Below are positions 1-64,000 of a stretch of 64,000 nucleotides of DNA, in pieces. How positions within the stretch are numbered: the first letter of the stretch is position 1; each line of letters begins with the position of its first letter. The DNA comes from a virus, in the IMG/VR virus record IMGVR_UViG_3300024999_000034, positions 116,839 to 180,838 of that record. One strand, given 5' to 3'. Both the position numbers and the translations under genes were made by a program. Under the pieces are notes generated by a model. The model was given only the letters and a program-made list of their open reading frames with translations. It was not told the origin of the DNA and ran no database searches.

Positions 1-450
1 TATAAAAATAATAATAAAGTGTTAAATGGTGAGCTTGGGTCTATTATTAAGAAAGAGAAGAAAGGCACTGCTACAGCAGAGGATATTATTAGAAAGAATC
101 AGATTATATTTTCTATTACTGCCAATGAAGAGCAACATGGTATTCAAGCATTGCTAGATTCAAATCCTGATACATTACTTTCTGATATTTATAGTAGTTT
201 TGGTAGTGAAAATAAAGCAGATAAATATTATGAATTAGAGGAGTCATTAGGATTACTTGACACTGGTAAGGAGTTTGGTGTTGATTTTAAGTATTATAAA
301 TGGATAATGATGAATTATGATAAAGAAGAGCATGATAAATTTGTACATTGCGTTAATAATAAAAAGAAAGCTCAATTAACGAACGATGATATAATATATT
401 TTGCCGATCTAAAACCACAAAAACATAAGGGATTTGGTCAAAAGATATAG
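1..450 (+). CDS. Hypothetical protein, 5' truncated by window edge; natural C-terminus possibly frameshifted
   Basis: Frame is open from base 1 to TAG at 448-450; no recognisable motif. Confidence 0.5.
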   Translation, partial: YKNNNKVLNGELGSIIKKEKKGTATAEDIIRKNQIIFSITANEEQHGIQALLDSNPDTLLSDIYSSFGSENKADKYYELEESLGLLDTGKEFGVDFKYYKWIMMNYDKEEHDKFVHCVNNKKKAQLTNDDIIYFADLKPQKHKGFGQKI

Positions 451-650
451 AGGAAGTAACAGAGGAAAAGCCAGAACCATTTGATGATTGGTTTGAAGAT
501 GATGATAATTATGAATACGAAATGACAGAAGATGATATTCAAGCAATGCATGAGATAGAACAATTAAATCGTGCTCAAATTCCAGATGATGTATTAAGAG
601 AAATAGAAAGAATGGAAAATGACAACGAAGATGATGATTTATTTAGTTAA
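429..650 (+). pseudogene. Start-less, highly acidic reading frame ending DDDLFS; likely frameshifted C-terminus of the preceding ORF
   Basis: -1 frame open 429..650 (IWSKDIEEVTEEKPEPFDDWFEDDD...ENDNEDDDLFS), no RBS for its internal ATG. Confidence 0.35.
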
Positions 651-716
651 GTGATAGTCAGGGGCGGTAACTCCGTCCCAAATAATTCCCTACAATATAC
701 GTGGGAGGTGAGATTA

Positions 717-914
717 ATGAATATGGATGAAGTATATAATAAATTAGGTTATAAGAATCGTATGGATTATATCGTTGGTATGAGTAAGATAATGAATTCT
801 TCCTTAGAAAAAGATATTAAAAGATGTGATAATGATAAGTTTGATAAATTTATGCTTTTTCTTTCAAGTAATGAAGATTTTGAATATGTTCCATTGAGTG
901 AAATATTAAAATAA
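717..914 (+). CDS. Small hypothetical protein
   Basis: GGGAGG RBS before ATG 717, preferred over GTG 651, which overlaps a hairpin at 661..679. Confidence 0.55.
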   Translation: MNMDEVYNKLGYKNRMDYIVGMSKIMNSSLEKDIKRCDNDKFDKFMLFLSSNEDFEYVPLSEILK

Positions 915-930
915 AGGAGATAAAACAAAA

Positions 931-1224
931 ATGATCACACAATTACCAAACGGAATCCGCATAATAACTTTAGGTGAAAATAATACTCAAGTCAGTCAAG
1001 TTGTTCATAAAGATGAAACAGAATCAAAAGGAATATGTTTTTGCAATAGTTTCTTAGAAAATGGCAAACCTTCAAATGATGGTGTAATTATTAATATTGT
1101 TAATATTGAAGGCGTAGTGAGTTATATTAAAGCATTATCAGACATGTTAGCAACATGGGAAATTGAAGGTGCAGAGAAGGAATTAGAATTATTGAGAAAG
1201 AGTTTGGAGGAATTAAGACAATGA
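931..1224 (+). CDS. Hypothetical protein
   Basis: AAGGAGA RBS; stop overlaps the next start (ATGA). Confidence 0.6.
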   Translation: MITQLPNGIRIITLGENNTQVSQVVHKDETESKGICFCNSFLENGKPSNDGVIINIVNIEGVVSYIKALSDMLATWEIEGAEKELELLRKSLEELRQ

Positions 1225-1423
1225 ATAAGATTACATACAATAATAAAACAATAAATACTACTTCAAAAGGTGTATTTATAGACGATATTTTTGTTCCTTA
1301 TAAGAAAGGAATGAAGGGTAATTCAACTTCAATTATCAATGGGAAATTTATGTTGATGGATATGAGCTTAAAGCAGGAAAATGGAAGAGAACATTTATGT
1401 CATTATGGAATTTAATATTTTAA
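1221..1423 (+). pseudogene. Small phage gene with an apparent 1-nt deletion near 1344-1350
   Basis: The -1 frame from 1349 reads YVDGYELKAGKWKRTFMSLWNLIF* and its TAA (1421-1423) abuts the RBS of the next gene. Confidence 0.5.
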
Positions 1424-1440
1424 GGAGGAGACAAAAAACC

Positions 1441-2160
1441 ATGCTAAAATTCATAGGTACAGGTTCAGCATTCAATACTAAATTAGGAAATACTTCAGCA
1501 TATATAAAAGAAAATAATACATTATTACTCATTGATTGCGGTGAATTAACTTTTAATAGAATCTTAAAACTAAATCTATTATCAGATGTAAATGAAGTAC
1601 ATATTGCAGTAACTCATTGTCATCCAGATCATATAGGTAGTCTAGGGAGTTTCATATTTTATTGTCATTTCATCAAGAATATTAAACCAACATTCCATGC
1701 TGCTAATTCTGATTTTATTGAATTGCTTGAGATTATGGGAGTTACAGAAGATCATTGTGAATTTGATAATTGTGTTGTGAATCAATATGCAGAAATAAAT
1801 AAATTAAATCTTCAAATGCTATTTATACCAACTAAACATGTCAAGGAAATAACTTCTTTCGGAATATTAATTCTCAATCTAAATACAAGGAAGAGTTCTT
1901 ATTATAGTGGTGATAGCAATTCTATTCCTAAATCTATTTTATACGGATTGGAATGTGGCGAACTTCATTATTTGTATCAAGATACTTGTAAAGCTGATTA
2001 TGATGGAAATGTTCATTTGTCATTGAGAAAATTATGTGAACTTATTCCAATGGAATATCGAGATAGAGTGTATATTATGCACACTGATGAAGGTTTTGAT
2101 TTTGATGAAGCAGAGGGATTAGGATTTAAGGTTGCAGAGATTGAGAAGGGAAGTGATTAA
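1441..2160 (+). CDS. Metallo-beta-lactamase-fold hydrolase, Apyc1-like cyclic-nucleotide phosphodiesterase candidate
   Basis: GTGSAF, LLIDCG, THCHPDH (HxHxDH), TKHV, YSGD, VHLSL, IMH motifs; AGGAGG RBS supports ATG 1441. Confidence 0.8.
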   Translation: MLKFIGTGSAFNTKLGNTSAYIKENNTLLLIDCGELTFNRILKLNLLSDVNEVHIAVTHCHPDHIGSLGSFIFYCHFIKNIKPTFHAANSDFIELLEIMGVTEDHCEFDNCVVNQYAEINKLNLQMLFIPTKHVKEITSFGILILNLNTRKSSYYSGDSNSIPKSILYGLECGELHYLYQDTCKADYDGNVHLSLRKLCELIPMEYRDRVYIMHTDEGFDFDEAEGLGFKVAEIEKGSD

Positions 2161-2319
2161 ACAATGAATAATTCTACATTAATCATAGATGCACTACACC
2201 AAGTTAATTTTCTATTTGATCTGGAAGATGCAACAGGAGATTTTCCAGAACCGGAATGGCTAGAGGCCAAAAGATTAGTTAAGTTGGCATTAGAAGAATT
2301 AAAGGAGATGGATAAATAA

Positions 2320-2790
2320 ATGAGCAAAAACATATCAAATTACACAAGAAAACAAAATATTAAAAATATACTCGATAAAATCATAATCAAAATATTCGAT
2401 ATGATTCTCTATCCACTAAGATATATCTATAAACATAAATATGATGGTTCTGAATTACAGTCCAAAAGAAAAGTCAAGAAAGCATATAAGAAGTTAAAGA
2501 ATGATATTTACAAAGAATTATTATGTGAAGATCATATTTATATTACTGATTCTTTTGTAGGTTCAGACAATGATGGCTTAAATATAGTTTCAATAAGTGA
2601 GTATTATACTCTATTGCATTTTTCAAAGAAAACTTCTAAGGTTATATTTAATGAAATAGAAGAGATTTTAAGAGCAGATGAGAGTTTAGTAGTTGAGAGC
2701 GTTAAAGTTAAGGATGTGTTTAAATATGGTTGTTATAAGGAAGACAGTAGAGTTATTAAGGTTATGATTATTGATAAGGAGGAGAAATAA
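2320..2790 (+). CDS. Hypothetical protein
   Basis: 156-aa ORF with AAGGAG RBS. Confidence 0.6.
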   Translation: MSKNISNYTRKQNIKNILDKIIIKIFDMILYPLRYIYKHKYDGSELQSKRKVKKAYKKLKNDIYKELLCEDHIYITDSFVGSDNDGLNIVSISEYYTLLHFSKKTSKVIFNEIEEILRADESLVVESVKVKDVFKYGCYKEDSRVIKVMIIDKEEK

Positions 2791-2988
2791 ACTATGAATA
2801 ATATTGCTTTTACTGAAGAACTTAAATTATTACTAAACAAATATAATGTTTCTATTGTTAAAAATGAAGATGGATGTTTTTGGTTTGATGAAAATGGTGT
2901 TCCTATTTTGTTTGCACCAATGCAATACTCATAAAAGGCATGTTCGGAAAGTAAATTATACAAAAATAAAAGAGGAGAGATAAAAATT

Positions 2989-4062
2989 ATGGCATTTTAT
3001 TCATTACCACTAGAGAAAAACAATGTAAAAGTACCAGAGGAATATTGCTATTTAGTAATAGTAAAATATCAAGAGGATAATTTCAAACCGTCAAAAGGTA
3101 AAAAATTATCTGCTGAAGAATCAAAAAATAAAAAAGGAAAACTTCTCGCACAGCAAGAAACTATTAAACAATTGGATACCGGTTACTGTAACATACATAA
3201 TCGAAAAATTGAACTAAGCACAATTTTTGATTCATTCTTTGTAGGATATTTAGATAAATATGATAACCATCTAATCTATAAAATCAAACCTCTTGCTTCT
3301 AATGAAATTTCAAAAAGTTATGATTCACAAAAAAGATTTGAAGTTTCAGAGTTTGATGTGGTCAAAAAGTTTAAAGACAAAAGTGAAATTATTCAACAAA
3401 TACACAAAGATAAATTACTACCTGAGTTTTCTGCCATAATGTTTGACAAATTATCTTATACAAATGCAGAACATAGAGAAAAGTTATTTGCTTATTTTCA
3501 ATATATTAATAATGTATTTAAAGATTTAGAAATATCATTGGCAGATATATTATTAAGCAATGATTATAATATGGCATTTAGAGGTAAATTTAAGAAAAAT
3601 GATACTGGTGAATCGACAAAAGAAAATATTAGATATCTACTTGACAATAAATATATTAAATATTTTAAGGAAGGAGATTATTATCAAGTAAAATTAATAG
3701 TTGGTTTAGTAGATTGTGGATTATTTGATGTAGCTTTAGAATGTATAAAATTGTTAGACGAGCGCGATGTTGAAGAATTGAAAAAGAATAAGGATTTTGA
3801 TATCGCTTTGAAAAAATGGTCTATGGATGAGGCCGTTAAGGAAATTATCAATGTTCTAGGAATTAAATTAAGTGGCATGACTTTGACTGTAAAGGAGTAT
3901 ATGGATTATGGCGAAGATCGAATTATAGAAACTGAGATATTTGATAATATTGGAGATATAAAGACACATTTGATTAAGAAATATGATGTTCCATTTGAAA
4001 GAGTGATGAGTAAGGATATTGATGGGTTGGAATGGGATGGTTTTGAGTTTAGGGTAAGTTAG
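2989..4062 (+). CDS. Hypothetical protein (357 aa)
   Basis: Long ORF with GAGGAG RBS; no motif recognised. Confidence 0.65.
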   Translation: MAFYSLPLEKNNVKVPEEYCYLVIVKYQEDNFKPSKGKKLSAEESKNKKGKLLAQQETIKQLDTGYCNIHNRKIELSTIFDSFFVGYLDKYDNHLIYKIKPLASNEISKSYDSQKRFEVSEFDVVKKFKDKSEIIQQIHKDKLLPEFSAIMFDKLSYTNAEHREKLFAYFQYINNVFKDLEISLADILLSNDYNMAFRGKFKKNDTGESTKENIRYLLDNKYIKYFKEGDYYQVKLIVGLVDCGLFDVALECIKLLDERDVEELKKNKDFDIALKKWSMDEAVKEIINVLGIKLSGMTLTVKEYMDYGEDRIIETEIFDNIGDIKTHLIKKYDVPFERVMSKDIDGLEWDGFEFRVS

Positions 4063-4169
4063 GGTAATTTGTATTGGTATTGTATAGTAATTTGTACGAT
4101 ACCAATATTCTATCAAATGAATGTCTGGTTTTATTTGGTATAAAATAAATAATAAGGGAGAGATTATTA

Positions 4170-4709
4170 ATGAGAGATGTTAAATTCAGAGCATGGGCTG
4201 AACACACAATAGATAATCGATGGAATTATGCATGGAATAAATCTGAAGAAGTATTTTCAAAAACTGAACCCTCAAAACATTCACAAGAATGGAGCGAGTG
4301 GTATGATAAAAAAGAAGATTATAGAAATGAATTGTTAATGGAATGGGATTCTCAATTTATAGTCGATAGATATGTAAAAGAAAAAGCTATGATTACAAAT
4401 ATTATGGTTAATGGAACAGTACAAAGGCCACATGGGTATGAGATTATCGATATTATGCAATTTTCAGGATTAAAAGATCAAAGCAATAATAAAAATGAAG
4501 TGTATGAAGGTGATATTGTTGAGGAAATTGGATGGCAAGGTGATTATTATGTAGTCGAATTTATTGATTGTGCTTTTTATGCAATATCATTGAAGAGATA
4601 CGTTCCAGCAGGAATACGTACAAGGTATGTTAAATTAGATGAATTGATGAATATTCAAGTTGTTGGAAATAAATATGAAAATATAGAATTATTGGAAGGA
4701 GATAAATAA
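4170..4709 (+). CDS. yopX: YopX-family phage protein
   Basis: N-terminal MRDVKFRAW, IMQFSGLKD...EVYEGDIV, C-terminal VVGNKYENIELL. Confidence 0.85.
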   Translation: MRDVKFRAWAEHTIDNRWNYAWNKSEEVFSKTEPSKHSQEWSEWYDKKEDYRNELLMEWDSQFIVDRYVKEKAMITNIMVNGTVQRPHGYEIIDIMQFSGLKDQSNNKNEVYEGDIVEEIGWQGDYYVVEFIDCAFYAISLKRYVPAGIRTRYVKLDELMNIQVVGNKYENIELLEGDK

Positions 4710-4710
4710 T

Positions 4711-4989
4711 ATGTTTATAGAAAAGGTAATCACTAAAACCATCTTTGATCCTGAAGTTTTTAAAATAGGAACAAAAATACATGCAAAATATCAATGTGCA
4801 ATCAGTGACGATTATAAATATTGGGAATATGATTTTAATGGAATTGTTAAATCTTATGATGAGGACATTATATGGTTAGAAGATCCAGATGATAGAGATT
4901 ACAATGTATTTTCTGATGAATCGCGTCCTAGACGATATAAAATTGAATTGCAGTTAGTTAAAATGGGATTTTGGGTATTAGAGTTTTAA
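4711..4989 (+). CDS. Hypothetical protein
   Basis: 92-aa ORF coupled to yopX. Confidence 0.55.
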   Translation: MFIEKVITKTIFDPEVFKIGTKIHAKYQCAISDDYKYWEYDFNGIVKSYDEDIIWLEDPDDRDYNVFSDESRPRRYKIELQLVKMGFWVLEF

Positions 4990-5178
4990 CTCCTTTCAAA
5001 TCCATATTTCCTCGTACTTTAAGAACCATGAAACCATTATGTAACCCAATTCTTAATTTTAGAAATTATTAAAAAGAGGTGAATGCTTATAATAAATCAT
5101 AAGTATTACAATAAATGGAATCTTAATATATAAAATAGTTAAGTATCAATAAATAAAATATAGAAAGAGGTTGATTAT

Positions 5179-5909
5179 ATGGAAGAAAAAGTAATAATTT
5201 TGCCAGAGAGAGAGAGAGTCTACAACTAAATAAAACGTATAATATGGATTGCACCAAAGGACTAGAGCAAATGTATAAAGAAGGAATTGTAGCAAATTGT
5301 ATTGTAACTGATCCTCCTTATGGAATAAACTTTAGCACAAATCATAGAAAGAAAAATACGTTAACAACACAAAAAGGCATTCTTAATGATAAAGACAATA
5401 ATGACTTTCTAGAAAATATAATTGATTTATCATATAAGGTATTGAAAGACAATGCACATATTTATTGGTTTACTCGTTGGGATAAAGTACCTGAGCATTT
5501 AGTGTTGTTAAGGAAATATTATAATGTTAAAAATGCTTTAATATGGGTTAAAAATAATTGGTCGATGGGTGATTTAACTGGTGCATATGCAGGGCAATAT
5601 GAAGTAATTTTGTTTGGTCAAAAAGGTAGAAAAGAACTAAATGAAATTGATGGTCGAAAAAGACATACAGATATATTGAATTATAATAGAGTATCGGGTA
5701 AGGAGCAAATACATAGTCATCAAAAACCAATAGATTTATTACAGTTTTTGATCAAGAAGTCCACTGTTGAAGGCGAAGTAATATTAGATCCATTTGCTGG
5801 TGCGAGGTCAACAGAGATAGCTTCTAAGTGCTGTGGTAGGCAATACATAGGATTTGAATTTGATAAAGAGATATATGATTTAAGTTTGAGTAGATTAATT
5901 AATTTGTAA
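5179..5909 (+). CDS. Beta-class N6-adenine/N4-cytosine DNA methyltransferase, frameshifted at an (AG)7 tract near its 5' end
   Basis: DPPY catalytic motif, HQKP, C-terminal VILDPFAGARST SAM motif. RBS-linked ATG 5179 stops at 5227; removing one AG fuses it to ...SLQLNKTYNMDC. Confidence 0.85.
5205..5218 (+). repeat. (AG)7 simple sequence repeat inside the methyltransferase 5' end
   Basis: ccAGAGAGAGAGAGAGtc read directly. Confidence 0.95.
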
Positions 5910-5944
5910 TACATATAAACATAAAAATAATTATTATACACTAC

Positions 5945-5974
5945 TTGATATTTACCTATTGAGTGGTGTATAAT
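5945..5974 (+). promoter_or_regulatory. sigmaA-like promoter
   Basis: TTGATA-N18-TATAAT. Confidence 0.55.
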
Positions 5975-6007
5975 AGTATTAAGAAGTAAATCAAAGGAGT
6001 GAAGTAA

Positions 6008-8030
6008 ATGAAAGTAAAAATCCTAAAAGATGGCGAAAATGACAGAATGGTTATATTAAACGTCTTAGATTGGAGTGAAGTTCAGGTTAGTGATTTGATA
6101 GGTAAAAAGATTGTTGATATAACTCTTGATAATAAATATGAGGAAACAACTTTGGAACTAGAATAATCCCAAGAAATTATATTTTTAAAGGTAGGTGATA
6201 AATTAAATGAACGGAGATAGAGAGTGTCCTCACTGCGGAGAAATGAGTTTATTCGAACAGGGTTTAAATCAATGGTTATGTGTAATTTGTGGTAGAGAGT
6301 TTGATGATGAATGGTTAGAAGGAGAAGAATAATATGGATTTAAACAAATTTAAACTAAACGAACTGATTGAAGAAATAGAGTATCTGAAAGAAGCAGAGG
6401 AATTATTATTGCAAATATATACAAATGTTGGCGTATATAATCTAGAAGTTTTAGATAATAAATTAGACTACCCACGACCATTATCTACGAGAATAAGAGA
6501 TCATTTTAAATTTGACGATAGTGAATAAAATGTTGCTTTTAAACTATAAAATCAATTGAAAGGAAAGTGTAAAATGAGATATTTTGAAGTAATAATGAAA
6601 AGCGGAGAAAAGAATTATCTCTCATATGACGTTGTAGAAATTCAAAGAGAAGAAATATCGGAAATTATTCAAGAAATTGATAGGAATGATTTTTTAAGAG
6701 AAAAAGAAGGAATATGTGAAGAATTACTATGTCATTCATGCGAAGAAAATAAATGCAGTGTTATTTAATACGAAGAAATATATTTAAATAAAAGGAGTGC
6801 AAAAGTAAATGAAGAAATTATGTGTTGTATGTGGTCAAGAAATAGACACAAAGGAACAGCCATATTTTAAATTTGGCTCTAAATATATTTGTGATGATAC
6901 TGTGGATGTAGGGTGTTGCACCACATTTTTGAGTTGGCATAGAAAGAATGAAGATAAAACTGAATAAAATGGCACTTTCCAAGTATTTATAAAATGAGGT
7001 GAATGAAATGGATAAGAAATATATATAGTAAAAGTAGTAGACGATAGTGATGAAACAATTTTAACATTACTTGATTTTGGAACAGTAAATTATTCATCAA
7101 AATTAATTAATGTTTGTAGTATTATTATGGATTCAAAAAACGTTAGTAAATTAAGAAAATGCAAATGCGTTTTGTCTGTTAGAGAAAGTAGATCAGGTAA
7201 GTGGTTGGATGGAATTAAAAAAGAAAGGGATTGAATATAATATGAAAATCAGTGAGGCAGAATTTATCAGCAAATGCATGGAATCTAATGAATGTACTCT
7301 TGAAGAATTTCATGAATATTATGAAGTCTTTCCTTGTAATTGTGAATATGAAAACTGTGAAGGATGGAGGAATGAATTAAAAGAAGATGCAGTAAGGAAA
7401 TTTTATGAAAATAGTAAAAAAGATCAAATCAAATGATGTTTTTAAAGGTATGAAAGGAGAGTAAAAATGTTTAAAGTTATGGAAAAATGTTATGTAGAAC
7501 ATTGTGTTGATGGTTCAATGGCAAAGCTAGTATATGGAATATTAGAAGATAGCTGCTAAAAATTATGAGTCATATGGTAATGAGTAAAGGAGAGAAAATA
7601 AATGAAATTGATTAATATGAAATGCCTTTTCCATAAAAAACTTACAATACATGTTACTCATAATGAATGTGACGCGATGAGTTGTTATGGTTGTAAATAT
7701 TTGATAGATCAATATTCAAATCATGTAGAGCAAGAAGAAGAACATGATTCTGAACCTTGGAATCCATTTGAAGATTAATTATGCTTTAAAATCATACATT
7801 GAAAGAAGTTTTTATAAATGGAAGAACCAGAACTAACTGAAGAAGTGTTAAAACGAATCACAAATAGAATTCCTTGGTTTTTCTATATCCTAGAGGGACG
7901 TATTAACGGTTTTGATCAAGATATTGAAGAAATAAGACAATTACATGGAGAAAACAATCATTGGGAAGATTTTACTAGAGGACAACATAATGCATTTAAA
8001 GAAGCATGGAGTTTGTTGTTAGGTGATTAA
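6008..8030 (+). other. Array of small hypothetical ORFs (including 6334..6528, 6556..6768, 7209..7436, 7818..8030 and several under 60 aa)
   Basis: Co-oriented short ORFs with RBSs, separated by copies of the 26-bp palindrome. Confidence 0.6.
6167..6192. repeat. Copy of dispersed 10-6-10 palindromic element
   Basis: TCCCAAGAAA-TTATAT-TTTTAAAGGT directly after a TAA stop. Confidence 0.65.
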
Positions 8031-8040
8031 CAGATTATTC

Positions 8041-8069
8041 TTGACTATACTTTGATTTGAATATAAACT
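8041..8069 (+). promoter_or_regulatory. sigmaA-like promoter
   Basis: TTGACT-N17-TAAACT. Confidence 0.5.
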
Positions 8070-8092
8070 TAATCAAAAGACTAGGAGTAATC

Positions 8093-8416
8093 ATGAAAAG
8101 AAGCATAGAATGGCAAAACACACGTAATGCTAATTATATCAATATTCATAAAAGAGTATCTAATGTTTCTCCAGGAATTGTAAGTAAATTAGGATACAAT
8201 GAATCAGATAGGGCAATTATAGGATTTTCAGATGATGGACAATTTCTATACATTAAAAAATCAGACAATGGTTTGAAATTGTCTATCATCAATGAAAGAA
8301 GTTTTGGAAGAACATTTGCTTCAATTGCTCTTATTAAGAATTTTGGTGATATTATTGGTACTTATGAGTATGATAGAGTTGATAATGAAGGTGTAGTGGT
8401 GTTAAGGAAATTATAA
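8093..8416 (+). CDS. Hypothetical protein, possibly an AbrB/MraZ-like swapped-hairpin fold
   Basis: TAGGAG RBS before ATG 8093; fold guess is weak. Confidence 0.45.
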   Translation: MKRSIEWQNTRNANYINIHKRVSNVSPGIVSKLGYNESDRAIIGFSDDGQFLYIKKSDNGLKLSIINERSFGRTFASIALIKNFGDIIGTYEYDRVDNEGVVVLRKL

Positions 8417-8426
8417 GGAGGTAATT

Positions 8427-8765
8427 ATGAAAAATTATAAAGAAATATTACTAAATACCCTATCAGATGATAATCTTGATCTAGAATCAGGAATCCCATC
8501 ACTTAATAAACCACTTTTAGATTTTACAAAAAATTATCTAGAATTACGATTCTCAAATAATCTAAAGCAATACAATAATGATGAATCAAAAGCATATGAT
8601 TTATTTTCTGCTAAGAAAGCAATGGAATATTTTAATATTTATGTTGAGGAATTATTCTTTTTAACAAGAGACAAAACTGATGGGAATTATTATGAACGAA
8701 AATTTCTCAGACAATTAATTCATTTGTTAAATTTAACGATTTTAGAGGTTGAAAATGGTGAGTAA
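8427..8765 (+). CDS. Hypothetical protein
   Basis: AAGGAGG RBS, 112 aa. Confidence 0.6.
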   Translation: MKNYKEILLNTLSDDNLDLESGIPSLNKPLLDFTKNYLELRFSNNLKQYNNDESKAYDLFSAKKAMEYFNIYVEELFFLTRDKTDGNYYERKFLRQLIHLLNLTILEVENGE

Positions 8766-8941
8766 GGTGATTATATGATTTATCATGTCAGTTGGCTAGA
8801 AAGTGCCATTGTGAAACTTAGAGAGGATAATACTAAGGTTAGTGCTGTGAATGGCAACATGACTATTGAGGAATTTATTAGAGAGTTTTGTGGTGAAGAA
8901 TTGGATAAGAGTGTTAAATGTTAGAGAGAGGGATGATTATA

Positions 8942-9376
8942 ATGAATTTAGAACAAGCAATTTCAATAGCATCATTGGCCCATGAAGGACAATTAGATAA
9001 AGGTGGAGAACCATATATTTTACATCCTTTAAGGGTTATGATGAAACTTAAAGACGAGAAGCAAAGAATTGTGGCTGTATTGCATGATGTAATAGAGGAT
9101 ACGGATATTACTAGTTTTTATTTATTAAAACAAGGATTTGATTATGAATTAACTAATCACATTTTGACTTTAACTAGACGTAAAGATGAAAATTATGATG
9201 AATATATTAACCGTATAAGTAAGGATGAATTTGCTATACAAATTAAGTTAGCAGACTTAGAAGACAATATGGATATGTCTAGGATTAAGAAACCTACAGG
9301 TAAGGACCATGAGCGTGTGGAGAAGTATGGCAAAGCAAGAGAAAGATTGATGAATGCTTTAGTTTATGTTCAATAA
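8942..9376 (+). CDS. Stand-alone HD-domain hydrolase, RelA/SpoT hydrolase (Mesh1/SAH)-like
   Basis: AHEGQLDKGGEPYILHPLRV, AVLHDVIEDT, IKLADLEDN. Confidence 0.85.
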   Translation: MNLEQAISIASLAHEGQLDKGGEPYILHPLRVMMKLKDEKQRIVAVLHDVIEDTDITSFYLLKQGFDYELTNHILTLTRRKDENYDEYINRISKDEFAIQIKLADLEDNMDMSRIKKPTGKDHERVEKYGKARERLMNALVYVQ

Positions 9377-9400
9377 ATAAAATAGAAAGGAAGATTAAAT

Positions 9401-10297
9401 TTGACAAGAAGTGAATACCATCAATTATTATGGGAAAAATATCATAGAATAGAAAATAATATTGTAGAAAGGAGGTGTACCTCTTGCGAAGAATGGCAAC
9501 AAGAAAATGTAGAAAATTTTTATCTAAAGAATAAATCAAACCCAGAATTAGGATTTTTGCCAGAGTGCAAAGAATGTACTATAAAAAGAACCAATAAAAA
9601 CAGAAGCGATAAATATGATGATTATTATAGAGATTACAACAAGCAAATTTATTTAAAAGATCCCGAAAAATTTAAAGAACGTGATAAAATTAACGTAAGT
9701 AATAAACCGGAACAATATAAAGAAAAGAAAAAGAAATGGAGACAAAACCATCCTGAAAAGTGCAGAGAATACTCTAAGTTACATAGAGTGCATGATATCA
9801 CAGAAGCAGAATGGAGATCATGTTTAAGAGTGTTCGGCAATACTTGTGCTTATTGCGGATTACCAATTGAAAAACACACATTTTACAGAAATGGCAAATA
9901 CATAATTATGAACTTTCACAAAGAACATGTGGATGATGAAGGATATAATGATTTGAGAAACGCGGTTCCTGCTTGTCAACATTGTAATAGTAGTAAGCGT
10001 CAGTACTCAATTGAAGAATGGTATTTTAAACAAAAATTCTTTTCTATTGACAGATATATAAAAATACTTTGGTGGATCAACGAAGAGTATAAAGACTATA
10101 TAGAGGATAAGCCGCCTTACAGAATTATTAGAAAGCAAAATGACGATAAGAAGAGTTTTCATTGGCAATTGTGGATTGTTGATGAGTACAGAAATATGAT
10201 AGAATATATACATATAGGTGACAAGAAAAAAGATATACAAAAATGGATTGAAGTTAATAAAGCAGAATTAGAAGAGGAATTTGAGTGGGAATTATAG
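9401..10297 (+). CDS. HNH endonuclease with zinc-binding motifs (paralog 1)
   Basis: CAYCG...HKEHV...NAVPACQHCNSSK; N-terminal CxxC pairs. Confidence 0.85.
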   Translation: MTRSEYHQLLWEKYHRIENNIVERRCTSCEEWQQENVENFYLKNKSNPELGFLPECKECTIKRTNKNRSDKYDDYYRDYNKQIYLKDPEKFKERDKINVSNKPEQYKEKKKKWRQNHPEKCREYSKLHRVHDITEAEWRSCLRVFGNTCAYCGLPIEKHTFYRNGKYIIMNFHKEHVDDEGYNDLRNAVPACQHCNSSKRQYSIEEWYFKQKFFSIDRYIKILWWINEEYKDYIEDKPPYRIIRKQNDDKKSFHWQLWIVDEYRNMIEYIHIGDKKKDIQKWIEVNKAELEEEFEWEL

Positions 10298-10347
10298 GTA
10301 TGTCTTATAAATAAAGTTTCCACTTGCAATTAAAAAGGAGAGTATAT

Positions 10348-10875
10348 ATGAGTGACCATAAAAACAAAATCTTTATGATTTCAGATCCTCATTTCCATCA
10401 TCAAAAAATTATTAAGTATGAGAATAGACCATTTGAAAATGCTGAACAAATGACTAAGACAATTATTAAAAACTGGAGTAAAGTTGTTAAGAGAGATGAC
10501 GAAGTTTTCTGTTTAGGAGATGTATGTTTTAAAAATAAAGAAGTCACAACTGAGATTGTGCAACAATTAAATGGAATTAAAACTTTAATCTTAGGAAATC
10601 ATGATAGATCAAAGTCAGTAACTTGGTGGAAGGGATGCGGATTTCAAGAAGTAAGTAAATATCCTATCATTGTTGGTGAGTTTTATATTCTATCACATGA
10701 GCCTATTTATTTAACTGAAGCAATGCCTTACGCAAATATACATGGACATATTCATCATTTAAAATATGAGAGTAAGCAATATTTTAATGTTAGCGTTGAA
10801 TGTATTGATTATACTCCTATGGATTTTGAAGATATTAAGAAGGAAATATTGATTAGGAATATGGAGGATAAGTAA
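10348..10875 (+). CDS. Calcineurin-like metallophosphoesterase
   Basis: SDPHF, CLGD, GNHD, LSHEP, HGHIH motifs; AGGAG RBS supports ATG 10348. Confidence 0.9.
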   Translation: MSDHKNKIFMISDPHFHHQKIIKYENRPFENAEQMTKTIIKNWSKVVKRDDEVFCLGDVCFKNKEVTTEIVQQLNGIKTLILGNHDRSKSVTWWKGCGFQEVSKYPIIVGEFYILSHEPIYLTEAMPYANIHGHIHHLKYESKQYFNVSVECIDYTPMDFEDIKKEILIRNMEDK

Positions 10876-11007
10876 ATGGCATTATTAAATCTTGAAGAAT
10901 TATTAAAAGAGGTAGAAGAAACAGATTGTAAACTCCCTCCTCATTTTATTGACGGTGAGGAATACGAGGAGTGGCTTAGAAAAGAATTAATCAAAGATAA
11001 TAAGTAG

Positions 11008-11033
11008 CCCCAGAAAAAACGCATTTTATCTTT
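11008..11033. repeat. Copy of dispersed 10-6-10 palindromic element
   Basis: CCCCAGAAAA-AACGCA-TTTTATCTTT after a TAG stop. Confidence 0.6.
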
Positions 11034-12278
11034 ATTTAAGATTGGGAAAGTGGAGCATATATGAGTATATAGTAGCATGAAGGAGATTGACAAATGAAAG
11101 AAAACGAATTATCAATTCAAGGAACTATTAACAGTTTAATTAAACTGAGAAAAGATTATATGGGTGCAGGAGGATGTTCAATGACCCATATGGACATTAA
11201 CCAAGAAAAATTAAAGGTACTAAGGAACGCTATTGAATTGTTGAATAAATTATTAGTTTTGCAGAAATAAATCGGTGAATTCATAAGAGGAGGAATTTAT
11301 AATGGCAGGGTGTGGAATTAGACGAAATTGTGAGAATTGCAATAATCAAGTAGAGGTTAAACAATATATTTATTATTGCAAATTTGGAGAAAAGGCTTTT
11401 CAGGAATGTCAGATAGAATATCCTAAAGATTTAAAAGCAGGGAAACTTTATGACCAAACACAGAAAGATTTTATTTTAGAAAAAGATCGTTTTGTGTTAT
11501 TAGAGGGTTATTAATATCCTATATAAATAAATTATAATATAATTAGAAAGGATTTGTATGATGATTATGAAATTATTAATGTATAAAAATTGTGGAGATG
11601 TTTTTAACCTTGACTATGAAGAAAAATATTGTAAATGTAAAGGAGTTGTAGGCAAATATTTAGACAATCTAAATGCCGAATATCATGGAGACGATGCTAT
11701 CCCATTAGGTTTTGCAAACAATAGTATATCTGTAGCTATTAAAAGCCAACCACTAAATGGAATGGGATATAATTTTAATGCTTTTGTTATTCCTAAAGAA
11801 TGTGATACTTTTGTTAGAAAATAAATCAATAAGTCAACAAGTTCGTTGTGTCATAGTACTAGAAAATTATTCCACATTAAAGTATAATAAGTTATGGGGT
11901 GAAAATAATGCAAGTAGAAATTATTTATACAAATGAAACGGGAAAATGGTTGTGGGCAATTCAAATGTATGATACAGATGTTTGGATTGATGCTTTTGAT
12001 ATAAGAGATGATGCAATTGAGCATTGTAGAAAATATGGTCATAAAATTATTAGAATTATTGGGGAAGGAGAATGAGTAATTGAAAACAGATATTAAAAAA
12101 GTAGGTTTCTGGTGGAAATGGAATGAGTATTGTAATAATTGTGGTAGAAAGATTAGAGATTATGATGAATCCTCTTCAAGTGCTGAACCGGATGTAAATA
12201 AGGAAGATTATTGTTTAGAGTGCATGAGAAAGAAATTAGATGGCGGTATTAAATTGTAAAATAAATATTTATAAACTA

Positions 12279-12308
12279 TTGACGTAATAGTTGGGTATAT
12301 GGTATGAT
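12279..12308 (+). promoter_or_regulatory. sigmaA-like promoter with extended -10
   Basis: TTGACG-N18-TATGAT, with TGn before the -10. Confidence 0.6.
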
Positions 12309-12831
12309 ATGGGTAAGAAGAAATTTGAGGAGGATATTAGATTATGGAGTTAAACACAATCAAAAATCTAACAGACGACGAATTAAAAATTTGTTTTGAT
12401 GAAATAGCTGATTATAGGCAAAAGGGAATTATGTCAATAGATACTTTAACAAGAAAAGTCAGAAGTGATATTGCAAAAGAGATTGGCGTAATTTCTTGGG
12501 ACTTAGGATGTGATTCTACTAGCAATTACATTATGTTTGAGATTGCTAAAAGGCATTATGGAGTATCTTGAATTAAATACTCCTCCCTTAAAATATTGAG
12601 AGGTGGAATTAATTATGTCAGAGAATCTTAAACCTGAATGTAAATTAGCTGGTATAAATGGTAATGTATTTAACATAATTGGAACTGTATCCAAAACATT
12701 AAGAAATGCAGGATTAAGAGATAAAGCAGTTGAGTTTTCGGATAGAGCAGTACAGCAGGAAAGTTATGATGCTGTTTTAAGATTGTGTTTTGAATATGTT
12801 GATGTTTGTTAGATTATTTATCTAACTTTAA

Positions 12832-12989
12832 TTTGCCCAAATCACCTGTGCTGAGATGCGAAAGGTGAGCTAATCTTGTGCCTAGTCAACACAAGACAGT
12901 TGAAGTGTTATGGCAAACATCCAATTGTGCAATCAGGATTGGATGAAGACGCTCCTTCCCCAAGGAAATGAACTTAGGGGAATTATTTT
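12832..12989 (+). ncRNA. Candidate structured RNA or leader (multi-stem domain followed by a terminator-like hairpin)
   Basis: TTTGCC/GGCAAA encloses TCACCT/AGGTGA and TCTTGTG/CACAAGA; then CATCCAAT/ATTGGATG; then TTCCCCAAG/CTTAGGGGAA plus a T-rich tail. Confidence 0.4.
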
Positions 12990-13706
12990 AAAATTGAGAG
13001 GTGGGACACATATGGAAAAGAGACACCAATTAGTAGGATATAGTAAAATTGAAGACAGAGAACATTCATTAATGAAATTCAATAGCTATGCAGACTTCAA
13101 GGAAAATCTTATTGATCGGGAAGATTTAGAAGGATATACTGATTATATAGTCATTTAATATTGTAAATAAACTTAAAAAGATGGTTAGTGGATATTTTGC
13201 TTATGACAGGACACGTTAAATGACGTATTTTAAGTTAAGTTAAGTTGAGAGAGGAGGATTCATTTTATGGAACAAAAAGTTTATTGTACTGAGTGTGAAT
13301 ATTTAAAGGATGAAGATGCAGATATCTATAGTGGTAAAGATGATATCATGTATAAGAGTGGAATAAAAGTTATTTTTACATGCTCTAAACACAATGATCG
13401 TTTACTAAATCTATATAGTAATGTTATTTGTCCGTGTAATAAATGTAATGGCAAAGACTTTGAATTTTATACTACAGGGTCTAAAAGGTTAAAACCTAAT
13501 GTGTTATATTAAGTGCAAAAGGTGGTGTAATAAATGTCTAGAAATATTCCATTGGGGAACTTAAATGTATTGGCAGATATTAGTTATACTAATGTATTAG
13601 ATAAATATATAATAGGACTTCATATAGGAAGTATCTATACGATCCTAAATGAGAAATTTAATTCAGAAAAAGAGGCTATGGATTATATATTTAAGAATTT
13701 TTAAAA

Positions 13707-13732
13707 TCCTAGCAAACGTGAACTTTAATGGA
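13707..13732. repeat. Copy of dispersed 10-6-10 palindromic element
   Basis: TCCTAGCAAA-CGTGAA-CTTTAATGGA. Confidence 0.65.
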
Positions 13733-13974
13733 AAGAAGATGATTAAAAATGTTTGTTGTTACAACGGATACTTATGGAGAAAGATATTATATAATGGAAC
13801 AATTGCCAGTTAAATGGACTAAGGAGTTGAATAGAGCAGTCTTGTATGAATTTGTAGCAGAGATACCACCATTGGAAAGTGATTTTGATTATATAGTTAA
13901 AGTAGAACATGATGAAAATGGTAAATTATATATATCACACGAAAATTAAGTTTAAATTGAAGGAGTTGTACATA

Positions 13975-14559
13975 TTGTATCAATCAATGCATGAAATTTT
14001 AAAAGAAGGTAAGGTTGGTAAATTTGAATTAAAGAAGTTTACTATTGGTAATAGTGATTTACGTGCTATGATGGATGGTATTCCAACAGGTGATTATATT
14101 AAGCTTCAGAATCCATGTGATGTTATTATGTCAAATACATCTATGGAGAAAAGAAGTAATGCTAGATTTGTTATGGACGTTCATGGAGATGTTTTTATAG
14201 CAGGATTAGGAATAGGGTTAATAGTATTGCCTATTCAAGACAAAGAAGAAGTAAAATCTATTACTATTTTAGAAAAGTATCCTGAAGTAATTGAATTAGT
14301 TGGTAAACAATTACATTTAAATGAAAAGGTAAAGATTATTCAAGGCGATGTATTTGATTATGAATTTCCAAAAGGAACTAAATTTGATACTTTATATTTT
14401 GATATTTGGAATTATGTGAATTCAGATGTTTATGAGAAAGAAATGAAGGTATTGAAGAAAAAATATAGGAAGTATAAAAGATCATTAAAAGATAATCCAA
14501 ATGCTTTTATTAAATGTTGGGCAGAATATGAGGCCAGATATGATAAACCATTGAGATAG
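13975..14559 (+). CDS. Class I SAM-dependent methyltransferase-like protein (spermidine-synthase-like fold)
   Basis: DVFIAGLGIG glycine-rich motif I, TILEK, IIQGD, DIW; AAGGAG RBS supports TTG 13975. Confidence 0.7.
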   Translation: MYQSMHEILKEGKVGKFELKKFTIGNSDLRAMMDGIPTGDYIKLQNPCDVIMSNTSMEKRSNARFVMDVHGDVFIAGLGIGLIVLPIQDKEEVKSITILEKYPEVIELVGKQLHLNEKVKIIQGDVFDYEFPKGTKFDTLYFDIWNYVNSDVYEKEMKVLKKKYRKYKRSLKDNPNAFIKCWAEYEARYDKPLR

Positions 14560-14561
14560 AT

Positions 14562-14587
14562 TCCGATAAATTTATTCTTTTCTGGGA
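14562..14587. repeat. Copy of dispersed 10-6-10 palindromic element
   Basis: TCCGATAAAT-TTATTC-TTTTCTGGGA, 2 nt after the stop. Confidence 0.7.
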
Positions 14588-14607
14588 TTTAGGAGAGGAA
14601 GTTAGAT

Positions 14608-15039
14608 ATGAATTGTCAATGTGATAATACTTTAGAGTTTACAGATAATAGTATTAAATCTAAAAATGGCAGACATGGAAAAGTGATTCCTATTTATTAT
14701 TGTAGTTCATGTAATGTTGTTTACGATGGATACGAATTAGATTGTAATAATGAATATATCCTTGCAGAAAAGAAGTATATTAAATGGTTTAAAAAATAAA
14801 TTGAAAAGAGGTTTTAGATAATGCCAATAAAAATTGAAGGATTTAATCATTGTGGATGGTCTATAAATATATTTTACAGTGATACAAGATGTGAGCATTT
14901 AAATAAAAACAATACTCGTTGCTTAAAGTATGACAAAAAGCTAATAGAGGATGAAGGCACTGATCCTTGGACTTGCAGGGATGGATTTTCGGTGTTAAGG
15001 TGTGACGAATGTAAATTGGAATATCCAAGAGGCGAGTAG
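14608..15039 (+). other. Two small Cys-containing ORFs (14608..14799, 14821..15039)
   Basis: RBS-preceded ORFs with Cys motifs. Confidence 0.55.
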
Positions 15040-15065
15040 ACTTTAGTATAATGCAAATATAAATA

Positions 15066-15094
15066 TTGTAATATTCTTTCTAGTGTGTTACAAT
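15066..15094 (+). promoter_or_regulatory. sigmaA-like promoter upstream of uvsE
   Basis: TTGTAA-N17-TACAAT with TGn. Confidence 0.5.
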
Positions 15095-15126
15095 ATTTAT
15101 ATTAAAGGCATAGGAGGCAATACATA

Positions 15127-16008
15127 ATGATCAGACACGTAGGATTCGCTTGTATGAGTAAAAAATGCAATACAAAATATCAAACCTTCAGATTAGCTTC
15201 ATTTAGCGAATACAGATTAAAACAAGCAATTACTCATAATATCAATGAAACTGAGCGTACTATTCAACATTGTATATCTAAAGGAATTAAATTATTTAGA
15301 CTAAGCTCTGATTTAGTTCCATTTGCTGCTCATAAGATTATGCAAGATATTGATTATATGAGTTGGATGCAGTCAGATTTGCAAAGGATTGGTGATATAG
15401 CAAAAAATAATAATATGCTATTATCAATGCATCCATCTCAAATGTGCTGTATAAACAGTCCAAAACAAGATGTAGTAAATAATTCTATCAAAGATTTGAT
15501 GTATCATTATGACATTCTTAATGCTATGGGCCTTACTGATTTTAATATCATTATTCATGTTGGTGGAGTTTATGGGAATAAGCCGGAAGCTATGAAGAGA
15601 TTTATTAATGTTTTTAATTGTTTACCTGTTGATTTAAGGAATCATATTTTGCTAGAAAATGATGACAAAAGTTATACAATAAGTGATATAATGGAAATAC
15701 ACAAGGAAACTGGTGTGAGGGTTGTGTTTGATTATCACCATTATGTTTGTAATAATGATGGTACAGAATTGGACTTAGAGGCTATATTTGCTACTTGTGG
15801 GGCTGGTAATGTACCTAAGATACATCTTAGTTCACCTAAGAGTATTAAGGAGTTCAGAAGCCATTCTGATATGATTGATTTTGATTATTGTAAAGATTTC
15901 TTTAAGAAGTATAAGGGATTAGAATTTGATGTAATGATTGAGGCGAAGGATAAGGATTTAGCTGTAGATAAGTTTATTGAGGATTATAGAAGGGAGATAG
16001 AAAGATGA
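15127..16008 (+). CDS. uvsE: UV DNA damage endonuclease (UvsE/UVDE)
   Basis: VGFAC, FRLSSDLVPF, LSMHPSQ, IIIHVGG, LLENDD, VFDYHH, PKIHLSS, HSD, VMIEAKDKD. Confidence 0.92.
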   Translation: MIRHVGFACMSKKCNTKYQTFRLASFSEYRLKQAITHNINETERTIQHCISKGIKLFRLSSDLVPFAAHKIMQDIDYMSWMQSDLQRIGDIAKNNNMLLSMHPSQMCCINSPKQDVVNNSIKDLMYHYDILNAMGLTDFNIIIHVGGVYGNKPEAMKRFINVFNCLPVDLRNHILLENDDKSYTISDIMEIHKETGVRVVFDYHHYVCNNDGTELDLEAIFATCGAGNVPKIHLSSPKSIKEFRSHSDMIDFDYCKDFFKKYKGLEFDVMIEAKDKDLAVDKFIEDYRREIER

Positions 16009-16210
16009 AAATTATATGTAATGAGAGTGAAAAGAAGTGGTTAATAAAAGCATTAGAGAATAGTGAATATGGGTGTCCTAAAGTTCATTCATTGTCAAGA
16101 TGTTTGATACAAGAAACTGATGGTTGTTTAACTTCTACTTTTGAAAATTGTATAGTTAATCAAATAGAATTTGTAGTACAATAAATGATAAGTAAGGAGA
16201 TTATACAGTA

Positions 16211-17740
16211 GTGGATATATTTGATAGAATTCAAGAATTAAACAAAAAAGGTATAATTCTTGATTGTATAGCTGTTAATCAAATAGATAATGGTAATGAA
16301 CAAGGTGTTAAAAATGGAGCATTTCCTTTAATAACTTATACGGTAGAAGTAATGGATACTTCATTAGGTGAAATGTTTTATACAGAATCGTGTGATTCAT
16401 TTAAAGAAGCTATTTATTCAGGAGTAAAATTCGCAGAAGAAAAATAGTGTATATAGGAGGAGATTAGAATAATGTTTCACATTTATAAAAGAGATGATAA
16501 TGGAAATGAAACTAAATTAGAATTTATTAAAATAGAATCTACCAAGCAAGATGCAATTAAAACATGTCAAGAATTAAATATTGAATATTTTGGAACTGCT
16601 TACGCTCCATATTGTTATTTTGAAAAGTAATCCCATAAAGGTGTGGTTTTAATCTAAGTGAGAAAGTAGTGAATTTTACATGAAGAAAAAATATGAGTAT
16701 GATATTGGTGATGGTTTTAAATTTGTTTTAGAAGCAAATTCTCAAGAAGAAGCTGATGAACAATTAAAAGGTTATGATAAGTTTTTTAAAGATTTTGGTA
16801 GAGTTACAAAAGTAATTCTAAATGATATGGTAGATGAATGAGATTTAGGAGGTAAAACAAATGGCATCAATAACTCTCAAAAACATAGCAGAGCATATTA
16901 TGCTAGGTAATGCTAAAACCAGTGAAGAATTTAGTGATAAGATTAAAGGTCAATGGGAATATAGGAGTAATAAAAGTATTTCTGATGTAAATTTGGCAGT
17001 ACAGAAAGGATTAAAACTAGGTAAAGGTAAATCAGAAAGGGAAATCGAATGTGTGGCTATGTATCTGGAAAGTGTTTTGAAGAAAGTTAAGGTTGTTAAG
17101 AAGGAGAGTGTTAAAGATGTTAAAATTTAAAATTGGAGACGAAGTGACAGTTGGTAAAATCGAATTTAAATTTGATGAATCTGAGGGCGAAGGAAGATTT
17201 ATTGGTGGTGTTGGAGTAATTATTGAGGCAGTAGAAGGGATATCTCCTTATCAGATAAAGTTCTATGATAAAGGAACTCAGAAGGTTAATGAGAATATGG
17301 GAAGTAGATTATTTGAGGAATCTGAGTTATTTTTCTTGTAATTGGCATCAAAAAGTAAATTAAATGGAGGAATTATTGAAACGATGGATGGAAGAAGCAT
17401 TGCTATATTAAAACTATATAATCAGCGTAATTACTCATTAAGTTGCTATGATATTGGAATTATTTTAGATGCACCTTCAATATCTATTTCAAATAATGTT
17501 GTTGAGTTACGTGAATTAGAATATATTGATGTTGATATGTTAGAAAAAGACAAACTACATGATAATTTTATTAGTTTGGACACAAAACTTCATATAACTC
17601 AATCTGGAAGATCATATTTGTTTGATTTAAAAGAAGATAAAAAGAATTTTATCATAAAATCTATCACAATTCCATTTATTGTTTCTATTGTAAGTTCTAT
17701 AATTACAACTATAATTACTATAATGTTAAAGAAACCATAA
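16211..17740 (+). other. Array of small hypothetical ORFs (16211..16447, 16861..17130, 17111..17341, 17342..17740 with C-terminal TM helix)
   Basis: Co-oriented ORFs with RBSs. Confidence 0.55.
16631..16656. repeat. Copy of dispersed 10-6-10 palindromic element
   Basis: TCCCATAAAG-GTGTGG-TTTTAATCTA directly after TAA. Confidence 0.65.
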
Positions 17741-17746
17741 AATCAA

Positions 17747-17775
17747 ACCACTTCAATATCTAGTTTCGAAGTGGT
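17747..17775. terminator. Hairpin, probable terminator
   Basis: ACCACTTC-N13-GAAGTGGT just after a stop codon. Confidence 0.45.
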
Positions 17776-17817
17776 GAAAAATTAATTAATAAATTATAAT
17801 AAAGGAGAAATAAAAAT

Positions 17818-18660
17818 TTGGGTAGGAATAGTAGAAATAATAAACAATATATAATGAATCATAGAATTAATAATGGAATCATAGAAAGAAGGTGCAGTAA
17901 ATGCCAAGATTGGTTAGTAGAAGATATAAATAATTATTATATGAGAAACAAGAAGAAACCAGAGTTAGGATATTCACCAGAATGTAAAAAATGTGTTATT
18001 GAAAGATCAGCCATAATACAAAATAATAATAAAGAAAGGTCAGACCAATATAAAAGAAACTGGCGTAAGAAGAATAAAGAAAAAGCAAAGAAACAAAGTG
18101 CGGATTGGCATCAAACTCATAAAGAAAGAAGACAAGAAGACCTTAGACGTTTTGTAAGATTAAATCCAGAAAAAGTGAAAGAATATGGTCAAAATCATAG
18201 AATACACGATATAACTAAAAACGAGTGGGAATGTTGCTTGATAATTTTTGATCATAGATGCGTATATTGCGGAATATCAGAAGAAGAAAGTTTAAAAATA
18301 TATAAACAAGTTTTACATAAAGATCATTATGATCCAAATGGAGTTAATAATCTAAGTAATGCAGTACCAGCTTGTAAAATGTGTAATAGTTTTAAACATC
18401 AAGACGATGCAGAAATATGGTTTAGATCACAAGAATTTTTTGATGAAGATAGTTTGGAGCATATTAAATGGTGGATTACAGAGGGTTATAAAGAATTTAT
18501 TGAAGATAAACCACCCTACAGAATAACTAAGAAACAAAATGAAGATAATAAGAAATTCCACTGGGAATTATGGACAGTGGATGAGAAAAGAAATATAGTG
18601 GAGTGTATACATAGGGTAGATAAGAAGAAGGATTTAGATTTGACATTAATACATAATTAA
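17818..18660 (+). CDS. HNH endonuclease (paralog 2)
   Basis: CVYCG...HKDHY...NAVPACKMCNSFK; C-terminal tail highly similar to that of 9401..10297. Confidence 0.85.
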   Translation: MGRNSRNNKQYIMNHRINNGIIERRCSKCQDWLVEDINNYYMRNKKKPELGYSPECKKCVIERSAIIQNNNKERSDQYKRNWRKKNKEKAKKQSADWHQTHKERRQEDLRRFVRLNPEKVKEYGQNHRIHDITKNEWECCLIIFDHRCVYCGISEEESLKIYKQVLHKDHYDPNGVNNLSNAVPACKMCNSFKHQDDAEIWFRSQEFFDEDSLEHIKWWITEGYKEFIEDKPPYRITKKQNEDNKKFHWELWTVDEKRNIVECIHRVDKKKDLDLTLIHN

Positions 18661-18668
18661 TATATAAT
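18640..18668 (+). promoter_or_regulatory. Perfect-consensus sigmaA promoter embedded in the HNH gene 3' end
   Basis: TTGACA-N17-TATAAT. Confidence 0.8.
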
Positions 18669-18728
18669 TATTATGATAAGAACAAAAACTAAGATTTGAA
18701 GGTAAATAGTATTTAGGAGGTTTTTATT

Positions 18729-20357
18729 ATGAAGTCATTCAGTGATTTTAAGAATGAATATTTTGATAATGTAAGTAATAGTCATACATTTGCGATATTT
18801 AACAAAAGCACAGATAAATTTTTACAATATTATCAAATTGTAAAAGATAATGCAAATGGCAAGTATCGTATATTTGTAATTCCCCTATCTTTTATAAGGC
18901 CAGAAGCATTTGATTCTCAAATAGAAGCCGAAGAATGGATAAAACAAAAAGATGTTATTATTTCCAAAAAAGCATTTTTATCATATAGCTTAGAAAAAAT
19001 TGAAGAGTGATACTTTCAAACTTTGATATTATAGGAATTAGGAGGAAACAATCGTGAGAGTTAAATTTAATGATAAAATATATTTATGTACAAAGGTAAC
19101 ACATACTCCAAATAGCAAACTATTGTTATTTACTACTTCTAATGGAATATATACTACTGATATGAAAACATTAGAAAACGCTAATACTTACTATAAAGAC
19201 ATACTGATTAATGGATATTTAGATGTGTCAGATTTTGAATACTGTAATTGATAAAATACTCAGTTGAAAATAGGAGGAACCAAATAAATGAAATTACTAA
19301 AATCTTCTCACTCAAAAACATTCCATTATGATAATGCAGAAGAAAGATTAAATCATATCTCAGAAATGGAATTACAAGGATGGACATGTAGCGGTCAAGT
19401 CAAGGAGTTTACTGGCAATTTGTGGTTTAAAGATGAAATAGAGGATGAAAGTAAATATTATTATGTTGGTAGATTTTATAAAGAGGAGAGATAGGAGAAT
19501 ATTTTGTGAATAAATATATTTGGGAAAAGTCTAATAAAGAAATATCAGAATATAATTCATACTATAGGTGTGACATTATTTTTACAAATGAAGTAATTTA
19601 TAATGGCAAATTGTATTATTGTACACAGGATAATATTATAAATATCACTCCTTTAGATTATGATTGATATTTAATATACTTAACTTCCTAGTCATTATTT
19701 ACATTAAATTTTAATAATTACATTTAATTTAACTCTATATTATTTAAAAATAAATATTTAAAGGAGATTATAATATGTATTATGTTTACACAATTTGTAT
19801 GAAAAACGGTAAAGAATATAAAACTGAAGTCAAGCAAAATCTTAATGAATTAATAAATCAACTTATGCCAAAAGATCCTTATGAAATTAAAATATTTCAT
19901 TGTAATTTATTCAATGGTGAAGGTGAGAGCGTAGCTATAATCGGGAGCGAAGTGTCAAGCATTGAATATCTTGTTACTAAAGAATCAATTTTGGCAAGTA
20001 TGTAAATAATTATTTGACTTTGTTGGTTAGTATATGTTACAATAAATACATAAATAATTATTTAGGAGTGATACACAAATGGCATCAGGAGAGGGAATCA
20101 GAAGTTTTATACATAAGCATTCATTATCTACAAGTTATAAAATAATTCCAGAAGGAGATAGGAAAATTAATTATATTCCAAATATAAAATATGATTGTCC
20201 TGTTTGCGGTGGTCATAATATTGGTACAGTGATAGGTGGGAATAAATATTGTCAAGATTGTTGTATAGAATATGATAATATGGGTGAAATATTCTCTATT
20301 CAATGGAATGGTGAATTAGTGCCTTATTATGTAAATGAATTTATAGATTGTGAATAG
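18729..20357 (+). other. Array of small hypothetical ORFs (18729..19010, 19054..19251, 19288..19494, 19775..20005, 20079..20357 with CxxC pairs)
   Basis: Co-oriented ORFs with AGGAG RBSs. Confidence 0.6.
20014..20043 (+). promoter_or_regulatory. sigmaA-like promoter
   Basis: TTGACT-N18-TACAAT with TGn. Confidence 0.6.
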
Positions 20358-20368
20358 GAGGATATATA

Positions 20369-21046
20369 ATGATTTTTATTACTGGCGATACACATGGAAA
20401 TGTAAAAAGGTTTAATATGGATAATTTTTCAATACAAAAAGAATTAACTAAAGAAGATTATATGATTATTACAGGTGATTTTGGTTTAGTATGGGATAAT
20501 TCAAAAGAAGAAAAATATTGGCTAGACTGGTTAAATAAGAAAAGTTATGTTACTCTTTTTGTTGATGGAAACCACTCGAATCACTCAATATTAGATTCTC
20601 TTCCAGTTTCAATATGGAATGGTGGTAAAGTACATTTTATTAATGATAGCGTTATTCATTTAATGAGAGGTCAGGTTTTTAATATCAATGGCAAAAAGAT
20701 ATTTACATTTGGTGGAGCTGATTCTATTGACAAGCAACACAGAATTGAAGGTAAATCATGGTGGAAAAGAGAAATGCCATCACATGCCGAATATGAAGAT
20801 GGATTAGATAATTTAGAAAAGCATGACTTTAATGTAGATTATGTTGTCTCACACGATTGTTCTACAAGTGTTTTTGAGAAATTAATGGCAGGGTTGTGGG
20901 TTAAGAATTTAACTTCAATTAACAAGTATTTTGAAGTCTTAGAAGATAAATTGAAGTATAAGCAATGGTACTTTGGGCATTATCATGAGGATCGGTGGAT
21001 TGATGAGAAACATAGATTGATTTATCATGATATTGAGCTATTATAA
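20369..21046 (+). CDS. Calcineurin-like metallophosphoesterase (second family)
   Basis: TGDTHG, TGDFG, VDGNH, VSHDC, FGHYH. Confidence 0.9.
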   Translation: MIFITGDTHGNVKRFNMDNFSIQKELTKEDYMIITGDFGLVWDNSKEEKYWLDWLNKKSYVTLFVDGNHSNHSILDSLPVSIWNGGKVHFINDSVIHLMRGQVFNINGKKIFTFGGADSIDKQHRIEGKSWWKREMPSHAEYEDGLDNLEKHDFNVDYVVSHDCSTSVFEKLMAGLWVKNLTSINKYFEVLEDKLKYKQWYFGHYHEDRWIDEKHRLIYHDIELL

Positions 21047-21590
21047 GGGGAGTGAAAAATATGACAGACGAAGAGAAATTAAACTTATCTACAGAAGAAA
21101 AGCTTAAATTAGTTGCAGATCACATTGAAAATATGACAGATGAAGAATTCGAAAAAGAATGTGGACATCTTTTCATAGAAAAGGGTTCAATAGAAAGTCC
21201 TTGGCATCCATCTAAACAAAATAGTTTCTATCTTTGTTGGTATTGTGGAAAAGATGGTAATGCTCATTTATGTACAGATGGAATGGGTAGAGGTTTCTGT
21301 CCTGATTGTAGAGAAAGAGCAGAGAAGGAATTCTTAGATTGGGAACATCCTAAAGAAAGGGAGAGTTGGTAAGATGAATAGAGAAAAGAGTATGGTTCAA
21401 GTATGTATATCTATATTCTTTAATTATGGTTCATTGATTATGGCATGTATTAATGAATTTTATTATCATAAACCATTGGATGCATTAGTGTTTGTTCTTA
21501 TTATTAATGCAATGTTTCTAAGGGAAATTAGTCATAAATTAAATAAGCGAACAATTATATAATTTCTTCCCGATTAAATGAAAATAAAGC

Positions 21591-21619
21591 TTGACACAAA
21601 TCGATAAATAATATATACT
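21591..21619 (+). promoter_or_regulatory. sigmaA-like promoter
   Basis: TTGACA-N17-TATACT. Confidence 0.75.
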
Positions 21620-21775
21620 AAACACAAGGTAAATCAAAAACATTACATAAGTTAAGAACTAAAGGATGTGAAACTGAATGTTGGTAAGTGGCCATACATA
21701 ACTAAGCAAATCAAATTTATCTCAATCACGAATTACATTGAATTGTAAAATAAAATATATTGGAGGGTAAATAAA

Positions 21776-23833
21776 ATGGAATTTAAACAATTAAAAACTT
21801 TAATGCAGGGAAACTTCAAAAATATTTCTAAGGATGCTACCCATTTATTCGAGGTAGAAGTTGATGCTGAGTATATGTGGTCAAAAATTTACCTCGATAG
21901 CTTTCCCAAAGGCACAAATGAAATGTTTAGAAATAGAAGAGAGTATGATTGTAGTTGTTGTAGGAATTTTATTAAAAACATTGGAAATGCTGTTGTTATT
22001 AAAGACAATAAAATTACAACCATTTGGGATTTTGAAACAAATGATTCTACATTTCAACCAGTAATTAATGCTTTATCTAAATATATTAAATCTCAAGTTG
22101 TTTCAGATATCTATGTTACTAAATTCAAAAAGATTGGAACAGATAAAAACTTTGAAAAAGGTGTAAATGGAAACATTACTGAATGGCAACACTTTTTTCT
22201 TGATCTACCGTCAAAATTCGTAGATACAAGTGGAAAATCAGAAGGTGATATTAAGGGTGGTTATAGGGATACACGAAACGTATTCAAGAGATCATTGGAT
22301 GAAATTACAGAAGAAAGTTTGCTTACTGTATTGGAACTTATATCTCAGAACTCATTGCATAAAGGAAAAGAATGGGAATCTGCTCTTAACGAGTTTCTTA
22401 AATACAAAAAAGAATATGACAAACTTGATACATTAGCAGAAAAAGAAAACTATACTTGGGAACAGTCAGTTAAAGTTGGAGGAGTTATCGGTAGAATTAA
22501 GAACCATTCAATTGGAACATTACTTATTAATGTAAGTGAAGGAATGGATTTAGATTTAGCGGTTAAGAAATATGAAAAGATTGTTGCTGGCGAAAACTAT
22601 AAGAGACCAAAACCAATTTATACGAAAAAAATGGCAGAAGAAGCTACAAAATTTCTTGAAGAAAACGGATATACTGATTCATTAGGTAGAGAATATGCAA
22701 CATTGAATCATATAACTGTAAACAATATATTATTCTTTAACAAAGATTCAGCAAAAAGAATTAATGGGAATACCGCACTGGATATTTTAAACGAAATGGC
22801 AAAAAGTGTTCCAGTTAATCCTAAAAAGTTTTCTAAAGTCGAAGAAGTTTCTATTGAAAATTTCATCAATAATATACTTCCAACTGCAAAAGAATTGGAG
22901 GTACTTTTAGAAAATAAACACTCTAGTAATATGGTATCGTTAATTGCTCCAGAAAATAAAGATAGCAAAACAATGTTTAAATGGAGTAATAATTTTTCAT
23001 GGGCTTACTCAGGAAATATGACAGACAGTTCTATGAAAGAAAATGTAAAATCTGCCGGAGGAAATGTAGAAGGTGTTTTAAGATTCTCTATTCAATGGAA
23101 CGACAATGAATACGATGGGAATGATTTAGATGCTCATTGTTATGAACCTAATGGAAATTTGATTTATTATAGTGCTAAAACCAATAGACATACTACAGGT
23201 CAATTAGATGTCGATATCATTACACCATCAATAAATAAGCCTGCTGTTGAAAATATTACATGGACTAATAAAAGTAAAATGCTTGAGGGAACTTATCAAT
23301 TTTTAGTCAATAACTTTTCACATAATGGAGGAAGAGGTGGTTTTAGAGCAGAAATAGAATTCGATGGACAGATATATTCATTTGATTACAGTAAAGAATT
23401 AAGAAATAAGGAAAAAATTCAAGTCGCAGAAGTAAATTTCAGTAGAGATAAAGGATTTACTATTAAGGAAAAATTATCATCGAATGTATCATCAAAAGAA
23501 GTGTGGGGGTTAAAAACAAATCAATTTATACCTGTATCGGTTATGTGTCTATCTCCAAATTACTGGGACAGTCAACATAATCAAGGTCATAAACATTATA
23601 TGTTCATGCTTAAAGATTGTATTAATCCAGAAAAACCAAACGGATTCTACAATGAATTTTTGAAAGAGGAATTAATGCCACAAAAAAGATTTTTTGAAGC
23701 TTTAGGAGCGAGAATGGCAGTAAAAGATTCCGTTAATCAGTTGAGTGGTCTTGGATTTAGTTCAACCAAAAGAAATGAGTTAACGGTTAAGGTTAAGGGA
23801 AATATGGAGAGAGTAATTAAAATCAAATTCTAA
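21776..23833 (+). CDS. Large conserved phage protein with an N-terminal CSCC motif and a YfaP/TerD-like DLDxH domain
   Basis: YDCSCCRNF; RFSIQWND...DLDAHC...GQLDVD...VENITW...GTYQFLVNNF. Confidence 0.6.
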   Translation: MEFKQLKTLMQGNFKNISKDATHLFEVEVDAEYMWSKIYLDSFPKGTNEMFRNRREYDCSCCRNFIKNIGNAVVIKDNKITTIWDFETNDSTFQPVINALSKYIKSQVVSDIYVTKFKKIGTDKNFEKGVNGNITEWQHFFLDLPSKFVDTSGKSEGDIKGGYRDTRNVFKRSLDEITEESLLTVLELISQNSLHKGKEWESALNEFLKYKKEYDKLDTLAEKENYTWEQSVKVGGVIGRIKNHSIGTLLINVSEGMDLDLAVKKYEKIVAGENYKRPKPIYTKKMAEEATKFLEENGYTDSLGREYATLNHITVNNILFFNKDSAKRINGNTALDILNEMAKSVPVNPKKFSKVEEVSIENFINNILPTAKELEVLLENKHSSNMVSLIAPENKDSKTMFKWSNNFSWAYSGNMTDSSMKENVKSAGGNVEGVLRFSIQWNDNEYDGNDLDAHCYEPNGNLIYYSAKTNRHTTGQLDVDIITPSINKPAVENITWTNKSKMLEGTYQFLVNNFSHNGGRGGFRAEIEFDGQIYSFDYSKELRNKEKIQVAEVNFSRDKGFTIKEKLSSNVSSKEVWGLKTNQFIPVSVMCLSPNYWDSQHNQGHKHYMFMLKDCINPEKPNGFYNEFLKEELMPQKRFFEALGARMAVKDSVNQLSGLGFSSTKRNELTVKVKGNMERVIKIKF

Positions 23834-23869
23834 AAATAAATTAAAATTAAGAAGGAGCGTGTATTTATT

Positions 23870-24268
23870 ATGACAAATGAAAATACTGTAAACATTTTTG
23901 AGGTTGCTACTAGAAACATGTATCGCTTTCCATTCAAGGGCACGTCTAATGTTGAAGACCTTTGGCAAATTAGTGTTAAAGAATTGGATTCTGTCTTTAA
24001 GGTTCTAAATTCTGAATTAAAACAAGTAAAGGAAGAAAGCCTATTAGAAATTAAAACTCAACAAGATCAAGAATTAGATATCAAAATTGCTATTATCAAA
24101 CATATTGTAAAAGTCAAACAAGAAGAAGCAGAAAAACAATTACAAGCAAAAAGTATTAAAGAACAAAAGCAAAAACTTATGGAAATTTACGCATCTAAAA
24201 AGGATGAAGAGACATTGAAAAAGTCACCAGAAGAAATTAAAGCAATGATTGATGCGTTGGATATTTAG
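23870..24268 (+). CDS. Coiled-coil hypothetical protein coupled to the 685-aa gene
   Basis: AAGGAG RBS, heptad-rich C-terminal half. Confidence 0.6.
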   Translation: MTNENTVNIFEVATRNMYRFPFKGTSNVEDLWQISVKELDSVFKVLNSELKQVKEESLLEIKTQQDQELDIKIAIIKHIVKVKQEEAEKQLQAKSIKEQKQKLMEIYASKKDEETLKKSPEEIKAMIDALDI

Positions 24269-24352
24269 GTTCTGATTAGTTGGGTTTGTTTATAGGTAGG
24301 GAGTTAATTCTTCCTGCCTATGAAATACATAAAAATAAAAGGTTGTGTAATT

Positions 24353-24859
24353 ATGATTAATGAATTTAAAGGTAATTACTATTTCTTATCTAACTTCTAT
24401 ACTGCTCCAGTAATGTATGAAGGACTTATGTATCAAAATAATGAAGCAGCTTTTCAGTCTGCAAAAGTTAAAGATGTTGAAAAGCGAAAACAATTCTGCA
24501 ATATTGATCCTTCTACATCTAAAAGAAAAGGTAGAAATGTTACTCTAAGACATGATTGGGAGAAGATTAAGGATAAAGTTATGGAAGATTGTATTAGAGA
24601 TAAATTTACAAGGAATGAGGAATTAAAACAGAGATTAATTAATACTGGCAAGAAAGAATTGGTTGAAGGAAATACGTGGAATGATATCTATTGGGGAATA
24701 TGTCGTGGCAGAGGTAAGAATATGTTAGGTAAGATTCTTATGAAAGTTAGAGCAGAATTACAAGAGCAAGAAGCATCTGATTGTTATGGAACTTGGAGTA
24801 ATTTATGTGACAAAGAATATTGTTCTGGATGGGATAGATGCAAAGAAATAAGCAAGTAA
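24353..24859 (+). CDS. NADAR (YbiA/DUF1768) family protein
   Basis: FLSNFY, EAAFQSAK, KFTRNEELKQRLINTG, LVEGNTWNDIYWG, GKNMLGKILMKVR. Confidence 0.92.
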   Translation: MINEFKGNYYFLSNFYTAPVMYEGLMYQNNEAAFQSAKVKDVEKRKQFCNIDPSTSKRKGRNVTLRHDWEKIKDKVMEDCIRDKFTRNEELKQRLINTGKKELVEGNTWNDIYWGICRGRGKNMLGKILMKVRAELQEQEASDCYGTWSNLCDKEYCSGWDRCKEISK

Positions 24860-24896
24860 TATATTATTATGAAGATTAGAGAGGAGTTAAGTAACA

Positions 24897-27268
24897 ATGG
24901 AAGTAATTAAAGAAAAACAAACTGTAGAAATTGAAAAAATTATTATGACAAGGGAAGAATATAATAGTAAAATTAAAGAAGCAAGACTTAGAGGTAGAAT
25001 TGAATTAGCCAATGAGTTAAGAAGTTTAATTGTTAACTTTGATTATGTGCTAAATATTAGTGGTATTAATATATTATTTAAGCGTTTGGCAGACAAAATT
25101 ATGAGCAGTTTGTATTAAAATAAAACAAATATTTCGAACTATAAAAGGAGATAAGATTTATGAAATCGTTAGAAGAAATTCTAAATGAAACAGAGAACTT
25201 ACAATCTCAAATAAATGTATTATTAAAAGAAGTAAATCAATTACAAAAAGTTACCTTAAAAAATATTTTTTGTAATCAGGAAAAGAATATAAATAAAATA
25301 TTATTCAAAGTACATGAATTACAAGGAAAAGTAGATGCATTAATGTGGGTAACGCTTTAAGTTATTAATTGAAAGGAGTAAATAAATGAAAACAATACTA
25401 TTTTCTATTGGAACTTTATCATTATTTATATTTTCTTATTTAGCAGGAATGGTAATGATGGCAGATAAGAAAGTTAATCTTTCAGATTTGTCAAAAACTT
25501 ATGTAGTGTTTAAAGGGAATGGTAGGTTGTTTGTAATACTTTATGGTATATCTTTGATGTCTACTGTTTTAGTTTGTTATTCATTTATGAAACTTTAAGG
25601 AGGATAAATACAATGGAAATAAATACAAATGAGATGTCTGAAAAAGAATTTTCTAATTTAATAAAACAATTGTTATCTAAAAGATATCCAGAAGCAAATA
25701 GAATTAATATTGATATATGGAGTTATAGTAAATCCCTTGATAGTATTAAAATTGTGCCAACGTATGAATTTAAGTAGTTCCCTTAAGTTATTGTACTTAT
25801 AGGACAGAGAGAAGGAGAAAAAATAATGTTTAAGAAATTTAACTACAATCTAAATCATAGTTTAGTAGGAACAATATGGGGAATATCACTATCCATAATG
25901 TTGGCTTGTTTATTTGAGTTATCTATAAATTTAGAAAGTATTATACCTAAAAGTGAATTGGTTGTAGTTTTATTAAGTGTCGCAATAATATCTAATTTTA
26001 GCATAGCGACTTATATATTATTCAAAAGTGATATTGTACCAGTCAATGTTACTTATGTGTGCCCTACTGCTAGGAAATATTTGAGTGAGCAAGAGATAAA
26101 GGAATATGAGAAAGTGGTAGAAGATGAAATTATAAATGATATAGAATTTGGCGAAGAATTGGTAAAAGCGTATAAAGAAATTTAATACAAGAAAAGAGGT
26201 ATGTAAATAATGTTTAAAATGAAATCAATTCAATATAAGTTTCAACCAAAGTTTACTCCAACAAAGGAAATATATAATAAATGTATTATAGCAGAGCCTT
26301 TTAAGTGGGATAATGGTCATGGTATTTCATTTATTATTGAAGTTGAAATTCCATTGGAAGGAAAAGTTATTGGTTCAAGATTTAAAACAATGGAAAGATA
26401 TGATTATTTTGATAGAGATGTTAGAGGCAGTAATTATGAATTATCTTTATTATTTCAACCTTTATTTAATGGTGAGATAAGAGGTAAGTATGCTGAGAAT
26501 GTGGTTTGGATGATATTTGATAAATTGTGTAAGAATGAGAAGTGGTTAGAGGAACACTTTAGCGAGTATGTGGAGTTTTTAGAAGAATATGAATTATGGA
26601 AATGAAAAGGAGTTGATATAAATGCCAAGACCATATTTAGTAGGTTGGAAATATGCTTTTGAAGCTTATTTCAGGACATTTAAGAGAACAAAAGCAAGTA
26701 GAAGTATGTGGATTAAGTTAGTTAAAAAAGGTTATTATTGGTTAACTACAGAAGAAAGAGTAGAAGCGAATAAGAAATGTTTTGGAGCGATTTCTGAACT
26801 AGGTAAAAATATGTTTCCTAATGGCATATCCAAAGATGACTATCGATACTCTTATAATTGTGATGAAGATGATAATGATATAACCGAAGAAGAAAGAGAA
26901 ATATTACTTCAATATCGCAAAGATAAAAAAGAAGGTAAAGTAGAGACAGTACCATTAAGAGATATTTAAGAAAAATATGAGAAAGGAAATAAATAATGTT
27001 CAAAAAGAAATTAAACCTTGACAAATACCTATTTCTAGTAACTATATGTATTTTAATTAATCTCTTAGAATCATGGTATTTTGGTTTGAATTGGCAAGCA
27101 GTTACAATTGCAGAGAAAATATGTGATTGGATTACAACAATTCCTTTTATAATAATTTCATTTTGGTTTTTCTTTAGTAATGATTACATAGAATTTATTA
27201 AGGGATATTTTATTGTGGTAATTATGTTGTTAGTGTATGGTTTGGCGTATGGGGTAATATTTATGTAG
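24897..27268 (+). other. Array of small hypothetical ORFs (24897..25118, 25160..25360, 25386..25598, 25613..25777, 25826..26185, 26210..26605, 26622..26969, 26996..27268), several membrane-anchored
   Basis: Co-oriented ORFs with RBSs and hydrophobic segments. Confidence 0.6.
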
Positions 27269-27315
27269 TCCAATGAGTTGTGGGTTTTATCCTAAGTTAA
27301 AAAGGAGGAAGAAAA

Positions 27316-28641
27316 ATGTATGCATGGAATCCAGTTTATAATTTTGTCTTAGAAATTAAAAAATTATATCAAGATAAATTTGGAGACATTGATTATAGTA
27401 TTCACTCCATTAAAGACAAAAATAATATGACAAAAGAATTCACTTGTTTAGAGAAATGGGTTGGTGATTTACATGTTCAAAAGTATATAGATTTAATTGA
27501 ACCACTTCAAATAAATCAATTAGGAACTATGTTACTTATTCGTTATGGTAGATATAGTGATGTATTTGGTGGAGAAAATGAAATAACTAATGATAATTTC
27601 TGGGATATTCATAATGGATTTTATAAAGAATGTCGAAGTGTAGTTATTGATGTAAAAACAGAAGAAATAGTTTTAAGTCCTTTCAAGAAATTTAGAAATT
27701 TAAATGAATGTGAAGAAAATAATATCGAAATAATCACAGAAGAGATTAAGAATGCTAAGTCACTTGAAATAACTAATAAACTAGATGGATCAATGCAAAG
27801 TGCTAGATTTTATCATGATAATATTATTATGTCTGGAAGTCAGGCAATTGATATAAATAACTCTTGGAGACTTAGAGATGGTCAAGGAATGCTGATGTCT
27901 CAGGCAAACTATGTTAATATGCTTAAAGAGAATCAAGGTTATACGTTTATATTTGAGTATATTACGCTAAAAGATGCACATGTAGTGAATTATAAACAAG
28001 AGGACGAGGGTTTATATTTACTTGGAATGAGAAATGTTTATACTGGCGAACAGTTATCATATGCACAAGTAAAGACTTATGCGGATATGTACAATGTAAA
28101 GATGACACATATATTTGATAAAACATTTGATGAAGTATTGAATGATGTTGATAAGTATAAATCTCATGAGATGGAGGGATATGTTATCAATATTGATGGT
28201 CATTTAGTGAAAATTAAATGCGATGATTATGTTCAGATCCATAAGATTTTATCTAATATTTCTTCAATTAATTTAATTATTAAGCACATTGCAGACAATA
28301 CATTTGATGATTTGATTAGCAAAGTCCCTGAAAGTTATCATTGGAGAGTTATGAAAGTTGCTAATTTAGTATTTAATTATATTAAAAATGCAGAAGTCGA
28401 AGTTAATAATTGGTTTAAGATTGCTCCTAAAGAAAATAAGAAAGATTTTATGATTTATATTGAACAAAATGTTCCAAGAGAACTTCGTGGATATGTAAGA
28501 TGTAAATATCTGGGTAAAGAATTTAGTTATATTAAGAATGGCAATGAGCAGAGTCCTTCTTATAAGAAGTTGAAAGAAATGGGTATTGATGAGAATTATT
28601 CTGCTATTTTCAATAGCGAGGAGTTCGGATATGCTTCATGA
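27316..28641 (+). CDS. T4 Rnl1-like ATP-dependent RNA ligase
   Basis: SPFKKFRN, motif I TNKLDGS, FIFEY, EGYV, VKIKCDDY. Confidence 0.88.
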   Translation: MYAWNPVYNFVLEIKKLYQDKFGDIDYSIHSIKDKNNMTKEFTCLEKWVGDLHVQKYIDLIEPLQINQLGTMLLIRYGRYSDVFGGENEITNDNFWDIHNGFYKECRSVVIDVKTEEIVLSPFKKFRNLNECEENNIEIITEEIKNAKSLEITNKLDGSMQSARFYHDNIIMSGSQAIDINNSWRLRDGQGMLMSQANYVNMLKENQGYTFIFEYITLKDAHVVNYKQEDEGLYLLGMRNVYTGEQLSYAQVKTYADMYNVKMTHIFDKTFDEVLNDVDKYKSHEMEGYVINIDGHLVKIKCDDYVQIHKILSNISSINLIIKHIADNTFDDLISKVPESYHWRVMKVANLVFNYIKNAEVEVNNWFKIAPKENKKDFMIYIEQNVPRELRGYVRCKYLGKEFSYIKNGNEQSPSYKKLKEMGIDENYSAIFNSEEFGYAS

Positions 28642-29263
28642 ACTAATTAATAATCCTGAAGTATTAAATATCTATCAATATGGTAGTAGAGTATATGGTT
28701 GCTTTACAAATGAATCAGATTATGATTATGCAATTGTCGTTACGGACGATTATAAAGACTTTGTTGACAATATTGAGTTAGAAAATTATCATTTTAACTT
28801 CTATAAATTATCTCAATGGCAAGATATGGTTAGTAGAAACTCAATAGAGACATTAGAGTGTTTATTTGTAGATAAAAAGTTTATCATCAAAGAGTCCCTA
28901 AAATTTAATTTAACAATAAATCAAGTTGAATTACGTAAATCAATATCTAAAGTATGTTCTAACTCCTATGATAAATGTAGAAAGAAACTAATTATTGAGA
29001 AAGATTTTGCCCCTTACGTTGCTAAGAAAAGTCTTTGGCATTGCATCAGAATTCTTTTATTTGGCATTCAATGTGCTAAGTTTGGAAAGATAACTAATTA
29101 CACAGAAGCAAATAAATTCTATAAAGATATTGTATTAAATGAAAGTAATGAATGGGAATATTATAAATTAAACTGGCATGTATTTTGTAATAGTCTTAGG
29201 ACTAAGTTTAGGAAGTATTCAGAGAAAGAGTGGATTGAATGGAAGGAGAAAAAAAGTAAATGA
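28631..29263 (+). CDS. Pol-beta-superfamily nucleotidyltransferase
   Basis: YGSRVYG...SDYD (GS...DxD); GAGGAG RBS supports ATG 28631. Confidence 0.8.
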   Translation: MLHELINNPEVLNIYQYGSRVYGCFTNESDYDYAIVVTDDYKDFVDNIELENYHFNFYKLSQWQDMVSRNSIETLECLFVDKKFIIKESLKFNLTINQVELRKSISKVCSNSYDKCRKKLIIEKDFAPYVAKKSLWHCIRILLFGIQCAKFGKITNYTEANKFYKDIVLNESNEWEYYKLNWHVFCNSLRTKFRKYSEKEWIEWKEKKSK

Positions 29264-29970
29264 TTAAGTATATTCATGGTTCAGAAGATTCTATAGATAT
29301 AGATGTGTTTTATGTATTTGATGAATTGCCGGACTTTAAGTTTTGTCAAGAGTTTTGTAGTGATAAGGAAGAAAACAGAAATATTATCACTATACAAAAT
29401 GGTGTGGTAGATAAATGTTTTAAGGGAACTTCTGACGAAGTTAATAATGGCCTCTATTATACCTATCATTTACACAAACAAGAGCATCCTTTATTGGTAG
29501 AGAGATTGTTAGAAAGAGATGTGCTACACAAAGATATAAGAGCTTTTAGAGGCATCTTCTCATATTTATCAAGAACAAAATATAGGCAGGAAATAAAACG
29601 TGGTCTAAAGAGCGATTGGACAACAAGAATCAAAATACTTGAACAAGTTGATTGGAGTGAAGTTAAGGATTTTGGAAAAATATTCAGTAAAAAAGACATA
29701 TTGAAAGTTTATGCTTTTCAATTAGGTCAATCTCTAGGTTTACATGAAGGGATTGAGTTATATACAAAGAGTACAATATCTGAACGGTATCCAGAGTTAA
29801 GAAAATATTTATACAGAGAAGACGTAGGAATAAATGATATATTGGTTTATTTGGATAAGTTTATAAGCAAAATAAAATCTTATAAAGTTATTGAGAATGG
29901 TATGATAGTTAATTTTTGTGATTTCGGTAAGATTGTAGATTTAAAAACTGAAAAATATTTGGAGGATTAA
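29260..29970 (+). CDS. Second, divergent Pol-beta-like nucleotidyltransferase
   Basis: N-terminal HGSEDSIDIDV. Confidence 0.6.
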   Translation: MIKYIHGSEDSIDIDVFYVFDELPDFKFCQEFCSDKEENRNIITIQNGVVDKCFKGTSDEVNNGLYYTYHLHKQEHPLLVERLLERDVLHKDIRAFRGIFSYLSRTKYRQEIKRGLKSDWTTRIKILEQVDWSEVKDFGKIFSKKDILKVYAFQLGQSLGLHEGIELYTKSTISERYPELRKYLYREDVGINDILVYLDKFISKIKSYKVIENGMIVNFCDFGKIVDLKTEKYLED

Positions 29971-29971
29971 A

Positions 29972-30886
29972 ATGAGTAAACTAATCATGATGTGTGGCCT
30001 TGTGGCGAGTGGAAAATCTTTTGTGGCAAATCAGTTAGCATTAAAAGAAAATGCAGTGATTCATTCCTCTGATGAATTGAGAATTGAGTTATTCGGAGAT
30101 GTTAATGAAGTTGATAAAAATGGAGAGGTATTTCAAGAATTGCACAAAAGAATTAAAGATGATTTAAAGAAAGGTAAAAATGTTATATATGATGCAACTA
30201 ATTTAAATCACAAGAAGCGTAAGGGATTCTTGGAAGAGTTAAAGAAATTGGATGTACGAAAAGAATGTATCTTTGTAGCAACTCCATATGAAAAATGTCT
30301 TGAGCAAAATAGGAAAAGAGAAAGAAAAGTTCCAGAGTATGTAATAAAAAGAATGTATATGAGTGTAAATATTCCTCAGTATTATGAGGGATGGAATTCT
30401 ATTGAAATTGTATATAATGTAGATGGATATGATTTTGATACTAATTTATTATTCAATGGTGAGAATGGATTGAATAAAATAGATCAACACAACCCATATC
30501 ACACTTTAACCATTGGTAAACATTGTCTTAAATGTTTTCAGATATGTGAGCAATTACTAGATGACTTTGAATTGAATATGGCTGCAATGTATCATGATAT
30601 AGGTAAGAGATTCACTAAAACATTTAAGAATTCTAAGGGTGAAGATACTGAGATCGCACATTATTATCAACATCATTTAGTTTCAGCATATGATAGTTTG
30701 TTTATTTTCAATAAGCAAGGGTTTGAACCAGAAACGATTCTAAAGACTACTAATTACATACAGTGGCACATGATGCCATTCTTTCTTGATACAGATAAGT
30801 CCAAAAATAAATTTATTAATTTAGTTGGTCAAGAATTTTATGATAAATTACTAATTTTGCATGAAGCAGACAAATTGGCAAAATAA
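29972..30886 (+). CDS. Polynucleotide kinase (AAA_33 P-loop) fused to an HD-domain phosphohydrolase
   Basis: CGLVASGKS Walker A, SSDELR, IYDATN, R-x-R lid; C-terminal H...YHDIGK...HM...ADK. Confidence 0.88.
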   Translation: MSKLIMMCGLVASGKSFVANQLALKENAVIHSSDELRIELFGDVNEVDKNGEVFQELHKRIKDDLKKGKNVIYDATNLNHKKRKGFLEELKKLDVRKECIFVATPYEKCLEQNRKRERKVPEYVIKRMYMSVNIPQYYEGWNSIEIVYNVDGYDFDTNLLFNGENGLNKIDQHNPYHTLTIGKHCLKCFQICEQLLDDFELNMAAMYHDIGKRFTKTFKNSKGEDTEIAHYYQHHLVSAYDSLFIFNKQGFEPETILKTTNYIQWHMMPFFLDTDKSKNKFINLVGQEFYDKLLILHEADKLAK

Positions 30887-30932
30887 TCCAAACTTGTAAC
30901 CCTACTCCCACAACATTTTTAAAACCATAAAT

Positions 30933-30958
30933 TCCCATAAAAATCAAATTTCATTGTA
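30933..30958. repeat. Copy of dispersed 10-6-10 palindromic element
   Basis: TCCCATAAAA-ATCAAA-TTTCATTGTA. Confidence 0.6.
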
Positions 30959-31088
30959 TGAAGGTGAAGGTGGAAAATAAATGAATAGAATATTTGATAA
31001 TTGGTTGACTTGGGCGGTAATTGGCTTTTCTATATATTGTATTCTTGAATTATTAATAGATAAAGGTGTTTTAAGATAAATATAAGAG

Positions 31089-33963
31089 GTGGTATTAATA
31101 ATTATGAAAAGAGTAAATGTTACATATTTTAAACCAAGTGGGAAGTATTATACTCATGAAGAAATTGAGATTTCAAATGAACTTAGTGGTTATCATGCAC
31201 TTTTTGAAGAAATACCTAAACACCATAGAATTAAAAATATGTTTATGTTGGTTCAAGATGGTGATGATAACTTAGAGCCATATATTGTTCCGCATTTATT
31301 TAGACCCTTAGAGACTTGGGAATAAAGTGTCTAATATGAAAGAGTTATTTTCTGGGAAATTAGAAAGGAGGTAAATTTAATGAAAGAATATTGGAATCGT
31401 CTTAAAATTAATGATATTAAATCTGTTTCATCAGGTGTTGGAGGTAGTTATTCATATATAGGTGGTGAAAACGAAGAGTATTTCGATGTAATAATGAAAG
31501 ATGAATCTAAGCATACTTTCCATTACATAACCAAAGATAAAACAAGATATGGCAGAATAGCAAGAAAAGAATTAAAACAAATTTTAAATGAACGAGACAA
31601 CGTTTCAGAAATGTATTATTTATATACTAGTGTATTTGCCAGAATTAATGGAGAGTCAATTAAAGTTGGATATGAAGTAGAAAATATCTTAGATGAATAT
31701 GAAAATTTCAGCTTATTAGAAATTGATAAATTAAGAAAAGAATTTAAAATTGGTGATAAGGGTTTTAGAAGTCTAGTGTATATACATGTATTTGAAATAA
31801 AAGATAATAAAATTATGCGTCCAATTGAACAAAGATGGTTGGATCAATTAAGTAGTATGGGGTATGATATTTCAAAAATAGAATATACACTTTATGAAAA
31901 AGATATTAATTATAATTGATTTCTGGTAAAGAAAGGATAATAAATATGAAAGATAACCCTAATTGTAAAATATGCAAATTAAAATGTTGTGGATGTCAAA
32001 GTTATGAAACTTGCTTAATGCGCAAAGGCGAAAATGGTCATAAAATAGAAGATTGTACATTCATGGCAAGTAAATATTATTTATTTGGTGATTATTTGAG
32101 TTATGAAAAAGGTTTGAATATGAGGTTGTGTAATTACGATGAAGTGTGTAAGAGTTTGGTGGACGCTTGGATGTAAATTAACTTATAGAAAAGGAGTAAT
32201 TAAAAACATGATAAACTGTTTGTGTTTTACTTGTAAAGGATGTAATAATGAAGATTATCCTTGTGAAGATGATATAGAAGATCCATGTGGTAATTGTAGC
32301 AATGGTAGAACCATTTCATGTACTGGATATTCTGTAAAATAATAATAACTTCAAAGAACACTTCGATTGGATAAGGAGGAAATATTTAAATGAAGTATAA
32401 AGAGTGTATTCAATGCAAATGTAATACATGTGAAGATGAATATTGTAAGAATGAATCATGTAATGAAGGTTGCAGAGATAATAAATTTAATCCAGTTTTA
32501 GGTGATTGTCATGGATATTGTACGTTAGATTCACTTATAAAGGAAGATATTCAATGAAGAAAACATATTGTGATGCATGTGAAAAAGAAGTAAAGCATAA
32601 TTATCCTTTTACTTGTTTAGTACATATCTTAGATGATGGCAAATATAGTGGTGGAGGATATGTAACCACTGATGAGGTTAATGGTAAGTGGTTGAATGTA
32701 TCAGGTAGAGAAGAATCAAAGGATTTATGTTTGGAATGCTATAATAAAATTTATAGTGTTGCTTGGAAAGAGTTTTTAAATATTAAGAATCTGAATAGTA
32801 AATAAAAATGGGAGTAAAATTTAAAAGAAAAGAGGAAATAGAATGAAAAATGTTACTATTAATAATTGTATTGATTGTTCTTCACATCAGGTATTACCAG
32901 ATCCAGACCCTCATGATTGGTTTTGTGACGATGATGTTAAAGTTATATGTTCTATAGGTAATAGAGAAATTACATGTGCGTGTAGACCATATAATATTAG
33001 AAAAGAATGTGATATTCCAAAATGGTGTTTTAAATTCAAATAATGAGGTATTTTTTGGGAATTAGTAAAATTAAAATCGTTGCTACAGTAGGCTTTCATG
33101 GTTTGGTACTTAGTATTAAACATGTCTTTTAACGTATTTGATATTAAGGAGAGAGATAATCATGTTAATTAGTCTAAAAGAATTACTAGACGAGATTGAA
33201 AAACAAGAAGATGATTTGTCACAAGATATAGAACTAATTAGTTTTGAAAATTATCTTCACAAATGTTCATATTGCTATAAATGGGAGAATGGAGATTGTT
33301 TAGAGAAATCTTTGCCTAATAATTGTAGTTGGGATGGCATTATGTCCATTGCTAAAGAAGATAAAAAGAGAGATAGAGAACAAATAATTAAATATATGGA
33401 GGAAAATAAATGAGTTGTTACGCTTTTACATGTCAATGTTTCTATTGCTCAAGAGTACAATATGGTTGCAAAAGGGACACGCCTAATAAATGTGCTGAAC
33501 ATAATTGTGGCTTAGACATCATTTGCTCACAACCATTGCCAGATAATTATTATATTAATCAATGTAAAAGATTTGGAAAAGCTGAATATGATGTAGGAGC
33601 TTGTATTGATTGTAGTGTAGAAAACAAGAATTTGTTTTATGTTTGTAGAGATATTATGAGAAATTTGAAAGAAAAGAAAGTTAGAAAGGACAATTAATCA
33701 TGAAACAAGTGTATCAATGTGATTTTTGCACAATATTACTTCCAAAAGAAGAAATGGAAATTCATGAAAAAATATGCGATTACAATGTTGTAAATAAAAC
33801 TTGTTTAACTTGTAAAAATGCCAGAATGAGGGATGGAAGATTACAATATTGTAGAATTGGTGTTCAAATGAATGTTCAACATGGAGTTATCATTAGAATT
33901 TATCCTATTATTGGTTGTGATAAGTGGGAATTTGGAGAACCTAATGATATGAGGAGTGTGTGA
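31089..33963 (+). other. Array of small ORFs, many Cys-rich (31089..31325, 31380..31919, 31916..32176, 32208..32342, 32390..32557, 32554..32805, 32843..33043, 33161..33413, 33410..33697, 33700..33963)
   Basis: Co-oriented ORFs; repeated CxC-x2-C and CxxC motifs. Confidence 0.6.
31332..31357. repeat. Copy of dispersed 10-6-10 palindromic element
   Basis: TAATATGAAA-GAGTTA-TTTTCTGGGA. Confidence 0.6.
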
Positions 33964-34060
33964 TTTATCAATTATATGTTGCTGTGATGGCTTTTAAGGG
34001 TTTAGAGGAATAAATGACATAATGACATAATAATGTAATATTAATGTCACAGCAATGAAA

Positions 34061-34089
34061 TTGACTATATTAGTCGAATATTGTATCAT
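34061..34089 (+). promoter_or_regulatory. sigmaA promoter with an overlapping palindromic operator, upstream of the mazF-endonuclease-agrB-DUF5317 unit
   Basis: TTGACT-N17-TATCAT; TTGACTA-TAT-TAGTCGA palindrome over the -35; upstream AATGACAT direct repeat and TGACAT...ATGTCA inverted repeat (34013..34049). Confidence 0.7.
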
Positions 34090-34224
34090 GTTAATAGAAG
34101 GAGGTTTTGAAGAGATGATTTGTAAGACAGAAATAAATTTTCTGCATGGAATGTATATGCCAAGCTTTGTTTGGATATGTTATAAAAAGAGAAATAAAAT
34201 TAAGAAAAGGAAGTGCTTTAAATT

Positions 34225-34608
34225 ATGTTGCAACAACAATTTAATCGGGGAGAGATATGGTTAGTTGATCTTCCATTTACAGGTAATTCAATTCAAGGTG
34301 GAGGCATTAGGCCAGTTGTGTTGTGTAGTAATAATATGGCAAATCTACATAGTCCAATTTTACATTATGTTCCTCTTACAACTCGTAAGAAACCATCCCT
34401 CCCTACTCACACAGAAATTGACACAGATAGCGGAATAATTAGAAAATCTACTGTACTATGTGAACAAGTTATGCCATTACCAAAAACGGCTTTCAAAGAA
34501 TGTATAGGATTCTGCAATGAAAAAGTAATGGATAAGGTTGATTTTTGTCTAGCTGTGCATTTAGGTTTGGTTAAACTTGTGAATAGAAATAATGTTGCTT
34601 ATGGTTAA
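34225..34608 (+). CDS. mazF: MazF/PemK-family endoribonuclease without an adjacent MazE
   Basis: RGEIWLVDL, GGIRPVV (catalytic Arg), PLTT (catalytic Thr), LPTH, VLCEQV, MDKVD. Confidence 0.9.
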   Translation: MLQQQFNRGEIWLVDLPFTGNSIQGGGIRPVVLCSNNMANLHSPILHYVPLTTRKKPSLPTHTEIDTDSGIIRKSTVLCEQVMPLPKTAFKECIGFCNEKVMDKVDFCLAVHLGLVKLVNRNNVAYG

Positions 34609-34637
34609 TAAAAATAAGAAGGAGAGATAAATAATTA

Positions 34638-36242
34638 TTGGGTAAAAATAAAACTACAGAGCAGTATAGACAAGAGTTAGAAGAATATAATTTAAAATAT
34701 AATACAAAAATAAAGTTAAAGAATGGAGTTGAATATAATGGTGCTAATACTAAAATATTACATATTTGTTCGTGTGGTAAAGAGTGGTTAGTTTCACCTT
34801 CAGGCGTTATAAATAGTAGTTCGAAAACAAGTTGTGGTTTATGTTATACGTTTGCAGAAAAAGGAATCGATAATCTAGGGTATAATTTTTTAGAAAAATA
34901 TTGGGATTATAAAACAAATAACGAATTAGGAATTGATCCTTGGAAAATTAGTTGTAGTTCTGGAAAAGATGTTTATATATTTTGCCAAGAGAAAGATTAT
35001 CATGGAAGTTATAAAGTACGTTGTGTTGATTTTAGTAATGGAAGTAGGTGTGGTTATTGTCAAGGATACTATTTGGTTCATCCTTTAGATAGTTACGGAC
35101 AGTATTTAATTGATTCATTTGGAATAACCGCAATAGAACTGTATTGGGATTATAATATAAACACTGTTGATCCTTGGAAGATTACAAAACAATCAAATAA
35201 GATGGTATATATTAAATGTCAGAGGAAATATTATCATGGAAGTTATGGCATCAAGTGTAATGATTTTGTAAGAGGTGATAGATGCGGATATTGTGGAGGT
35301 AAAAAAGTACATCCATTGGACAGTCTAGGAACACTACATCCAAAATCACTAGAATTATGGTCAAATATAAACAAAAAATCACCATATGAATATATGTCTG
35401 GAAGCGATATGGAAGTTTGGTTTAAATGTGGCAACAAGAGACATGAAGATTACCAAAAAAGAATATATAATGCAGTAAATTGTAATTTTAGATGTCCAGT
35501 ATGTTCTCAAGAGCAAAAAGAATCTGTCATGGCCTCCACACTAAAGCAGGTATTAAGATATGAATACAGTCATACAAAATGGGAATATGACGCAGGATTT
35601 AAAATAGATAATAATATTAGTAGGTATGATATTTATGTTCCAGAATTGAATAACTTATTAATAGAATGCCAAAGTGAATATCACGATGATGAAAAACATA
35701 TTATTAACGATCAACTTAAAAAACAGTTTGCTATTGATAATGGATATGAATTTATAGCAATAGATAAAAGAGATTTTACAATAATAGAAATACTGAAATT
35801 TTTTATACCACATATAGATAAAATCCCTGATTATATACAAATAAATAAAAATACAACAAGAAGCTGGGACATAGAAAACGCTCAAAAACTACTAGATACT
35901 GGTCATACATACATAGATATAGCCAATATATTAGAAACGTCAGCTACAGCAATACGTGCAAGTGTAGGCGATAATGGTTTAATTAAACCAAATAATTATA
36001 TTTTCCAAGGTGCAAATATAGTTTGTTTATCTATGGATAATAATTTAATAAAAACATATAATTCATGTACTTCTGCTGCCAAAGATTTAGGAAAAGCAAA
36101 TGGAACAAGTATTAGTTCATGTTTGACTAAAAAGCCTCGTTCAGATACTGGGAAAATACGTGAAACAGCTTTTGGTTTTAAATGGATGTATCTAGTAGAT
36201 TATGAGAATATGGTCAAAGATCAAAATAATAAACCTCCGTAG
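34638..36242 (+). CDS. Homing-endonuclease-like protein: repeated zinc-ribbon modules, PD-(D/E)xK/Vsr-like nuclease domain, NUMOD1-like C-terminus
   Basis: Repeated W...C..K..H..Y......G.RC.YC units; RYDIYV...LIECQSEYH...DQLKK; IKTYNSCTSAAKDLG...TAFGFKWMY. Confidence 0.7.
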   Translation: MGKNKTTEQYRQELEEYNLKYNTKIKLKNGVEYNGANTKILHICSCGKEWLVSPSGVINSSSKTSCGLCYTFAEKGIDNLGYNFLEKYWDYKTNNELGIDPWKISCSSGKDVYIFCQEKDYHGSYKVRCVDFSNGSRCGYCQGYYLVHPLDSYGQYLIDSFGITAIELYWDYNINTVDPWKITKQSNKMVYIKCQRKYYHGSYGIKCNDFVRGDRCGYCGGKKVHPLDSLGTLHPKSLELWSNINKKSPYEYMSGSDMEVWFKCGNKRHEDYQKRIYNAVNCNFRCPVCSQEQKESVMASTLKQVLRYEYSHTKWEYDAGFKIDNNISRYDIYVPELNNLLIECQSEYHDDEKHIINDQLKKQFAIDNGYEFIAIDKRDFTIIEILKFFIPHIDKIPDYIQINKNTTRSWDIENAQKLLDTGHTYIDIANILETSATAIRASVGDNGLIKPNNYIFQGANIVCLSMDNNLIKTYNSCTSAAKDLGKANGTSISSCLTKKPRSDTGKIRETAFGFKWMYLVDYENMVKDQNNKPP

Positions 36243-36297
36243 AATACATAAATAAATAATTAAAATTAGATATAGTAAAGGAGAGATACAAAAATAA

Positions 36298-36996
36298 ATG
36301 GATTTAATCACACTAGCAACAAAAACGACATACAAATTATTCAAAGTAGATGAAGTAATTGACTCATTTGATCAAAAACACTTTAATATTGTTAAGATAA
36401 TAGTAAAAAAATATAGGAATATGGACATTGAAGCAACAAAATCTCAAGTACAACAATTAGCCGAAAACGGAATTAGGAATTTTTGGAGTGAGTTATTTAA
36501 GTATATAATTGTATTATCAATTGCAAGTTATTTTAATATATTTACTCCAACTTTCTTTGTAATGAATGCTTTCTCTGTCCTCAGAGCATTGGCTGGTGGC
36601 GTACATATGTCTACCATAGGAAAATGCTTTGCAATGATGGTTCTATTCTTCTTATCACTAGGATATTTAATTAGTATATTACATATAAATACGTTAGTAT
36701 TAGTCGTAGGAATATCATTGGGGTCTATATGGAGCATATACATAGCTAAAAAATATTCTCCACAGGAAAGACCAGATAAATCAGATAAAGATTGTGATCA
36801 CGGCAATATAAAAAAGTATAAGACAATAAAGTTTATTAAATTCTCGTATATAATTAGTATGATATTAATATTGTTTACTCAAAAATACATAATTGGGATT
36901 AGTATATTTACAGGTGTTTTACTTGAGATGGTAACAATTACACCTAGAGGAACGAGATTTTTTCAATGGATAGATAGTAAGAAGGTGACACTATGA
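36298..36996 (+). CDS. agrB: AgrB-family autoinducing-peptide processing membrane protease
   Basis: LRALAGGVHMSTIGKC with His and Cys 7 apart (catalytic pair), YSPQERP, multiple TM helices, C-terminal TP. Confidence 0.9.
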   Translation: MDLITLATKTTYKLFKVDEVIDSFDQKHFNIVKIIVKKYRNMDIEATKSQVQQLAENGIRNFWSELFKYIIVLSIASYFNIFTPTFFVMNAFSVLRALAGGVHMSTIGKCFAMMVLFFLSLGYLISILHINTLVLVVGISLGSIWSIYIAKKYSPQERPDKSDKDCDHGNIKKYKTIKFIKFSYIISMILILFTQKYIIGISIFTGVLLEMVTITPRGTRFFQWIDSKKVTL

Positions 36997-37619
36997 TCGA
37001 AGTGGTAGTGTTTACATTCGTTTTTGCATGGTTCAATGGTTATAAGTGGAAGGTATTAAATTTGTTTAAGCATTGGAGCATATACCCCATTGCACTTACT
37101 TGTGTTGCTCATATTTATATTATATATCTTATGGTTCATGGTCAATATTGGTTTATGGAATATGCCAAATACATAAAAATTGTATCTATATTACTTTACT
37201 TAGGTTTGATTTGTAAATATAAGTTATTCGACATATCTATCTTTAAGAAAATTAATATTAAAGAGAACCCTATATTAACCCCTTTTACATCTCCTGTTTC
37301 TTTAGGTGTATTATGCATGGGTATAGGATCTGTCTTAAATATTATTGCTATGAAATTTAATGGTTCAAAAATGCCTGTTTTTGCGAGTGTAAGTTTTGGT
37401 ACAGGATATTCAAAAATAGATATGTTTGATAAAATGTTACAGTATAATGACTTTCATGTATTTGGAAACAGTGCTACACATTTGATATTTTTAACCGATT
37501 TCATAGATATTTTTACATCCATTATGAGTATCGGTGATGTATTAACTAGAATATTTGTTGTTTTAGTAATATATTACTCAATAAAAGTATGTAATCATAA
37601 AGTAATAAATAATATTTAG
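36993..37619 (+). CDS. DUF5317-like integral membrane protein, translationally coupled to agrB
   Basis: GSVLNIIAMKFNGSKMPV and LTDFIDIFTSIMSIGDVL motifs; ATGA overlap. Confidence 0.7.
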   Translation: MIEVVVFTFVFAWFNGYKWKVLNLFKHWSIYPIALTCVAHIYIIYLMVHGQYWFMEYAKYIKIVSILLYLGLICKYKLFDISIFKKINIKENPILTPFTSPVSLGVLCMGIGSVLNIIAMKFNGSKMPVFASVSFGTGYSKIDMFDKMLQYNDFHVFGNSATHLIFLTDFIDIFTSIMSIGDVLTRIFVVLVIYYSIKVCNHKVINNI

Positions 37620-37648
37620 TTGACAAACAGTGAAGGGAGGTGTATACT
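37620..37648 (+). promoter_or_regulatory. sigmaA promoter for the membrane-receptor + agrD transcript
   Basis: TTGACA-N17-TATACT. Confidence 0.75.
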
Positions 37649-37687
37649 TATCACATAGCAAAGAAAAGTTTAGAGGAGTAGATTATT

Positions 37688-38476
37688 ATGTTGGAAAATA
37701 TCATTTATTGTGCGTTGAGTTGTATTTTTATCACGATCCCAGAAGACATTTTTCTAATAATATTAACGCTAAGATTTATGGGAAGAAAAGAGATGTTGGA
37801 TTTATACAATATTAAAGAAAATTTAATTTCGATTTTAAAAATTGTTATCCCTTCGGCATTGTCTTTAAATCTTTTAAATTTTATAATAATGACACCAACT
37901 TCAATTAACAAAATAATATCTTATACTATGTTGTATTTGTTATTGGTATACATATTAAAAAAGAAATCTTTTATTGAATATCCAAAATTATATCAAAAAG
38001 CTTTTCTATATTTTATCTTAAGTATATTAGTAATAATAGCTATTGAAATTATTACCTTGCCAATTATATTTAAATTAGTTAATAAAACATATAAAGAAAT
38101 TCAGGTAAATTATTATTTAGTCATAATATGTTCTCTGTCTTCTAGAATTATAAATCTAATAATATTGTTCACTATTTTTATGAAGAAGAATAGTAAATTT
38201 CAAATAAGTATTGGTAATTATATATTTAATAATAAATTTTTCACAAGATTATTGATTGGTGTCACGGCAGGATTGGTTGTATCTGAGGCATACTTTGTCA
38301 AGTTAATTTTGTGGAATAACTTTTTAAATATCATTCCAACAATTTACGAACAATTGTTGTTAGTTATAAGTTTTACTTTTTTAGTACCAAGTTTGATAAT
38401 TTCAATAGTTTATTCTTGTATAAATTATTGTGTTATGATTATTAATAGTGAGAAGCAGACTTTCAGAAATGACTGA
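37688..38476 (+). CDS. Multi-pass membrane protein resembling an AgrC-type sensor domain with no kinase domain (copy 1)
   Basis: About 7 hydrophobic helices over 262 aa, no H-box or HATPase; sits between agrB and agrD. Confidence 0.6.
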   Translation: MLENIIYCALSCIFITIPEDIFLIILTLRFMGRKEMLDLYNIKENLISILKIVIPSALSLNLLNFIIMTPTSINKIISYTMLYLLLVYILKKKSFIEYPKLYQKAFLYFILSILVIIAIEIITLPIIFKLVNKTYKEIQVNYYLVIICSLSSRIINLIILFTIFMKKNSKFQISIGNYIFNNKFFTRLLIGVTAGLVVSEAYFVKLILWNNFLNIIPTIYEQLLLVISFTFLVPSLIISIVYSCINYCVMIINSEKQTFRND

Positions 38477-38515
38477 TCTGATTTTTCAAATACATTATAG
38501 AAGGAGGTGAAAATA

Positions 38516-38623
38516 ATGAAAAAGAATATCGTAATTGGTTTTGTAGCAATCGCTGCTTTTGCAGCAGTAATGTCTTCAATGGTAGTTTGGCATCAATCGG
38601 AAACTCCTAGTTGTATCGCGTAG
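38516..38623 (+). CDS. agrD: AgrD-like cyclic autoinducer propeptide, 35 aa (MKKNIVIGFVAIAAFAAVMSSMVVWHQSETPSCIA), absent from the ORF track
   Basis: AAGGAGGTG RBS; MKK plus hydrophobic leader; ring candidate SMVVW followed by HQSETP, matching the clostridial AgrD tail HQPEEP. Confidence 0.8.
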   Translation: MKKNIVIGFVAIAAFAAVMSSMVVWHQSETPSCIA

Positions 38624-38640
38624 TACATATCCATGATCTA

Positions 38641-38669
38641 AGGAGGGAGTATTTATACTCTCTCCTTTT
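38641..38669 (+). terminator. Intrinsic terminator after agrD
   Basis: AGGAGGGAGTAT/ATACTCTCTCCT hairpin followed by T run. Confidence 0.75.
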
Positions 38670-38697
38670 GAATTATAAAATAATTTTTATAATACTA

Positions 38698-38727
38698 TTG
38701 ACATATTATCCACTGTTGTAGTATAGT
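38698..38727 (+). promoter_or_regulatory. sigmaA promoter for the HTH-MazF gene
   Basis: TTGACA-N18-TATAGT. Confidence 0.65.
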
Positions 38728-38779
38728 AATATAAAGTAAGAAATTACGAAATATTATATTTACAAATTATGAAGGGTGG

Positions 38780-39601
38780 ATGATTAATATGTTTTTCAAT
38801 ACAAAAAAGAGAAATGAGACTGTTAAATCAAATGAGGCAAAGGATTTCAAGAAGCTTGCAAACTTAGTAAAAATAGCCGTTGGAAGCAATACTATTTCAG
38901 AGTTTGCAAACAGATGTGGTATTCCAAATTCAGCTAAAAGTATTGCTATGATTACTCAAGAAAAAATAACTACATACCCAGAAGTCGGTTTGCTTAAAAA
39001 AATTGCTTTGGGTTCTGAATTTCGAGTATCTTTTAATGATTTAAGGATTGCATGTGGTTATGATTTAAATGATACAGGGATTGATCTTAGAGGTGTAAAA
39101 GCTATGAGGGGTTGGATTGCCTTATGTAACTATGGGAACGTTTTAGACTCAGAACAATCTGGAATTAGGCCTTCCTTAATAATTTCCAATAATATTGGGA
39201 ATGAGAGAGGGACTATTTTGATGGCAATTCCTTTATCTAGTAAAATAATGAAAAATACTATGCCGACCCACGTCAGAATTGGCCCCAAAGACTGCGGATT
39301 GGCACAAGAGTCAGAAATTTTAGTTGAGCAGATGCGTGTAGTATCAAAAAGTCGTTTAATGATTGATGGGTTCATTCAACCAATTTGTGAATGTCCTGAA
39401 GACATACTCCGTAAGGTAGAAATAGCCATCATGAAGGAAACTGGTATGGTGAATACTAGAGCCAATGAATCTACAGTAGATAGATTCCTTGATAAACTTA
39501 ATGAATATGTAAATAAAGCAGAAGAAAGTCGTATCAATCACATTCAAAGCAATAATCGCAACACAATTCCACAACAACAGAGAGTAGCATCTTTTGCATG
39601 A
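38780..39601 (+). CDS. XRE-like HTH fused to a MazF/PemK domain
   Basis: N-terminal TISEFANRCGI...PEVGLLKKIA...DLRIACGY; C-terminal SEQSGIRPSLIISN...IPLSS...MPTHV...ILVEQMR. Confidence 0.85.
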   Translation: MINMFFNTKKRNETVKSNEAKDFKKLANLVKIAVGSNTISEFANRCGIPNSAKSIAMITQEKITTYPEVGLLKKIALGSEFRVSFNDLRIACGYDLNDTGIDLRGVKAMRGWIALCNYGNVLDSEQSGIRPSLIISNNIGNERGTILMAIPLSSKIMKNTMPTHVRIGPKDCGLAQESEILVEQMRVVSKSRLMIDGFIQPICECPEDILRKVEIAIMKETGMVNTRANESTVDRFLDKLNEYVNKAEESRINHIQSNNRNTIPQQQRVASFA

Positions 39602-39606
39602 ATATA

Positions 39607-39659
39607 ATATAAATGGTCATTATATGTCCTTCTTATTATAATATAATGACCATTTATAT
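39607..39659. repeat. Perfect 19-bp inverted repeat with a 15-nt loop between the HTH-MazF gene and receptor copy 2
   Basis: ATATAAATGGTCATTATAT ... ATATAATGACCATTTATAT. Confidence 0.85.
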
Positions 39660-39694
39660 ATACCAAAAATAAAAATAAAAAGGAGTACGCCTAT

Positions 39695-40495
39695 ATGCAA
39701 GCAATTACAAATGCCATCCTAAACACCATATTCGTTGGCCTCCCTGAAGAAATGTTCATTGTAATAATCACATTATCACTTCTAAAAATCAATGATCTGC
39801 TAGACATCTTAATGTGGAAACGTAGTCTAACATGGATTATGCTCACAGCATTACCCGTAGCAATAATGGCAAATATCTTCAAATATATTATCATAGTACC
39901 AAAACAAAATTCTATATTGTCAATTATGTTATTTATGATAATTCTTATGCAATACATAGTCATCACCAATAGTTTCAAAGTAAATTTTTCACTAATATTT
40001 AAAACAGCAATCTACACAATCGCAAGCTTTGTAATTGTAGGAATCATTGAATATGCTTACTGTCCACTTCTATTAGCATTATTAGAAAAACCATATAGTT
40101 TTTTCAATGATAATGTAATGTACAATATCCTATGGGCTATTCCAATCAAAATTCTACACTTATGTATTGTTTCCTTAATTCTAGTGAGAAAAAATAGCAA
40201 AGTAAAAATTAATCTGTTTGACTCAATTATTAGAAATAAATTTATTGTTAGTGGTTTGTTGCTAATATTAGCAACCAGAGCATTAGTAGTTAATTATATC
40301 AATAAATTAGTGGAAAATAATAGCATCATGATTCAATTACAATTTATTGATGAATTAATTGCTATTGTTATAATCACATCAATTCCAGTAATATTTGTCA
40401 CATGGTTATTAATGGTAATCAATCATTATTTATGTAAAGAGAAAATGGCTCTGTTGGTTTGTGAAGGAGTTAGTGGAAATGATGACGGTGAGTGA
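39695..40495 (+). CDS. Multi-pass membrane protein, paralog of 37688..38476 (AgrC-like sensor without kinase, copy 2)
   Basis: Shared IF..(I/L)PE(D/E).F, IE....P, K.Y and KNSK..I....I..NKF motifs; similar length. Confidence 0.65.
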   Translation: MQAITNAILNTIFVGLPEEMFIVIITLSLLKINDLLDILMWKRSLTWIMLTALPVAIMANIFKYIIIVPKQNSILSIMLFMIILMQYIVITNSFKVNFSLIFKTAIYTIASFVIVGIIEYAYCPLLLALLEKPYSFFNDNVMYNILWAIPIKILHLCIVSLILVRKNSKVKINLFDSIIRNKFIVSGLLLILATRALVVNYINKLVENNSIMIQLQFIDELIAIVIITSIPVIFVTWLLMVINHYLCKEKMALLVCEGVSGNDDGE

Positions 40496-40535
40496 TAAAT
40501 AAGGAGTGGAAAACGAACATTTCAGAATAATTTGT

Positions 40536-40549
40536 CGAACGTATGTACT
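40536..40549. promoter_or_regulatory. Putative LexA (SOS/Cheo) box
   Basis: CGAACGTATGTACT, one mismatch to GAAC-N4-GTTC, about 20 bp upstream of a -35. Confidence 0.35.
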
Positions 40550-40568
40550 ATTTTTGTTATGATAATCC

Positions 40569-40597
40569 TTGAATAGTGTTTTTATAGATGATATAAT
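40569..40597 (+). promoter_or_regulatory. sigmaA promoter with extended -10
   Basis: TTGAAT-N17-TATAAT with TGn. Confidence 0.7.
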
Positions 40598-40677
40598 ATT
40601 ATCAAGGAGGTATTAAAAGAATCTATAAATTATTTGTAGAAATTACCATAAATTAAAATTAAAGGAGAAGTGAGTAT

Positions 40678-41031
40678 ATGAATTTAGAAACTAACAACGA
40701 GGAATATTTATGGGTAATCAAAGATCAAGATGGTAACTTTGCTCACAGAAACAGTATTGGCAAGTCTGGTAAGAATACCTGCATATACATATCTTTTAGA
40801 ACATTCTCTCCTGAGTGCAAGGGTTATATAAGTAAAGAAAGTGCTGAATTAGCCTTGCAAGAATTAAACAGAAGAAAATCTATCATGAGATTACCAAATA
40901 CATTCAATTTAGAATATAATATTTTAAGTAAGATGACTAAACTACATAGGGAATTTCAAGGAGAGAATATGGTCATATATGAAAAAACACATTCAAATAT
41001 ATTAAACTGTCCTGTATTAGAAGCAATCTAG
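40678..41031 (+). CDS. Hypothetical protein in its own transcription unit between the agr module and the yopQ/mrpR-like operon
   Basis: AAGGAG RBS, own promoter and terminator. Confidence 0.6.
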   Translation: MNLETNNEEYLWVIKDQDGNFAHRNSIGKSGKNTCIYISFRTFSPECKGYISKESAELALQELNRRKSIMRLPNTFNLEYNILSKMTKLHREFQGENMVIYEKTHSNILNCPVLEAI

Positions 41032-41062
41032 ATTATTGTGTGCTTGATAGAAGAAATATAAA

Positions 41063-41095
41063 GAGCCACACTGGTCGCATCGATAAGTGTGGCTC
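41063..41095 (+). terminator. Hairpin, probable terminator
   Basis: GAGCCACACT-N13-AGTGTGGCTC. Confidence 0.6.
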
Positions 41096-41117
41096 ATATA
41101 AAAATAAGTATAATTTC

Positions 41118-41146
41118 TTGACATTAGAGTAATAATTAGATATACT
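41118..41146 (+). promoter_or_regulatory. sigmaA promoter of the DndB-like / recombinase-fold / XRE operon
   Basis: TTGACA-N17-TATACT. Confidence 0.75.
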
Positions 41147-41166
41147 GATATTAATATTATTTTAAT

Positions 41167-42552
41167 GTGAAGGAGAGATATTTAATGCTTAAAGAAAAAT
41201 CAGTTGAGTTAATGCAAGAATTAAATCCATTGATCGTTAAATATTCTAGTAATGACAAGGTAAGAAAAATAATTTTAAATGAGTTTTCCAAAAGGAATAT
41301 GAGTGGTCGGTTGGCACTATCTATTTTAAACGAGAAAAGAGTATTATCAACATTAGATATCGATGAAGGGAAAGACTTGATATTATTATTTGTTTTTACT
41401 AGTGCAATGTACAATGCATTGACATTTAAAGAAGCAGATGATAAAGAACCTTTGGGAGAAATAGAAGAGTCATTTAAAATAACTCTCGAAAACTATTTTA
41501 CTGAAATTGAGATTGAAAGTCTATTAAACCACACATTTGAAAAAAAAGTTGATGAAAAAGATGAGGCTATTGTTTTTCCAAAAATGAATTTGATTGCTCC
41601 TGGATTTTATTCTGGGTATATGTCTGGAAAACATTTTGCTGAATTAGATGCTGGAAATGAATTCATCTATAATTTTAAAACCCAGCGTGATCCAATTATT
41701 AATGTATCTGGAATGAAAGAAATACATTTAAATAAGAAAAACGCAAAAGAAATTAGAGATGGTTTGCTTTCAGGCGATCAATTCCCAACTACTATAGTGG
41801 TAAATGTTCTTCGAGATGGATCAGACGAAATAATCTACAACGAAAAAAATGGAGACTTGACTATTGTTTCAGGAACTAAAAACCTTGTTGACGGAATGCA
41901 TAGAAAAGTGGGTAATAGCTTAGCCCTTGCTCTTAATCCAGATTTGCAATTTAATTGGTTGTTAGTTGTGATAAACTATAGCGAGGTTAGAGCGCAAAAA
42001 TATATGGTTGAAATTAACAAGCAACAAAAAATGAAGCAGGAACATGTTGATAACATGGATACTTCTAATCTTGGAAACATTGTTGTAGACAACATTAAAG
42101 ATATTGACAACGCTGAATTCTCTGGGCATATTAAAGACAGCGATAAAGAACTAGAACATGGTGGTATGGTAAAAAAATCAACATTAGCAACTAGTATAGA
42201 AGAGTGTTACAAGGATAAACTAACTAATAAAATTGAAGCAAAAAAGATAGCAAAGCATATTGCTAATGTTGTAGATTATGTTATAGGATTACACGCAGAA
42301 GAGTTTATAGAGCATTCTGAAGCTACTAAGAAAGAAAGTTATATCAATCATAAGAATATGTTTGCAGGATATGTTGCCTTATCTGAAAGATTATATGAAG
42401 TAAAGGATTGGGAAGATTTATTAGAAGAAATTCTTAATCAAATTGATTTTAGTGTTAAAAATTCTTTCTGGAAAGATATTGGAATATCAGATTCAGATAT
42501 GAAAAAGTCTACCAGAAACAATTTATATAAATTCTTTCAGAAATTAGTTTAA
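41167..42552 (+). CDS. DndB/ParB-like (DGQHR-type) protein, SPbeta YopQ-like
   Basis: FPTTIVVNV and LVDGMHR motif; position ahead of a recombinase-fold gene. Confidence 0.6.
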   Translation: MKERYLMLKEKSVELMQELNPLIVKYSSNDKVRKIILNEFSKRNMSGRLALSILNEKRVLSTLDIDEGKDLILLFVFTSAMYNALTFKEADDKEPLGEIEESFKITLENYFTEIEIESLLNHTFEKKVDEKDEAIVFPKMNLIAPGFYSGYMSGKHFAELDAGNEFIYNFKTQRDPIINVSGMKEIHLNKKNAKEIRDGLLSGDQFPTTIVVNVLRDGSDEIIYNEKNGDLTIVSGTKNLVDGMHRKVGNSLALALNPDLQFNWLLVVINYSEVRAQKYMVEINKQQKMKQEHVDNMDTSNLGNIVVDNIKDIDNAEFSGHIKDSDKELEHGGMVKKSTLATSIEECYKDKLTNKIEAKKIAKHIANVVDYVIGLHAEEFIEHSEATKKESYINHKNMFAGYVALSERLYEVKDWEDLLEEILNQIDFSVKNSFWKDIGISDSDMKKSTRNNLYKFFQKLV

Positions 42553-42586
42553 TTTTTCTAATATTTATTTATAAGGGGTGTTTTAA

Positions 42587-43633
42587 TTGGTTATTAATGA
42601 AGTTAATAATGGGTTGCAAAATGAAGAGGTGGTATTTGAGGTTGATTCAGAAGTGAAAAAGGAATTTCTAGAAAAACAATTAAAGTCAACTAGAAGTTTC
42701 TACACTTATGTTCTCAAAAGAGCAGATGAATTTGAATCACAACTTGGGAAAAAGATTTACGATTTTAATATTGAAGATCGCGATGAGATGTTGACTGTTC
42801 AGTTTAAGAATAAGAATAAATGGACGTTTCAATCTGCATTATCTCCTTTAAAAACTTATGTTGACTTCTGTATTTCTAAGAATTTAGTTAGACACAATGA
42901 AAACAGGTTTATGACTATTCTTCCGTCAGATTATGATGATTATGTTAGTGATCAAGCAAAAAACAGTTCTTATATCCCTTTATCAGAATCCAGAGAATTT
43001 CAAAAAAGATTAGCAAATGATCAAGATAAATTAATCATTGAATTATCTAGTTTAGGGGTTAGGGGAAGAACTGAAAAAGGCAATACACTTGAAGAGTTTG
43101 TAAATCTCAAAGTAAAAGATATTAAGTGGAAAGATAAGGAATTATGGCTCACTAAAAACAATGGGGAGCAAAGGTATATCAATGTTGATGATTATACTTT
43201 AGATTTACTAAAACGAGTTATTAACCAAACTTTCTATGTATCTAACAATGGATTAAAGACTAAAAAGAATGATTTAGGAGAATTCGAAAAGACTAATAGA
43301 GGCAGGGCTATAAGTCCGACTGAGTATGTTTTTAGAGTTCCAGGAAAGAATAGAAAAGGCAAAGTTGCTTATCAATTTTTTACTAGCAGAATTCAACGGA
43401 TGCAAAGTTGGTTAGAAGCTCCGTATTTAAATAGTTCTAATTTATATTTTTCTGCAATTTTAGATTATGCAAAAAACATGTTAGATGAGAAAAAAGCAAA
43501 AGGAGAAAAAGCAGAATTAACTAGAGAAGAATATATTCGAATTAATGAAAGATTTGAATTTGGTGAAAACGGAGAAAAATATGTGTTTAAGACTAGAGAT
43601 TTAGTTAAAATGCACTTTGGTAACGGAGAGTAA
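42587..43633 (+). CDS. Tyrosine-recombinase-fold protein with a degenerate active site, SPbeta YopR/MrpR-like master repressor candidate
   Basis: SAM-like N-domain (LSPLKTYVDFC), LGVRG...EFVNLKVKDI box I; the HxxR box is replaced by SNLYFS; no obvious C-terminal catalytic Tyr box. Confidence 0.65.
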   Translation: MVINEVNNGLQNEEVVFEVDSEVKKEFLEKQLKSTRSFYTYVLKRADEFESQLGKKIYDFNIEDRDEMLTVQFKNKNKWTFQSALSPLKTYVDFCISKNLVRHNENRFMTILPSDYDDYVSDQAKNSSYIPLSESREFQKRLANDQDKLIIELSSLGVRGRTEKGNTLEEFVNLKVKDIKWKDKELWLTKNNGEQRYINVDDYTLDLLKRVINQTFYVSNNGLKTKKNDLGEFEKTNRGRAISPTEYVFRVPGKNRKGKVAYQFFTSRIQRMQSWLEAPYLNSSNLYFSAILDYAKNMLDEKKAKGEKAELTREEYIRINERFEFGENGEKYVFKTRDLVKMHFGNGE

Positions 43634-43638
43634 ATATT

Positions 43639-44043
43639 ATGAAAAATACACTAGCTGAGATGTGGAAAAAATACAATTTACTTCTCTCTTTTAAAAATGA
43701 AATGAATAAGAGAGGATATCCTTCAAAGAGTTTGTATAGTATTGAAACACAAATGAGTGTTTTGATGCTTTTGATTGAAATTGAAAGTATAAATGTTTTA
43801 GAAGTCTTGCTAAAAGGAAAAACTTATTTCAGATTATTAAAGAAGATTAACAGGGGATTTGAGTATTTATATGAAATTGTAGAATCTCCAGAGGACTGGG
43901 TGTTGAACAAAATTGAAAATGATGTTGATGCGTGGATTGATTCAAATGTATTAATTTTTACATGCAAAAGTTCTACTGCTGTATTTAGTAAGATATCACG
44001 CAAAAGTGATGGAGCAAAATATATTGATGGAAAATTTCAATAA
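43639..44043 (+). CDS. Hypothetical protein
   Basis: 134-aa ORF in the same operon. Confidence 0.55.
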   Translation: MKNTLAEMWKKYNLLLSFKNEMNKRGYPSKSLYSIETQMSVLMLLIEIESINVLEVLLKGKTYFRLLKKINRGFEYLYEIVESPEDWVLNKIENDVDAWIDSNVLIFTCKSSTAVFSKISRKSDGAKYIDGKFQ

Positions 44044-44046
44044 GAG

Positions 44047-44463
44047 GTGTGCTTTATGAACGTAGGAGAAAAAATTTGTCTATACAAAGAAAGATTAAAT
44101 TTTAGAGATTATCAAGAATTTGGCAGGGCAGTTGGTATCAGTGGCAATTGGATAAATGAAACATCTAAGAAATCAGAGATTAAACAAATCAACGACTTAG
44201 GTTATTTAGTTAAATTGTGTGGATTTTTAGGAATTACGATAGATGAATTTTTAAGAGACGATGTAATTGAAACCGATGAATCAATTGAACCTAAAATTAT
44301 TGATGTAAATTCGGAAGATATTGGTATTTTGCTCAATAATATGATATTATTACTAGGAAGAGAGGGTATAAAAATAGATGGGGCATTAATGAATGATAAG
44401 AGTAAAGAAATTTGTATAGATAGTCTTGCGGTAGTAAGAACACTAGTCAAACAACATTTGTAA
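44047..44463 (+). CDS. XRE-family HTH transcriptional regulator
   Basis: YQEFGRAVGISGNWIN...LVKLCGFLGITIDEFL. Confidence 0.75.
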   Translation: MCFMNVGEKICLYKERLNFRDYQEFGRAVGISGNWINETSKKSEIKQINDLGYLVKLCGFLGITIDEFLRDDVIETDESIEPKIIDVNSEDIGILLNNMILLLGREGIKIDGALMNDKSKEICIDSLAVVRTLVKQHL

Positions 44464-44469
44464 TGGAGG

Positions 44470-45339
44470 TTGATAATTATGATTAGAAAGAATTACAGGT
44501 CGGTAGACACATATGAAATGGATGATATTGAAGTATACTCATTAGTTAAAAATGGCAGTCTTAGGGCGTTTCCTTCAGGCTTTTGGGAAGGCGTGATAGG
44601 TCTTCAAACTGCTAAGAAAATTCTAAAATATGTTTTTGAGAATCTTCTAAATTGGTCTATTGAGGATATAAAAGCAAAATCAACTAGAGAGATGTTTGAA
44701 GAATATAAATTAGTTGGAATGGTTAGCACTGCATTTGATGGTAGTATGTATATTGCTATTGGAGAAACTTATCCTGAACTTAAAGAATGGGCAGATGAAT
44801 TATATCATACAAATGAACATGCTGATTTTGTCTATAGAAAATATTCAGATGATGAATTAATTAGTATTCTCCAAGAAAAAGCAAAAGAGTTAAAGAGAAT
44901 TCCAAAAGGTGTTGATATGAAAACGCCTAGTAGTGGAATTTATAATCGGAGATTTGGTTCATGGGAAAAATCTTTAATGAAAGCAGGTATAATTGAAGAT
45001 ATTTATAAAAATGTTGATTTTGGAAAGAATTCTAAGGAATCTGTCATATCAAATTTAAAAGAATTATTTGCAAGCAAAGAAAGAGTATTGGACAAGAAAG
45101 AAATACTTGCTATTTATCCAGAAGGATTGATTAAAGAATACTTTGGAACTTATAATAATCTTGAAAAAGTTATTGTAGGTGAGTATACTAAAAGGGATCT
45201 TATCAAAATATTAAAAAAGAAGAAAGAAAAATTAGGCAGAACTCCAAGTAATAAAGATATGAAGTTTCCAATGGCTATTGTGTTCATAGATAAATTTGGG
45301 AGCTGGCAGGAGGCGATTGACAAATTGGAGAAAACTTAA
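44470..45339 (+). CDS. DUF4046-like domain plus homing-endonuclease-associated repeats
   Basis: FPSGFW...LNWSIEDI; YSDDELISILQEKAKELKRIP...RRFGSW and ...LGRTPS...KFGSW repeats. Confidence 0.6.
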   Translation: MIIMIRKNYRSVDTYEMDDIEVYSLVKNGSLRAFPSGFWEGVIGLQTAKKILKYVFENLLNWSIEDIKAKSTREMFEEYKLVGMVSTAFDGSMYIAIGETYPELKEWADELYHTNEHADFVYRKYSDDELISILQEKAKELKRIPKGVDMKTPSSGIYNRRFGSWEKSLMKAGIIEDIYKNVDFGKNSKESVISNLKELFASKERVLDKKEILAIYPEGLIKEYFGTYNNLEKVIVGEYTKRDLIKILKKKKEKLGRTPSNKDMKFPMAIVFIDKFGSWQEAIDKLEKT

Positions 45340-45343
45340 TTGT

Positions 45344-45382
45344 TTTACAATGGATATTGAGGTATGTTATAATATCTCAATA
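45344..45382 (+). promoter_or_regulatory. sigmaA promoter with an inverted repeat flanking the -10
   Basis: TTTACA-N18-TATAAT; ATTGAGGTAT...ATATCTCAAT. Confidence 0.55.
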
Positions 45383-45432
45383 ATACATAATCTAGGATAT
45401 TATTAAAATATAATTAGAAAGCGAGTTAAGCA

Positions 45433-46005
45433 ATGAGGAAGAATCCACTAAAGCATACTAAATTATTTGTCACATTTATTAGTGTGTTTATTCTCATAGG
45501 TAGCACAAATGGAAATCATGTTATAAATAAAGATATAAAAAGTATTAAACATATTGACAATGTAAGGAGTGATGCAAATGTAAATATATTGGAAGAAATG
45601 AGAAAACAATACATAGTGAAAGTAAAACCAGTAGAGAAAGTTATTCCAAAAAAAGAAAATATATTTCTAGTCACAGTGTATGACCTTTCCTTCCAGTCAT
45701 GCCAGAAGTCAAGAGGTAATTCAGATTATGGTATTACTGCTTCAGGATATGACTTGAGAGGCCACACATTATCGTCTGCTAAGGTTATTTCTGTAGACCC
45801 TACTATTATATCACTTGGAAGTAAAGTCAGGCTCACATTCAAAGAAGATAAGTATAAGAAGTATAATGGAATCTACACGGCAAGCGATGTTGGAGGTGGA
45901 ATTAAAAATAAGAAAATAGATTTGTTTGTTGGAGATAATATTTGGTCTAGAAAAAACATAAGAGATTTCGGTGTGAGAGAATGCGTTGTAGAAATAATTG
46001 AGTAA
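45433..46005 (+). CDS. 3D-domain (MltA-like) cell-wall protein with an N-terminal signal anchor
   Basis: ITASG, ISVDP..ISLGSKV, ASDVGGGIKNKKIDLF. Confidence 0.85.
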   Translation: MRKNPLKHTKLFVTFISVFILIGSTNGNHVINKDIKSIKHIDNVRSDANVNILEEMRKQYIVKVKPVEKVIPKKENIFLVTVYDLSFQSCQKSRGNSDYGITASGYDLRGHTLSSAKVISVDPTIISLGSKVRLTFKEDKYKKYNGIYTASDVGGGIKNKKIDLFVGDNIWSRKNIRDFGVRECVVEIIE

Positions 46006-46105
46006 TTAGTTATAAAAGTGTAACAATTTTAGATAATTTGAATATTATTGTTATTGTGAACAAATTAATAAATGTAAAAATAAATATTAAGGAGATGTTT
46101 TATTT

Positions 46106-47735
46106 ATGAGTAATCTAGCAATGCGAGATTGTATAGTGGAACCTTATAAAGATTTCTTTGATAAATTAAAGGTTCTAAAGAAATTACAAAAGGAGATGTT
46201 AATTAAGCATGGTAAAAATAAGAAATACAACATTATAGACTTAGATAGTTGCATCATGATTGAGTTTAAAAGTGAAAGAATTTATCATTAACCATACATA
46301 ACGTAAGGCAAAATTAAATATTCCCAACCCACTGAATTTTCTGACCTTATTCGTATAAATCATAAAAGGGACAAGGTAAATTTAAATGAAAGAAGAGTGA
46401 AAAGCAATATGATTATCACTAAAAGTATAGAGGTTCTAGAGGTTAAACAAATTGTAGTAGGAAAGCAGTGTAATAAATGTGGCAATATTTTTAGCCCTCA
46501 TGCTGAAGATATTCACCCATCAAATACTGACTTAGGAGACTATGGCAACTGTAAATCAGAAATATGCAATAGTTGTTGGTTAAAATTCATAAAGTCTTTT
46601 GCAATAGTTCCTACTAATTTCAAAAGTAGTCCTCATTTTACATCTTCATTTGATTTAGATCATGATTTACACCAGTCTTTATTCGAAGAGTGGCAAATAA
46701 CAAATGTATGGAATTGCGATGAGAATCCTTGGAGAGATTTTTACAATGAAGACAATTCAGATCAAGAAGATGAATCTTATGAGGAATATTACGATTACTA
46801 TGAAGAACTTTCCGATGCAATAGAAATACGCAAACCTTTACATATTAATGTTGCAAGGTTAGCAACTGTTTATAAAATTGGATTAGCAAAAAGAGGTGGT
46901 AATTAATGGAAAATAAAGAAGATGCATTATTTGACGTAACAACATTAAAAACAGGAGATATAATTCATTATTTAGCTCATGATAACGGAAATTATTTTAT
47001 TGAGCATGGAGAGGTTAAAAGTGAAAATATTTATAAAGATGGTGTAGAAGTTCACGGAGAAGGATGGAAACAGTATGTAGGAAAATGGTTTATAGATAGA
47101 ATTATACGAGATGAGAAAGTTATATATGAAAAGGAGAAAACAAATGAAAAAACAAAATGAAGATAAATATCTTCCATACACTAAAAAAGATTTTAGAAAA
47201 TATTGGTGTGATCCAGAATCTAGTTTTCCAACTTTTCAATCTTATGAAATAATTAGACCATTCACAGAAGAAGAGAAACTAGATTGGACAAAAGGTGAGG
47301 ACTATGATGAAGAAGTATATTTAGTAAAAAGTTTTGATGAGTTAGGATCAGTGGATGAATACTGTGCGTCTGATAGAGATATTCTTGTTGAATGTGAAAT
47401 TGACGCAGAGACATGGAGAATTTGTTTAATTAATCTGCTTGACAGAATGGAATATTGCGATGATGATATTCTAGATTTTATGAGCGAATGTAAAATTGAG
47501 CAATATATTAAGAAACATTGTTAGAAAGAAGGAATTTATTATGGATAAAAATAAATTAATTTTAAGTACAATTATGGCAACATTAGTTGATGCTTTCGAA
47601 TACAATCCAAGAAAATTAGAAACAATGATGGGAGATAAACTTGAATCATTTGATGAATATTTTAGAGATTTTTCTGAAAAACAATGTGAGGAAGAATTGC
47701 TTAAATTGTTTAATGAATATTTGAGTGTTATTTAG
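46106..47735 (+). other. Array of small hypothetical ORFs (46106..46291, 46397..46906, 46906..47160, 47144..47524, 47541..47735)
   Basis: Co-oriented ORFs with RBSs. Confidence 0.55.
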
Positions 47736-47949
47736 AGTAATTAAAATAACTATTGTATTTTAAATGAAAGGATGTAGTTAAATTGATTAAAATTACAGGT
47801 TGCACAGTAGAAGAAATTGTAGAATTTATTGATAATCTTAAATGTATTTATGGTTATTCTAATTGTGATGATTTTAATAGTTGTTACCAATGTAAGCTTA
47901 AATATTATAAATTAGAAGTTAATATTGTTTCAGGGAAGTAGGTAATATA

Positions 47950-48279
47950 ATGATTAATATTTTTATGGACGATAATCGCCCTTGTCCAGACAGATTCATA
48001 TTAGCACGTAACGCTTCAGATTGCCGTTTATTGCTCTTAGAAAATGAAGTTAATATCTTATCACTTGACCATGATCTTGGCGATGTAGATGCAGAAACGG
48101 GTTATGACTTCTGCAAATGGTTAGTAGAAGAAGGATATACTAATTCAAATATTTATCCAAAAGTAATTTATCTTCATACTGGCAATGGAGTTGGAAGAGA
48201 TAATATGTTTAAATTATTAAAAAGATATAAACCTGATTGTGTTAAATTACATCGTGGGCCTATGCCTAATAATGATTAA
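47950..48279 (+). CDS. Cyclic-phosphate-processing receiver-domain protein
   Basis: IFMDDNRP, SLDHDLG, TGYDF, IYLHTGN. Confidence 0.75.
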   Translation: MINIFMDDNRPCPDRFILARNASDCRLLLLENEVNILSLDHDLGDVDAETGYDFCKWLVEEGYTNSNIYPKVIYLHTGNGVGRDNMFKLLKRYKPDCVKLHRGPMPNND

Positions 48280-48310
48280 AATACCAAACAAAACCAATCT
48301 AATTATAACC

Positions 48311-48340
48311 GAACACAACAGAACAGATACGAACAGATAT
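48311..48340. repeat. Three tandem 10-bp units starting GAACA
   Basis: GAACACAACA-GAACAGATAC-GAACAGATAT. Confidence 0.6.
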
Positions 48341-50091
48341 TGGAGGTGAATAAATTGATTGCTATTTTAAATTACTATGATAATCCAAGATTAAGTGATG
48401 TAGAATCAGTTCGCAAAGGAGACAAGGTCAAATCTATCACAAATGATTTTGATTTAACCGAAGGCAAAGAATATGAAATTATTGAAGTAAATAATCCAAC
48501 TATGATTACCATTATGAATGATGTTGGAGAAATTGATATGTATACTGTGGAATATTTTAAATTGTAGAAGGAGTAAAATATTATGGAACTAAAGAATTAT
48601 TCAGATGAATGTTTGAAATGTAAATGTAGGACTTGTAGAAGAACATATAAGTTAAATCAAAATCTATCTGCCTGTAATACTTGGTGCGATAAAACTTGTA
48701 AAGGTAACAAGATGGCATTAAAAGTGTATGATGATGAAAATTGTCACGATTATATTTTAATAGAAAACTAGAAATGAAAGGAAGTTAGTAATATGAAAGT
48801 ATATAAACACTTAGCAAATGAAGAGGTAAAAGTTATCAACGGAATTTTCAAAGGAATCACTGGTTATCCTGAACAAATAGAAACGAGCTGTAGCGAAAAT
48901 TCATCAATACATATTCGAGTTAAAAGATAATCTTATCAAGGTAGATTTTAACGATGTTGAATTTTTGTATGATGATTATTTAGTATATAGATTAAACTGG
49001 ATATCAAACGAAACAAAAGTAGATGAAATTATTGGCAAAGTTAGAATAAGAAAAGATAAAGTAGAAGATTTTTTAGCTCAAAATTACAATAGCAAAGATT
49101 ATTCTTATATTAGTATATGTGCTATTCCAATGGATAAAGTTGAATTTAAGTTTCAAGACAAATCTTTAACTATTGAAGAAATTAAGAAAATTGTAAATTA
49201 GGAAAAATATAAGTGAAAGAAGGAATATAAATGAAGATTCATATGGATTGTTATGGAAAATATTCTGAGAAAAATATAATGTGCCAAATGTGTAAAAGAA
49301 TTAGTGATAGTATGTTTGATTCTTGTGGAGACGAATCTAAAATTAAACAAGATGAATTAAATGCAAGAAATGAGTTACGTCAGGAAATAGAAAAAATAAA
49401 ACAAAATTGCAAATATCTTGGTACTTCATGGGATGAAAGAGATCAATTTGATAGTTGTCATAAAAATGGTAATGGATACAGAAGACATGCAGATGATTGT
49501 GTGCCAAGTTTAGATTGTGAGAAGTACTGTAAAGAAAAAATAAGTTAAGAGAAGGGGATATGAATAAAATGGAATTAAGAATGTTAAGTGAAAAATGCCT
49601 AGCTTGTTATTGTAGAACCTACAAAAATTCATATGAATACAATGAAGAGTATTTCGCTTGTTTTGATTGGTGTGAAAAATCATGTAAAGGTAAGTCAACA
49701 GAAGTTTTAGAAAAAGAAGGTTGCTATAAACCTATTAAATAAATACAACGAAATACAGATTTAAAATGGTAATAAAAGGAGAGATAAATGTTAAAAGAAA
49801 AAACAAGTTATTGTTCTAATAAAGTGGAGGAATTAGAGTATTTAAAAGATGAAACTATCAAAGGTATTATACATCATGAAGGGAAGAAGTGGATTTTGTT
49901 GGAGAGTGGCTACGGATTTTGGTTTAATCAAAACGGATCTTTTTCAATTGAGATTCCTGACGAAGTAGGCAAAATATTGAATCAACACAAAGGTAAATTA
50001 ATAGCAACTAAAAAAGCAATTGAAAATATACTTAAATTAGCAGGTGAATAATCATGCAAGTTAGTTGATTTCTGGGAAGGAGGAATTAATC

Positions 50092-50190
50092 ATGACCCAA
50101 TAACAAATTATTAAAATATGGGAATACGCTATGTATTGGCATATATCATTTTCTGAAGCAGAAAGATTATTCAAAGAAGGTAGAGTTTAA
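50092..50190 (+). pseudogene. Tiny ORF with an in-frame TAA at codon 4
   Basis: AAGGAGG RBS, ATG ACC CAA TAA CAA ATT... then open to TAA at 50188-50190. Confidence 0.4.
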
Positions 50191-50575
50191 ATCCAATCAA
50201 AGATGAGATTGCACAGAAAGTAGGAAATAAAATTGAGAAATAAATTAATTATAGAAAAATATAAGCAATTAATTGATTCACTTAAATATAAACATAAATG
50301 TATTGTAGAAACTATTGAACAATTAAATGATGATAAATTAAATCTAGAAACTGAATTAATCAATAATCTTATTTGCCCCATTTGTTATTCAATATTAAAA
50401 TTAAAAAAACGCAAAGAATATATTTATTGTAATTGTGTGAATTGTTTGTACGATACATACAAGTAAAACTACTATACAATTAAATGGTGTTAAAATTATA
50501 ATTATTCAAAGAATTTTAATTATAATATCTTCTATGGTCAAAATATATCACCTCTTTGCATTTTAAATAAAAAAG

Positions 50576-50608
50576 TACCTCTTAGTCAGGTAATCTTTCT
50601 AAGAGGTA
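50576..50608. terminator. Hairpin, probable terminator
   Basis: TACCTCTTAG-N13-CTAAGAGGTA. Confidence 0.5.
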
Positions 50609-51553
50609 AATGTGTGTAGGACAAGAATGAAATTTAGTACGAGATTATCATATCCAAGTTATGAATAATTATACAAAAGAAAGAAGGAAAGTTAAATGAA
50701 ATGTATAAAAGAGAATTGTAGAATGCCTTATATGTCAGGTAATACTGGATTTTGTCATGAACTTGAAACATTTATTTTTGGTGAAAATCCTGAATGCCCT
50801 TTGCCGAATAAGATTATAGAACTAGAAAAGAAACTAAGAGAATATAACTGTATTTTAGATAAAGTAATTGTTTATCATGCTAAAAATAAAGATGAATTAG
50901 TATGATAAAATTAAATCCTAACTCTTGGCAAGATGCTGAATATTGGTTTGAAGATGAGGAAGAAGTATTTGAGTTTATGAGAAAGAATGAAGATATGATT
51001 GTGAAATATTCTTTGGAAAATAGAATGAATTTTAGAGATGGGATTCTGTATTTGTTTAAAATTAGGGAGTGATTAAAATGATGAAAATTGAAAGGAAGAT
51101 AATCAATGAATTATATAAGCATCACAGCACTCATAAAAGATGGTGGAGATAAACAATTACAAATTACATCTGAAATGCTCGGAGAATTATCATTATCAAT
51201 CAAGAAAAATGGATCTGAAGTTGTGCAATTAAAAGATAAATCAATCATTGTTGTTGGAATATTGATTACTGGTAAAGATATGGGTGAGAGGATTATAATT
51301 TGTGGAGATTATAAGGAGAAAGGAAATAAATAATATGAGTAAACCATTAATTGAATTAATAACTAATGAATCTGCAGATTGGGAAGTATTACAAGTAAAT
51401 TTAGGAGAAGATTTTAAATGTGAAGGTCATTCAATTTCTAATCATGGATGGGTTGGTTTATTAGAAGTATTAGGATTTGAGGTAGTGAAAAAAGAAATTT
51501 CTGATGAAGATATGGAAAATGAGAGATATTAATGTAGAAGGGATTGATAATAA

Positions 51554-51799
51554 ATGATAAAAATTGAAGAATTTGAAACAAATAGAGTTTATAGACACTA
51601 TAAAGGCAACTACTATTATGTGATGGACATTGCAGAGCATACAGAAACAAATGAACTTATGGTTGTATATCATGCTTTATATAGTGATTATGAGTGTTAT
51701 GTTAGACCATTTGATATGTTTGTAGGAGAACTAGATGATGTGAGTAAATTATTATATAAACAAGAATATAGATTTGTACCTGTAGATATGGTCAAATAA
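51554..51799 (+). CDS. DUF1653 family protein
   Basis: YRHYKGNYY.V..IAEHTET.E.MVVY.ALY....YVRP..MF. Confidence 0.88.
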   Translation: MIKIEEFETNRVYRHYKGNYYYVMDIAEHTETNELMVVYHALYSDYECYVRPFDMFVGELDDVSKLLYKQEYRFVPVDMVK

Positions 51800-52363
51800 A
51801 TGAGAAGATTGAAAGGAAGGAGTAAGATATATTATGAGTAAGTACCTAGAAAAAGTAAATAAATTTGTGTTTCAAATAAAAGATAATGTAGAAAGAACTG
51901 GATTTGCTACACCTTATACAGTTAATCAATTATTAACTTTGTATTTGGATAATGTCCAATATTCAATTGAATTAGAAAAGAAATTAGAATATGCTTTAAA
52001 GACGAAAGGGAAATATTTAGAAATTAATAAAATTGTAAACTAGAATAAGTTTGTGAGTTTATGGGATTTTAAGAAAGGAGAAAATTAATTATGGAAATTC
52101 CTGAAATAGTTAAGAAATTAATAGGTAGTATAGAACCAAGAGGAGATAGCCAAATTGATCAAAAGCGTTATGAAAATCTTATAGAACATGTATATCTTAT
52201 CAGTGATTTAATTGAAAGTCTTATATTTGTTTCAAGATACAAAGACTCTTATGAAACAAGTGTTAAAAAATTAGGAGTAAGAGCTTACAATGAATTATTA
52301 GAAATAAGGGATTGTATTAATGGTCAAATAGAGGATTAAAGAAAGAAAGAGGTAATTAAAACA

Positions 52364-52582
52364 ATGAATAAAATGAGCGAAGCAATTCAAGAAAATTTAA
52401 ACGATGACAAAGGATATCAAGTATTTAGTAATCTTATGGATGTAATATTTGAATTAGCAGATGAATTATATGATAAAGTGGATAACGAAGAAGGATTAAC
52501 TGAAATTGAGTTTAAATTTCTTGACGCATTTGATGAATATATTGAGAATATGATTGACGATGAAGAGGATAGTGAGGAGTAG
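52364..52582 (+). CDS. Very acidic small protein
   Basis: 25 Asp/Glu versus 4 Lys in 72 aa. Confidence 0.6.
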   Translation: MNKMSEAIQENLNDDKGYQVFSNLMDVIFELADELYDKVDNEEGLTEIEFKFLDAFDEYIENMIDDEEDSEE

Positions 52583-52612
52583 AATTAGTCTTATAAATTA
52601 TAAAATAAATAT

Positions 52613-52671
52613 TTGACAATATGGATTTATTTAGTGTATAATGTTAATAGAGATGTAAATGAATCCATATT
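52613..52671 (+). promoter_or_regulatory. sigmaA promoter of the ligase-macro-PARP unit, with a 16-bp inverted repeat around the -10
   Basis: TTGACA-N18-TATAAT; AATATGGATTTATTTA...TAAATGAATCCATATT (1 mismatch). Confidence 0.7.
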
Positions 52672-52695
52672 ATTTTAAGAAAGAAGGAATTTGAA

Positions 52696-53964
52696 ATGGA
52701 AAAAGTATTAGCAATCGTAGAACAACTCCAGGAAACATCCGGTAGGAATGATAAAGAGGCAATCTTGAAACAAAATGAGAACAATAAATTGTTTAAAAAG
52801 GTCATGCATTTCATTTACAATCCTTACATACTCACAGGAATTTCAAAAAAGAAAATCAGTAAAAAATTGAAACTTCCAAAAGAACCATCTACATTATCAA
52901 TTATTGAAGTTATGGATTATTTACAATCACACAATTCTGGTAGAGATGAAGATATTATTTTTGTCCAACATTTTATTCAATCACAGCCCGAATCACTAAG
53001 AGACTTCTATGCCAAAATCGTTTCTAAGGATCTCAGCATAGGTTTAACGGACGGAACATTGAATAAGGTATATGGAGACTTCATTCCTGTTTTCGATGTC
53101 ATGTTGGCTAAGAAATTTGAAGAACATAATCATAAAATTAAAGGTGATTATATCATCACTGAGAAACTAGATGGCAACCGTTGTGTAGTCATTAAAGACA
53201 ATAGTATTGTAAAATCATTCACCAGACAAGGAAAACAATATGAAGGTCTTGAAGAAATTGAATCCGATATTGCCAATCTTCCATTTGATAATATTGTGTT
53301 TGACGGAGAATTAATTGCAGATATTCAAGGAAGTACAATTGAAGTCTATGCAGAAACGACTAGTAAGGCTAGAAGTAAAGGAGCAAATAAGACAGGATTA
53401 ATATTCCATATTTTTGATATGTTAAAACTGAAAGATTTTCAAAGTGGTAAATCACAAGATAATTGTATTAAGCGTAAAAGTTACTTATCTAGTATTTTTA
53501 AGAATAATAAATTGCCACATTGTAAAGAAGTTAAGCCTTTATATATTGGGAGTGATTTATCAGAAGTTGAAAAATGGATGATTCATGCAAGTGAACAGTC
53601 TTGGGAAGGTTTAATGGTTAATATGGATAAACCTTATATTTGCAAAAGAAGTGATTCTATCCTTAAAGTGAAAGTTATGTCAACGTGTGATGTAAAAGTA
53701 ATTGGATTTGAGAACGGAACTGGTAAGTATGAAGGTAAATTAGGAGCAATGATTATAGATTACAAAGGATTTAGCTGTGGAGTGGGATCTGGTTTTACAG
53801 ATGCGGATAGGGAATATATTTGGAATAATCAAAATGAGTACCTTGGAAAAATCGTTGAAGTTCAATACTTTGAAGAATCTAAGAATGCTCAAGGTGGAAT
53901 TAGTTTAAGATTTCCTGTATTTAAGAAATTGAGAACTGATAAAACTGAACCAAGTTTTTATTAA
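52696..53964 (+). CDS. lig: ATP-dependent DNA ligase (phage type)
   Basis: TEKLDGNR (motif I), FDGEL, FHIFD, EGLMV, LKVK, OB domain VGSGF...VEVQY...SLRFPVF. Confidence 0.95.
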   Translation: MEKVLAIVEQLQETSGRNDKEAILKQNENNKLFKKVMHFIYNPYILTGISKKKISKKLKLPKEPSTLSIIEVMDYLQSHNSGRDEDIIFVQHFIQSQPESLRDFYAKIVSKDLSIGLTDGTLNKVYGDFIPVFDVMLAKKFEEHNHKIKGDYIITEKLDGNRCVVIKDNSIVKSFTRQGKQYEGLEEIESDIANLPFDNIVFDGELIADIQGSTIEVYAETTSKARSKGANKTGLIFHIFDMLKLKDFQSGKSQDNCIKRKSYLSSIFKNNKLPHCKEVKPLYIGSDLSEVEKWMIHASEQSWEGLMVNMDKPYICKRSDSILKVKVMSTCDVKVIGFENGTGKYEGKLGAMIIDYKGFSCGVGSGFTDADREYIWNNQNEYLGKIVEVQYFEESKNAQGGISLRFPVFKKLRTDKTEPSFY

Positions 53965-53984
53965 AATTAAAGGGGGGAAATATT

Positions 53985-54443
53985 TTGATTAAAATTGTAG
54001 ATGGAGATATTTTACAAGCATCTGAAAATATAATAGCACACCAAGTTAATTGCATGTCTGTAATGGGTGGAGGAATTGCAAAACAAATTAAAGATAAATA
54101 CCCTAAAGTTTTTAAAGATTATAAAATATATCTTTCTAATAGCGTATTCCCAATTATGGTTTTGGGACAATGCCATTTTGTCAAAGTAGACAACAATAAA
54201 TATGTGGCAAACTTATTTGGACAATATAACTATGGAACAAGTAAACAACAAACAGATTATAAAGCGTTAGAAGAAGCATTATTTACACTCAAAATTAACG
54301 CAAAAGATCATTATTTATCTGTTGCGTTACCTGTAAATCTAGGATGTGGTTTAGCAGGAGGCAATTGGGAAGTAGTTTATAAAATGATTGAAGACGTTTT
54401 TCACGATTATGATGTAACTTTATATAGATGGGAGGTGAAATAA
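53985..54443 (+). CDS. Macrodomain ADP-ribosylhydrolase (DarG/Poa1p-like subfamily)
   Basis: GDIL, AHQVNC...MGGGIA, ANLFGQ, LGCGLAGGNW. Confidence 0.9.
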   Translation: MIKIVDGDILQASENIIAHQVNCMSVMGGGIAKQIKDKYPKVFKDYKIYLSNSVFPIMVLGQCHFVKVDNNKYVANLFGQYNYGTSKQQTDYKALEEALFTLKINAKDHYLSVALPVNLGCGLAGGNWEVVYKMIEDVFHDYDVTLYRWEVK

Positions 54444-55672
54444 TGAGTGATATAAATCCATTATATCTTGTAAAAGTTGAACCAGGAGCAAATAATAATA
54501 AATATTATCGCATGATTCCAAATGGTGGGATATTTGATGTACAATATGGCAGAATTGGTACTAGTGGTTATCAAACTGCTTCATATCCTATGGGAAGATG
54601 GGATTCTACTTTAAAAAGTAAGTTGAAAAAGGGATATGTAGATCAGAGTAGGTTAGTTGCAGAAACAATCACAAAAGAAAAGAAGATCAAAGAATATTTA
54701 GATATTCAGAATCAAGTAATTGCATCTATTGTATCAAGACTTCAATCTATGGCACGACAAGCTATTGCAGATAACTATACAATTTCTTCTAATAACGTAA
54801 CTCAAGTTATGATTGATGAAGCACAATTAACATTGAATAATTTAATTAGTGCAGATAATCTTGATTTATTTAATAAAATTCTTGTAGAATTGTTTAAGAT
54901 TATTCCAAGAAAAATGAAAAAGGTTAAAGATAATCTTGCAACAAAAGTAGAAGATTTTGGTGAAATTATTCAAAAGGAACAAGATTTGCTCGATGTAATG
55001 AGAGGGCAGGTATCTACTAAATCAATCGAAGATTCTCAAGAAGAAATAGAACCTGAAGCAAAAAATAATCAAACAATATTAGATGCTATGGGTTTAAGAT
55101 TTGAAGAAATCACTCAAGAAGAAAAGGAGATGATTAAGAAAGAACTTGGAGAAATTAGTGATAAATTCTATTCTGCTTGGAAAGTTATTAATGTTAAGAC
55201 GCAGGAAAAGTATGATAAATTTATTGAAGAAAATAATATTAAAAATGTTAAATTGTTGTGGCACGGAAGTAAATCAGAGAATTTCTGGAATATAATCAAC
55301 ACTGGTTTAGTTTTACGTCCTAACGCAGTAATAACAGGTAAATTATACGGACACGGCATATACTTTGCACCAAGGGCTATGAAAAGTTTAGGTTATACGT
55401 CTTTATCTGGTTCATATTGGGCGAAAGGAAATTCAAAATCAGCATTTATGGCACTAAACAATGTAGCGTATGGAAAACCATATGATGTATATGATTTTAA
55501 TAGTAAATATTATGATTTGAATCATGATAATCTACAAAAGATGCGTCTAGGTGCTAATTCTTTACATGCACATGCTGGAGCTAGTTTAGGTCATACAAAT
55601 CTTAAAAATGATGAGATTGTTGTTTATCGTGAAGATCAATGCACAATAAAATATTTAGTAGAATTGAGATGA
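54443..55672 (+). CDS. PARP-like ADP-ribosyltransferase: WGR domain, helical regulatory domain, catalytic domain
   Basis: NKYY...QYGRIG (WGR), ELFKIIPRKM (regulatory helix), WHGS, GIYFA, NDEIVVY (H-Y-E triad). Confidence 0.85.
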   Translation: MSDINPLYLVKVEPGANNNKYYRMIPNGGIFDVQYGRIGTSGYQTASYPMGRWDSTLKSKLKKGYVDQSRLVAETITKEKKIKEYLDIQNQVIASIVSRLQSMARQAIADNYTISSNNVTQVMIDEAQLTLNNLISADNLDLFNKILVELFKIIPRKMKKVKDNLATKVEDFGEIIQKEQDLLDVMRGQVSTKSIEDSQEEIEPEAKNNQTILDAMGLRFEEITQEEKEMIKKELGEISDKFYSAWKVINVKTQEKYDKFIEENNIKNVKLLWHGSKSENFWNIINTGLVLRPNAVITGKLYGHGIYFAPRAMKSLGYTSLSGSYWAKGNSKSAFMALNNVAYGKPYDVYDFNSKYYDLNHDNLQKMRLGANSLHAHAGASLGHTNLKNDEIVVYREDQCTIKYLVELR

Positions 55673-56365
55673 TATATTATAGTAGTTAAGGCCAATGAAA
55701 GATATAGCAAATTAGTAACTCAAAAGATAGTAGGAAAAACAAAGCATAGACAAAATATATGGGAATGCATATGTGACTGTACTGGTGTGATTAACGTATC
55801 ATCTGCAAGTTTAACTACAGGTAATACAAAATCGTGTGGTTGTCTTCTTGCTGAATCATTAAGAAAAATGGGAGAAGCATCTAGAAAATTAAATGAATAT
55901 GACCTTTCGGGAGAATATGGTATAGGTTATACTACAAAGGGTGAGGAATTCTATTTTGATTTAGAAGATTACGATAAAATTAAAGGTTATACTTGGTCAT
56001 ACAATGAAGATGGGTATTTAATAACTTCTCCGTTTGGGAAAATTATCAGAATGCATATGTTGATCATGGATTCTACGGGCGAAAATGATGTTGATCATAG
56101 AAACCATATTACACATGATAATAGAAAATTTAATTTGAGGGTTTGCGAACATTTCAAAAACATCATACATAGTAAAACTTATTCAAATAATACTTCAGGT
56201 AGGAAGGGAGTGTATTGGGACAAAAGTCGTAATAAATGGATGGCACTACTAACTCATAACAAGAAAACTAAACATCTTGGAAGATTTGATAATTTTGAAG
56301 ATGCTGTTCGTGCCAGAGAAATTGCAGAAGAAAAATATCATGGTGAATTTCATTGTGACCTATAA
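55673..56365 (+). CDS. HNH-AP2 homing endonuclease; open frame extends upstream of GTG 55787 to the PARP stop
   Basis: WECICDC...GNTKSCGC, VDHRNH...DNRKFNL, NTSGRKGVYW...W.A......HLGRF..FEDAV.AR. Confidence 0.8.
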   Translation, partial: YIIVVKANERYSKLVTQKIVGKTKHRQNIWECICDCTGVINVSSASLTTGNTKSCGCLLAESLRKMGEASRKLNEYDLSGEYGIGYTTKGEEFYFDLEDYDKIKGYTWSYNEDGYLITSPFGKIIRMHMLIMDSTGENDVDHRNHITHDNRKFNLRVCEHFKNIIHSKTYSNNTSGRKGVYWDKSRNKWMALLTHNKKTKHLGRFDNFEDAVRAREIAEEKYHGEFHCDL

Positions 56366-56394
56366 AAATAAAATTATGAAGGAGTTTTGATAAA

Positions 56395-58301
56395 ATGAGT
56401 AATCAAGATGCGAAAATTAAGGAAATTACATATCATGGGACTAAACAATATTTTACGGAGGTTGACGCTAGAACAAAAGATGTTATCAAAGATAGTTCTT
56501 TTAGAACTTCAGCGAAACATGAAAAGGTTATTCAGAATAATAATGCCACAATTGTAATTCTTGAAGATGGGTCAAAAGGAGTATCAAAATGTTTACCCAT
56601 TGACACATATAATGAGACAAAAGGAATTAAGATTGCCTATATAAGAGCAAAAATAAAATCATTGAATAAAGAGTTAAAAGAATTAATAAAACTCTAGAAT
56701 TTATAAAAGTCCAATTTCAAGAATCAAGCTATAGGCGAGTTTGCGAGGTTGGACTTTCCTTCGAAATACCAATTTGATAGGAGGATTAAAAATGGATTTA
56801 GATATTGAATATTCACAAGAAGAAAAACAAGAATTATTTGAAAAATTTCTAAATGCTTCTTTTGAACTCAAAGCAGAAATAATCTCTAAGTTATTTGATG
56901 ATCAAGCATATTTAACTGATAAAGAAGAAGAATTTATATTTGCTTTAAAGAAATGGCATCAAAGTATTTAAATAAAATTAGGAGGATGATAAAATAATGA
57001 CAATGACAAAAACAGATATTTTACTTTATGGGGCATTACTTGAAAGCGATATGTATGTTGATGGATATGGATCAACTGATGAAGATACAGAATTATTACA
57101 AAAAGCCTTAAAGAAAACATATGGTATTGCAGAGGGAGCTTCAAGAGATGTTTTAGAAAAAGCAGAAGAACAAATGAAAAGTGATTTAATGAATCTAGTT
57201 ATAGAATTTAGAAGTAAGATGGCAGAATATTTAGAAATGGAGGAGTAATATAATATGAAAAATAAACTTATAAAACTCCAACAACTTTATAAAAAAATAA
57301 TGGAATTGCAATATGAAATTAACGGTGAATTTCATGACAAACCAATATCCATTAGTCAAGAAATAAATGGTAGTTGGAAAAATGATGGATTTAATTTAAG
57401 AATTAATAGAATAGATATAAGAACTGATGATTTTGGCGTTTCTTTTGATGTTATTGACAATGGAGAAGAAATTGAATGTATAGATGGAATTGGAATTGAT
57501 CAATTTATAAAATATGGTGAATTGACAAACCCTGAAAACCGCACTACATAAGGGTTTCTAAAATCACAATATCCATTGAAAGGATTAATTTAATGGAGAG
57601 GAGGTTAATTATTTGAATGAAGAACTTCTAGCAATTATTTTTTCAACGTGGATTTTTACATCCTTCTTTTGTTGGCTTTTTAATCTTAAATGGATATTTG
57701 AACCAAAATATTATACAGTTGGACATATTCTTTTTGCTGTAGGAACATTGCCTTTTTCTTTAATGGGGATTTGTGTTTACTTATTAATGAAATTATTTCA
57801 ATTAATTGGTTATATATGTAAAATAAAAATTAACTAGCTTAAAATTTAACTTTTAATTGTTTAGAAGAAAGGAATTGATTTAAATTGAGTAACGTAGAAG
57901 ATATTAAAGAAAGAATATGTAGCGCATTAGATTTACTTAATAGAGAGACAGCATTGCAAATAATTAGCGAGATATTAGATGATTATAGTTTGTATACTGC
58001 TAGTAAAATTGTTAAAAGTGATAAAGATGTTGATTTGAATAAATTATTATTTGAAGAAAGTTTTTATTCAGAGGGCAATGAAGAAGCAGGTTTTATTAAA
58101 TTAACAACACTTCTTAATGCTGTTGAAGAAGTAGTAAATTGTGACGATTACATAGATGGGGATATTACATTTGAATATTTTGTTAGGCCAGAAACAGACG
58201 AAGAAAATGAAGAGAATGGTCATCCAACAGGGGTAGAATGGTGGACTCAGAATGAAAATGTAAATATAAATGATTTATATATTCAGTTTAAAGGGAATTA
58301 A
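56395..58301 (+). other. Array of small hypothetical ORFs (56395..56697, 56792..56971, 56997..57248, 57255..57551, 57613..57837, 57885..58301)
   Basis: Co-oriented ORFs with RBSs. Confidence 0.55.
57572..57597. repeat. Copy of dispersed 10-6-10 palindromic element (near-symmetric)
   Basis: TCCATTGAAA-GGATTA-ATTTAATGGA. Confidence 0.7.
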
Positions 58302-58303
58302 TT

Positions 58304-58329
58304 TCCCAGAAAATTATGGATTGATAGGA
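58304..58329. repeat. Copy of dispersed 10-6-10 palindromic element
   Basis: TCCCAGAAAA-TTATGG-ATTGATAGGA, 2 nt after the stop. Confidence 0.7.
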
Positions 58330-58340
58330 TAGGAGGTAAA

Positions 58341-58778
58341 ATGTATAAGATAGTTATAGTAGGTATATCAAATAAGTCAAATTGCAAACCTTTAGACGAT
58401 ACAACAAATACAGGTAAAATCATTACTAAAATAACAAATAACTTTCCTGAGATTGAATTTTATAAAACTAACCTTGTAAACTTTGCTCCACTAAATGAAT
58501 TAGGTAAATTGCGTTATCCAACTAAGCAAGAAGTTAAAGATAATATGCCAAATTTATTAAACGATATTAAGAATTGTAATGCAGTAATTTGTTTAGGAAA
58601 TAAAGTATCCAAGTATTTAAATGGAAAAGTAGAAAACATAATTAGTATTAAACATCCTTCTTATATATGGATTTATAAACGAAAAGAGTTAGATGGTTAT
58701 ATAGATGAAGTAGTTAATATGATTATGCAATTAAAAGGAGAAAAATATGAAATGTTCAATACTTGGATGTCAAAATGA
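58341..58778 (+). CDS. Uracil-DNA glycosylase superfamily protein (minimal)
   Basis: IVIVG, TGK, YKTNLVNF.P, RYPT..E, VICLG, IKHPSY. Confidence 0.6.
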   Translation: MYKIVIVGISNKSNCKPLDDTTNTGKIITKITNNFPEIEFYKTNLVNFAPLNELGKLRYPTKQEVKDNMPNLLNDIKNCNAVICLGNKVSKYLNGKVENIISIKHPSYIWIYKRKELDGYIDEVVNMIMQLKGEKYEMFNTWMSK

Positions 58779-58892
58779 AGTAAGCATAGAAAATGATTTA
58801 GAGATATGTTTTCAATGTTGCTCTATGCATATTAATGAAGTTAAGGATTATTTTGAAGAACAATACAATAGAGAGCAACAAGAAATGTATGA

Positions 58893-59094
58893 TTGGTGGT
58901 TGGGTATCAAATAACAGGTAGAGAAAAATTTAATTTAATATTTAAAAATATGAGCAATGGAAGTTTAGCAGATTTGTTTATTGGAGGAACTTGCCCTAGT
59001 GAATTCGGTCTTTTTGACAAAAAAAGAAAGTGGTTGTCCAGTTTTCTTTTGTACAAGTTGTTGGGAGAAAGCTTTAAATATGGAATATGAATAA
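58893..59094 (+). pseudogene. Small Cys protein gene with an apparent extra A in an A7 run (59019-59025)
   Basis: With A6 the frame continues CPSEFGLFDKKESGCPVFFCTSCWEKALNMEYE*. Confidence 0.45.
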
Positions 59095-59313
59095 ATAAAG
59101 AAAGGAGTAATTCGATTGACAGTAAAAGATTTATATGAAGAGCTTGGAAAGTTAATGAAGGATAATCCTAGTACAATTAATGATGAAATATATTACTTTA
59201 GTTATGATTGGAAAGTAGATGCAATTAATAGTTTGAGTATCGAATATGATTTAGATTGGGAAGGTAGATATATAATATTAAAATAAAATTATTAAAGAAA
59301 GGAGAGATAAATT

Positions 59314-60025
59314 ATGATTAATCAAATAAAAAATGACATTATCAAGACATTAGACAAATATAAAGATAAACTTTGGTATGTCAAAGTAAGTGGTTGTAGT
59401 TATGGAGATCCTTATTCATATGATGCTAAACGTTATGATTGGTCAAAAGAAAATATTTATGTTGGAAGTAAAAATGATGTAGAAAAGGTTATTAATTTAC
59501 AACATATGTCACCTAAAATTGAACAATTTGATTTCAATAAACATAATATTGTTGAAATGATAAATGCCCAAGAAGAGTATAAAAAGATTTATGTTCCTAG
59601 AAGTGCTGGAGATATTGTATTATATCAGGGACAAGAGTGTAGGGTAACTGGTTTTTCTGGTATGAATGCATGGATTAATTTTAAAGGAGAGGGAACTCTT
59701 TTAAACGAAGATGAAACTAAAAAACTCAAATTAATAAAAAGTAAATATTGGGGAGAAAGTTAAGAATAGATTAAAATTGCATATTTAATTGACGAAAGGA
59801 GGTGTTCAAATGGATGTTAAAATTTTAGAAATATTAAACTCACAACTATGTCCTGTATGTAAAGACAAAGTAGTATTAAGTTGCAAATGTTTTATGGCAG
59901 ATAGTATGTGTGAAAATGGTCATGAATTTCACTATTCTTTAAAAGATAAAGAATTACATTTGGGTTTAGGCAATCATGGGAGAGGAGACTGTTGCGAAGA
60001 TAAAGTTAAAATAGAAATTGAATAA
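59314..60025 (+). other. Hypothetical ORFs 59314..59763 and 59810..60025 (Cys/His-rich)
   Basis: RBS-preceded ORFs. Confidence 0.55.
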
Positions 60026-60041
60026 GGAGGAGAATAAATAA

Positions 60042-61091
60042 TTGAATAGCACAATATTTTTACCTAAAACTATTAAAGTGGGTTATCAAAATCGTTCAGA
60101 TACATACACAGGTCAATTAGCATATGTTATATATTATGATCAAAGAAATGTATTAAGAAAGGAAAAAAGTTGGAATAGTTGGAGAGATGATAAAATTTCA
60201 TCTCAAGAATTCTCTAATGAACCAATTTCGGGATTTGTGCTGAATAAGAAGGTTGGTGATTATTCATGTCATTGGGGAAATCATAGGCAAGCGTATACAA
60301 GGGTATTCGATCCTCGTAATTTTGAAGTGGAAATTACAATTGAAAATTTACTCTACATCTTAGAAAATGCTAGTTCAATTAAAGGTAAGGGATTAGAAGG
60401 TGATTTCGTTTATGGTTGGGATAATAAGAATCTCATCTTAATACCAGTAGAATCACCTGATTACATTGAATTGTCTAAATTAAATGATTTAAGACATGAG
60501 AAAAAGAAATTTGATGGCAAGACTTTAATACTAGGTGGTACATACAAATCTAATTCCAATAATGAATTAATTTATTTGGGTAGATTTTATGAAAATAATG
60601 GAGACAGTAAAGAATCAAAAACATATTTTTTCTATGATAGAAATATAAATTGGAACAAAATCAATTCTATAAAATCTTTATCAGGGAATATAATTGACAT
60701 CATAGATGAAAATTGTGTAGATGATTATGCTAATTTAATGGATGAACTATTAAAAGACAGTAGTTATTCTGCTAGAGAACCTAAATATGACACTTATTCT
60801 GATTACACATTGCAAGAATTTAGAGAATTATTAAATAAAAATAGTTATTGGCATAATAAATGTTTCGTTAAACCAAATGATAAATACGTAAGATATTATA
60901 TTGAAAGGTATAGATCCTATTCTTATTATAGCAATAGAGATAATGGTTATAATGTTTATACCACAGACAGAGGACATAAAGATGAAATATTGATGAGAGA
61001 AGCGTCTCCTGAAAAAATATATAATGCAATAAATCCTAAATATCTAGTAACCTATAATCAAAATAAAGAATTAATTAAGGAGTGGAAATAA
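60042..61091 (+). CDS. Conserved phage hypothetical protein (349 aa)
   Basis: Long ORF, AAGGAGG RBS; no function assignable. Confidence 0.65.
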   Translation: MNSTIFLPKTIKVGYQNRSDTYTGQLAYVIYYDQRNVLRKEKSWNSWRDDKISSQEFSNEPISGFVLNKKVGDYSCHWGNHRQAYTRVFDPRNFEVEITIENLLYILENASSIKGKGLEGDFVYGWDNKNLILIPVESPDYIELSKLNDLRHEKKKFDGKTLILGGTYKSNSNNELIYLGRFYENNGDSKESKTYFFYDRNINWNKINSIKSLSGNIIDIIDENCVDDYANLMDELLKDSSYSAREPKYDTYSDYTLQEFRELLNKNSYWHNKCFVKPNDKYVRYYIERYRSYSYYSNRDNGYNVYTTDRGHKDEILMREASPEKIYNAINPKYLVTYNQNKELIKEWK

Positions 61092-61093
61092 AA

Positions 61094-61498
61094 ATGGCAA
61101 ATGAAACGAACGATTCAAAAATTATGGAACTGAAAAAGCAAATTGAGGAAAAGAAAATTAAGTTAGGTAAATCTCAAAAATTTTCACCTATTACAAATAG
61201 TTCAATTGAGTTAGATGGGGTGAGAACTAATATCCAAGTTCTCAATAAAGATCAATTAACTTATCTATTAGTAAAACTAAACTCATATGCAAAATCTGCA
61301 AAAGAATTAGAAATTGATTTTGTTATTTCAGGATATCATATTATGGATTGGATTACTGATATTAAGTCAAAACTTGATTTTGTGAGCAGAAAAGAAGAAG
61401 AAAACAAACTAAAAGTGATGGAATCTAAATTGCATCAACTACTTTCTAATGAGAAGAAGGTTGAACTTGAGATTGATGAGATTATGAAGAATTTGTAA
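61094..61498 (+). CDS. Coiled-coil hypothetical protein
   Basis: AAGGAG RBS before ATG 61094. Confidence 0.6.
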   Translation: MANETNDSKIMELKKQIEEKKIKLGKSQKFSPITNSSIELDGVRTNIQVLNKDQLTYLLVKLNSYAKSAKELEIDFVISGYHIMDWITDIKSKLDFVSRKEEENKLKVMESKLHQLLSNEKKVELEIDEIMKNL

Positions 61499-61517
61499 TT
61501 TGTAAGAGAAATATAAT

Positions 61518-61544
61518 AAGGGGAGTAAAATCCCCTTCTATTTT
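61518..61544 (+). terminator. Intrinsic terminator
   Basis: AAGGGGA-GTAAAA-TCCCCTT plus CTATTTT. Confidence 0.65.
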
Positions 61545-61557
61545 AGGAGGAATTAAA

Positions 61558-62643
61558 TTGAGATCATTAGAGGAAAGATATAATGATTTAAAATGGAGTT
61601 ATAGTGATTTATTAAGTAAATTTCATAGATTACAAGAAGAAAAATCAAAAGTAGATTCTAAATTAAATTCTGCTGAACATCGGATACATAATGAATTAGA
61701 ACCAAGAATTGAACAAGAGCATAAGAATTATGACAGTTATGTATTATCTGGTGGTAGTGACCCTTGTTTTTCTAATGGTATGTCAGGGAATTGTGGTGTA
61801 AAATGTGAAGCTTTTGGAAGCAAAGAAGAATGTTTTGATAGGTCAGATGAGGAATTGATTAAAATATATGAAGAAGGATATTCTCAAGATAAGATTAAAG
61901 AAATCTTTATTGAATTAGGAAAGTCAGATATAGTTTTAAGACTTTTAGAGGATGATTTATTTGGGATTGATGATGAAATATCAAGATTAAATTTAGTTAA
62001 GGAGCAAATTCAGGAAGAAAGAGATAAAATACTTTAAATGATACATTTGCTTGGATTGGAGGAAATTATGAAATTAAGAAAATTATCACACAAAGAAATG
62101 TCGACATTATTAATTTGGATGGGTGGAGCGAATTCTATAAGTTGTGTGATTAAAGGAAATTATGTATTAGCAGGATGTAATATTGGTTTTGGATTGATAT
62201 TAATATATTTAAGAGAAAAATATTGTTAGAAAGAAGTGAATAAATTGAGTGATCCTAACGATTTTCAATGTGGCATTTGTGGTAATATATTAACTTCAGA
62301 ATCTTGTTTTTGCGATAAGTGTAAAGTATGGCTGTGTAATGGTTGTGCTTTTGAGGATAAGTGTGAAGAAAGGCAAGGATAAATTAAAAATAATAAAATA
62401 TTATTTTAAGGAGGAATTTTTATGAATCAGCAAAATGTATCTATGGTAGTAGTAGAAAAATATACAGGAAGTAAATTTAATAGGTTCTTACAATTTTTTG
62501 GATTAAGAGATAAAGAAGTAACTTTACATGCAATATGGGCAGAAAAGAATACTGAATACCCGAATAGTTTTAATGTTAATTATAACAAATCAGAAGATAA
62601 GGGTGATAGTTGGGGCATCACACAAAAGATTTATACCAAATAA
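61558..62643 (+). other. Hypothetical ORFs 61558..62037, 62038..62229, 62422..62643
   Basis: RBS-preceded ORFs. Confidence 0.5.
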
Positions 62644-62695
62644 AGATTAAATACATAAAATGAATATTTTAATTGAAGAAAGAAGGATAATCAAA

Positions 62696-62905
62696 ATGGG
62701 TAAAAGAGTAAAAGTTATATCAGAAAATAAAAAATCAGAAAATAGATTGTATCAAGACACTATAACTAAAAAGAAAATGACCAAAAAAGAATTTGTCAAA
62801 GAAATTGAAAATGGAAGTTATGAAAATTATCATGTCAGAAAAATAAATGGCGTAAAAACACCTGCGTCGAATCCAGATAAAAGCGAAGAAAATAATCTAG
62901 GTTGA
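62696..62905 (+). CDS. DUF3892-like small protein
   Basis: MTKKEFVKEIE.G.Y..YHV..INGVKTPASNPDKSEENNLG. Confidence 0.65.
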   Translation: MGKRVKVISENKKSENRLYQDTITKKKMTKKEFVKEIENGSYENYHVRKINGVKTPASNPDKSEENNLG

Positions 62906-62951
62906 TTCACATCAACTCTGACTTTCGAAGGATTATAGAAAGGAGAAACAT

Positions 62952-63281
62952 ATGAAATTAAAATGTCCTGTGGATTATGACTTAAATAATTGCTCATCAA
63001 ACGATTATGGTTTAACTTGTGAAACATGTTTTCACAGTTATAATCACAAATACAACTCACCAGACCACAGCCATATCACCTGTAAAGAATTTGGTAAGAT
63101 TGACGGAATGAATGGATCTTGTCATTACTGCCTAGAAGACACTCCTTATCAGTGGGAAATGTGTAGTGATGAATCTTGGAAAAGAAATTTAATGAGCATA
63201 CGTAGCAAATGCCAGTGCACTGAAGAAGAGGCAATTGAGTTTATTAATGATTATAAATCTAAACTATATCAATTAAATTAA
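62952..63281 (+). CDS. Cys-rich hypothetical protein
   Basis: AAGGAGA RBS, multiple CxxC. Confidence 0.55.
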   Translation: MKLKCPVDYDLNNCSSNDYGLTCETCFHSYNHKYNSPDHSHITCKEFGKIDGMNGSCHYCLEDTPYQWEMCSDESWKRNLMSIRSKCQCTEEEAIEFINDYKSKLYQLN

Positions 63282-63432
63282 ATAATCTGATTTAATGGAG
63301 AAATAAAGAAAAGGAATGATTAAATGGAAGCAGTAAAAGTAAAAGATTTTGTGTTAGAAGTACCAAACTTCGTTCAAACCCCTAAAAAGAAACAAATTAC
63401 TCAAGCTAAATATGTACTGGAGGAGTTATTGA

Positions 63433-64000
63433 TTGAAACTAAATAAACAACGAAAAACAGCAGCAGAAAAAAGACAAGAAAAATTTGATCGTGACCATAA
63501 ATTAATAAACGGAATAGATCATAAATTCTGTAATAAACATCAAATATTTTTCCCTGAAGAAAGTCCTTGGTTTCCTGCTAATACTGATTATTTCTATCAT
63601 AATGATAAAAATAGTATAGATCACCTACATCCATCGTGCATACTTTGTGCTAGAAAGAAGGCAGTAATACATAAGGCAAATAATGTAGAGTATTATAAAC
63701 AAAAAGACAAAGAGCGTTATAATGCTGATAAAGGATATAGAAAAAGACAAAGAGACAGGTATAATCTTTTAAATCCTCATAGAAGCAAAGAAATTCATGA
63801 CGCATTTATAAAAAATAACCCTGAAAAACAAAGAGAATACAGATTAAAAAGAGAGCCTAAAAATCATAAAATAAGTATAAAAGAATGGGAAGCATGTCAA
63901 AAGTATTTTGATTATAAATGTGCATATTGTGGTTTACCGATTACAGAACATTGGATTACACATAAAGGAGTTACTAAATTAGGTGGATTTCATAAAGATC
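63433..64000 (+). CDS. HNH endonuclease paralog 3, 3' truncated by window edge (absent from the ORF track)
   Basis: AGGAG RBS plus TTG 63433; ...HKISIKEWEACQKYFDYKCAYCGLPI...FHKD aligns with paralogs 1 and 2. Confidence 0.8.
   Translation, partial: MKLNKQRKTAAEKRQEKFDRDHKLINGIDHKFCNKHQIFFPEESPWFPANTDYFYHNDKNSIDHLHPSCILCARKKAVIHKANNVEYYKQKDKERYNADKGYRKRQRDRYNLLNPHRSKEIHDAFIKNNPEKQREYRLKREPKNHKISIKEWEACQKYFDYKCAYCGLPITEHWITHKGVTKLGGFHKD

Follow-up and report, generated by a model that had tools for sequence, protein, structure and literature searches.

In the phages SPbeta and phi3T, the arbitrium genes aimR-aimP-aimX lie immediately 5′ of the yopM-yopR (sro) repressor operon with YopQ and YopR/MrpR, and on the same strand (PMC8612738). 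Their signal, a small secreted linear hexapeptide imported by Opp, varies between related phages, and signal modules are exchanged separately from the repressor. Host MazEF is part of the circuit: phi3T arbitrium acts through host MazF, whose activity biases toward lysogeny at high arbitrium peptide (PMC8612738, PMC10769878). Staphylococcal and clostridial agrBDCA systems combine an AgrB peptidase with a catalytic His/Cys pair, an AgrD propeptide with a five-residue Cys/Ser ring and conserved tail, a kinase with DHp and ATPase domains and an AgrA/LytTR regulator; in agr specificity groups, the peptide and its matching sensor-domain protein are both hypervariable. Some clostridial chromosomes carry four-gene operons (C. 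perfringens CPE1563-CPE1562-agrB-agrD and a C. cylindrosporum locus; PMC2706048) that unite DUF5317, a sensor-like membrane protein of about 155 aa (family S155), AgrB and an AgrD with a tail of YQPEEPKC type; CPE1563 and CPE1562 presumably represent DUF5317 and S155. Among phages, the C. difficile myovirus phiCDHM1 carries agr3 (agrD-agrB-agrC), which lacks a response regulator, is not located at an SPbeta-type repressor operon and encodes an 'AgrC' with a kinase ATPase domain but no recognised receptor domain (PMC3901668). Clostridium phage c-st (CST027-CST030) encodes a YonO homologue and an extended MazF directly 5′ of YopQ and YopR homologues.

The locus described here shares features with each of these systems. 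It lies in a stretch of 64,000 nucleotides (the window) of a 181-kb virus record from a large phage of anaerobic Clostridia. The record encodes a YonO homologue, so that we class the phage as SPbeta-like, in line with the SPbeta-like lysogeny locus that an earlier sequence-only reading had described. The cassette runs MazF, a probable insertion, agrB, DUF5317, TM1, agrD, HTH-MazF and TM2, and is followed by a 117-aa ORF and yopQ-mrpR (Table 1). All ORFs are on the + strand and at the coordinates given by the sequence-only reading, whose gene calls (AgrB, DUF5317, two paralogous membrane proteins, AgrD, HTH-MazF, YopQ, MrpR) were borne out throughout by domain, profile or fold matches. Locus comparison likewise confirmed that the cassette occupies the place held by aimR-aimP-aimX in SPbeta (PMC8612738). 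Unlike arbitrium, however, its predicted peptide is AgrD-type, ring-forming and AgrB-processed, its candidate receptor, a membrane protein, would perceive the signal extracellularly, and the phage itself encodes the MazF, joined to an HTH domain. Unlike in agrBDCA, the sensor homologue of the phage is a protein of its own, with two additional helices plus a short tail in the cytoplasm, and an XRE-HTH/MazF fusion is proposed to deliver the output. The situation is the reverse of phiCDHM1: a sensor domain without a kinase. In contrast, the clostridial four-gene operons lack MazF and an adjoining phage repressor, while c-st lacks AgrB, AgrD, DUF5317 and the membrane protein, and its MazF has no N-terminal HTH domain.

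Table 1 Features of the putative Agr-type cassette and the adjoining repressor operon (positions in the window)
Feature	Position	Strand	Length	Remarks
Stand-alone MazF/PemK	34225..34608	+	127 aa	Pfam PemK_toxin, E 4.2e-18
Homing-endonuclease-like gene	34638..36242	+	534 aa	three DUF4379 zinc fingers, NUMOD1
AgrB peptidase	36298..36996	+	232 aa	Pfam PF04647, E 2.8e-24
DUF5317 membrane protein	36993..37619	+	208 aa	PF17248, E 8.9e-16
Promoter-like site TTGACA-17-TATACT	37620..37648	+		before TM1; 11/12; consensus match only
TM1	37688..38476	+	262 aa	7-helix membrane protein; kinase-less homologue of AgrC-type sensor domain (profile comparison); hypervariable
AgrD propeptide	38516..38623	+	35 aa	TIGR04223; ribosome-binding site and start
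Hairpin and T-run	38640..38672	+		3′ of agrD; intrinsic-terminator-like
Promoter-like site TTGACA-18-TATAGT	38698..38727	+		before HTH-MazF; 11/12; intergenic
XRE-HTH/MazF fusion	38780..39601	+	273 aa	C-terminal helix and conserved tail
Inverted repeat	39609..39657	+	17 bp	between HTH-MazF and TM2; read from sequence
TM2	39695..40495	+	266 aa	TM1 paralogue; tight conserved clade; optional in relatives
117-aa ORF	40678..41031	+	117 aa	behind promoter-like site 40569-40597
YopQ homologue	41167..42552	+	461 aa	DndB/ParB-like; behind promoter-like site 41118-41146
MrpR/YopR homologue	42587..43633	+	348 aa	tyrosine-recombinase fold with degenerate active site
134-aa ORF and XRE-like ORF	43639..44463	+	134 and 138 aa	co-conserved with this MrpR type

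Domain searches found neither HATPase_c or HATPase_c_5 nor a LytTR regulator in the whole 181-kb record, and no AimR homologue was found there with SPbeta AimR as query. The absence of AimR, AgrA and a kinase noted earlier for the window therefore extends to the entire record; since the latter is about 85% complete, the remainder could still encode a kinase.

The components of peptide production were well recognisable. Across ten phage AgrB orthologues, R96, G100, G101, H103, K109 and C110 were invariant, and the His and Cys among them point to an H-x6-C catalytic pair. The agrB stop is overlapped by the start of the DUF5317 gene; in the related phage loci compared, DUF5317 is always immediately followed by TM1, and in clostridial chromosomes it lies 5′ of the S155-agrB genes. 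The agrD gene starts at ATG 38516, preceded by a GGAGG ribosome-binding site. Although its product passed the TIGR04223 threshold barely (19.1 bits versus a cut-off of 19), alignment of more than 15 orthologues showed a conserved [HNYF]Q..(T/E)PxC tail with either Ser or Cys exactly five residues ahead of it and ring residues that vary. The ring of the window phage is thereby predicted to be SMVVW, closed as a lactone via Ser; across phages the nucleophile is either Ser or Cys, and at least 15 ring variants occur.

The sequence-only reading had labelled TM1 and TM2, which are 32% identical (E 1e-19), kinase-less receptors; this label now has a basis in homology. Profile alignment (hhalign) linked the phage TM family to S155 (98%, E 2e-13), and S155 in turn to two kinases of 452/453 aa with SPOB_a and HATPase_c_5 domains (99.2%, E 5e-20) and to 16 AgrC-type kinases (95.5%), while controls with reversed sequences and unrelated membrane proteins scored 15 or less. 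Direct comparison of the TM family with kinase N-termini gave 83-93% (score 44-58; controls ≤28). These profile comparisons make TM1 and TM2 homologous to the sensor domain of AgrC-type kinases, with the link running via S155 and limited to helices 1-5; structure comparison gave no match backing the receptor reading. The AF2 model of TM1 (pLDDT 91.5) displayed seven helices. TM1 clades track the AgrD ring groups, and among close relatives TM1 varies most within the cassette (62% identity versus 83-90% for AgrB, DUF5317 and HTH-MazF). TM2 diverges even further (53%), yet is exchanged independently: all TM2s form one clade (100/100 support), and that of the window is 89% identical to TM2 of L013/L023, the other cassette genes of which reach only 29-40%. 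Nor does TM2 covary with AgrD, as this 89% identity spans phages with SMVVW and SYFVT rings, and it is missing from seven related loci.

The fusion protein probably starts at ATG 38789. Its PemK/MazF domain (residues 110-218, E 5e-21) is of the B. subtilis EndoA type (profile versus B. subtilis/S. aureus MazF, E 5e-30), and the AF2 model (pLDDT 79) resembled XRE HTH domains over residues 19-96 (Z 7-8.8) and MazF over residues 106-225 (Z 19), so that the fold bears out the earlier call of an HTH-MazF fusion. Catalytic Arg and Ser/Thr positions are retained; in one subclade of fusions His replaces the Arg, suggesting that RNase activity may be dispensable. The stand-alone MazF, which shares 33% identity with the fusion's MazF domain, is the conserved first cassette gene and holds this position in nearly all related loci. 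The homing-endonuclease-like gene behind it is missing in three of these and is probably an insertion that is not part of the system. Complex prediction for TM1 and HTH-MazF scored 0.33 (best control 0.00; at least 90% of contacts agreeing between runs; partner pLDDT at least 71), a mark reached by 58 of 80 solved complexes and 2 of 110 mismatched pairs, although at scores up to 0.60 just 7 of the 80 solved complexes passed, as did both passing mismatches. The model thus lends weak support to a contact. That MazF is tied to this type of switch follows from c-st and the locus L123, where an extended MazF precedes YopQ/YopR without any agr genes, from the EndoA-type domain, and from the phi3T MazF route.

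Downstream, the YopQ homologue matched DndB (E 2.7e-10), phrog_5732 (E 2e-59) and SPBc2 yopQ (tblastn E 6e-16), and its neighbour matched MrpR_N_CB (50.4 bits versus a cut-off of 27), phrog_5830 (E 1e-47) and SPbeta YopR (blastp E 4e-7), in agreement with the earlier assignment of both. Aligned with SPbeta YopR, the latter protein has N..YF instead of the box II HxxR but retains the Tyr (residue table in PMC10516654); it is a candidate master repressor. The 134-aa ORF and the XRE-like ORF, the latter with a weak phrog_8 match, follow MrpR in seven relatives, among them L116 and L123. The 117-aa ORF had no family match in Pfam and PHROGs profile searches; its homologues lie between cassette and yopQ or 3′ of mrpR. 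The four best promoter-like sites (11/12 matches) are all intergenic and directly 5′ of TM1, HTH-MazF, yopQ and a 3D-domain gene, while the overall number of such sites is not above that in shuffled sequences. The hairpin behind agrD was read from the sequence and not listed by a simple scan, and the inverted repeat behind HTH-MazF may be an RNA hairpin or an operator.

A synteny survey, which the sequence-only reading had suggested as a check, showed the gene set to be conserved together in about 20 diverged metagenomic phage loci, in three gene orders and always adjoining YopQ-MrpR; the cassette lies directly 5′ of this operon in every phage locus with enough flank. As all loci stem from related phages, this adjacency is partly inherited. 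Nevertheless, L116 shares 88% (MrpR), 99% (134-aa ORF) and 93% (XRE) identity with the window, versus only 28-39% in a cassette of other gene order; L003, conversely, shares 83-90% in the cassette and only 24-29% in YopQ/MrpR. By these identities, cassette and repressor genes recombine independently, as pherotypes do, and the cassette variation is best described as pherotype-like.

We tentatively read the locus, at close to evenly balanced confidence, as a cassette for Agr-type cyclic-peptide signalling that is carried by the phage and coupled to an SPbeta-type lysis-lysogeny switch. AgrB would trim the AgrD tail and close the five-residue ring, via Ser here and Cys in sister phages, accompanied by DUF5317 and TM1 much as by their homologues in clostridial agrBD operons. 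The peptide would build up extracellularly as infections proceed and bind the kinase-less sensor homologues, with TM1 as the cognate, peptide-specific partner and TM2 as a second, conserved one. Because neither a kinase nor a response regulator is present, we propose that the signal is relayed to the XRE-HTH/MazF fusion through direct contact, and from there perhaps to free MazF. DNA-binding and/or RNase activity of the fusion would then bias the adjoining YopQ-MrpR operon toward lysogeny.

The TM proteins may equally be processing or export partners, since S155, like DUF5317, is an ordinary member of chromosomal clostridial agrBD operons without MazF. The cassette could accordingly be a host-captured operon for production only, its peptide sensed by VirS- or AgrC-type host kinases, with MazF belonging independently to the lysogeny module; the phage would manipulate host quorum sensing (sporulation, metabolism, defence) or borrow a host pathway as receiver. 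The same layout indeed occurs in clostridial chromosomes (at least 17 sampled loci place S155 beside AgrB, and at least 8 do so for DUF5317), the C. perfringens agr operon is transcribed together with two hypothetical genes lying upstream and its signal is sensed elsewhere (PMC2706048), phiCDHM1 agr genes were proposed to work via the host (PMC3901668), and c-st and L123 carry MazF-YopQ-YopR alone. A mimic of a host signal should, however, stay near that signal, whereas the many rings are found among close phage relatives, and cassettes have been exchanged while the repressor genes stayed nearly identical. Moreover, the phage TM proteins exceed S155 by about 100 aa, with two additional helices and a cytoplasmic tail that is conserved, and are often duplicated, and HTH-MazF is present in every phage cassette inspected, in gene order B even embedded between agrD and agrB. 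We thus regard production alone as unlikely, if worth serious attention.

Less probable still is a toxin module under peptide control that would serve prophage maintenance, abortive infection or the exclusion of superinfecting phages. Both MazF RNases would act as its effectors, the XRE domain and C-terminal tail of the fusion would form a built-in antitoxin, and peptide and TM proteins would tune the toxin to lysogen density. XRE-HTH domains are common antitoxins, the fusion ends in an acidic C-terminal helix with a conserved hydrophobic end, the two paralogues have intact catalytic positions without a MazE-like gene nearby, and PHROGs assigns the MazF of phages to the category 'moron, auxiliary metabolic gene and host takeover'. 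Against this stand the strict adjacency to YopQ-MrpR in all loci and the constant place of MazF even without agr; furthermore, in phi3T MazF itself acts within the lysis-lysogeny circuit (PMC10769878), so that this explanation overlaps with the signalling cassette. AIP variants cross-inhibit in staphylococci, and the highly variable rings could suit an antimicrobial or interference molecule directed against competitors, for example one blocking the agr of other strains, with the TM proteins as immunity or export factors, but this is very improbable, as the latter are sensor-domain homologues rather than transporters, Pfam and PHROGs searches found no ABC transporter or immunity-type gene in the cassette, and the link with a DNA-binding MazF and a repressor operon would go unexplained.

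Of the sequence-only reading, gene identities, position, conserved set and sensor homology thus stand, while a role in communication is what we infer from them. The present analysis adds the AgrC-sensor homology, the Ser/Cys rings, the covariation of TM1 with the peptide, the independent recombination and the agr-less MazF relatives. In the literature searched, we found no published description of a kinase-less phage Agr cassette at a repressor locus. Judging by position and pherotype-like variation, such a system would be convergent with arbitrium, and the module is a strong candidate for another form of phage communication alongside it.

All open reading frames proposed by the sequence-only reading, which had placed an Agr-type peptide module in the arbitrium position of an SPbeta-like lysogeny locus, were found where it had placed them. 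The linear virus record (180,838 bp, 28% GC, about 85% complete according to CheckV), of which the window forms the final 64 kb, carries nearly all genes on one strand. It encodes a portal protein and, with 941 aa, a homologue of the single-subunit SPbeta RNA polymerase YonO, with matches to SPBc2 yonO (E 4e-15) and to its counterpart in phage c-st (29% identity over 97% of the length). This homologue, together with the YopQ and YopR homologues, identified the phage as SPbeta-like. Among bacteria, the cassette genes had their nearest relatives in Clostridia, and the relatives of the phage itself were found in groundwater and other metagenomes; GenBank phages yielded no match to the locus in megablast and none to AgrB in tblastn. 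Genes of the homing-endonuclease type (DUF4379/NUMOD1, HNH-repeat, HNH) were numerous, both in the window and in loci L060-L065.

Features of the cassette and its surroundings (positions refer to the window)
Feature	Position	Length (aa)	Evidence and remarks
Stand-alone MazF	34225-34608		Conserved first gene of the cassette
Homing-endonuclease-like insertion	34638-36242	534	DUF4379/NUMOD1; between the small MazF gene and agrB; missing in some relatives
AgrB	36298-36996		PF04647, E 2.8e-24
DUF5317 protein	36993-37619		Pfam, E 8.9e-16; start overlaps the agrB stop
TM1	37688-38476	262
AgrD	38516 (start ATG)	35	Start follows a GGAGG site; TIGR04223 (NCBIfam) 19.1 bits, barely above the cut-off of 19
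HTH-MazF	38780-39601	273	PemK/MazF domain at residues 110-218, Pfam E 5e-21
Perfect 17-bp inverted repeat	39609-39657		Between the HTH-MazF and TM2 genes
TM2	39695-40495	266
YopQ homologue		461	DndB domain E 2.7e-10; SPBc2 yopQ tblastn E 6e-16; phrog_5732 E 2e-59
MrpR/YopR homologue		348	MrpR_N_CB (PF22822) 50.4 bits, cut-off 27; SPbeta YopR blastp E 4e-7; phrog_5830 E 1e-47
Homing-endonuclease-type region	44470-45339

The proposed YopQ and YopR homologues were recovered by direct searches with the SPBc2 and SPbeta counterparts. As in MrpR/YopR repressors, the MrpR homologue is encoded directly 3′ of the YopQ (DndB/ParB-like) gene. The active site of its tyrosine-recombinase-like C-terminal domain was read purely by alignment, with the residue table in Kohm et al. 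(PMC10516654) as reference. In a full-length alignment with SPbeta YopR, the box II H..R motif was replaced by N..YF and the Tyr was kept, while the first catalytic Arg (box I) was retained, unlike in SPbeta YopR. Since the box II His and Arg are lost, the earlier term "degenerate recombinase" is correct. The four best promoter-like sites (11 of 12 matches) were all intergenic and lay directly before TM1, HTH-MazF, yopQ and a 3D-domain gene; the total number of such sites did not exceed that in shuffled sequences. No dominant motif indicative of a repeated SPBRE-like operator emerged from k-mer counts. A degenerate palindrome (TCCCAnAAA, about 8 nt, TTTnTGGGA) recurred at gene boundaries between window positions 6167 and 33060 and elsewhere in the genome. 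By our own definition, the TCCCA..TGGGA palindrome was mildly enriched in the genome (12 copies versus 2-6 in shuffles), with 0 copies in the agr/MrpR locus.

The peptide-production genes conformed to Agr systems. The catalytic pair H103 and C110 (H-x6-C) of AgrB was invariant among 10 phage orthologues, as expected of a membrane peptidase with catalytic His and Cys. AgrD consists of a hydrophobic leader, a Cys/Ser with four further ring residues and a conserved C-terminal recognition tail, and the terminator predicted behind its gene was recognised as a hairpin with a T-run. Orthologues of AgrD were gathered from more than 15 related loci. All began with a Lys-rich start and hydrophobic leader, and all carried Ser or Cys at exactly position –5 from the conserved tail [HNYF]Q[PS]x(T/E)PxC, followed by four highly variable residues. 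Ser-type rings comprised SMVVW (present phage), SAIIW, SAFLW, SWVIW, SWVGF, SYFVT, SYFIS, SWAFS, SWLFA, SWLFT and SWFWL; Cys-type rings were CFAAW, CLAAW, CFAVW and CRFWF. Such a variable ring of five residues, framed by conserved flanks and with Cys and Ser interchanging at a single site, is the hallmark of AgrD and also fixes the ring register. Because the AgrD encoded on the C. cylindrosporum chromosome combines the ring CLWYS with the tail YQPEEPKC, we assigned the phage peptides to a clostridial AgrD type. A DUF5317 protein fused to about 400 extra residues showed no second domain.

TM1 and TM2, the two membrane proteins, are paralogous (32% identity) and matched no family in Pfam, NCBIfam or PHROGs. 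Searched exhaustively with phmmer, a set of 1.8 billion representatives yielded only 50 relatives of 76-324 aa, mostly about 260-290 aa, none of which contained a kinase domain; profile searches of a large protein collection likewise revealed no kinase-fused relatives. The AF2 model of TM1 (pLDDT 91.5) exhibited seven long helices. Foldseek and VIA-align comparison of this model with the PDB gave no meaningful match, the best (Z 8.7) being a soluble helical protein. GPCR entries in a PDB sequence profile search with the TM family were chance matches only. In the ESM Atlas, TM1 retrieved a mostly viral cluster that carries no name (TM-score 0.61); feature matches (0.77) pointed to ~160-aa Bacillota proteins that fit a clostridial membrane protein family of ~155 aa, here termed S155. 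In C. cylindrosporum, S155 is encoded in the gene row DUF5317, S155 (155 aa), agrB, agrD (contig C25, locus L028). The family occurred in 31 of 300 sampled Clostridia genomes; in the fetched loci (L086-L115 among those with S155) it was encoded directly 5′ of agrB at least 17 times and 3′ of DUF5317 at least 8 times. The operon CPE1563-CPE1562-agrB-agrD of C. perfringens (PMC2706048) is probably laid out like that of C. cylindrosporum.

Two more S155 matches corresponded to the first 150 residues of two proteins, 452 and 453 aa long, that carry SPOB_a and HATPase_c_5 domains and are AgrC-type kinases. Profile-profile comparison linked the phage TM family to S155 (probability 98%, E 2e-13, 149 aligned columns), and S155 both to these two kinases (99.2%, E 5e-20, 149 aligned columns) and to 16 other clostridial HATPase_c_5 kinases (95.5%, E 1.6e-8, 135 aligned columns); the controls for the S155 comparisons, reversed alignments and the unrelated membrane families AgrB and DUF5317, scored 15 at most. 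Compared directly with the kinase N-termini, the phage family reached 83-93% (score 44-58), versus 28 at most for reversed, unrelated and block-shuffled controls. Helices 1-5 of TM1 and TM2 are therefore homologues of the sensor domain found in AgrC-type kinases. The lack of a PDB match does not count against this homology, since the AgrC sensor structure is evidently missing from the searched set. The "kinase-less receptors" of the sequence-only reading thus stand as a description of ancestry, but not yet of function, given that bacterial peptide-production operons regularly include S155 as an ordinary member. A comparison of the inner and outer halves of TM1 showed no clear pattern of extra variability on the outer face. 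On contig C3 of genome G033 (about 19500-20810), an S155-like gene lies directly 5′ of a short HATPase_c_5 kinase (317-aa frame), an arrangement resembling an AgrC whose sensor and kinase are divided between two polypeptides. On the C. cylindrosporum chromosome (L016:8992-11619), the long, phage-type membrane protein has three paralogues of ~255 aa in tandem, in a chromosomal context with neither agrB nor MazF within 10 kb.

As the earlier reading had stated for the window, neither a kinase nor AgrA was detected: the 181-kb record (about 85% complete) contained no HATPase_c or HATPase_c_5 domain, with controls being detected, and no match to a LytTR domain. Of the AgrC architecture (sensor, DHp and ATPase), only the sensor part was found, in the form of TM1 and TM2. 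In comparison to agrBDCA, the cassette represents agr in its production arm only, its defining kinase and regulator having been sought in the record in vain. It is also the reverse of the situation in phiCDHM1, which carries the kinase portion but no sensor that could be recognised (PMC3901668) and was the only phage with agr genes that we found in the literature. With arbitrium, the cassette shares its logic and its position directly upstream of a phage repressor operon. However, SPbeta AimR, an intracellular receptor with HTH and TPR parts, revealed as a single query no relative in the 181-kb record. The AgrD-type gene was the only peptide gene in the slot, with no AimP-type peptide, which would be linear, carry a signal sequence and mature to a hexapeptide. 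With no relative of SPbeta AimR found and no AimP-type peptide, the cassette does not appear to belong to the arbitrium family. A description of this cassette was not found in the literature searched; new here are the homology to the sensor domain, the four-gene operon of bacteria, the split into TM1 and TM2 and the Ser/Cys alternation.

The model of HTH-MazF (pLDDT 79) showed three ordered parts. Residues 19-96 form a five-helix domain that matched XRE-type HTH domains over its full extent (Z 7-8.8). The MazF domain was recognised by fold (Z 19) and by PDB profile matches (E 5e-30) to MazF of B. subtilis, S. aureus and B. anthracis. The third part is a long C-terminal helix, behind which lies a disordered tail whose hydrophobic end is conserved; in the alignment of orthologues, this terminus is reminiscent of a protease degradation tag. 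The Arg and Ser/Thr positions, which we take to be catalytic from what is known of E. coli and B. subtilis MazF, are present in the window protein (G-x-R-P and P-L-S-S motifs), and one subclade of the fusions has His in place of the catalytic Arg. Family searches gave no antitoxin match for the ORFs adjoining either MazF gene, and a MazE-like gene was not seen there. The inverted repeat behind the HTH-MazF gene could act as an operator, or as an RNA hairpin balancing the amounts of HTH-MazF and TM2 that are made.

The gene set was indeed conserved as a unit, being present in about 20 distinct phage loci and always directly upstream of YopQ-MrpR. Three gene orders were observed: agrB-DUF5317-TM1-agrD followed by HTH-MazF-TM2 (order A), DUF5317-TM1-agrD followed by HTH-MazF-agrB(-TM2), which places HTH-MazF within the cassette (order B), and order A without TM2 (order C). 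DUF5317-TM1-agrD formed the invariant core, except in locus L121, where DUF5317 was undetected. Identities to the window proteins differed strongly by module. Locus L003 was close in the cassette (AgrB 90%, DUF5317 87%, HTH-MazF 83%, TM1 62%) and distant on the repressor side (YopQ 24%, MrpR 29%), while L116, of order B, reached only 28-39% in the cassette as opposed to 88% for MrpR, 99% for orf134 and 93% for the XRE protein. These differences show that the cassette and the YopQ/MrpR module recombine independently. In the tree of membrane proteins, all TM2s formed one tight clade (support 100/100) nested among the order-B TM1s; TM1s were far more divergent, and their clades tracked the AgrD ring groups. 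The window TM2 was 89% identical to those of L013 and L023, two loci that differ greatly from the window in their rings and their other cassette genes. The variation follows a pherotype pattern, in which a fast-changing peptide and a fast-changing partner pass together from phage to phage.

Two relatives that lack agr genes retained MazF ahead of YopQ and YopR/MrpR. In c-st, from which agr genes are absent, the order is CST027 (MazF with a 90-aa C-terminal extension), CST028, CST029 (YopQ) and CST030 (YopR). L123, a 173-kb phage without agr whose MrpR is 38% identical to that of the window, has the gene order integrase, extended MazF, 199-aa protein, methyltransferase, then YopQ-MrpR. Because both phages keep MazF with YopQ and YopR/MrpR, we conclude that MazF belongs to the YopQ-MrpR-type switch in clostridial phages and that the agr genes are an added input. 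The 199-aa protein of L123 (L123:6260-6859), encoded 3′ of the extended MazF, gave a sub-threshold TPR match (E 7e-4); another kind of signal receptor could thus occupy this slot there.

Our best explanation, which we hold tentatively and at slightly less than even chances, is a phage Agr-type cyclic-peptide signalling system that feeds the YopQ-MrpR switch via HTH-MazF. The cassette would produce a ring peptide reporting the number of cells that carry, or are infected by, the same pherotype. This peptide would be bound outside the cell by TM1 and, where present, TM2; these proteins would act on HTH-MazF through contact, a kinase being absent, and HTH-MazF, with or without the small MazF, would shift the switch. 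The predicted complex of TM1 and HTH-MazF scored 0.33 versus 0.00 for the best control, a weak, model-based hint of the contact step, as passes at this level are wrong more often than right unless the pairing is likely beforehand. According to a study on phi3T (PMC10769878), host MazF is inactivated by AimX, the output of arbitrium, and at high peptide the activity of MazF promotes lysogeny. With S155 at home in production operons, the four agr genes may instead be a captured production operon whose membrane proteins aid processing or export and whose signal is read by host kinases. The many ring variants, the longer and duplicated phage membrane proteins and the HTH-MazF embedded in the cassette argue against this, and we regard it as somewhat unlikely. 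A toxin or exclusion module seems improbable and overlaps with the signalling reading, whereas an interference peptide would leave most parts unexplained and is very improbable. A wider version of the signalling reading, which we consider unlikely, is that stand-alone AgrC-sensor proteins in general are a signalling device converting an extracellular cyclic peptide into contact control of a cytoplasmic effector without phosphorylation. The phage effector would be the XRE-HTH/MazF protein setting the lysis-lysogeny switch, and the ~155-aa bacterial relatives would be receptors or co-receptors of "orphan" clostridial agrBD loci.

To our knowledge, peptide communication between phages has so far been demonstrated only for arbitrium and further systems of the RRNPP type, and all those known to us use imported linear peptides and cytoplasmic receptors. 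The sensor homology gives an unnamed seven-helix protein a testable role and points to a widespread, unstudied ~155-aa protein in clostridial agrBD operons, several of them without known receptors; S155 may bear on "orphan" loci of this kind. The many ring variants provide a natural collection with which kin discrimination between phages could be tested. If the signalling reading is true, phages would have found a second solution to communication, built from agr parts with extracellular sensing, no kinase and a MazF of their own. It would be an extracellularly sensed system with many pherotypes, and it would generalise the link between MazF and lysogeny seen in phi3T.

Follow-up and report, generated by a model that had tools for sequence, protein, structure and literature searches.

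A phage-borne AgrD-type propeptide with a predicted serine-closed ring, encoded in an AgrB-DUF5317-X1 cassette

A 35-residue open reading frame in a viral genome is, judging from its sequence and its relatives, very probably the real precursor of a cyclic signalling peptide whose ring is closed by a serine. The gene, agrD, lies on the + strand at positions 38516..38623 of a 64-kb window, the whole stretch of DNA analysed here, which forms the final part of a 180.8-kb IMG/VR virus record (CheckV completeness 85%) and has all its large ORFs on the + strand. The assignment to the AgrD type draws on the ORF itself, its score against TIGR04223, its homologues and its substitution pattern. Among related bacteria, AgrDs with a Ser ring are in the minority but common, and the peptide thus adds one more member to an established family rather than a novel type of molecule; the cassette that surrounds it is more unusual than the peptide itself.

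The reading frame extends from an ATG at 38516 to a TAG at 38621-38623 (35 codons), and re-reading the sequence showed that both these bounds and the numbering of S21, W25 and C33 had been given correctly in the preliminary description. A consensus ribosome-binding site, AAGGAGGTG (38501..38509, + strand), was read directly from the sequence and ends 8 nt upstream of the ATG; a GTG at 38507, in frame with agrD, falls inside this site, which makes a start there unlikely. The gene is followed on the same strand by an intrinsic terminator composed of a hairpin and a T run (38640..38669), the 12-bp hairpin (38640-38667) reaching a folding energy of -18.1 kcal/mol (z = -2.7). Both elements are kept in the related phage contigs L003 and L004, in agreement with the strong ribosome-binding site and own terminator ascribed to agrD earlier. 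The exact peptide is called as a nameless gene on 21 public contigs, and one of its homologues carries the IMG name 'cyclic lactone autoinducer peptide'.

The ORF shows the features of an AgrD propeptide in being short (35 aa) and in having a hydrophobic N-terminal leader (residues 5-19) after a Lys-Lys start, a stretch that also resembles an ordinary signal peptide. The curated cut-off of TIGR04223 is 19 bits; the 35-aa form reaches 18.5 bits and a 38-aa version starting at the GTG 19.1 bits. Taken alone, a score at or just under the cut-off is borderline, and the case for AgrD therefore rests on the relatives. The same model matches 19 of 20 aligned family members at E <= 1, and when the complete 180.8-kb record was searched with it in six frames, agrD was the single match (17.2 bits, E = 0.0014).

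Relatives were gathered by several routes. Scans of IMG/VR with the neighbouring proteins and the conserved flanking DNA gave five contigs (L003, L004, L022, L026 and L027) that have a common synteny and a homologous small ORF. A six-peptide profile run over 1.84 billion representative proteins picked up 11 peptides, 34-40 aa in length, with E values from 6e-16 to 3.5e-4, and close variants were added by cluster look-up of these matches, giving 17 further non-redundant relatives and 18 members with the window peptide. All sources of the relatives are metagenomes. Comparison of the locus (blastn) and the peptide (tblastn) with 50,697 phage GenBank records gave no match; a scan of viral contigs with an 18-nt pattern gave 16 matches, mostly due to chance, with the peptide present only in relatives already known; and a profile scan of genome contigs with the HTH-MazF alignment yielded no relative, while with the DUF5317 alignment the yield was limited to two MAG loci of differing gene order (L034 and L035). 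Two longer proteins were discarded. P0001 (3176 aa) was taken as a false positive, with 13 matching stretches of which the best falls on the hydrophobic-leader part of the profile, and P0010, a 212-aa metagenome protein (E = 1.7e-8), consists of a tandem 13-residue repeat mimicking the Trp-His-Gln-Ser-x-Thr-Pro tail and is most likely a translated DNA repeat without relation to AgrD.

Within the window, all the genes described below are on the + strand. A stand-alone MazF (34225-34608, domain match) and a zinc-finger/NUMOD1-domain protein (34638-36242, domain matches DUF4379 and NUMOD1) precede agrB (36298..36996), which encodes the presumed processing and cyclising peptidase of 232 aa (Pfam PF04647, E 2.8e-24) and is the sole AgrB gene of the 181-kb record. 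The start of the next gene, for a DUF5317 membrane protein of 208 aa (36993..37619; Pfam PF17248, E 8.9e-16), overlaps the agrB stop. A promoter-like site, TTGACA-17 nt-TATACT, recognised by consensus match only (37620..37648, 11 of 12 positions), is followed by the ORF of X1 (37688..38476), a 262-aa membrane protein without a known family located directly upstream of agrD. The peptide gene is thus 1.5 kb downstream of agrB with two genes in between, and pairs with X1, apparently on a separate transcript; the arrangement suggests that X1 and agrD are probably co-transcribed from their own promoter. A second promoter-like site (38698-38727) precedes the gene for an HTH-MazF fusion (38780..39601; PemK_toxin, E 5e-21), after which come X2 (39695..40495), a 266-aa paralogue of X1 (about 25% identity) without a peptide gene of its own, a DndB-like protein (41167-42552) and an MrpR-like integrase-fold protein (42587-43633; MrpR_N_CB, E 3.6e-13). 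The succession of a DndB-like and an MrpR-like gene, 2.5-4 kb downstream of agrD, is the layout of the SPbeta master-repressor region. The agr cassette is also bracketed by the two MazF-domain genes, one stand-alone and the other with an N-terminal HTH-like region, and no MazE-like antitoxin was recognised near either of them.

The order AgrB, DUF5317, X1, AgrD is kept at all 10 loci with a complete readable upstream flank, which comprise nine phage-type loci (the window, L003, L004, L022, L027, L028, L068, L070 and L071) and the bacterial-looking L031. L026 starts at a contig edge, where only the end of X1, agrD and HTH-MazF are visible; with this contig included, HTH-MazF lies 3' of agrD in 10 of 10 phage-type loci with a readable downstream flank. 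Every relative with readable flanks, on 10 phage-type contigs and one bacterial-looking contig, follows one and the same gene order. The context of four profile-found peptides, on contigs of up to 251 kb, reads MazF, endonuclease, AgrB, DUF5317, X1, peptide, HTH-MazF, X2, DndB-like and MrpR-like. DUF5317 adjoins AgrB in all phage loci, in L031 and in the two Clostridia MAG loci.

The bacterial-looking contig, of higher GC, carries the four-gene core of AgrB, DUF5317, an X1-like protein (248 aa) and AgrD at L031:1856-4930, so the cassette is not restricted to phages. Its peptide, P0013, has a canonical acidic AgrD tail, and the neighbouring genes encode transporter, capsule and aldolase functions. 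A convergent HTH_3 gene (called as 273 aa; longest ORF 303 aa) replaces HTH-MazF after agrD. The two MAG loci, L034:5001-8673 from an Oscillospiraceae MAG and L035:4533-8531 from a Clostridiales MAG, show the order DUF5317, a 164-169-aa membrane protein, AgrB and a Cys-ring AgrD, followed by a membrane protein of 555-557 aa that combines GGDEF and HD-GYP domains; they may represent an agr-type peptide system that feeds c-di-GMP rather than a kinase.

The divergence among the closest phages is informative about how the gene evolves. Against its closest allele (L004), the codon changes of the window agrD are synonymous in 7 cases and non-synonymous in 5; for both Ser codons, that of S21 included, the change is a synonymous one, and three of the five non-synonymous changes fall on the three ring-interior codons, all of which are replaced, with 6 of their 9 nucleotides altered. 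This substitution pattern shows selection. Relative to L003, nucleotide identity drops to 62% in the agrD ORF, compared with 88% in the non-coding flanks. X1 is the fast-evolving partner of AgrD, diverging quicker than AgrB and DUF5317 in the closest phage pairs: between the window and L004 identity is 90% for AgrB, 87% for DUF5317 and 61% for X1, and between L022 and L027 it is 85%, 95% and 67%, respectively. Between the window and L028, X2 keeps 88% identity, though X1 is only 38% identical in this pair and the peptides differ; for L004 and L022 the X2 figure is 87%. This mosaic identity, which does not track the agrD allele, suggests that X2 is swapped without regard to the X1-agrD pair.

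With just 35 codons in AT-rich surroundings, where short ORFs abound, agrD could in principle be an untranslated chance intergenic ORF. We consider this extremely improbable, since the ORF, ribosome-binding site and terminator are conserved in more than ten contigs, synonymous changes are in excess outside the ring, and the profile matches reach E = 6e-16 in the 1.84 billion proteins searched. On the sequence evidence, the conservation pattern effectively refutes a chance origin.

The position of the predicted ring was deduced from an alignment of the 18 non-redundant members, scored by column relative to an invariant Trp. The column of S21 (Trp -4) contains Ser in 12 of the 18 members and Cys in the other 6, with no other residue, and the column preceding it (Trp -5) holds S, T, A, P or C. 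The ring-interior columns 22-24 (Trp -3 to -1) have an entropy of 1.9-2.6 bits and form the most variable part of the C-terminal half. Besides the Trp itself (0), the Gln at +2 is invariant and the other tail positions are well conserved. On the basis of the nucleophile column and the Trp, codons S21-W25 (38576..38590, + strand) are predicted to encode a five-residue ring, SMVVW, and codons H26-A35 (38591..38620, + strand), from their conservation and the spacing of P31, the C-terminal tail that AgrB would cut off, 10 residues long with one acidic residue. The spacing in the window, S21-x3-W25 followed by H-Q-x-x-x-P31, places P31 six residues past the ring end and equals that of 29 canonical AgrDs (nucleophile-x4-[H/Y]-[Q/E]-P-x-x-P), two of them from the MAG loci found through DUF5317 and 27 from 400 sampled Clostridia-class genomes. 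The P-x-x-P of the tail is complete in 12 of the 18 members and its first Pro is present in 14, the window allele having S28 instead. When two canonical AgrDs are included under MAFFT default settings, the Trp residues are matched at the cost of a 2-residue gap just behind them. Correspondence with distant AgrDs is therefore argued from the gap-free alignment anchored on the tail and from the Cys alleles within the family, which we regard as stronger evidence than the default alignment.

The S/C-only column and the nucleophile-to-Pro spacing make ring closure at S21 well supported, and with it an AgrD having S21 as ring nucleophile and S21-W25 as ring, for which a lactone is predicted. The preliminary description had proposed a Ser in place of the ring Cys, an SMVVW ring and a chemistry departing from the usual clostridial one, with the Enterococcus peptide GBAP as model. 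The nucleophile and the ring stand by comparison; the notion that Ser is unusual among Clostridia does not, as 5 of the 29 canonical clostridial AgrDs sampled have a Ser nucleophile. Together with a published clostridial Ser lactone, this count means that GBAP is not the closest precedent. In sister phages the S21 position is occupied by Cys, which makes Ser just one of several allele states rather than the hallmark of the phage system. The ring diversity for which an alignment of related phage AgrDs had been suggested is indeed present, with three hypervariable interior residues and a Ser or Cys nucleophile.

The only Cys of the window peptide, C33, was rejected as a ring residue: it lies after the predicted cleavage site, leaves only two residues behind it and is replaced by Phe in one member and by Ala in another. 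The Cys-ring AgrDs of L034 and L035, encoded directly after AgrB, also carry a Cys at the equivalent tail position. Being replaceable and found in Cys-ring AgrDs as well, C33 is a feature of the tail that AgrB would remove and not of the ring, as had been claimed.

The mature signal of a genuine AgrD could nevertheless be something other than the simple five-residue Ser lactone, namely a six-residue ring closed from S20 or a head-to-tail lactam, the latter arising by an O-to-N acyl shift once leader removal exposes S21 as the N-terminus; we regard this as unlikely. Esters undergo acyl shift much less readily than thioesters, which counts against the lactam. Of the 12 Ser-type members, 8 have a Ser immediately before the S21 position, and for the window allele taken by itself a six-residue ring closed from S20 would be conceivable. 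Across the family, though, the S20 column has two Ala, one Thr and five Pro, whereas the S21 column never departs from S or C. P0013 has a Cys just before the Ser, and P0011 and P0012 have one three residues upstream of it, which could point to other ring residues; the Cys alleles, the invariant Trp and the Pro spacing, on the other side, fix a five-residue ring. Clostridia are known to have six-residue rings, and Cys peptides without a tail convert to homodetic cyclopeptides; what becomes of Ser lactones that lack a tail was explicitly left open (PMC8251862). The mature product may retain an exocyclic tail, or become a lactam if the Ser is N-terminal.

A further question is whether the peptide is an AgrB substrate at all. 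Its gene goes with X1, in a probable common transcript, and not with agrB; the HMM score is borderline, the tail atypically short and the N-terminus like that of an ordinary signal peptide, all of which would suit a small secreted or membrane peptide working with X1 as a linear signal, subunit or regulator, the likeness to AgrD being convergent or vestigial. We find this improbable. An AgrB with an intact catalytic pair is present at 10 of the 10 loci with a readable upstream flank, including the bacterial-looking one, and the two residues concerned, His103 and Cys110, located 7 residues apart, are invariant in 9 homologues from both Ser-type and Cys-type cassettes. Moreover, a column confined to S or C, a Trp that never changes and a conserved distance to the Pro correspond to what AgrB processing needs and have no other known explanation, and P0013 ends in a canonical acidic AgrD tail.

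As for the receiving side, no match to HATPase_c_5 (PF14501), HATPase_c (PF02518) or LytTR (PF04397) was found in the 180.8-kb record, at its CheckV completeness of 85%, and the canonical AgrC-AgrA route is thus not phage-encoded. X1 gave no Pfam, NCBIfam or PHROG match, and AgrB, DUF5317 and X2 likewise match no PHROG family. Its structure model shows about seven long helices (pLDDT 76.5). Sequence comparison with the PDB gave no match and the fold search nothing significant, its best-ranked entries being weak seven-helix receptors with a TM of about 0.2, and no longer homologue was found among the 460-2000-aa proteins scored. The nearest Atlas protein cluster lacks a Pfam family or name and is 76% viral. 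These searches, over longer homologues, PDB sequences and folds, thus brought out no homology of X1 to an AgrC sensor, and, given also its mostly viral and nameless cluster, the label 'AgrC-like' is unproven for this protein. The model of the DUF5317 protein has a mean pLDDT of 47, too poor for a fold search, and the literature searched yielded neither a mention of DUF5317 nor a paper on the cassette as such.

Both the Ser-closed AgrD, known from Staphylococcus pseudintermedius, Enterococcus faecalis and Clostridium thermocellum, and the phage-borne agr locus, known from phiCDHM1, already have precedents. AgrD Clo1313_2818 of C. thermocellum gives a Ser-lactone pentapeptide detected by LC-MS/MS, with the ring S25-F29 and a conserved Pro, P35 (PMC5322536). 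Like the phage AgrD as predicted, it is a propeptide with a hydrophobic leader, a Ser nucleophile and a five-residue ring, and both have an aromatic/His residue after the ring and a Pro 6 residues past its end. The C. thermocellum gene is bacterial, chromosomal and without a linked agrB, whereas the phage gene is linked to those for AgrB, DUF5317 and X1 and encodes a shorter tail that ends in Cys-Ile-Ala. The canonical clostridial AgrDs (TIGR04223; L034, L035, L038-L067) have a common architecture and spacing with the phage AgrD, but they directly follow agrB, have charged tails of 12-16 residues and score 30-54 bits; the phage family, in contrast, has an invariant Trp at the ring end, a 10-residue tail and a score near 18 bits, with X1 rather than AgrB encoded just before it.

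The AIP of S. pseudintermedius and the GBAP of E. faecalis are Ser lactones (PMC3673130), whose rings are formed via the Ser hydroxyl by AgrB or FsrB, as predicted for the phage AgrD. The GBAP ring is four residues larger than the predicted SMVVW ring, and both peptides act via AgrC/FsrC kinases and show no specific sequence relationship to the phage AgrD. The Clostridioides difficile phage phiCDHM1 carries an agr3 locus, agrC-agrB-agrD, with genes closely resembling those of the host (PMC3901668). AgrB and AgrD are phage-encoded in both phiCDHM1 and the window phage, and neither has a phage response regulator. phiCDHM1, however, has a HATPase_c histidine kinase, while no kinase ATPase or LytTR domain was found in the 181 kb of the window record, and the window cassette adds DUF5317 and X1/X2 and stands just upstream of an SPbeta-type repressor module. 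Its position is also reminiscent of Arbitrium (AimP-AimR-AimX) in Bacillus phages of the SPbeta group, where a peptide cassette precedes the MrpR/DndB-like repressor genes at a distance of a few genes; the likeness is one of position only, as Arbitrium employs a linear hexapeptide and an intracellular TPR receptor and its chemistry is unrelated to that of the phage AgrD. A role of the window cassette in lysis-lysogeny can be inferred only from this resemblance.

Taken together, these comparisons lead us to favour, as the probable reading, that the ORF is a genuine agrD of a large SPbeta-like temperate phage, read with X1 and processed to an S21-W25 ring. AgrB enzymes are known to remove the C-terminal tail, forming an acyl-enzyme that is attacked by an upstream Cys or Ser (PMC3673130, PMC8251862). 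By the same mechanism, residues 1-19 of the phage AgrD, its hydrophobic N-terminus, would anchor the propeptide in the membrane, and the phage AgrB, through His103 and Cys110, would cut between W25 and H26, freeing the 10-residue tail and remaining as acyl-enzyme. The S21 side chain would then attack this intermediate to give a five-residue lactone ring from S21 to W25, and a Cys at this position in the sister phages would give a thiolactone. The leader would be removed by a second protease, for which signal peptidase or the linked DUF5317 protein are candidates. The three ring-interior residues would define allele-specific signals (pherotypes), and the fast-diverging X1 is the best candidate for a partner that reads or handles the variable ring. 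From there, a downstream route could pass via the HTH-MazF protein or via the MrpR-like repressor encoded 4 kb downstream.

That a lactone would be more stable and orthogonal to host signals, and so suit a private phage channel, as proposed in the preliminary description, is speculation. A kinase-free, phage-private form of signalling, in which lineage-specific rings and ester/thioester specificity are read by X1 as a new receptor that acts on HTH-MazF and the repressor and hence on lysis/lysogeny, is a tentative idea that we hold as possible though not probable. What the comparison does display is that, within one large temperate phage family, the nucleophile toggles between Ser and Cys and the ring interior is freely replaced while the leader, the Trp and the tail stay fixed. 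This pattern, a variable ring beside a fast-evolving X1, bears the mark of diversifying pherotypes as seen in staphylococcal agr, and it occurs here in a cassette without kinase and response regulator, just upstream of an SPbeta-type repressor. The locus thereby offers a compact natural set of alleles for the handling of Ser versus Cys by AgrB and for cyclic-peptide communication among phages.

Follow-up and report, generated by a model that had tools for sequence, protein, structure and literature searches.

A gene that joins a Cro/C1 (XRE)-type helix-turn-helix (HTH) domain to a MazF/PemK domain was found on the plus strand at 38789..39601 of the window, the 64,000-nucleotide stretch of a phage genome that was analysed here (positions 116,839 to 180,838 of IMG/VR record IMGVR_UViG_3300024999_000034). 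The fusion retained the catalytic residues of MazF, occupied a constant position in a conserved cassette of peptide-signalling genes, and was surrounded by a markedly uneven distribution of MazF cut sites. With about even confidence, we read the fusion as the output of this cassette, a MazF that would be active and either tethered to DNA or DNA-binding. A first-pass annotation had reported an open reading frame with an HTH, a MazF domain and no adjacent antitoxin, and this observation was confirmed as a whole. Its interpretation held for the architecture, the catalytic residues, the placement among signalling genes and the premise borrowed from arbitrium phages, but not for AgrC-like receptors or for a palindromic operator.

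The reading frame was uninterrupted from 38780 to 39601 on the plus strand, on which all features described below also lie. The second ATG, at 38789, is probably the conserved start rather than 38780 (yielding a protein of 270 aa), because homologs begin with 'MF', L001 has no upstream ATG, and a GGGTGG Shine-Dalgarno sequence precedes 38789 by 9 nt. An internal start at Met108, with GAGGTG ahead of it, was rejected because Met108 was not conserved among homologs. The fusion had its own promoter-like site, TTGACA-18-TATAGT (38698..38727, 11/12 matches), whose position was kept in all related loci. A G+C-rich terminator hairpin (38640..38667), present at the same place in all loci, ends the transcript of the upstream genes TM1 and agrD and divides agrD from this promoter; a strong promoter-like site with a preceding terminator was thus seen for the fusion in every locus compared. 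Inverted repeats spotted by eye in the 5'UTR of the fusion gave no RNAalifold consensus, and no conserved structure was found there. The operator hunt across the fusion loci likewise gave no convincing conserved operator: promoter-proximal repeats were AT-rich and unconvincing, and TGACAT repeats upstream of the short mazF gene and -35 boxes were rejected as not distinctive.

In the full-length AlphaFold model, residues ~20-95 (numbered from 38780; 38837..39064) formed a five-helix Cro/C1 (XRE)-type HTH with helices at 23-34, 39-45, 49-59, 69-78 and 85-92 and a pLDDT of 78-89. Structure comparison of this model aligned the domain to ~40 solved Cro/C1-type domains with Z of 6.5-8.9, including 2ofy (Z 8.9, rmsd 3.6, 74 aligned), C.AhdI (Z 8.6, rmsd 2.3, 64 aligned), SinR, CapH, P22 c2, ImmR, ComR and PrgX. 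Direct sequence searches of Pfam, NCBIfam and PDB at relaxed thresholds returned no HTH family for the domain. The fusion proteins had no Pfam match in the HTH_3 clan (XRE) up to E = 10, and the sole HTH-type Pfam match, of one family member to HTH_17 (E 0.17), fell outside that clan. A profile of the N-terminal domain recovered 102 remote relatives; when 56 of these were scanned, HTH_3 was detected in 28 and HTH_26 in 19, so that the sequence link to the HTH_3 clan is transitive only, through these relatives. When the N-terminal domain was folded by itself with 9 sequences, the model was poor (pLDDT 57) and its Foldseek search empty, and the HTH call uses the full-length model. The fold and the remote relatives agree with the XRE-like N-terminus proposed at first pass. 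The domain had a net charge of about +5 (hand count over residues 20-95), and it probably binds DNA.

Residues ~106-225 (39095..39454) matched PemK_toxin (PF02452) over residues 110-218 with 75.4 bits against a cut-off of 23.1. A PDB profile search aligned this domain with B. subtilis YdcE/EndoA, B. anthracis MoxT and S. aureus MazF at E of about 1e-23, and Foldseek gave a target TM of 0.91 to B. subtilis YdcE (1NE8/4MDX). In VIA, matches reached Z 16.1 (rmsd 1.7, 113 residues) and Z 15.8 (rmsd 1.9, 115 residues). Foldseek and VIA both showed the SH3-like barrel fold of MazF/Kid/CcdB, and by these sequence and structure comparisons the domain is of the Bacillota MazF/PemK type. The HMMER alignment placed Arg130 of the GIRP motif (codon 39167-39169) on Arg25 of B. 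subtilis MazF and Ser153, the first Ser of PLSS (codon 39236-39238), on Thr48, the two residues whose catalytic roles are established in that enzyme (PMC8634880); the catalytic Arg and the Ser at the Thr position had both been picked out in the first-pass annotation. Among 108 fusion clusters (25-100% identity), the catalytic Arg was present in 101 and Ser or Thr in all 108, and the equivalents of His59, Ser73, Glu78 and Lys85 were kept in 104-107. The remaining 7 clusters formed a subclade with His for the catalytic Arg together with a change of Ser-Glu-Gln to Ser-Val-Thr, indicating that catalysis may be dispensable in those clusters. The Glu20 equivalent was hydrophobic in 65/108 clusters and Gly18 was replaced by Asp, and the cut specificity may therefore differ from UACAUA.

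Conservation of this kind bears on whether the fusion could be a transcription factor only, its MazF fold recruited for dimerisation or for binding a ligand (a peptide, RNA, the membrane-protein tail or a MazE-like protein), with catalysis irrelevant and an XRE repressor or activator as the output. The HTH was the best-conserved part of the fusion (70-73% identity between loci), the RRNPP regulators PrgX and ComR were among its structural matches, and the His subclade, which has also lost the Glu20 equivalent, is as this explanation predicts. A mere scaffold would, however, hardly keep the catalytic Arg and Ser/Thr at the frequencies given above together with the RNA-contacting Ser73, Glu78 and Lys85; the MazF cut site abounds on the cassette's sense strand; and the HTH did not co-vary with the peptide class across loci, showing that it is not a specific peptide sensor. 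We consider a purely transcriptional role unlikely. Conservation of the catalytic dyad, together with the UACAUA pattern described below, makes a functional RNase likelier than a MazF fold kept for structure only.

The polar tail noted at first pass was seen to begin with a conserved helix. The C-terminal extension (39455..39598) comprised an amphipathic acidic helix with conserved E230, F236, L237, K239 and E242, a polar linker and a hydrophobic end (...RVASFA); AlphaFold modelled the helix at 230-260 with confidence, followed by a low-complexity polar stretch and the hydrophobic C-terminus (...VASFA). Searches against MazE, Pfam and PDB showed no similarity of the tail to MazE or to any family, so that a cis-antitoxin role for it is an idea only; in 4ME7 it is the C-terminus of MazE that occupies the RNA groove. 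The tail may serve to regulate the fusion or to tag it for proteolysis.

The neighbours of the fusion were agrD upstream and a membrane-protein gene downstream, in line with the earlier remark that no antitoxin gene is adjacent. The fusion locus lacked the cognate antitoxin gene (AbrB- or RHH-type MazE/PemI) that adjoins the toxin in a type II MazEF system, and a record-wide search for PF04014 found no AbrB-type MazE in all 180,838 bp. Fused toxin-antitoxins that act in defence, such as CapRel, are known. The fusion might accordingly be a single-chain toxin-antitoxin, or an abortive-infection or superinfection-exclusion gene, in which the HTH and/or the acidic helix restrains MazF in cis and autoregulates the promoter until a competing phage or proteolysis frees the RNase; its adjacency to agrD would then have no signalling meaning. 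A monocistronic gene with its own promoter and terminator, no separate antitoxin (again in the AbrB-type scope), a confidently modelled acidic tail helix and the PHROGs class of the MazF domain (moron/host-takeover, 'MazF-like growth inhibitor') would all suit such a protein. Against this, the tail had no similarity to MazE, no two-gene XRE-plus-MazF ancestor was found, and the fusion was never seen away from the membrane protein and AgrD in 15 further cassettes with enough flank, rearranged ones included; L021, a 404-aa double-PemK variant, had no recognisable agr context. XRE proteins were also absent from the usual antitoxin partners of MazF in a 2009 survey (PMC2701414). We judge this alternative quite unlikely.

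The cassette around the fusion is predicted to be an Agr-type peptide-signalling system without kinase or response regulator. A second, short MazF/PemK gene (34225..34608, 127 aa), also without antitoxin, stood at the head of the module. It was followed by agrB, encoding the peptide-processing membrane protease (36298..36996; PF04647, 85.9 bits), a DUF5317 membrane protein that was a constant member of the cassette (36993..37619), TM1 (37688..38476), a polytopic membrane protein with ~7 hydrophobic segments by eye, and an agrD-like gene for an autoinducing-peptide precursor of 35 aa, or 38 aa from GTG 38507 (38516..38623; TIGR04223, 19.1 bits against a cut-off of 19). Downstream of the fusion lay TM2 (39695..40495), a TM1 paralog with 24% identity that was present in 5/9 close loci, and then an operon for DndB-like (YopQ-like) and MrpR-like (YopR-like) repressor proteins (41167..43633; DndB 40.3 bits, MrpR_N_CB 50.4 bits). 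In the 14 loci compared, a (H/N/Y)QPxxP tail was conserved in the AgrD-like peptides, and the position five residues ahead of it was Ser or Cys. The signal of this phage is predicted to be a five-residue SMVVW lactone. LytTR and HATPase_c_5 were both absent from the record, which is 85% complete.

TM1 and TM2 were the 'receptors' said to flank the fusion in the first-pass annotation, a description that could not be upheld by homology. Neither had a match in Pfam, NCBIfam or PDB, and assignment as AgrC-like was rejected when hhalign against phiCDHM1 AgrC returned a probability of 0.2; no likeness to AgrC or another known family could be detected. A search for relatives of at least 490 aa, a range above the 400-460 aa of AgrC kinases, found none. 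Their case as candidate receptors is one of position and of co-variation with the peptide class only, TM1 always standing upstream of agrD and the fusion. Both carry a C-terminal ...EKQxxxN tail. The palindrome between the fusion and TM2 (39607..39659), an inverted repeat or hairpin with 19-nt arms, had been proposed as a binding site of the fusion. It showed 16 conserved pairs, one compensatory change and no U-tract, was found only where TM2 was present, and had a loop that varied from 15 to 38 nt. It looks like an element of the TM2 gene, and it was rejected as a likely operator of the fusion on account of the link to TM2 and the variable loop.

The HTH-MazF architecture was common to more than 100 metagenomic clusters, the 108 checked above among them. 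In 15 further cassettes with enough flanking sequence (27-86% identity), the order of a ~265-aa homologous membrane protein, an AgrD-like peptide gene and the fusion was kept, and AgrB and DUF5317 were close by in the longer cassettes. The cassette usually lay directly upstream of the DndB/MrpR operon, which resembles YopQ/YopR of SPbeta; in nine further loci DndB/MrpR was immediately downstream, even where AgrB had moved across the fusion. Gene order conserved down to 27% identity speaks against insertion by chance and for a link in function, and the placement of the fusion inside a peptide-signalling module, recognised at first pass, is thereby extended well beyond this genome. Three apparent HTH-only ancestors were discarded, P0041 and P0043 as frameshifted or chimeric fusions and P0046 as a lone bacterial HTH. 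Megablast against a phage collection gave no match, protein matches in other phages were limited to the MazF part of the fusion, and no relatives were found among 185,579 species genomes. The carriers are probably large SPbeta-like phages of uncultivated, clostridial hosts.

UACAUA is the cut site of the MazF enzymes of B. subtilis, Listeria and S. aureus. In ten loci, 86 copies were counted on the cassette sense strand and 0 in the repressor operon. The first 8 loci contributed 69 copies in 34 kb of cassette against 0 in 18.4 kb of operon, and two more divergent loci had 8 and 9 against 0 and 0. In the set of 8 loci, UACAUA was the most skewed of 1,082 hexamers between cassette and repressor operon. 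It was the only one of 60 permutations of the same composition to be missing from the operon, and an antisense control gave 27 copies in the cassette and 10 in the operon. Coding regions held 59 copies where codon shuffles predicted 18.7, with copies in all three frames. The loci are related, so that independence is overstated in these pooled statistics. When this genome was considered alone, the site-free stretch at 40943-45384 was not unusual (P about 0.3-0.5), and the 5-kb bin richest in UACAUA was not significant after correction; the case for UACAUA rests on repetition across loci. One copy (38624..38629) followed the agrD stop immediately and preceded the terminator hairpin; a copy between stop and terminator was kept in 13/16 loci.

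This pattern fits the fusion, the short phage MazF or the host MazF alike. Host MazF acts in the arbitrium decision and promotes lysogeny, and transcripts of phi3T and SPbeta are enriched in MazF sites (PMC10769878; bioRxiv 10.1101/2023.04.27.537455), as the first-pass annotation had correctly presumed in calling host MazF a known arbitrium effector. Phage phi3T tunes host MazEF through phi3T_93, AimX and YosL, which bind MazE or MazF (PMC10769878). By analogy, the fusion could be a manipulator of host MazEF, either as a MazE decoy that frees the host enzyme to do the UACAUA cutting or as a partner in dead heterodimers with host MazF. A Bacillota MazF of the host would account for the UACAUA pattern no less well than one of the phage, and the closest solved relatives of the domain are MazF proteins of the host type (about 31-33% identity). 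A decoy would nevertheless have no obvious need for a catalytic dyad that is kept in 94-100% of members, the HTH would be left unexplained, and the species genomes offered no relative to point to a host. Such manipulation appears very unlikely to us.

In the reading that we favour, the fusion would act in the cytoplasm as the output of an Agr-type peptide cassette that has no kinase. The MazF domain probably dimerises as MazF does and would still cut RNA, likeliest at UACAUA-like sites. Once active, the fusion would cleave the phage's own site-rich messages, perhaps aided by the short phage MazF and any host MazF. The TM1-agrD message would be among them, cut shortly before the terminator hairpin that protects it, and the DndB/MrpR repressor operon, free of sites, would be left intact. 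Signal production would then be under feedback, and the balance would tilt toward lysogeny, as with host MazF for phi3T. From the comparisons above we infer the RNase activity and its specificity, the DNA binding, the control by membrane protein and peptide, and the direction toward lysogeny. A more elaborate form of this scheme, which we hold to be doubtful, gives the co-conserved, seven-helix TM1 two roles, as cyclic-peptide sensor and as membrane-bound antitoxin of the fusion. Through a conserved cytoplasmic C-terminal motif, TM1 would keep the fusion at the membrane in an inactive state, and binding of the peptide would release it for DNA binding, UACAUA cutting and lysogeny. The freed fusion would cut the TM1-agrD message before the terminator, and the DndB/MrpR operon would escape.

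Compared with MazF/EndoA (NdoA, YdcE), MoxT and S. aureus MazF (1NE8, 4MDX, 4HKE, 4MZM), the MazF domain had the same fold and about 30-33% identity, and it shared with B. subtilis MazF the catalytic Arg, the Thr/Ser and the equivalents of His59, Ser73, Glu78, Gln79 and Lys85. The fusion differed in ~105 extra N-terminal residues (the XRE HTH), ~50 extra C-terminal residues (the tail), the change of Gly18 to Asp and the lack of an upstream mazE; it was phage-borne and inside a peptide-signalling cassette rather than in a two-gene operon. As in the arbitrium-MazEF system of phi3T/SPbeta, a peptide module stood directly upstream of DndB(YopQ)-like and MrpR(YopR)-like genes, the phage messages were rich in MazF sites, and a MazF RNase is tied to lysis-lysogeny, here as predicted from its position. 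By contrast with the linear AimP of arbitrium, the signal here is predicted to be an AgrB-processed cyclic AgrD peptide; MazF was encoded by the phage, twice and once fused to an HTH, and no MazE-like AimX or YosL was recognised. With the Agr systems of staphylococci and clostridia, and with agrBDC of the C. difficile phage phiCDHM1, the cassette shared AgrB (PF04647) and an AgrD-like precursor, whose ring residue is Ser or Cys and whose tail is of the clostridial HQPxxP kind. The record contained no histidine kinase or LytTR regulator in the manner of AgrC/AgrA, TM1 and TM2 had no detectable likeness to phiCDHM1 AgrC, and an HTH-MazF occupied the place where a response regulator would stand. 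RRNPP regulators (PrgX, ComR, PlcR) also combine an N-terminal XRE HTH with a second domain in a peptide-signalling context, but that domain is a TPR array there and a MazF barrel here, and the fusion HTH did not co-vary with peptide class. In the systems known so far, sensing of cyclic Agr peptides takes place outside the cell. In Myxococcus xanthus, the orphan toxin MazF-mx lacks mazE and has the transcription factor MrpC as its antitoxin in a developmental decision; two proteins and a CRP-family regulator are involved there, whereas one phage polypeptide with an XRE HTH is involved here.

Toxins of the MazF kind are known from toxin-antitoxin modules of two genes, and in this family of large uncultivated phages a MazF of their own is welded to a predicted DNA-binding domain with no adjacent antitoxin. 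A cyclic-peptide cassette without kinase or response regulator occupies the position that arbitrium has in SPbeta. Should the RNase be active and under control of the peptide, phages would have another way of communicating with each other, a second system whose signal differs chemically and in which a signal at the membrane would reach gene expression through an RNase and a repressor instead of phosphorylation. If TM1 is the antitoxin, a peptide-gated toxin would replace the two-component system, mechanistically distinct from arbitrium. An active, peptide-controlled RNase would also support a general rule that temperate Bacillota phages put MazF sites in their lytic and signalling messages and keep the repressor operon free of them.

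The ORF at 38780..39601, in which the first-pass annotation had seen an XRE-like HTH joined to a MazF/PemK RNase domain, was real; it lies in the final 64 kb of a 180,838-bp IMG/VR virus record (29% G+C, estimated completeness 85%), where the + strand carries every sizeable gene. Relatives of the fusion started with 'MF', one relative (locus L001) lacked the first ATG, and a GGGTGG ribosome-binding site lay 9 nt upstream of the second ATG, so the gene most likely starts at 38789 and would encode 270 aa. With residues numbered from 38780, Pfam PemK_toxin matched residues 110-218 at 75.4 bits (cut-off 23.1), PHROGs labelled the domain a MazF-like growth inhibitor, and a 29-homolog profile recovered B. 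subtilis YdcE/EndoA, B. anthracis MoxT and S. aureus MazF at E ~1e-23. The AlphaFold model (mean pLDDT 76) superposed on MazF structures of this group with a target TM of 0.91 and a VIA Z of 16. When aligned by HMMER, GGIRP of the fusion fell opposite GGVRP of B. subtilis MazF, showing that Arg130 is the equivalent of Arg25, and the first Ser of PLSS fell opposite Thr48; mutating Arg25 or Thr48 abolishes MazF toxicity, as summarised in PMC8634880.

Close homologs numbered 40 (55-100% identity, 256-272 aa except for one truncated copy), and a broader profile gathered 107 clusters with the same architecture, mostly of 250-300 aa. Nearly all members were metagenomic, and their sole name in any source was 'mRNA interferase MazF'; none was found among 185,579 species genomes, and the GenBank phage collection gave no match outside the MazF part. 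The catalytic Arg was present in 101 of 108 aligned members; the other seven, a single subclade, carried His there and Ser-Val-Thr in place of Ser-Glu-Gln. The catalytic hydroxyl position was Ser or Thr in all 108, and the equivalents of His59, Ser73, Glu78 and Lys85 were conserved in 104-107. The Glu20 equivalent was hydrophobic in 65 of the 108, and the Gly18 position was Asp. This pattern of sequence conservation indicates that the active site works and that the substrate loop is altered; it does not resemble that of a decayed toxin. A 404-aa relative, P0142 (L021:7001-8215), had two PemK stretches per chain, possibly as a tandem variant (a 'single-chain dimer'); its neighbourhood differed, and AgrB was not recognisable there.

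Residues 1-105 had no match in the sequence libraries searched. The full-length model gave this domain five short helices (pLDDT 78-89), and a structural search returned about 40 Cro/C1-type domains over residues ~20-95 (Z 6.5-8.9), which ranked directly below the MazF/CcdB rows in the all-against-all search. They included the XRE regulator 2ofy, C.AhdI, SinR, CapH, P22 c2, ImmR, 434 repressor, ComR, PrgX, HigA and HipB. An N-domain profile run against 1.8 billion representatives found 102 relatives, and among 56 remote relatives scanned, HTH_3 occurred in 28, HTH_26 in 19 and PemK in 7. The designation as an XRE-like HTH was therefore right in fold and remote homology, and on these grounds only. 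Two 148-aa 'HTH-only' database proteins, P0041 and P0043 (loci L016 and L017), were rejected as artefacts: one is a fusion with a frameshift, the other a chimeric assembly in which part of the upstream membrane gene is repeated.

Residues 226-273 formed a confident amphipathic acidic helix (230-260) followed by a polar linker ending in ...RVASFA. Most relatives had a similar basic-then-hydrophobic C-terminal motif, and short phage MazF proteins ended in ...AYG or ...AYA; judged by its end motif, the tail is possibly a proteolysis tag or docking peptide. The similarity search gave the tail no resemblance to MazE or any known family.

The window's gene order was short mazF (127 aa), homing endonuclease, agrB and DUF5317; then, behind a promoter, the membrane protein gene TM1 (37688..38476) and agrD (38516..38623), closed by a terminator; then, behind a second promoter, the fusion; then TM2 (39695..40495) and orf117; and, behind a third promoter, the DndB-like and MrpR-like genes of the repressor operon (41167..43633). 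Eight related contigs (20-178 kb) had the same order, in which TM2, orf117 and the endonuclease were not always present. Fusions of only 25-42% identity (L009-L014 and L017) were also preceded by a homologous membrane protein of ~265-280 aa and an AgrD-like gene of 30-41 aa. In L011, L019 and L020 agrB lay on the opposite side of the fusion, and in L019 and L020 the DndB/MrpR operon was directly downstream of the cassette despite this relocation. The virus record contained no LytTR regulator, AgrC-type ATPase or AbrB-type MazE.

[quoted passage not shown] Of 9 close loci, 8 had a counterpart (the upstream flank is missing from L007), as did L019; none was seen in the short cassette L011, or within 7 kb in L020. 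The 534-aa homing-endonuclease-like gene (34638-36242; NUMOD1, treble-clef zinc fingers, REase-like part) lay between short mazF and agrB in the window, L003 and L004, and was missing at the corresponding spot in L001, L002, L006 and L008. The DUF5317 membrane protein (36993-37619) was constant in the cassette and is translationally coupled to agrB here. MroQ of S. aureus is a second processing or export component, and by analogy the DUF5317 protein might be one.

The small ORF at 38516-38623 passed the NCBI AgrD model (19.1 bits, cut-off 19). All 14 AgrD versions compared had an (H/N/Y)QPxxP tail and, five residues ahead of it, Ser or Cys. The window precursor had Ser instead of Cys five residues ahead of its HQSETP tail, and the predicted ring is therefore SMVVW; a Ser-type ring would imply an O-lactone, not a thiolactone. 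Rings in relatives, of Ser or Cys type, included SAIIW, STIIW, CFAAW and CLAAW. TM1 and TM2 matched no known family and did not resemble phiCDHM1 AgrC. When Ser-type loci were compared with Cys-type ones (few and related loci), TM1 identity fell from 58% to 34%, and identity of the fusion HTH was steady (73% versus 70%). TM1 is therefore the leading candidate for a partner specific to the peptide, and the fusion looks like a general component acting downstream. Within the TM1/TM2 family, a short C-terminal motif, (S/K)EK...Q(T/S)(Y/F)(E/R)N, was the sole soluble segment conserved; it was retained down to 23% identity and could dock a cytoplasmic partner. TM2 was always accompanied by a conserved upstream 16-19-bp inverted repeat (39607-39659; arms ...ATGGTCATTATA / TATAATGACCAT..., one compensatory change, loop 15-38 nt), and TATAAT in its right arm could be the TM2 -10 box.

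The MazF enzymes of B. subtilis, Listeria and S. aureus share the cut site U^ACAUA. In eight pooled loci, which share ancestry, the sense strand carried TACATA 69 times in 34 kb of cassette and not once in 18.4 kb of DndB/MrpR operons, the strongest skew among 1,082 hexamers (binomial 1e-13). Among 60 permutations of the same composition, it was the commonest in the cassette and the sole one missing from the operon. The antisense control gave 27 versus 10, and this asymmetry argues for a signal at the RNA rather than the DNA level. Coding regions held 59 sites against 18.7 expected from codon shuffles, spread over all three frames. TACTTA, a secondary S. aureus MazF motif, occurred 31 times versus 0, and two further divergent loci had 8 and 9 TACATA sites in the cassette and none in the operon. 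In 13 of 16 loci one site lay 0-7 nt past the agrD stop, ahead of the terminator hairpin; the fusion message usually had one, within the codons of HTH Thr-Thr-Tyr. The sense strand of 40943-45384 (4.4 kb; DndB-like, MrpR-like, orf134, XRE-like orf138 and an HNH_repeat/DUF4046 gene) was free of TAC[AT]TA; no gap of this kind is longer on the genome's + strand part, though it was not significant within this genome alone. A host MazF would explain the skew just as well as a fusion with this presumed specificity; MazF sites are also enriched in phi3T and SPbeta messages, and in those phages lysogeny is favoured by host MazF (PMC10769878; bioRxiv 10.1101/2023.04.27.537455).

The searchable literature yielded no account of XRE fused to MazF, nor of an agr cassette that lacks a kinase and has MazF as its output, and XRE was not among the MazF partners in a 2009 survey (PMC2701414). 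The individual domains and the logic are already known; the combination and its setting are new. The simplest account makes the fusion, as a predicted dimeric, DNA-binding MazF, the intracellular output of the cassette. It could be held harmless by the membrane protein, by its own tail or HTH, or by rapid turnover. B. subtilis MazF has a low-level, non-lethal activity, and a similar activity could alternatively make the fusion harmless. Three less likely alternatives would make the fusion a purely regulatory HTH protein, a single-chain toxin-antitoxin or exclusion gene, or a decoy aimed at host MazE or MazF. As the output of the cassette, the fusion would trim site-rich phage messages, including that of the signalling operon, and would spare the repressor operon.
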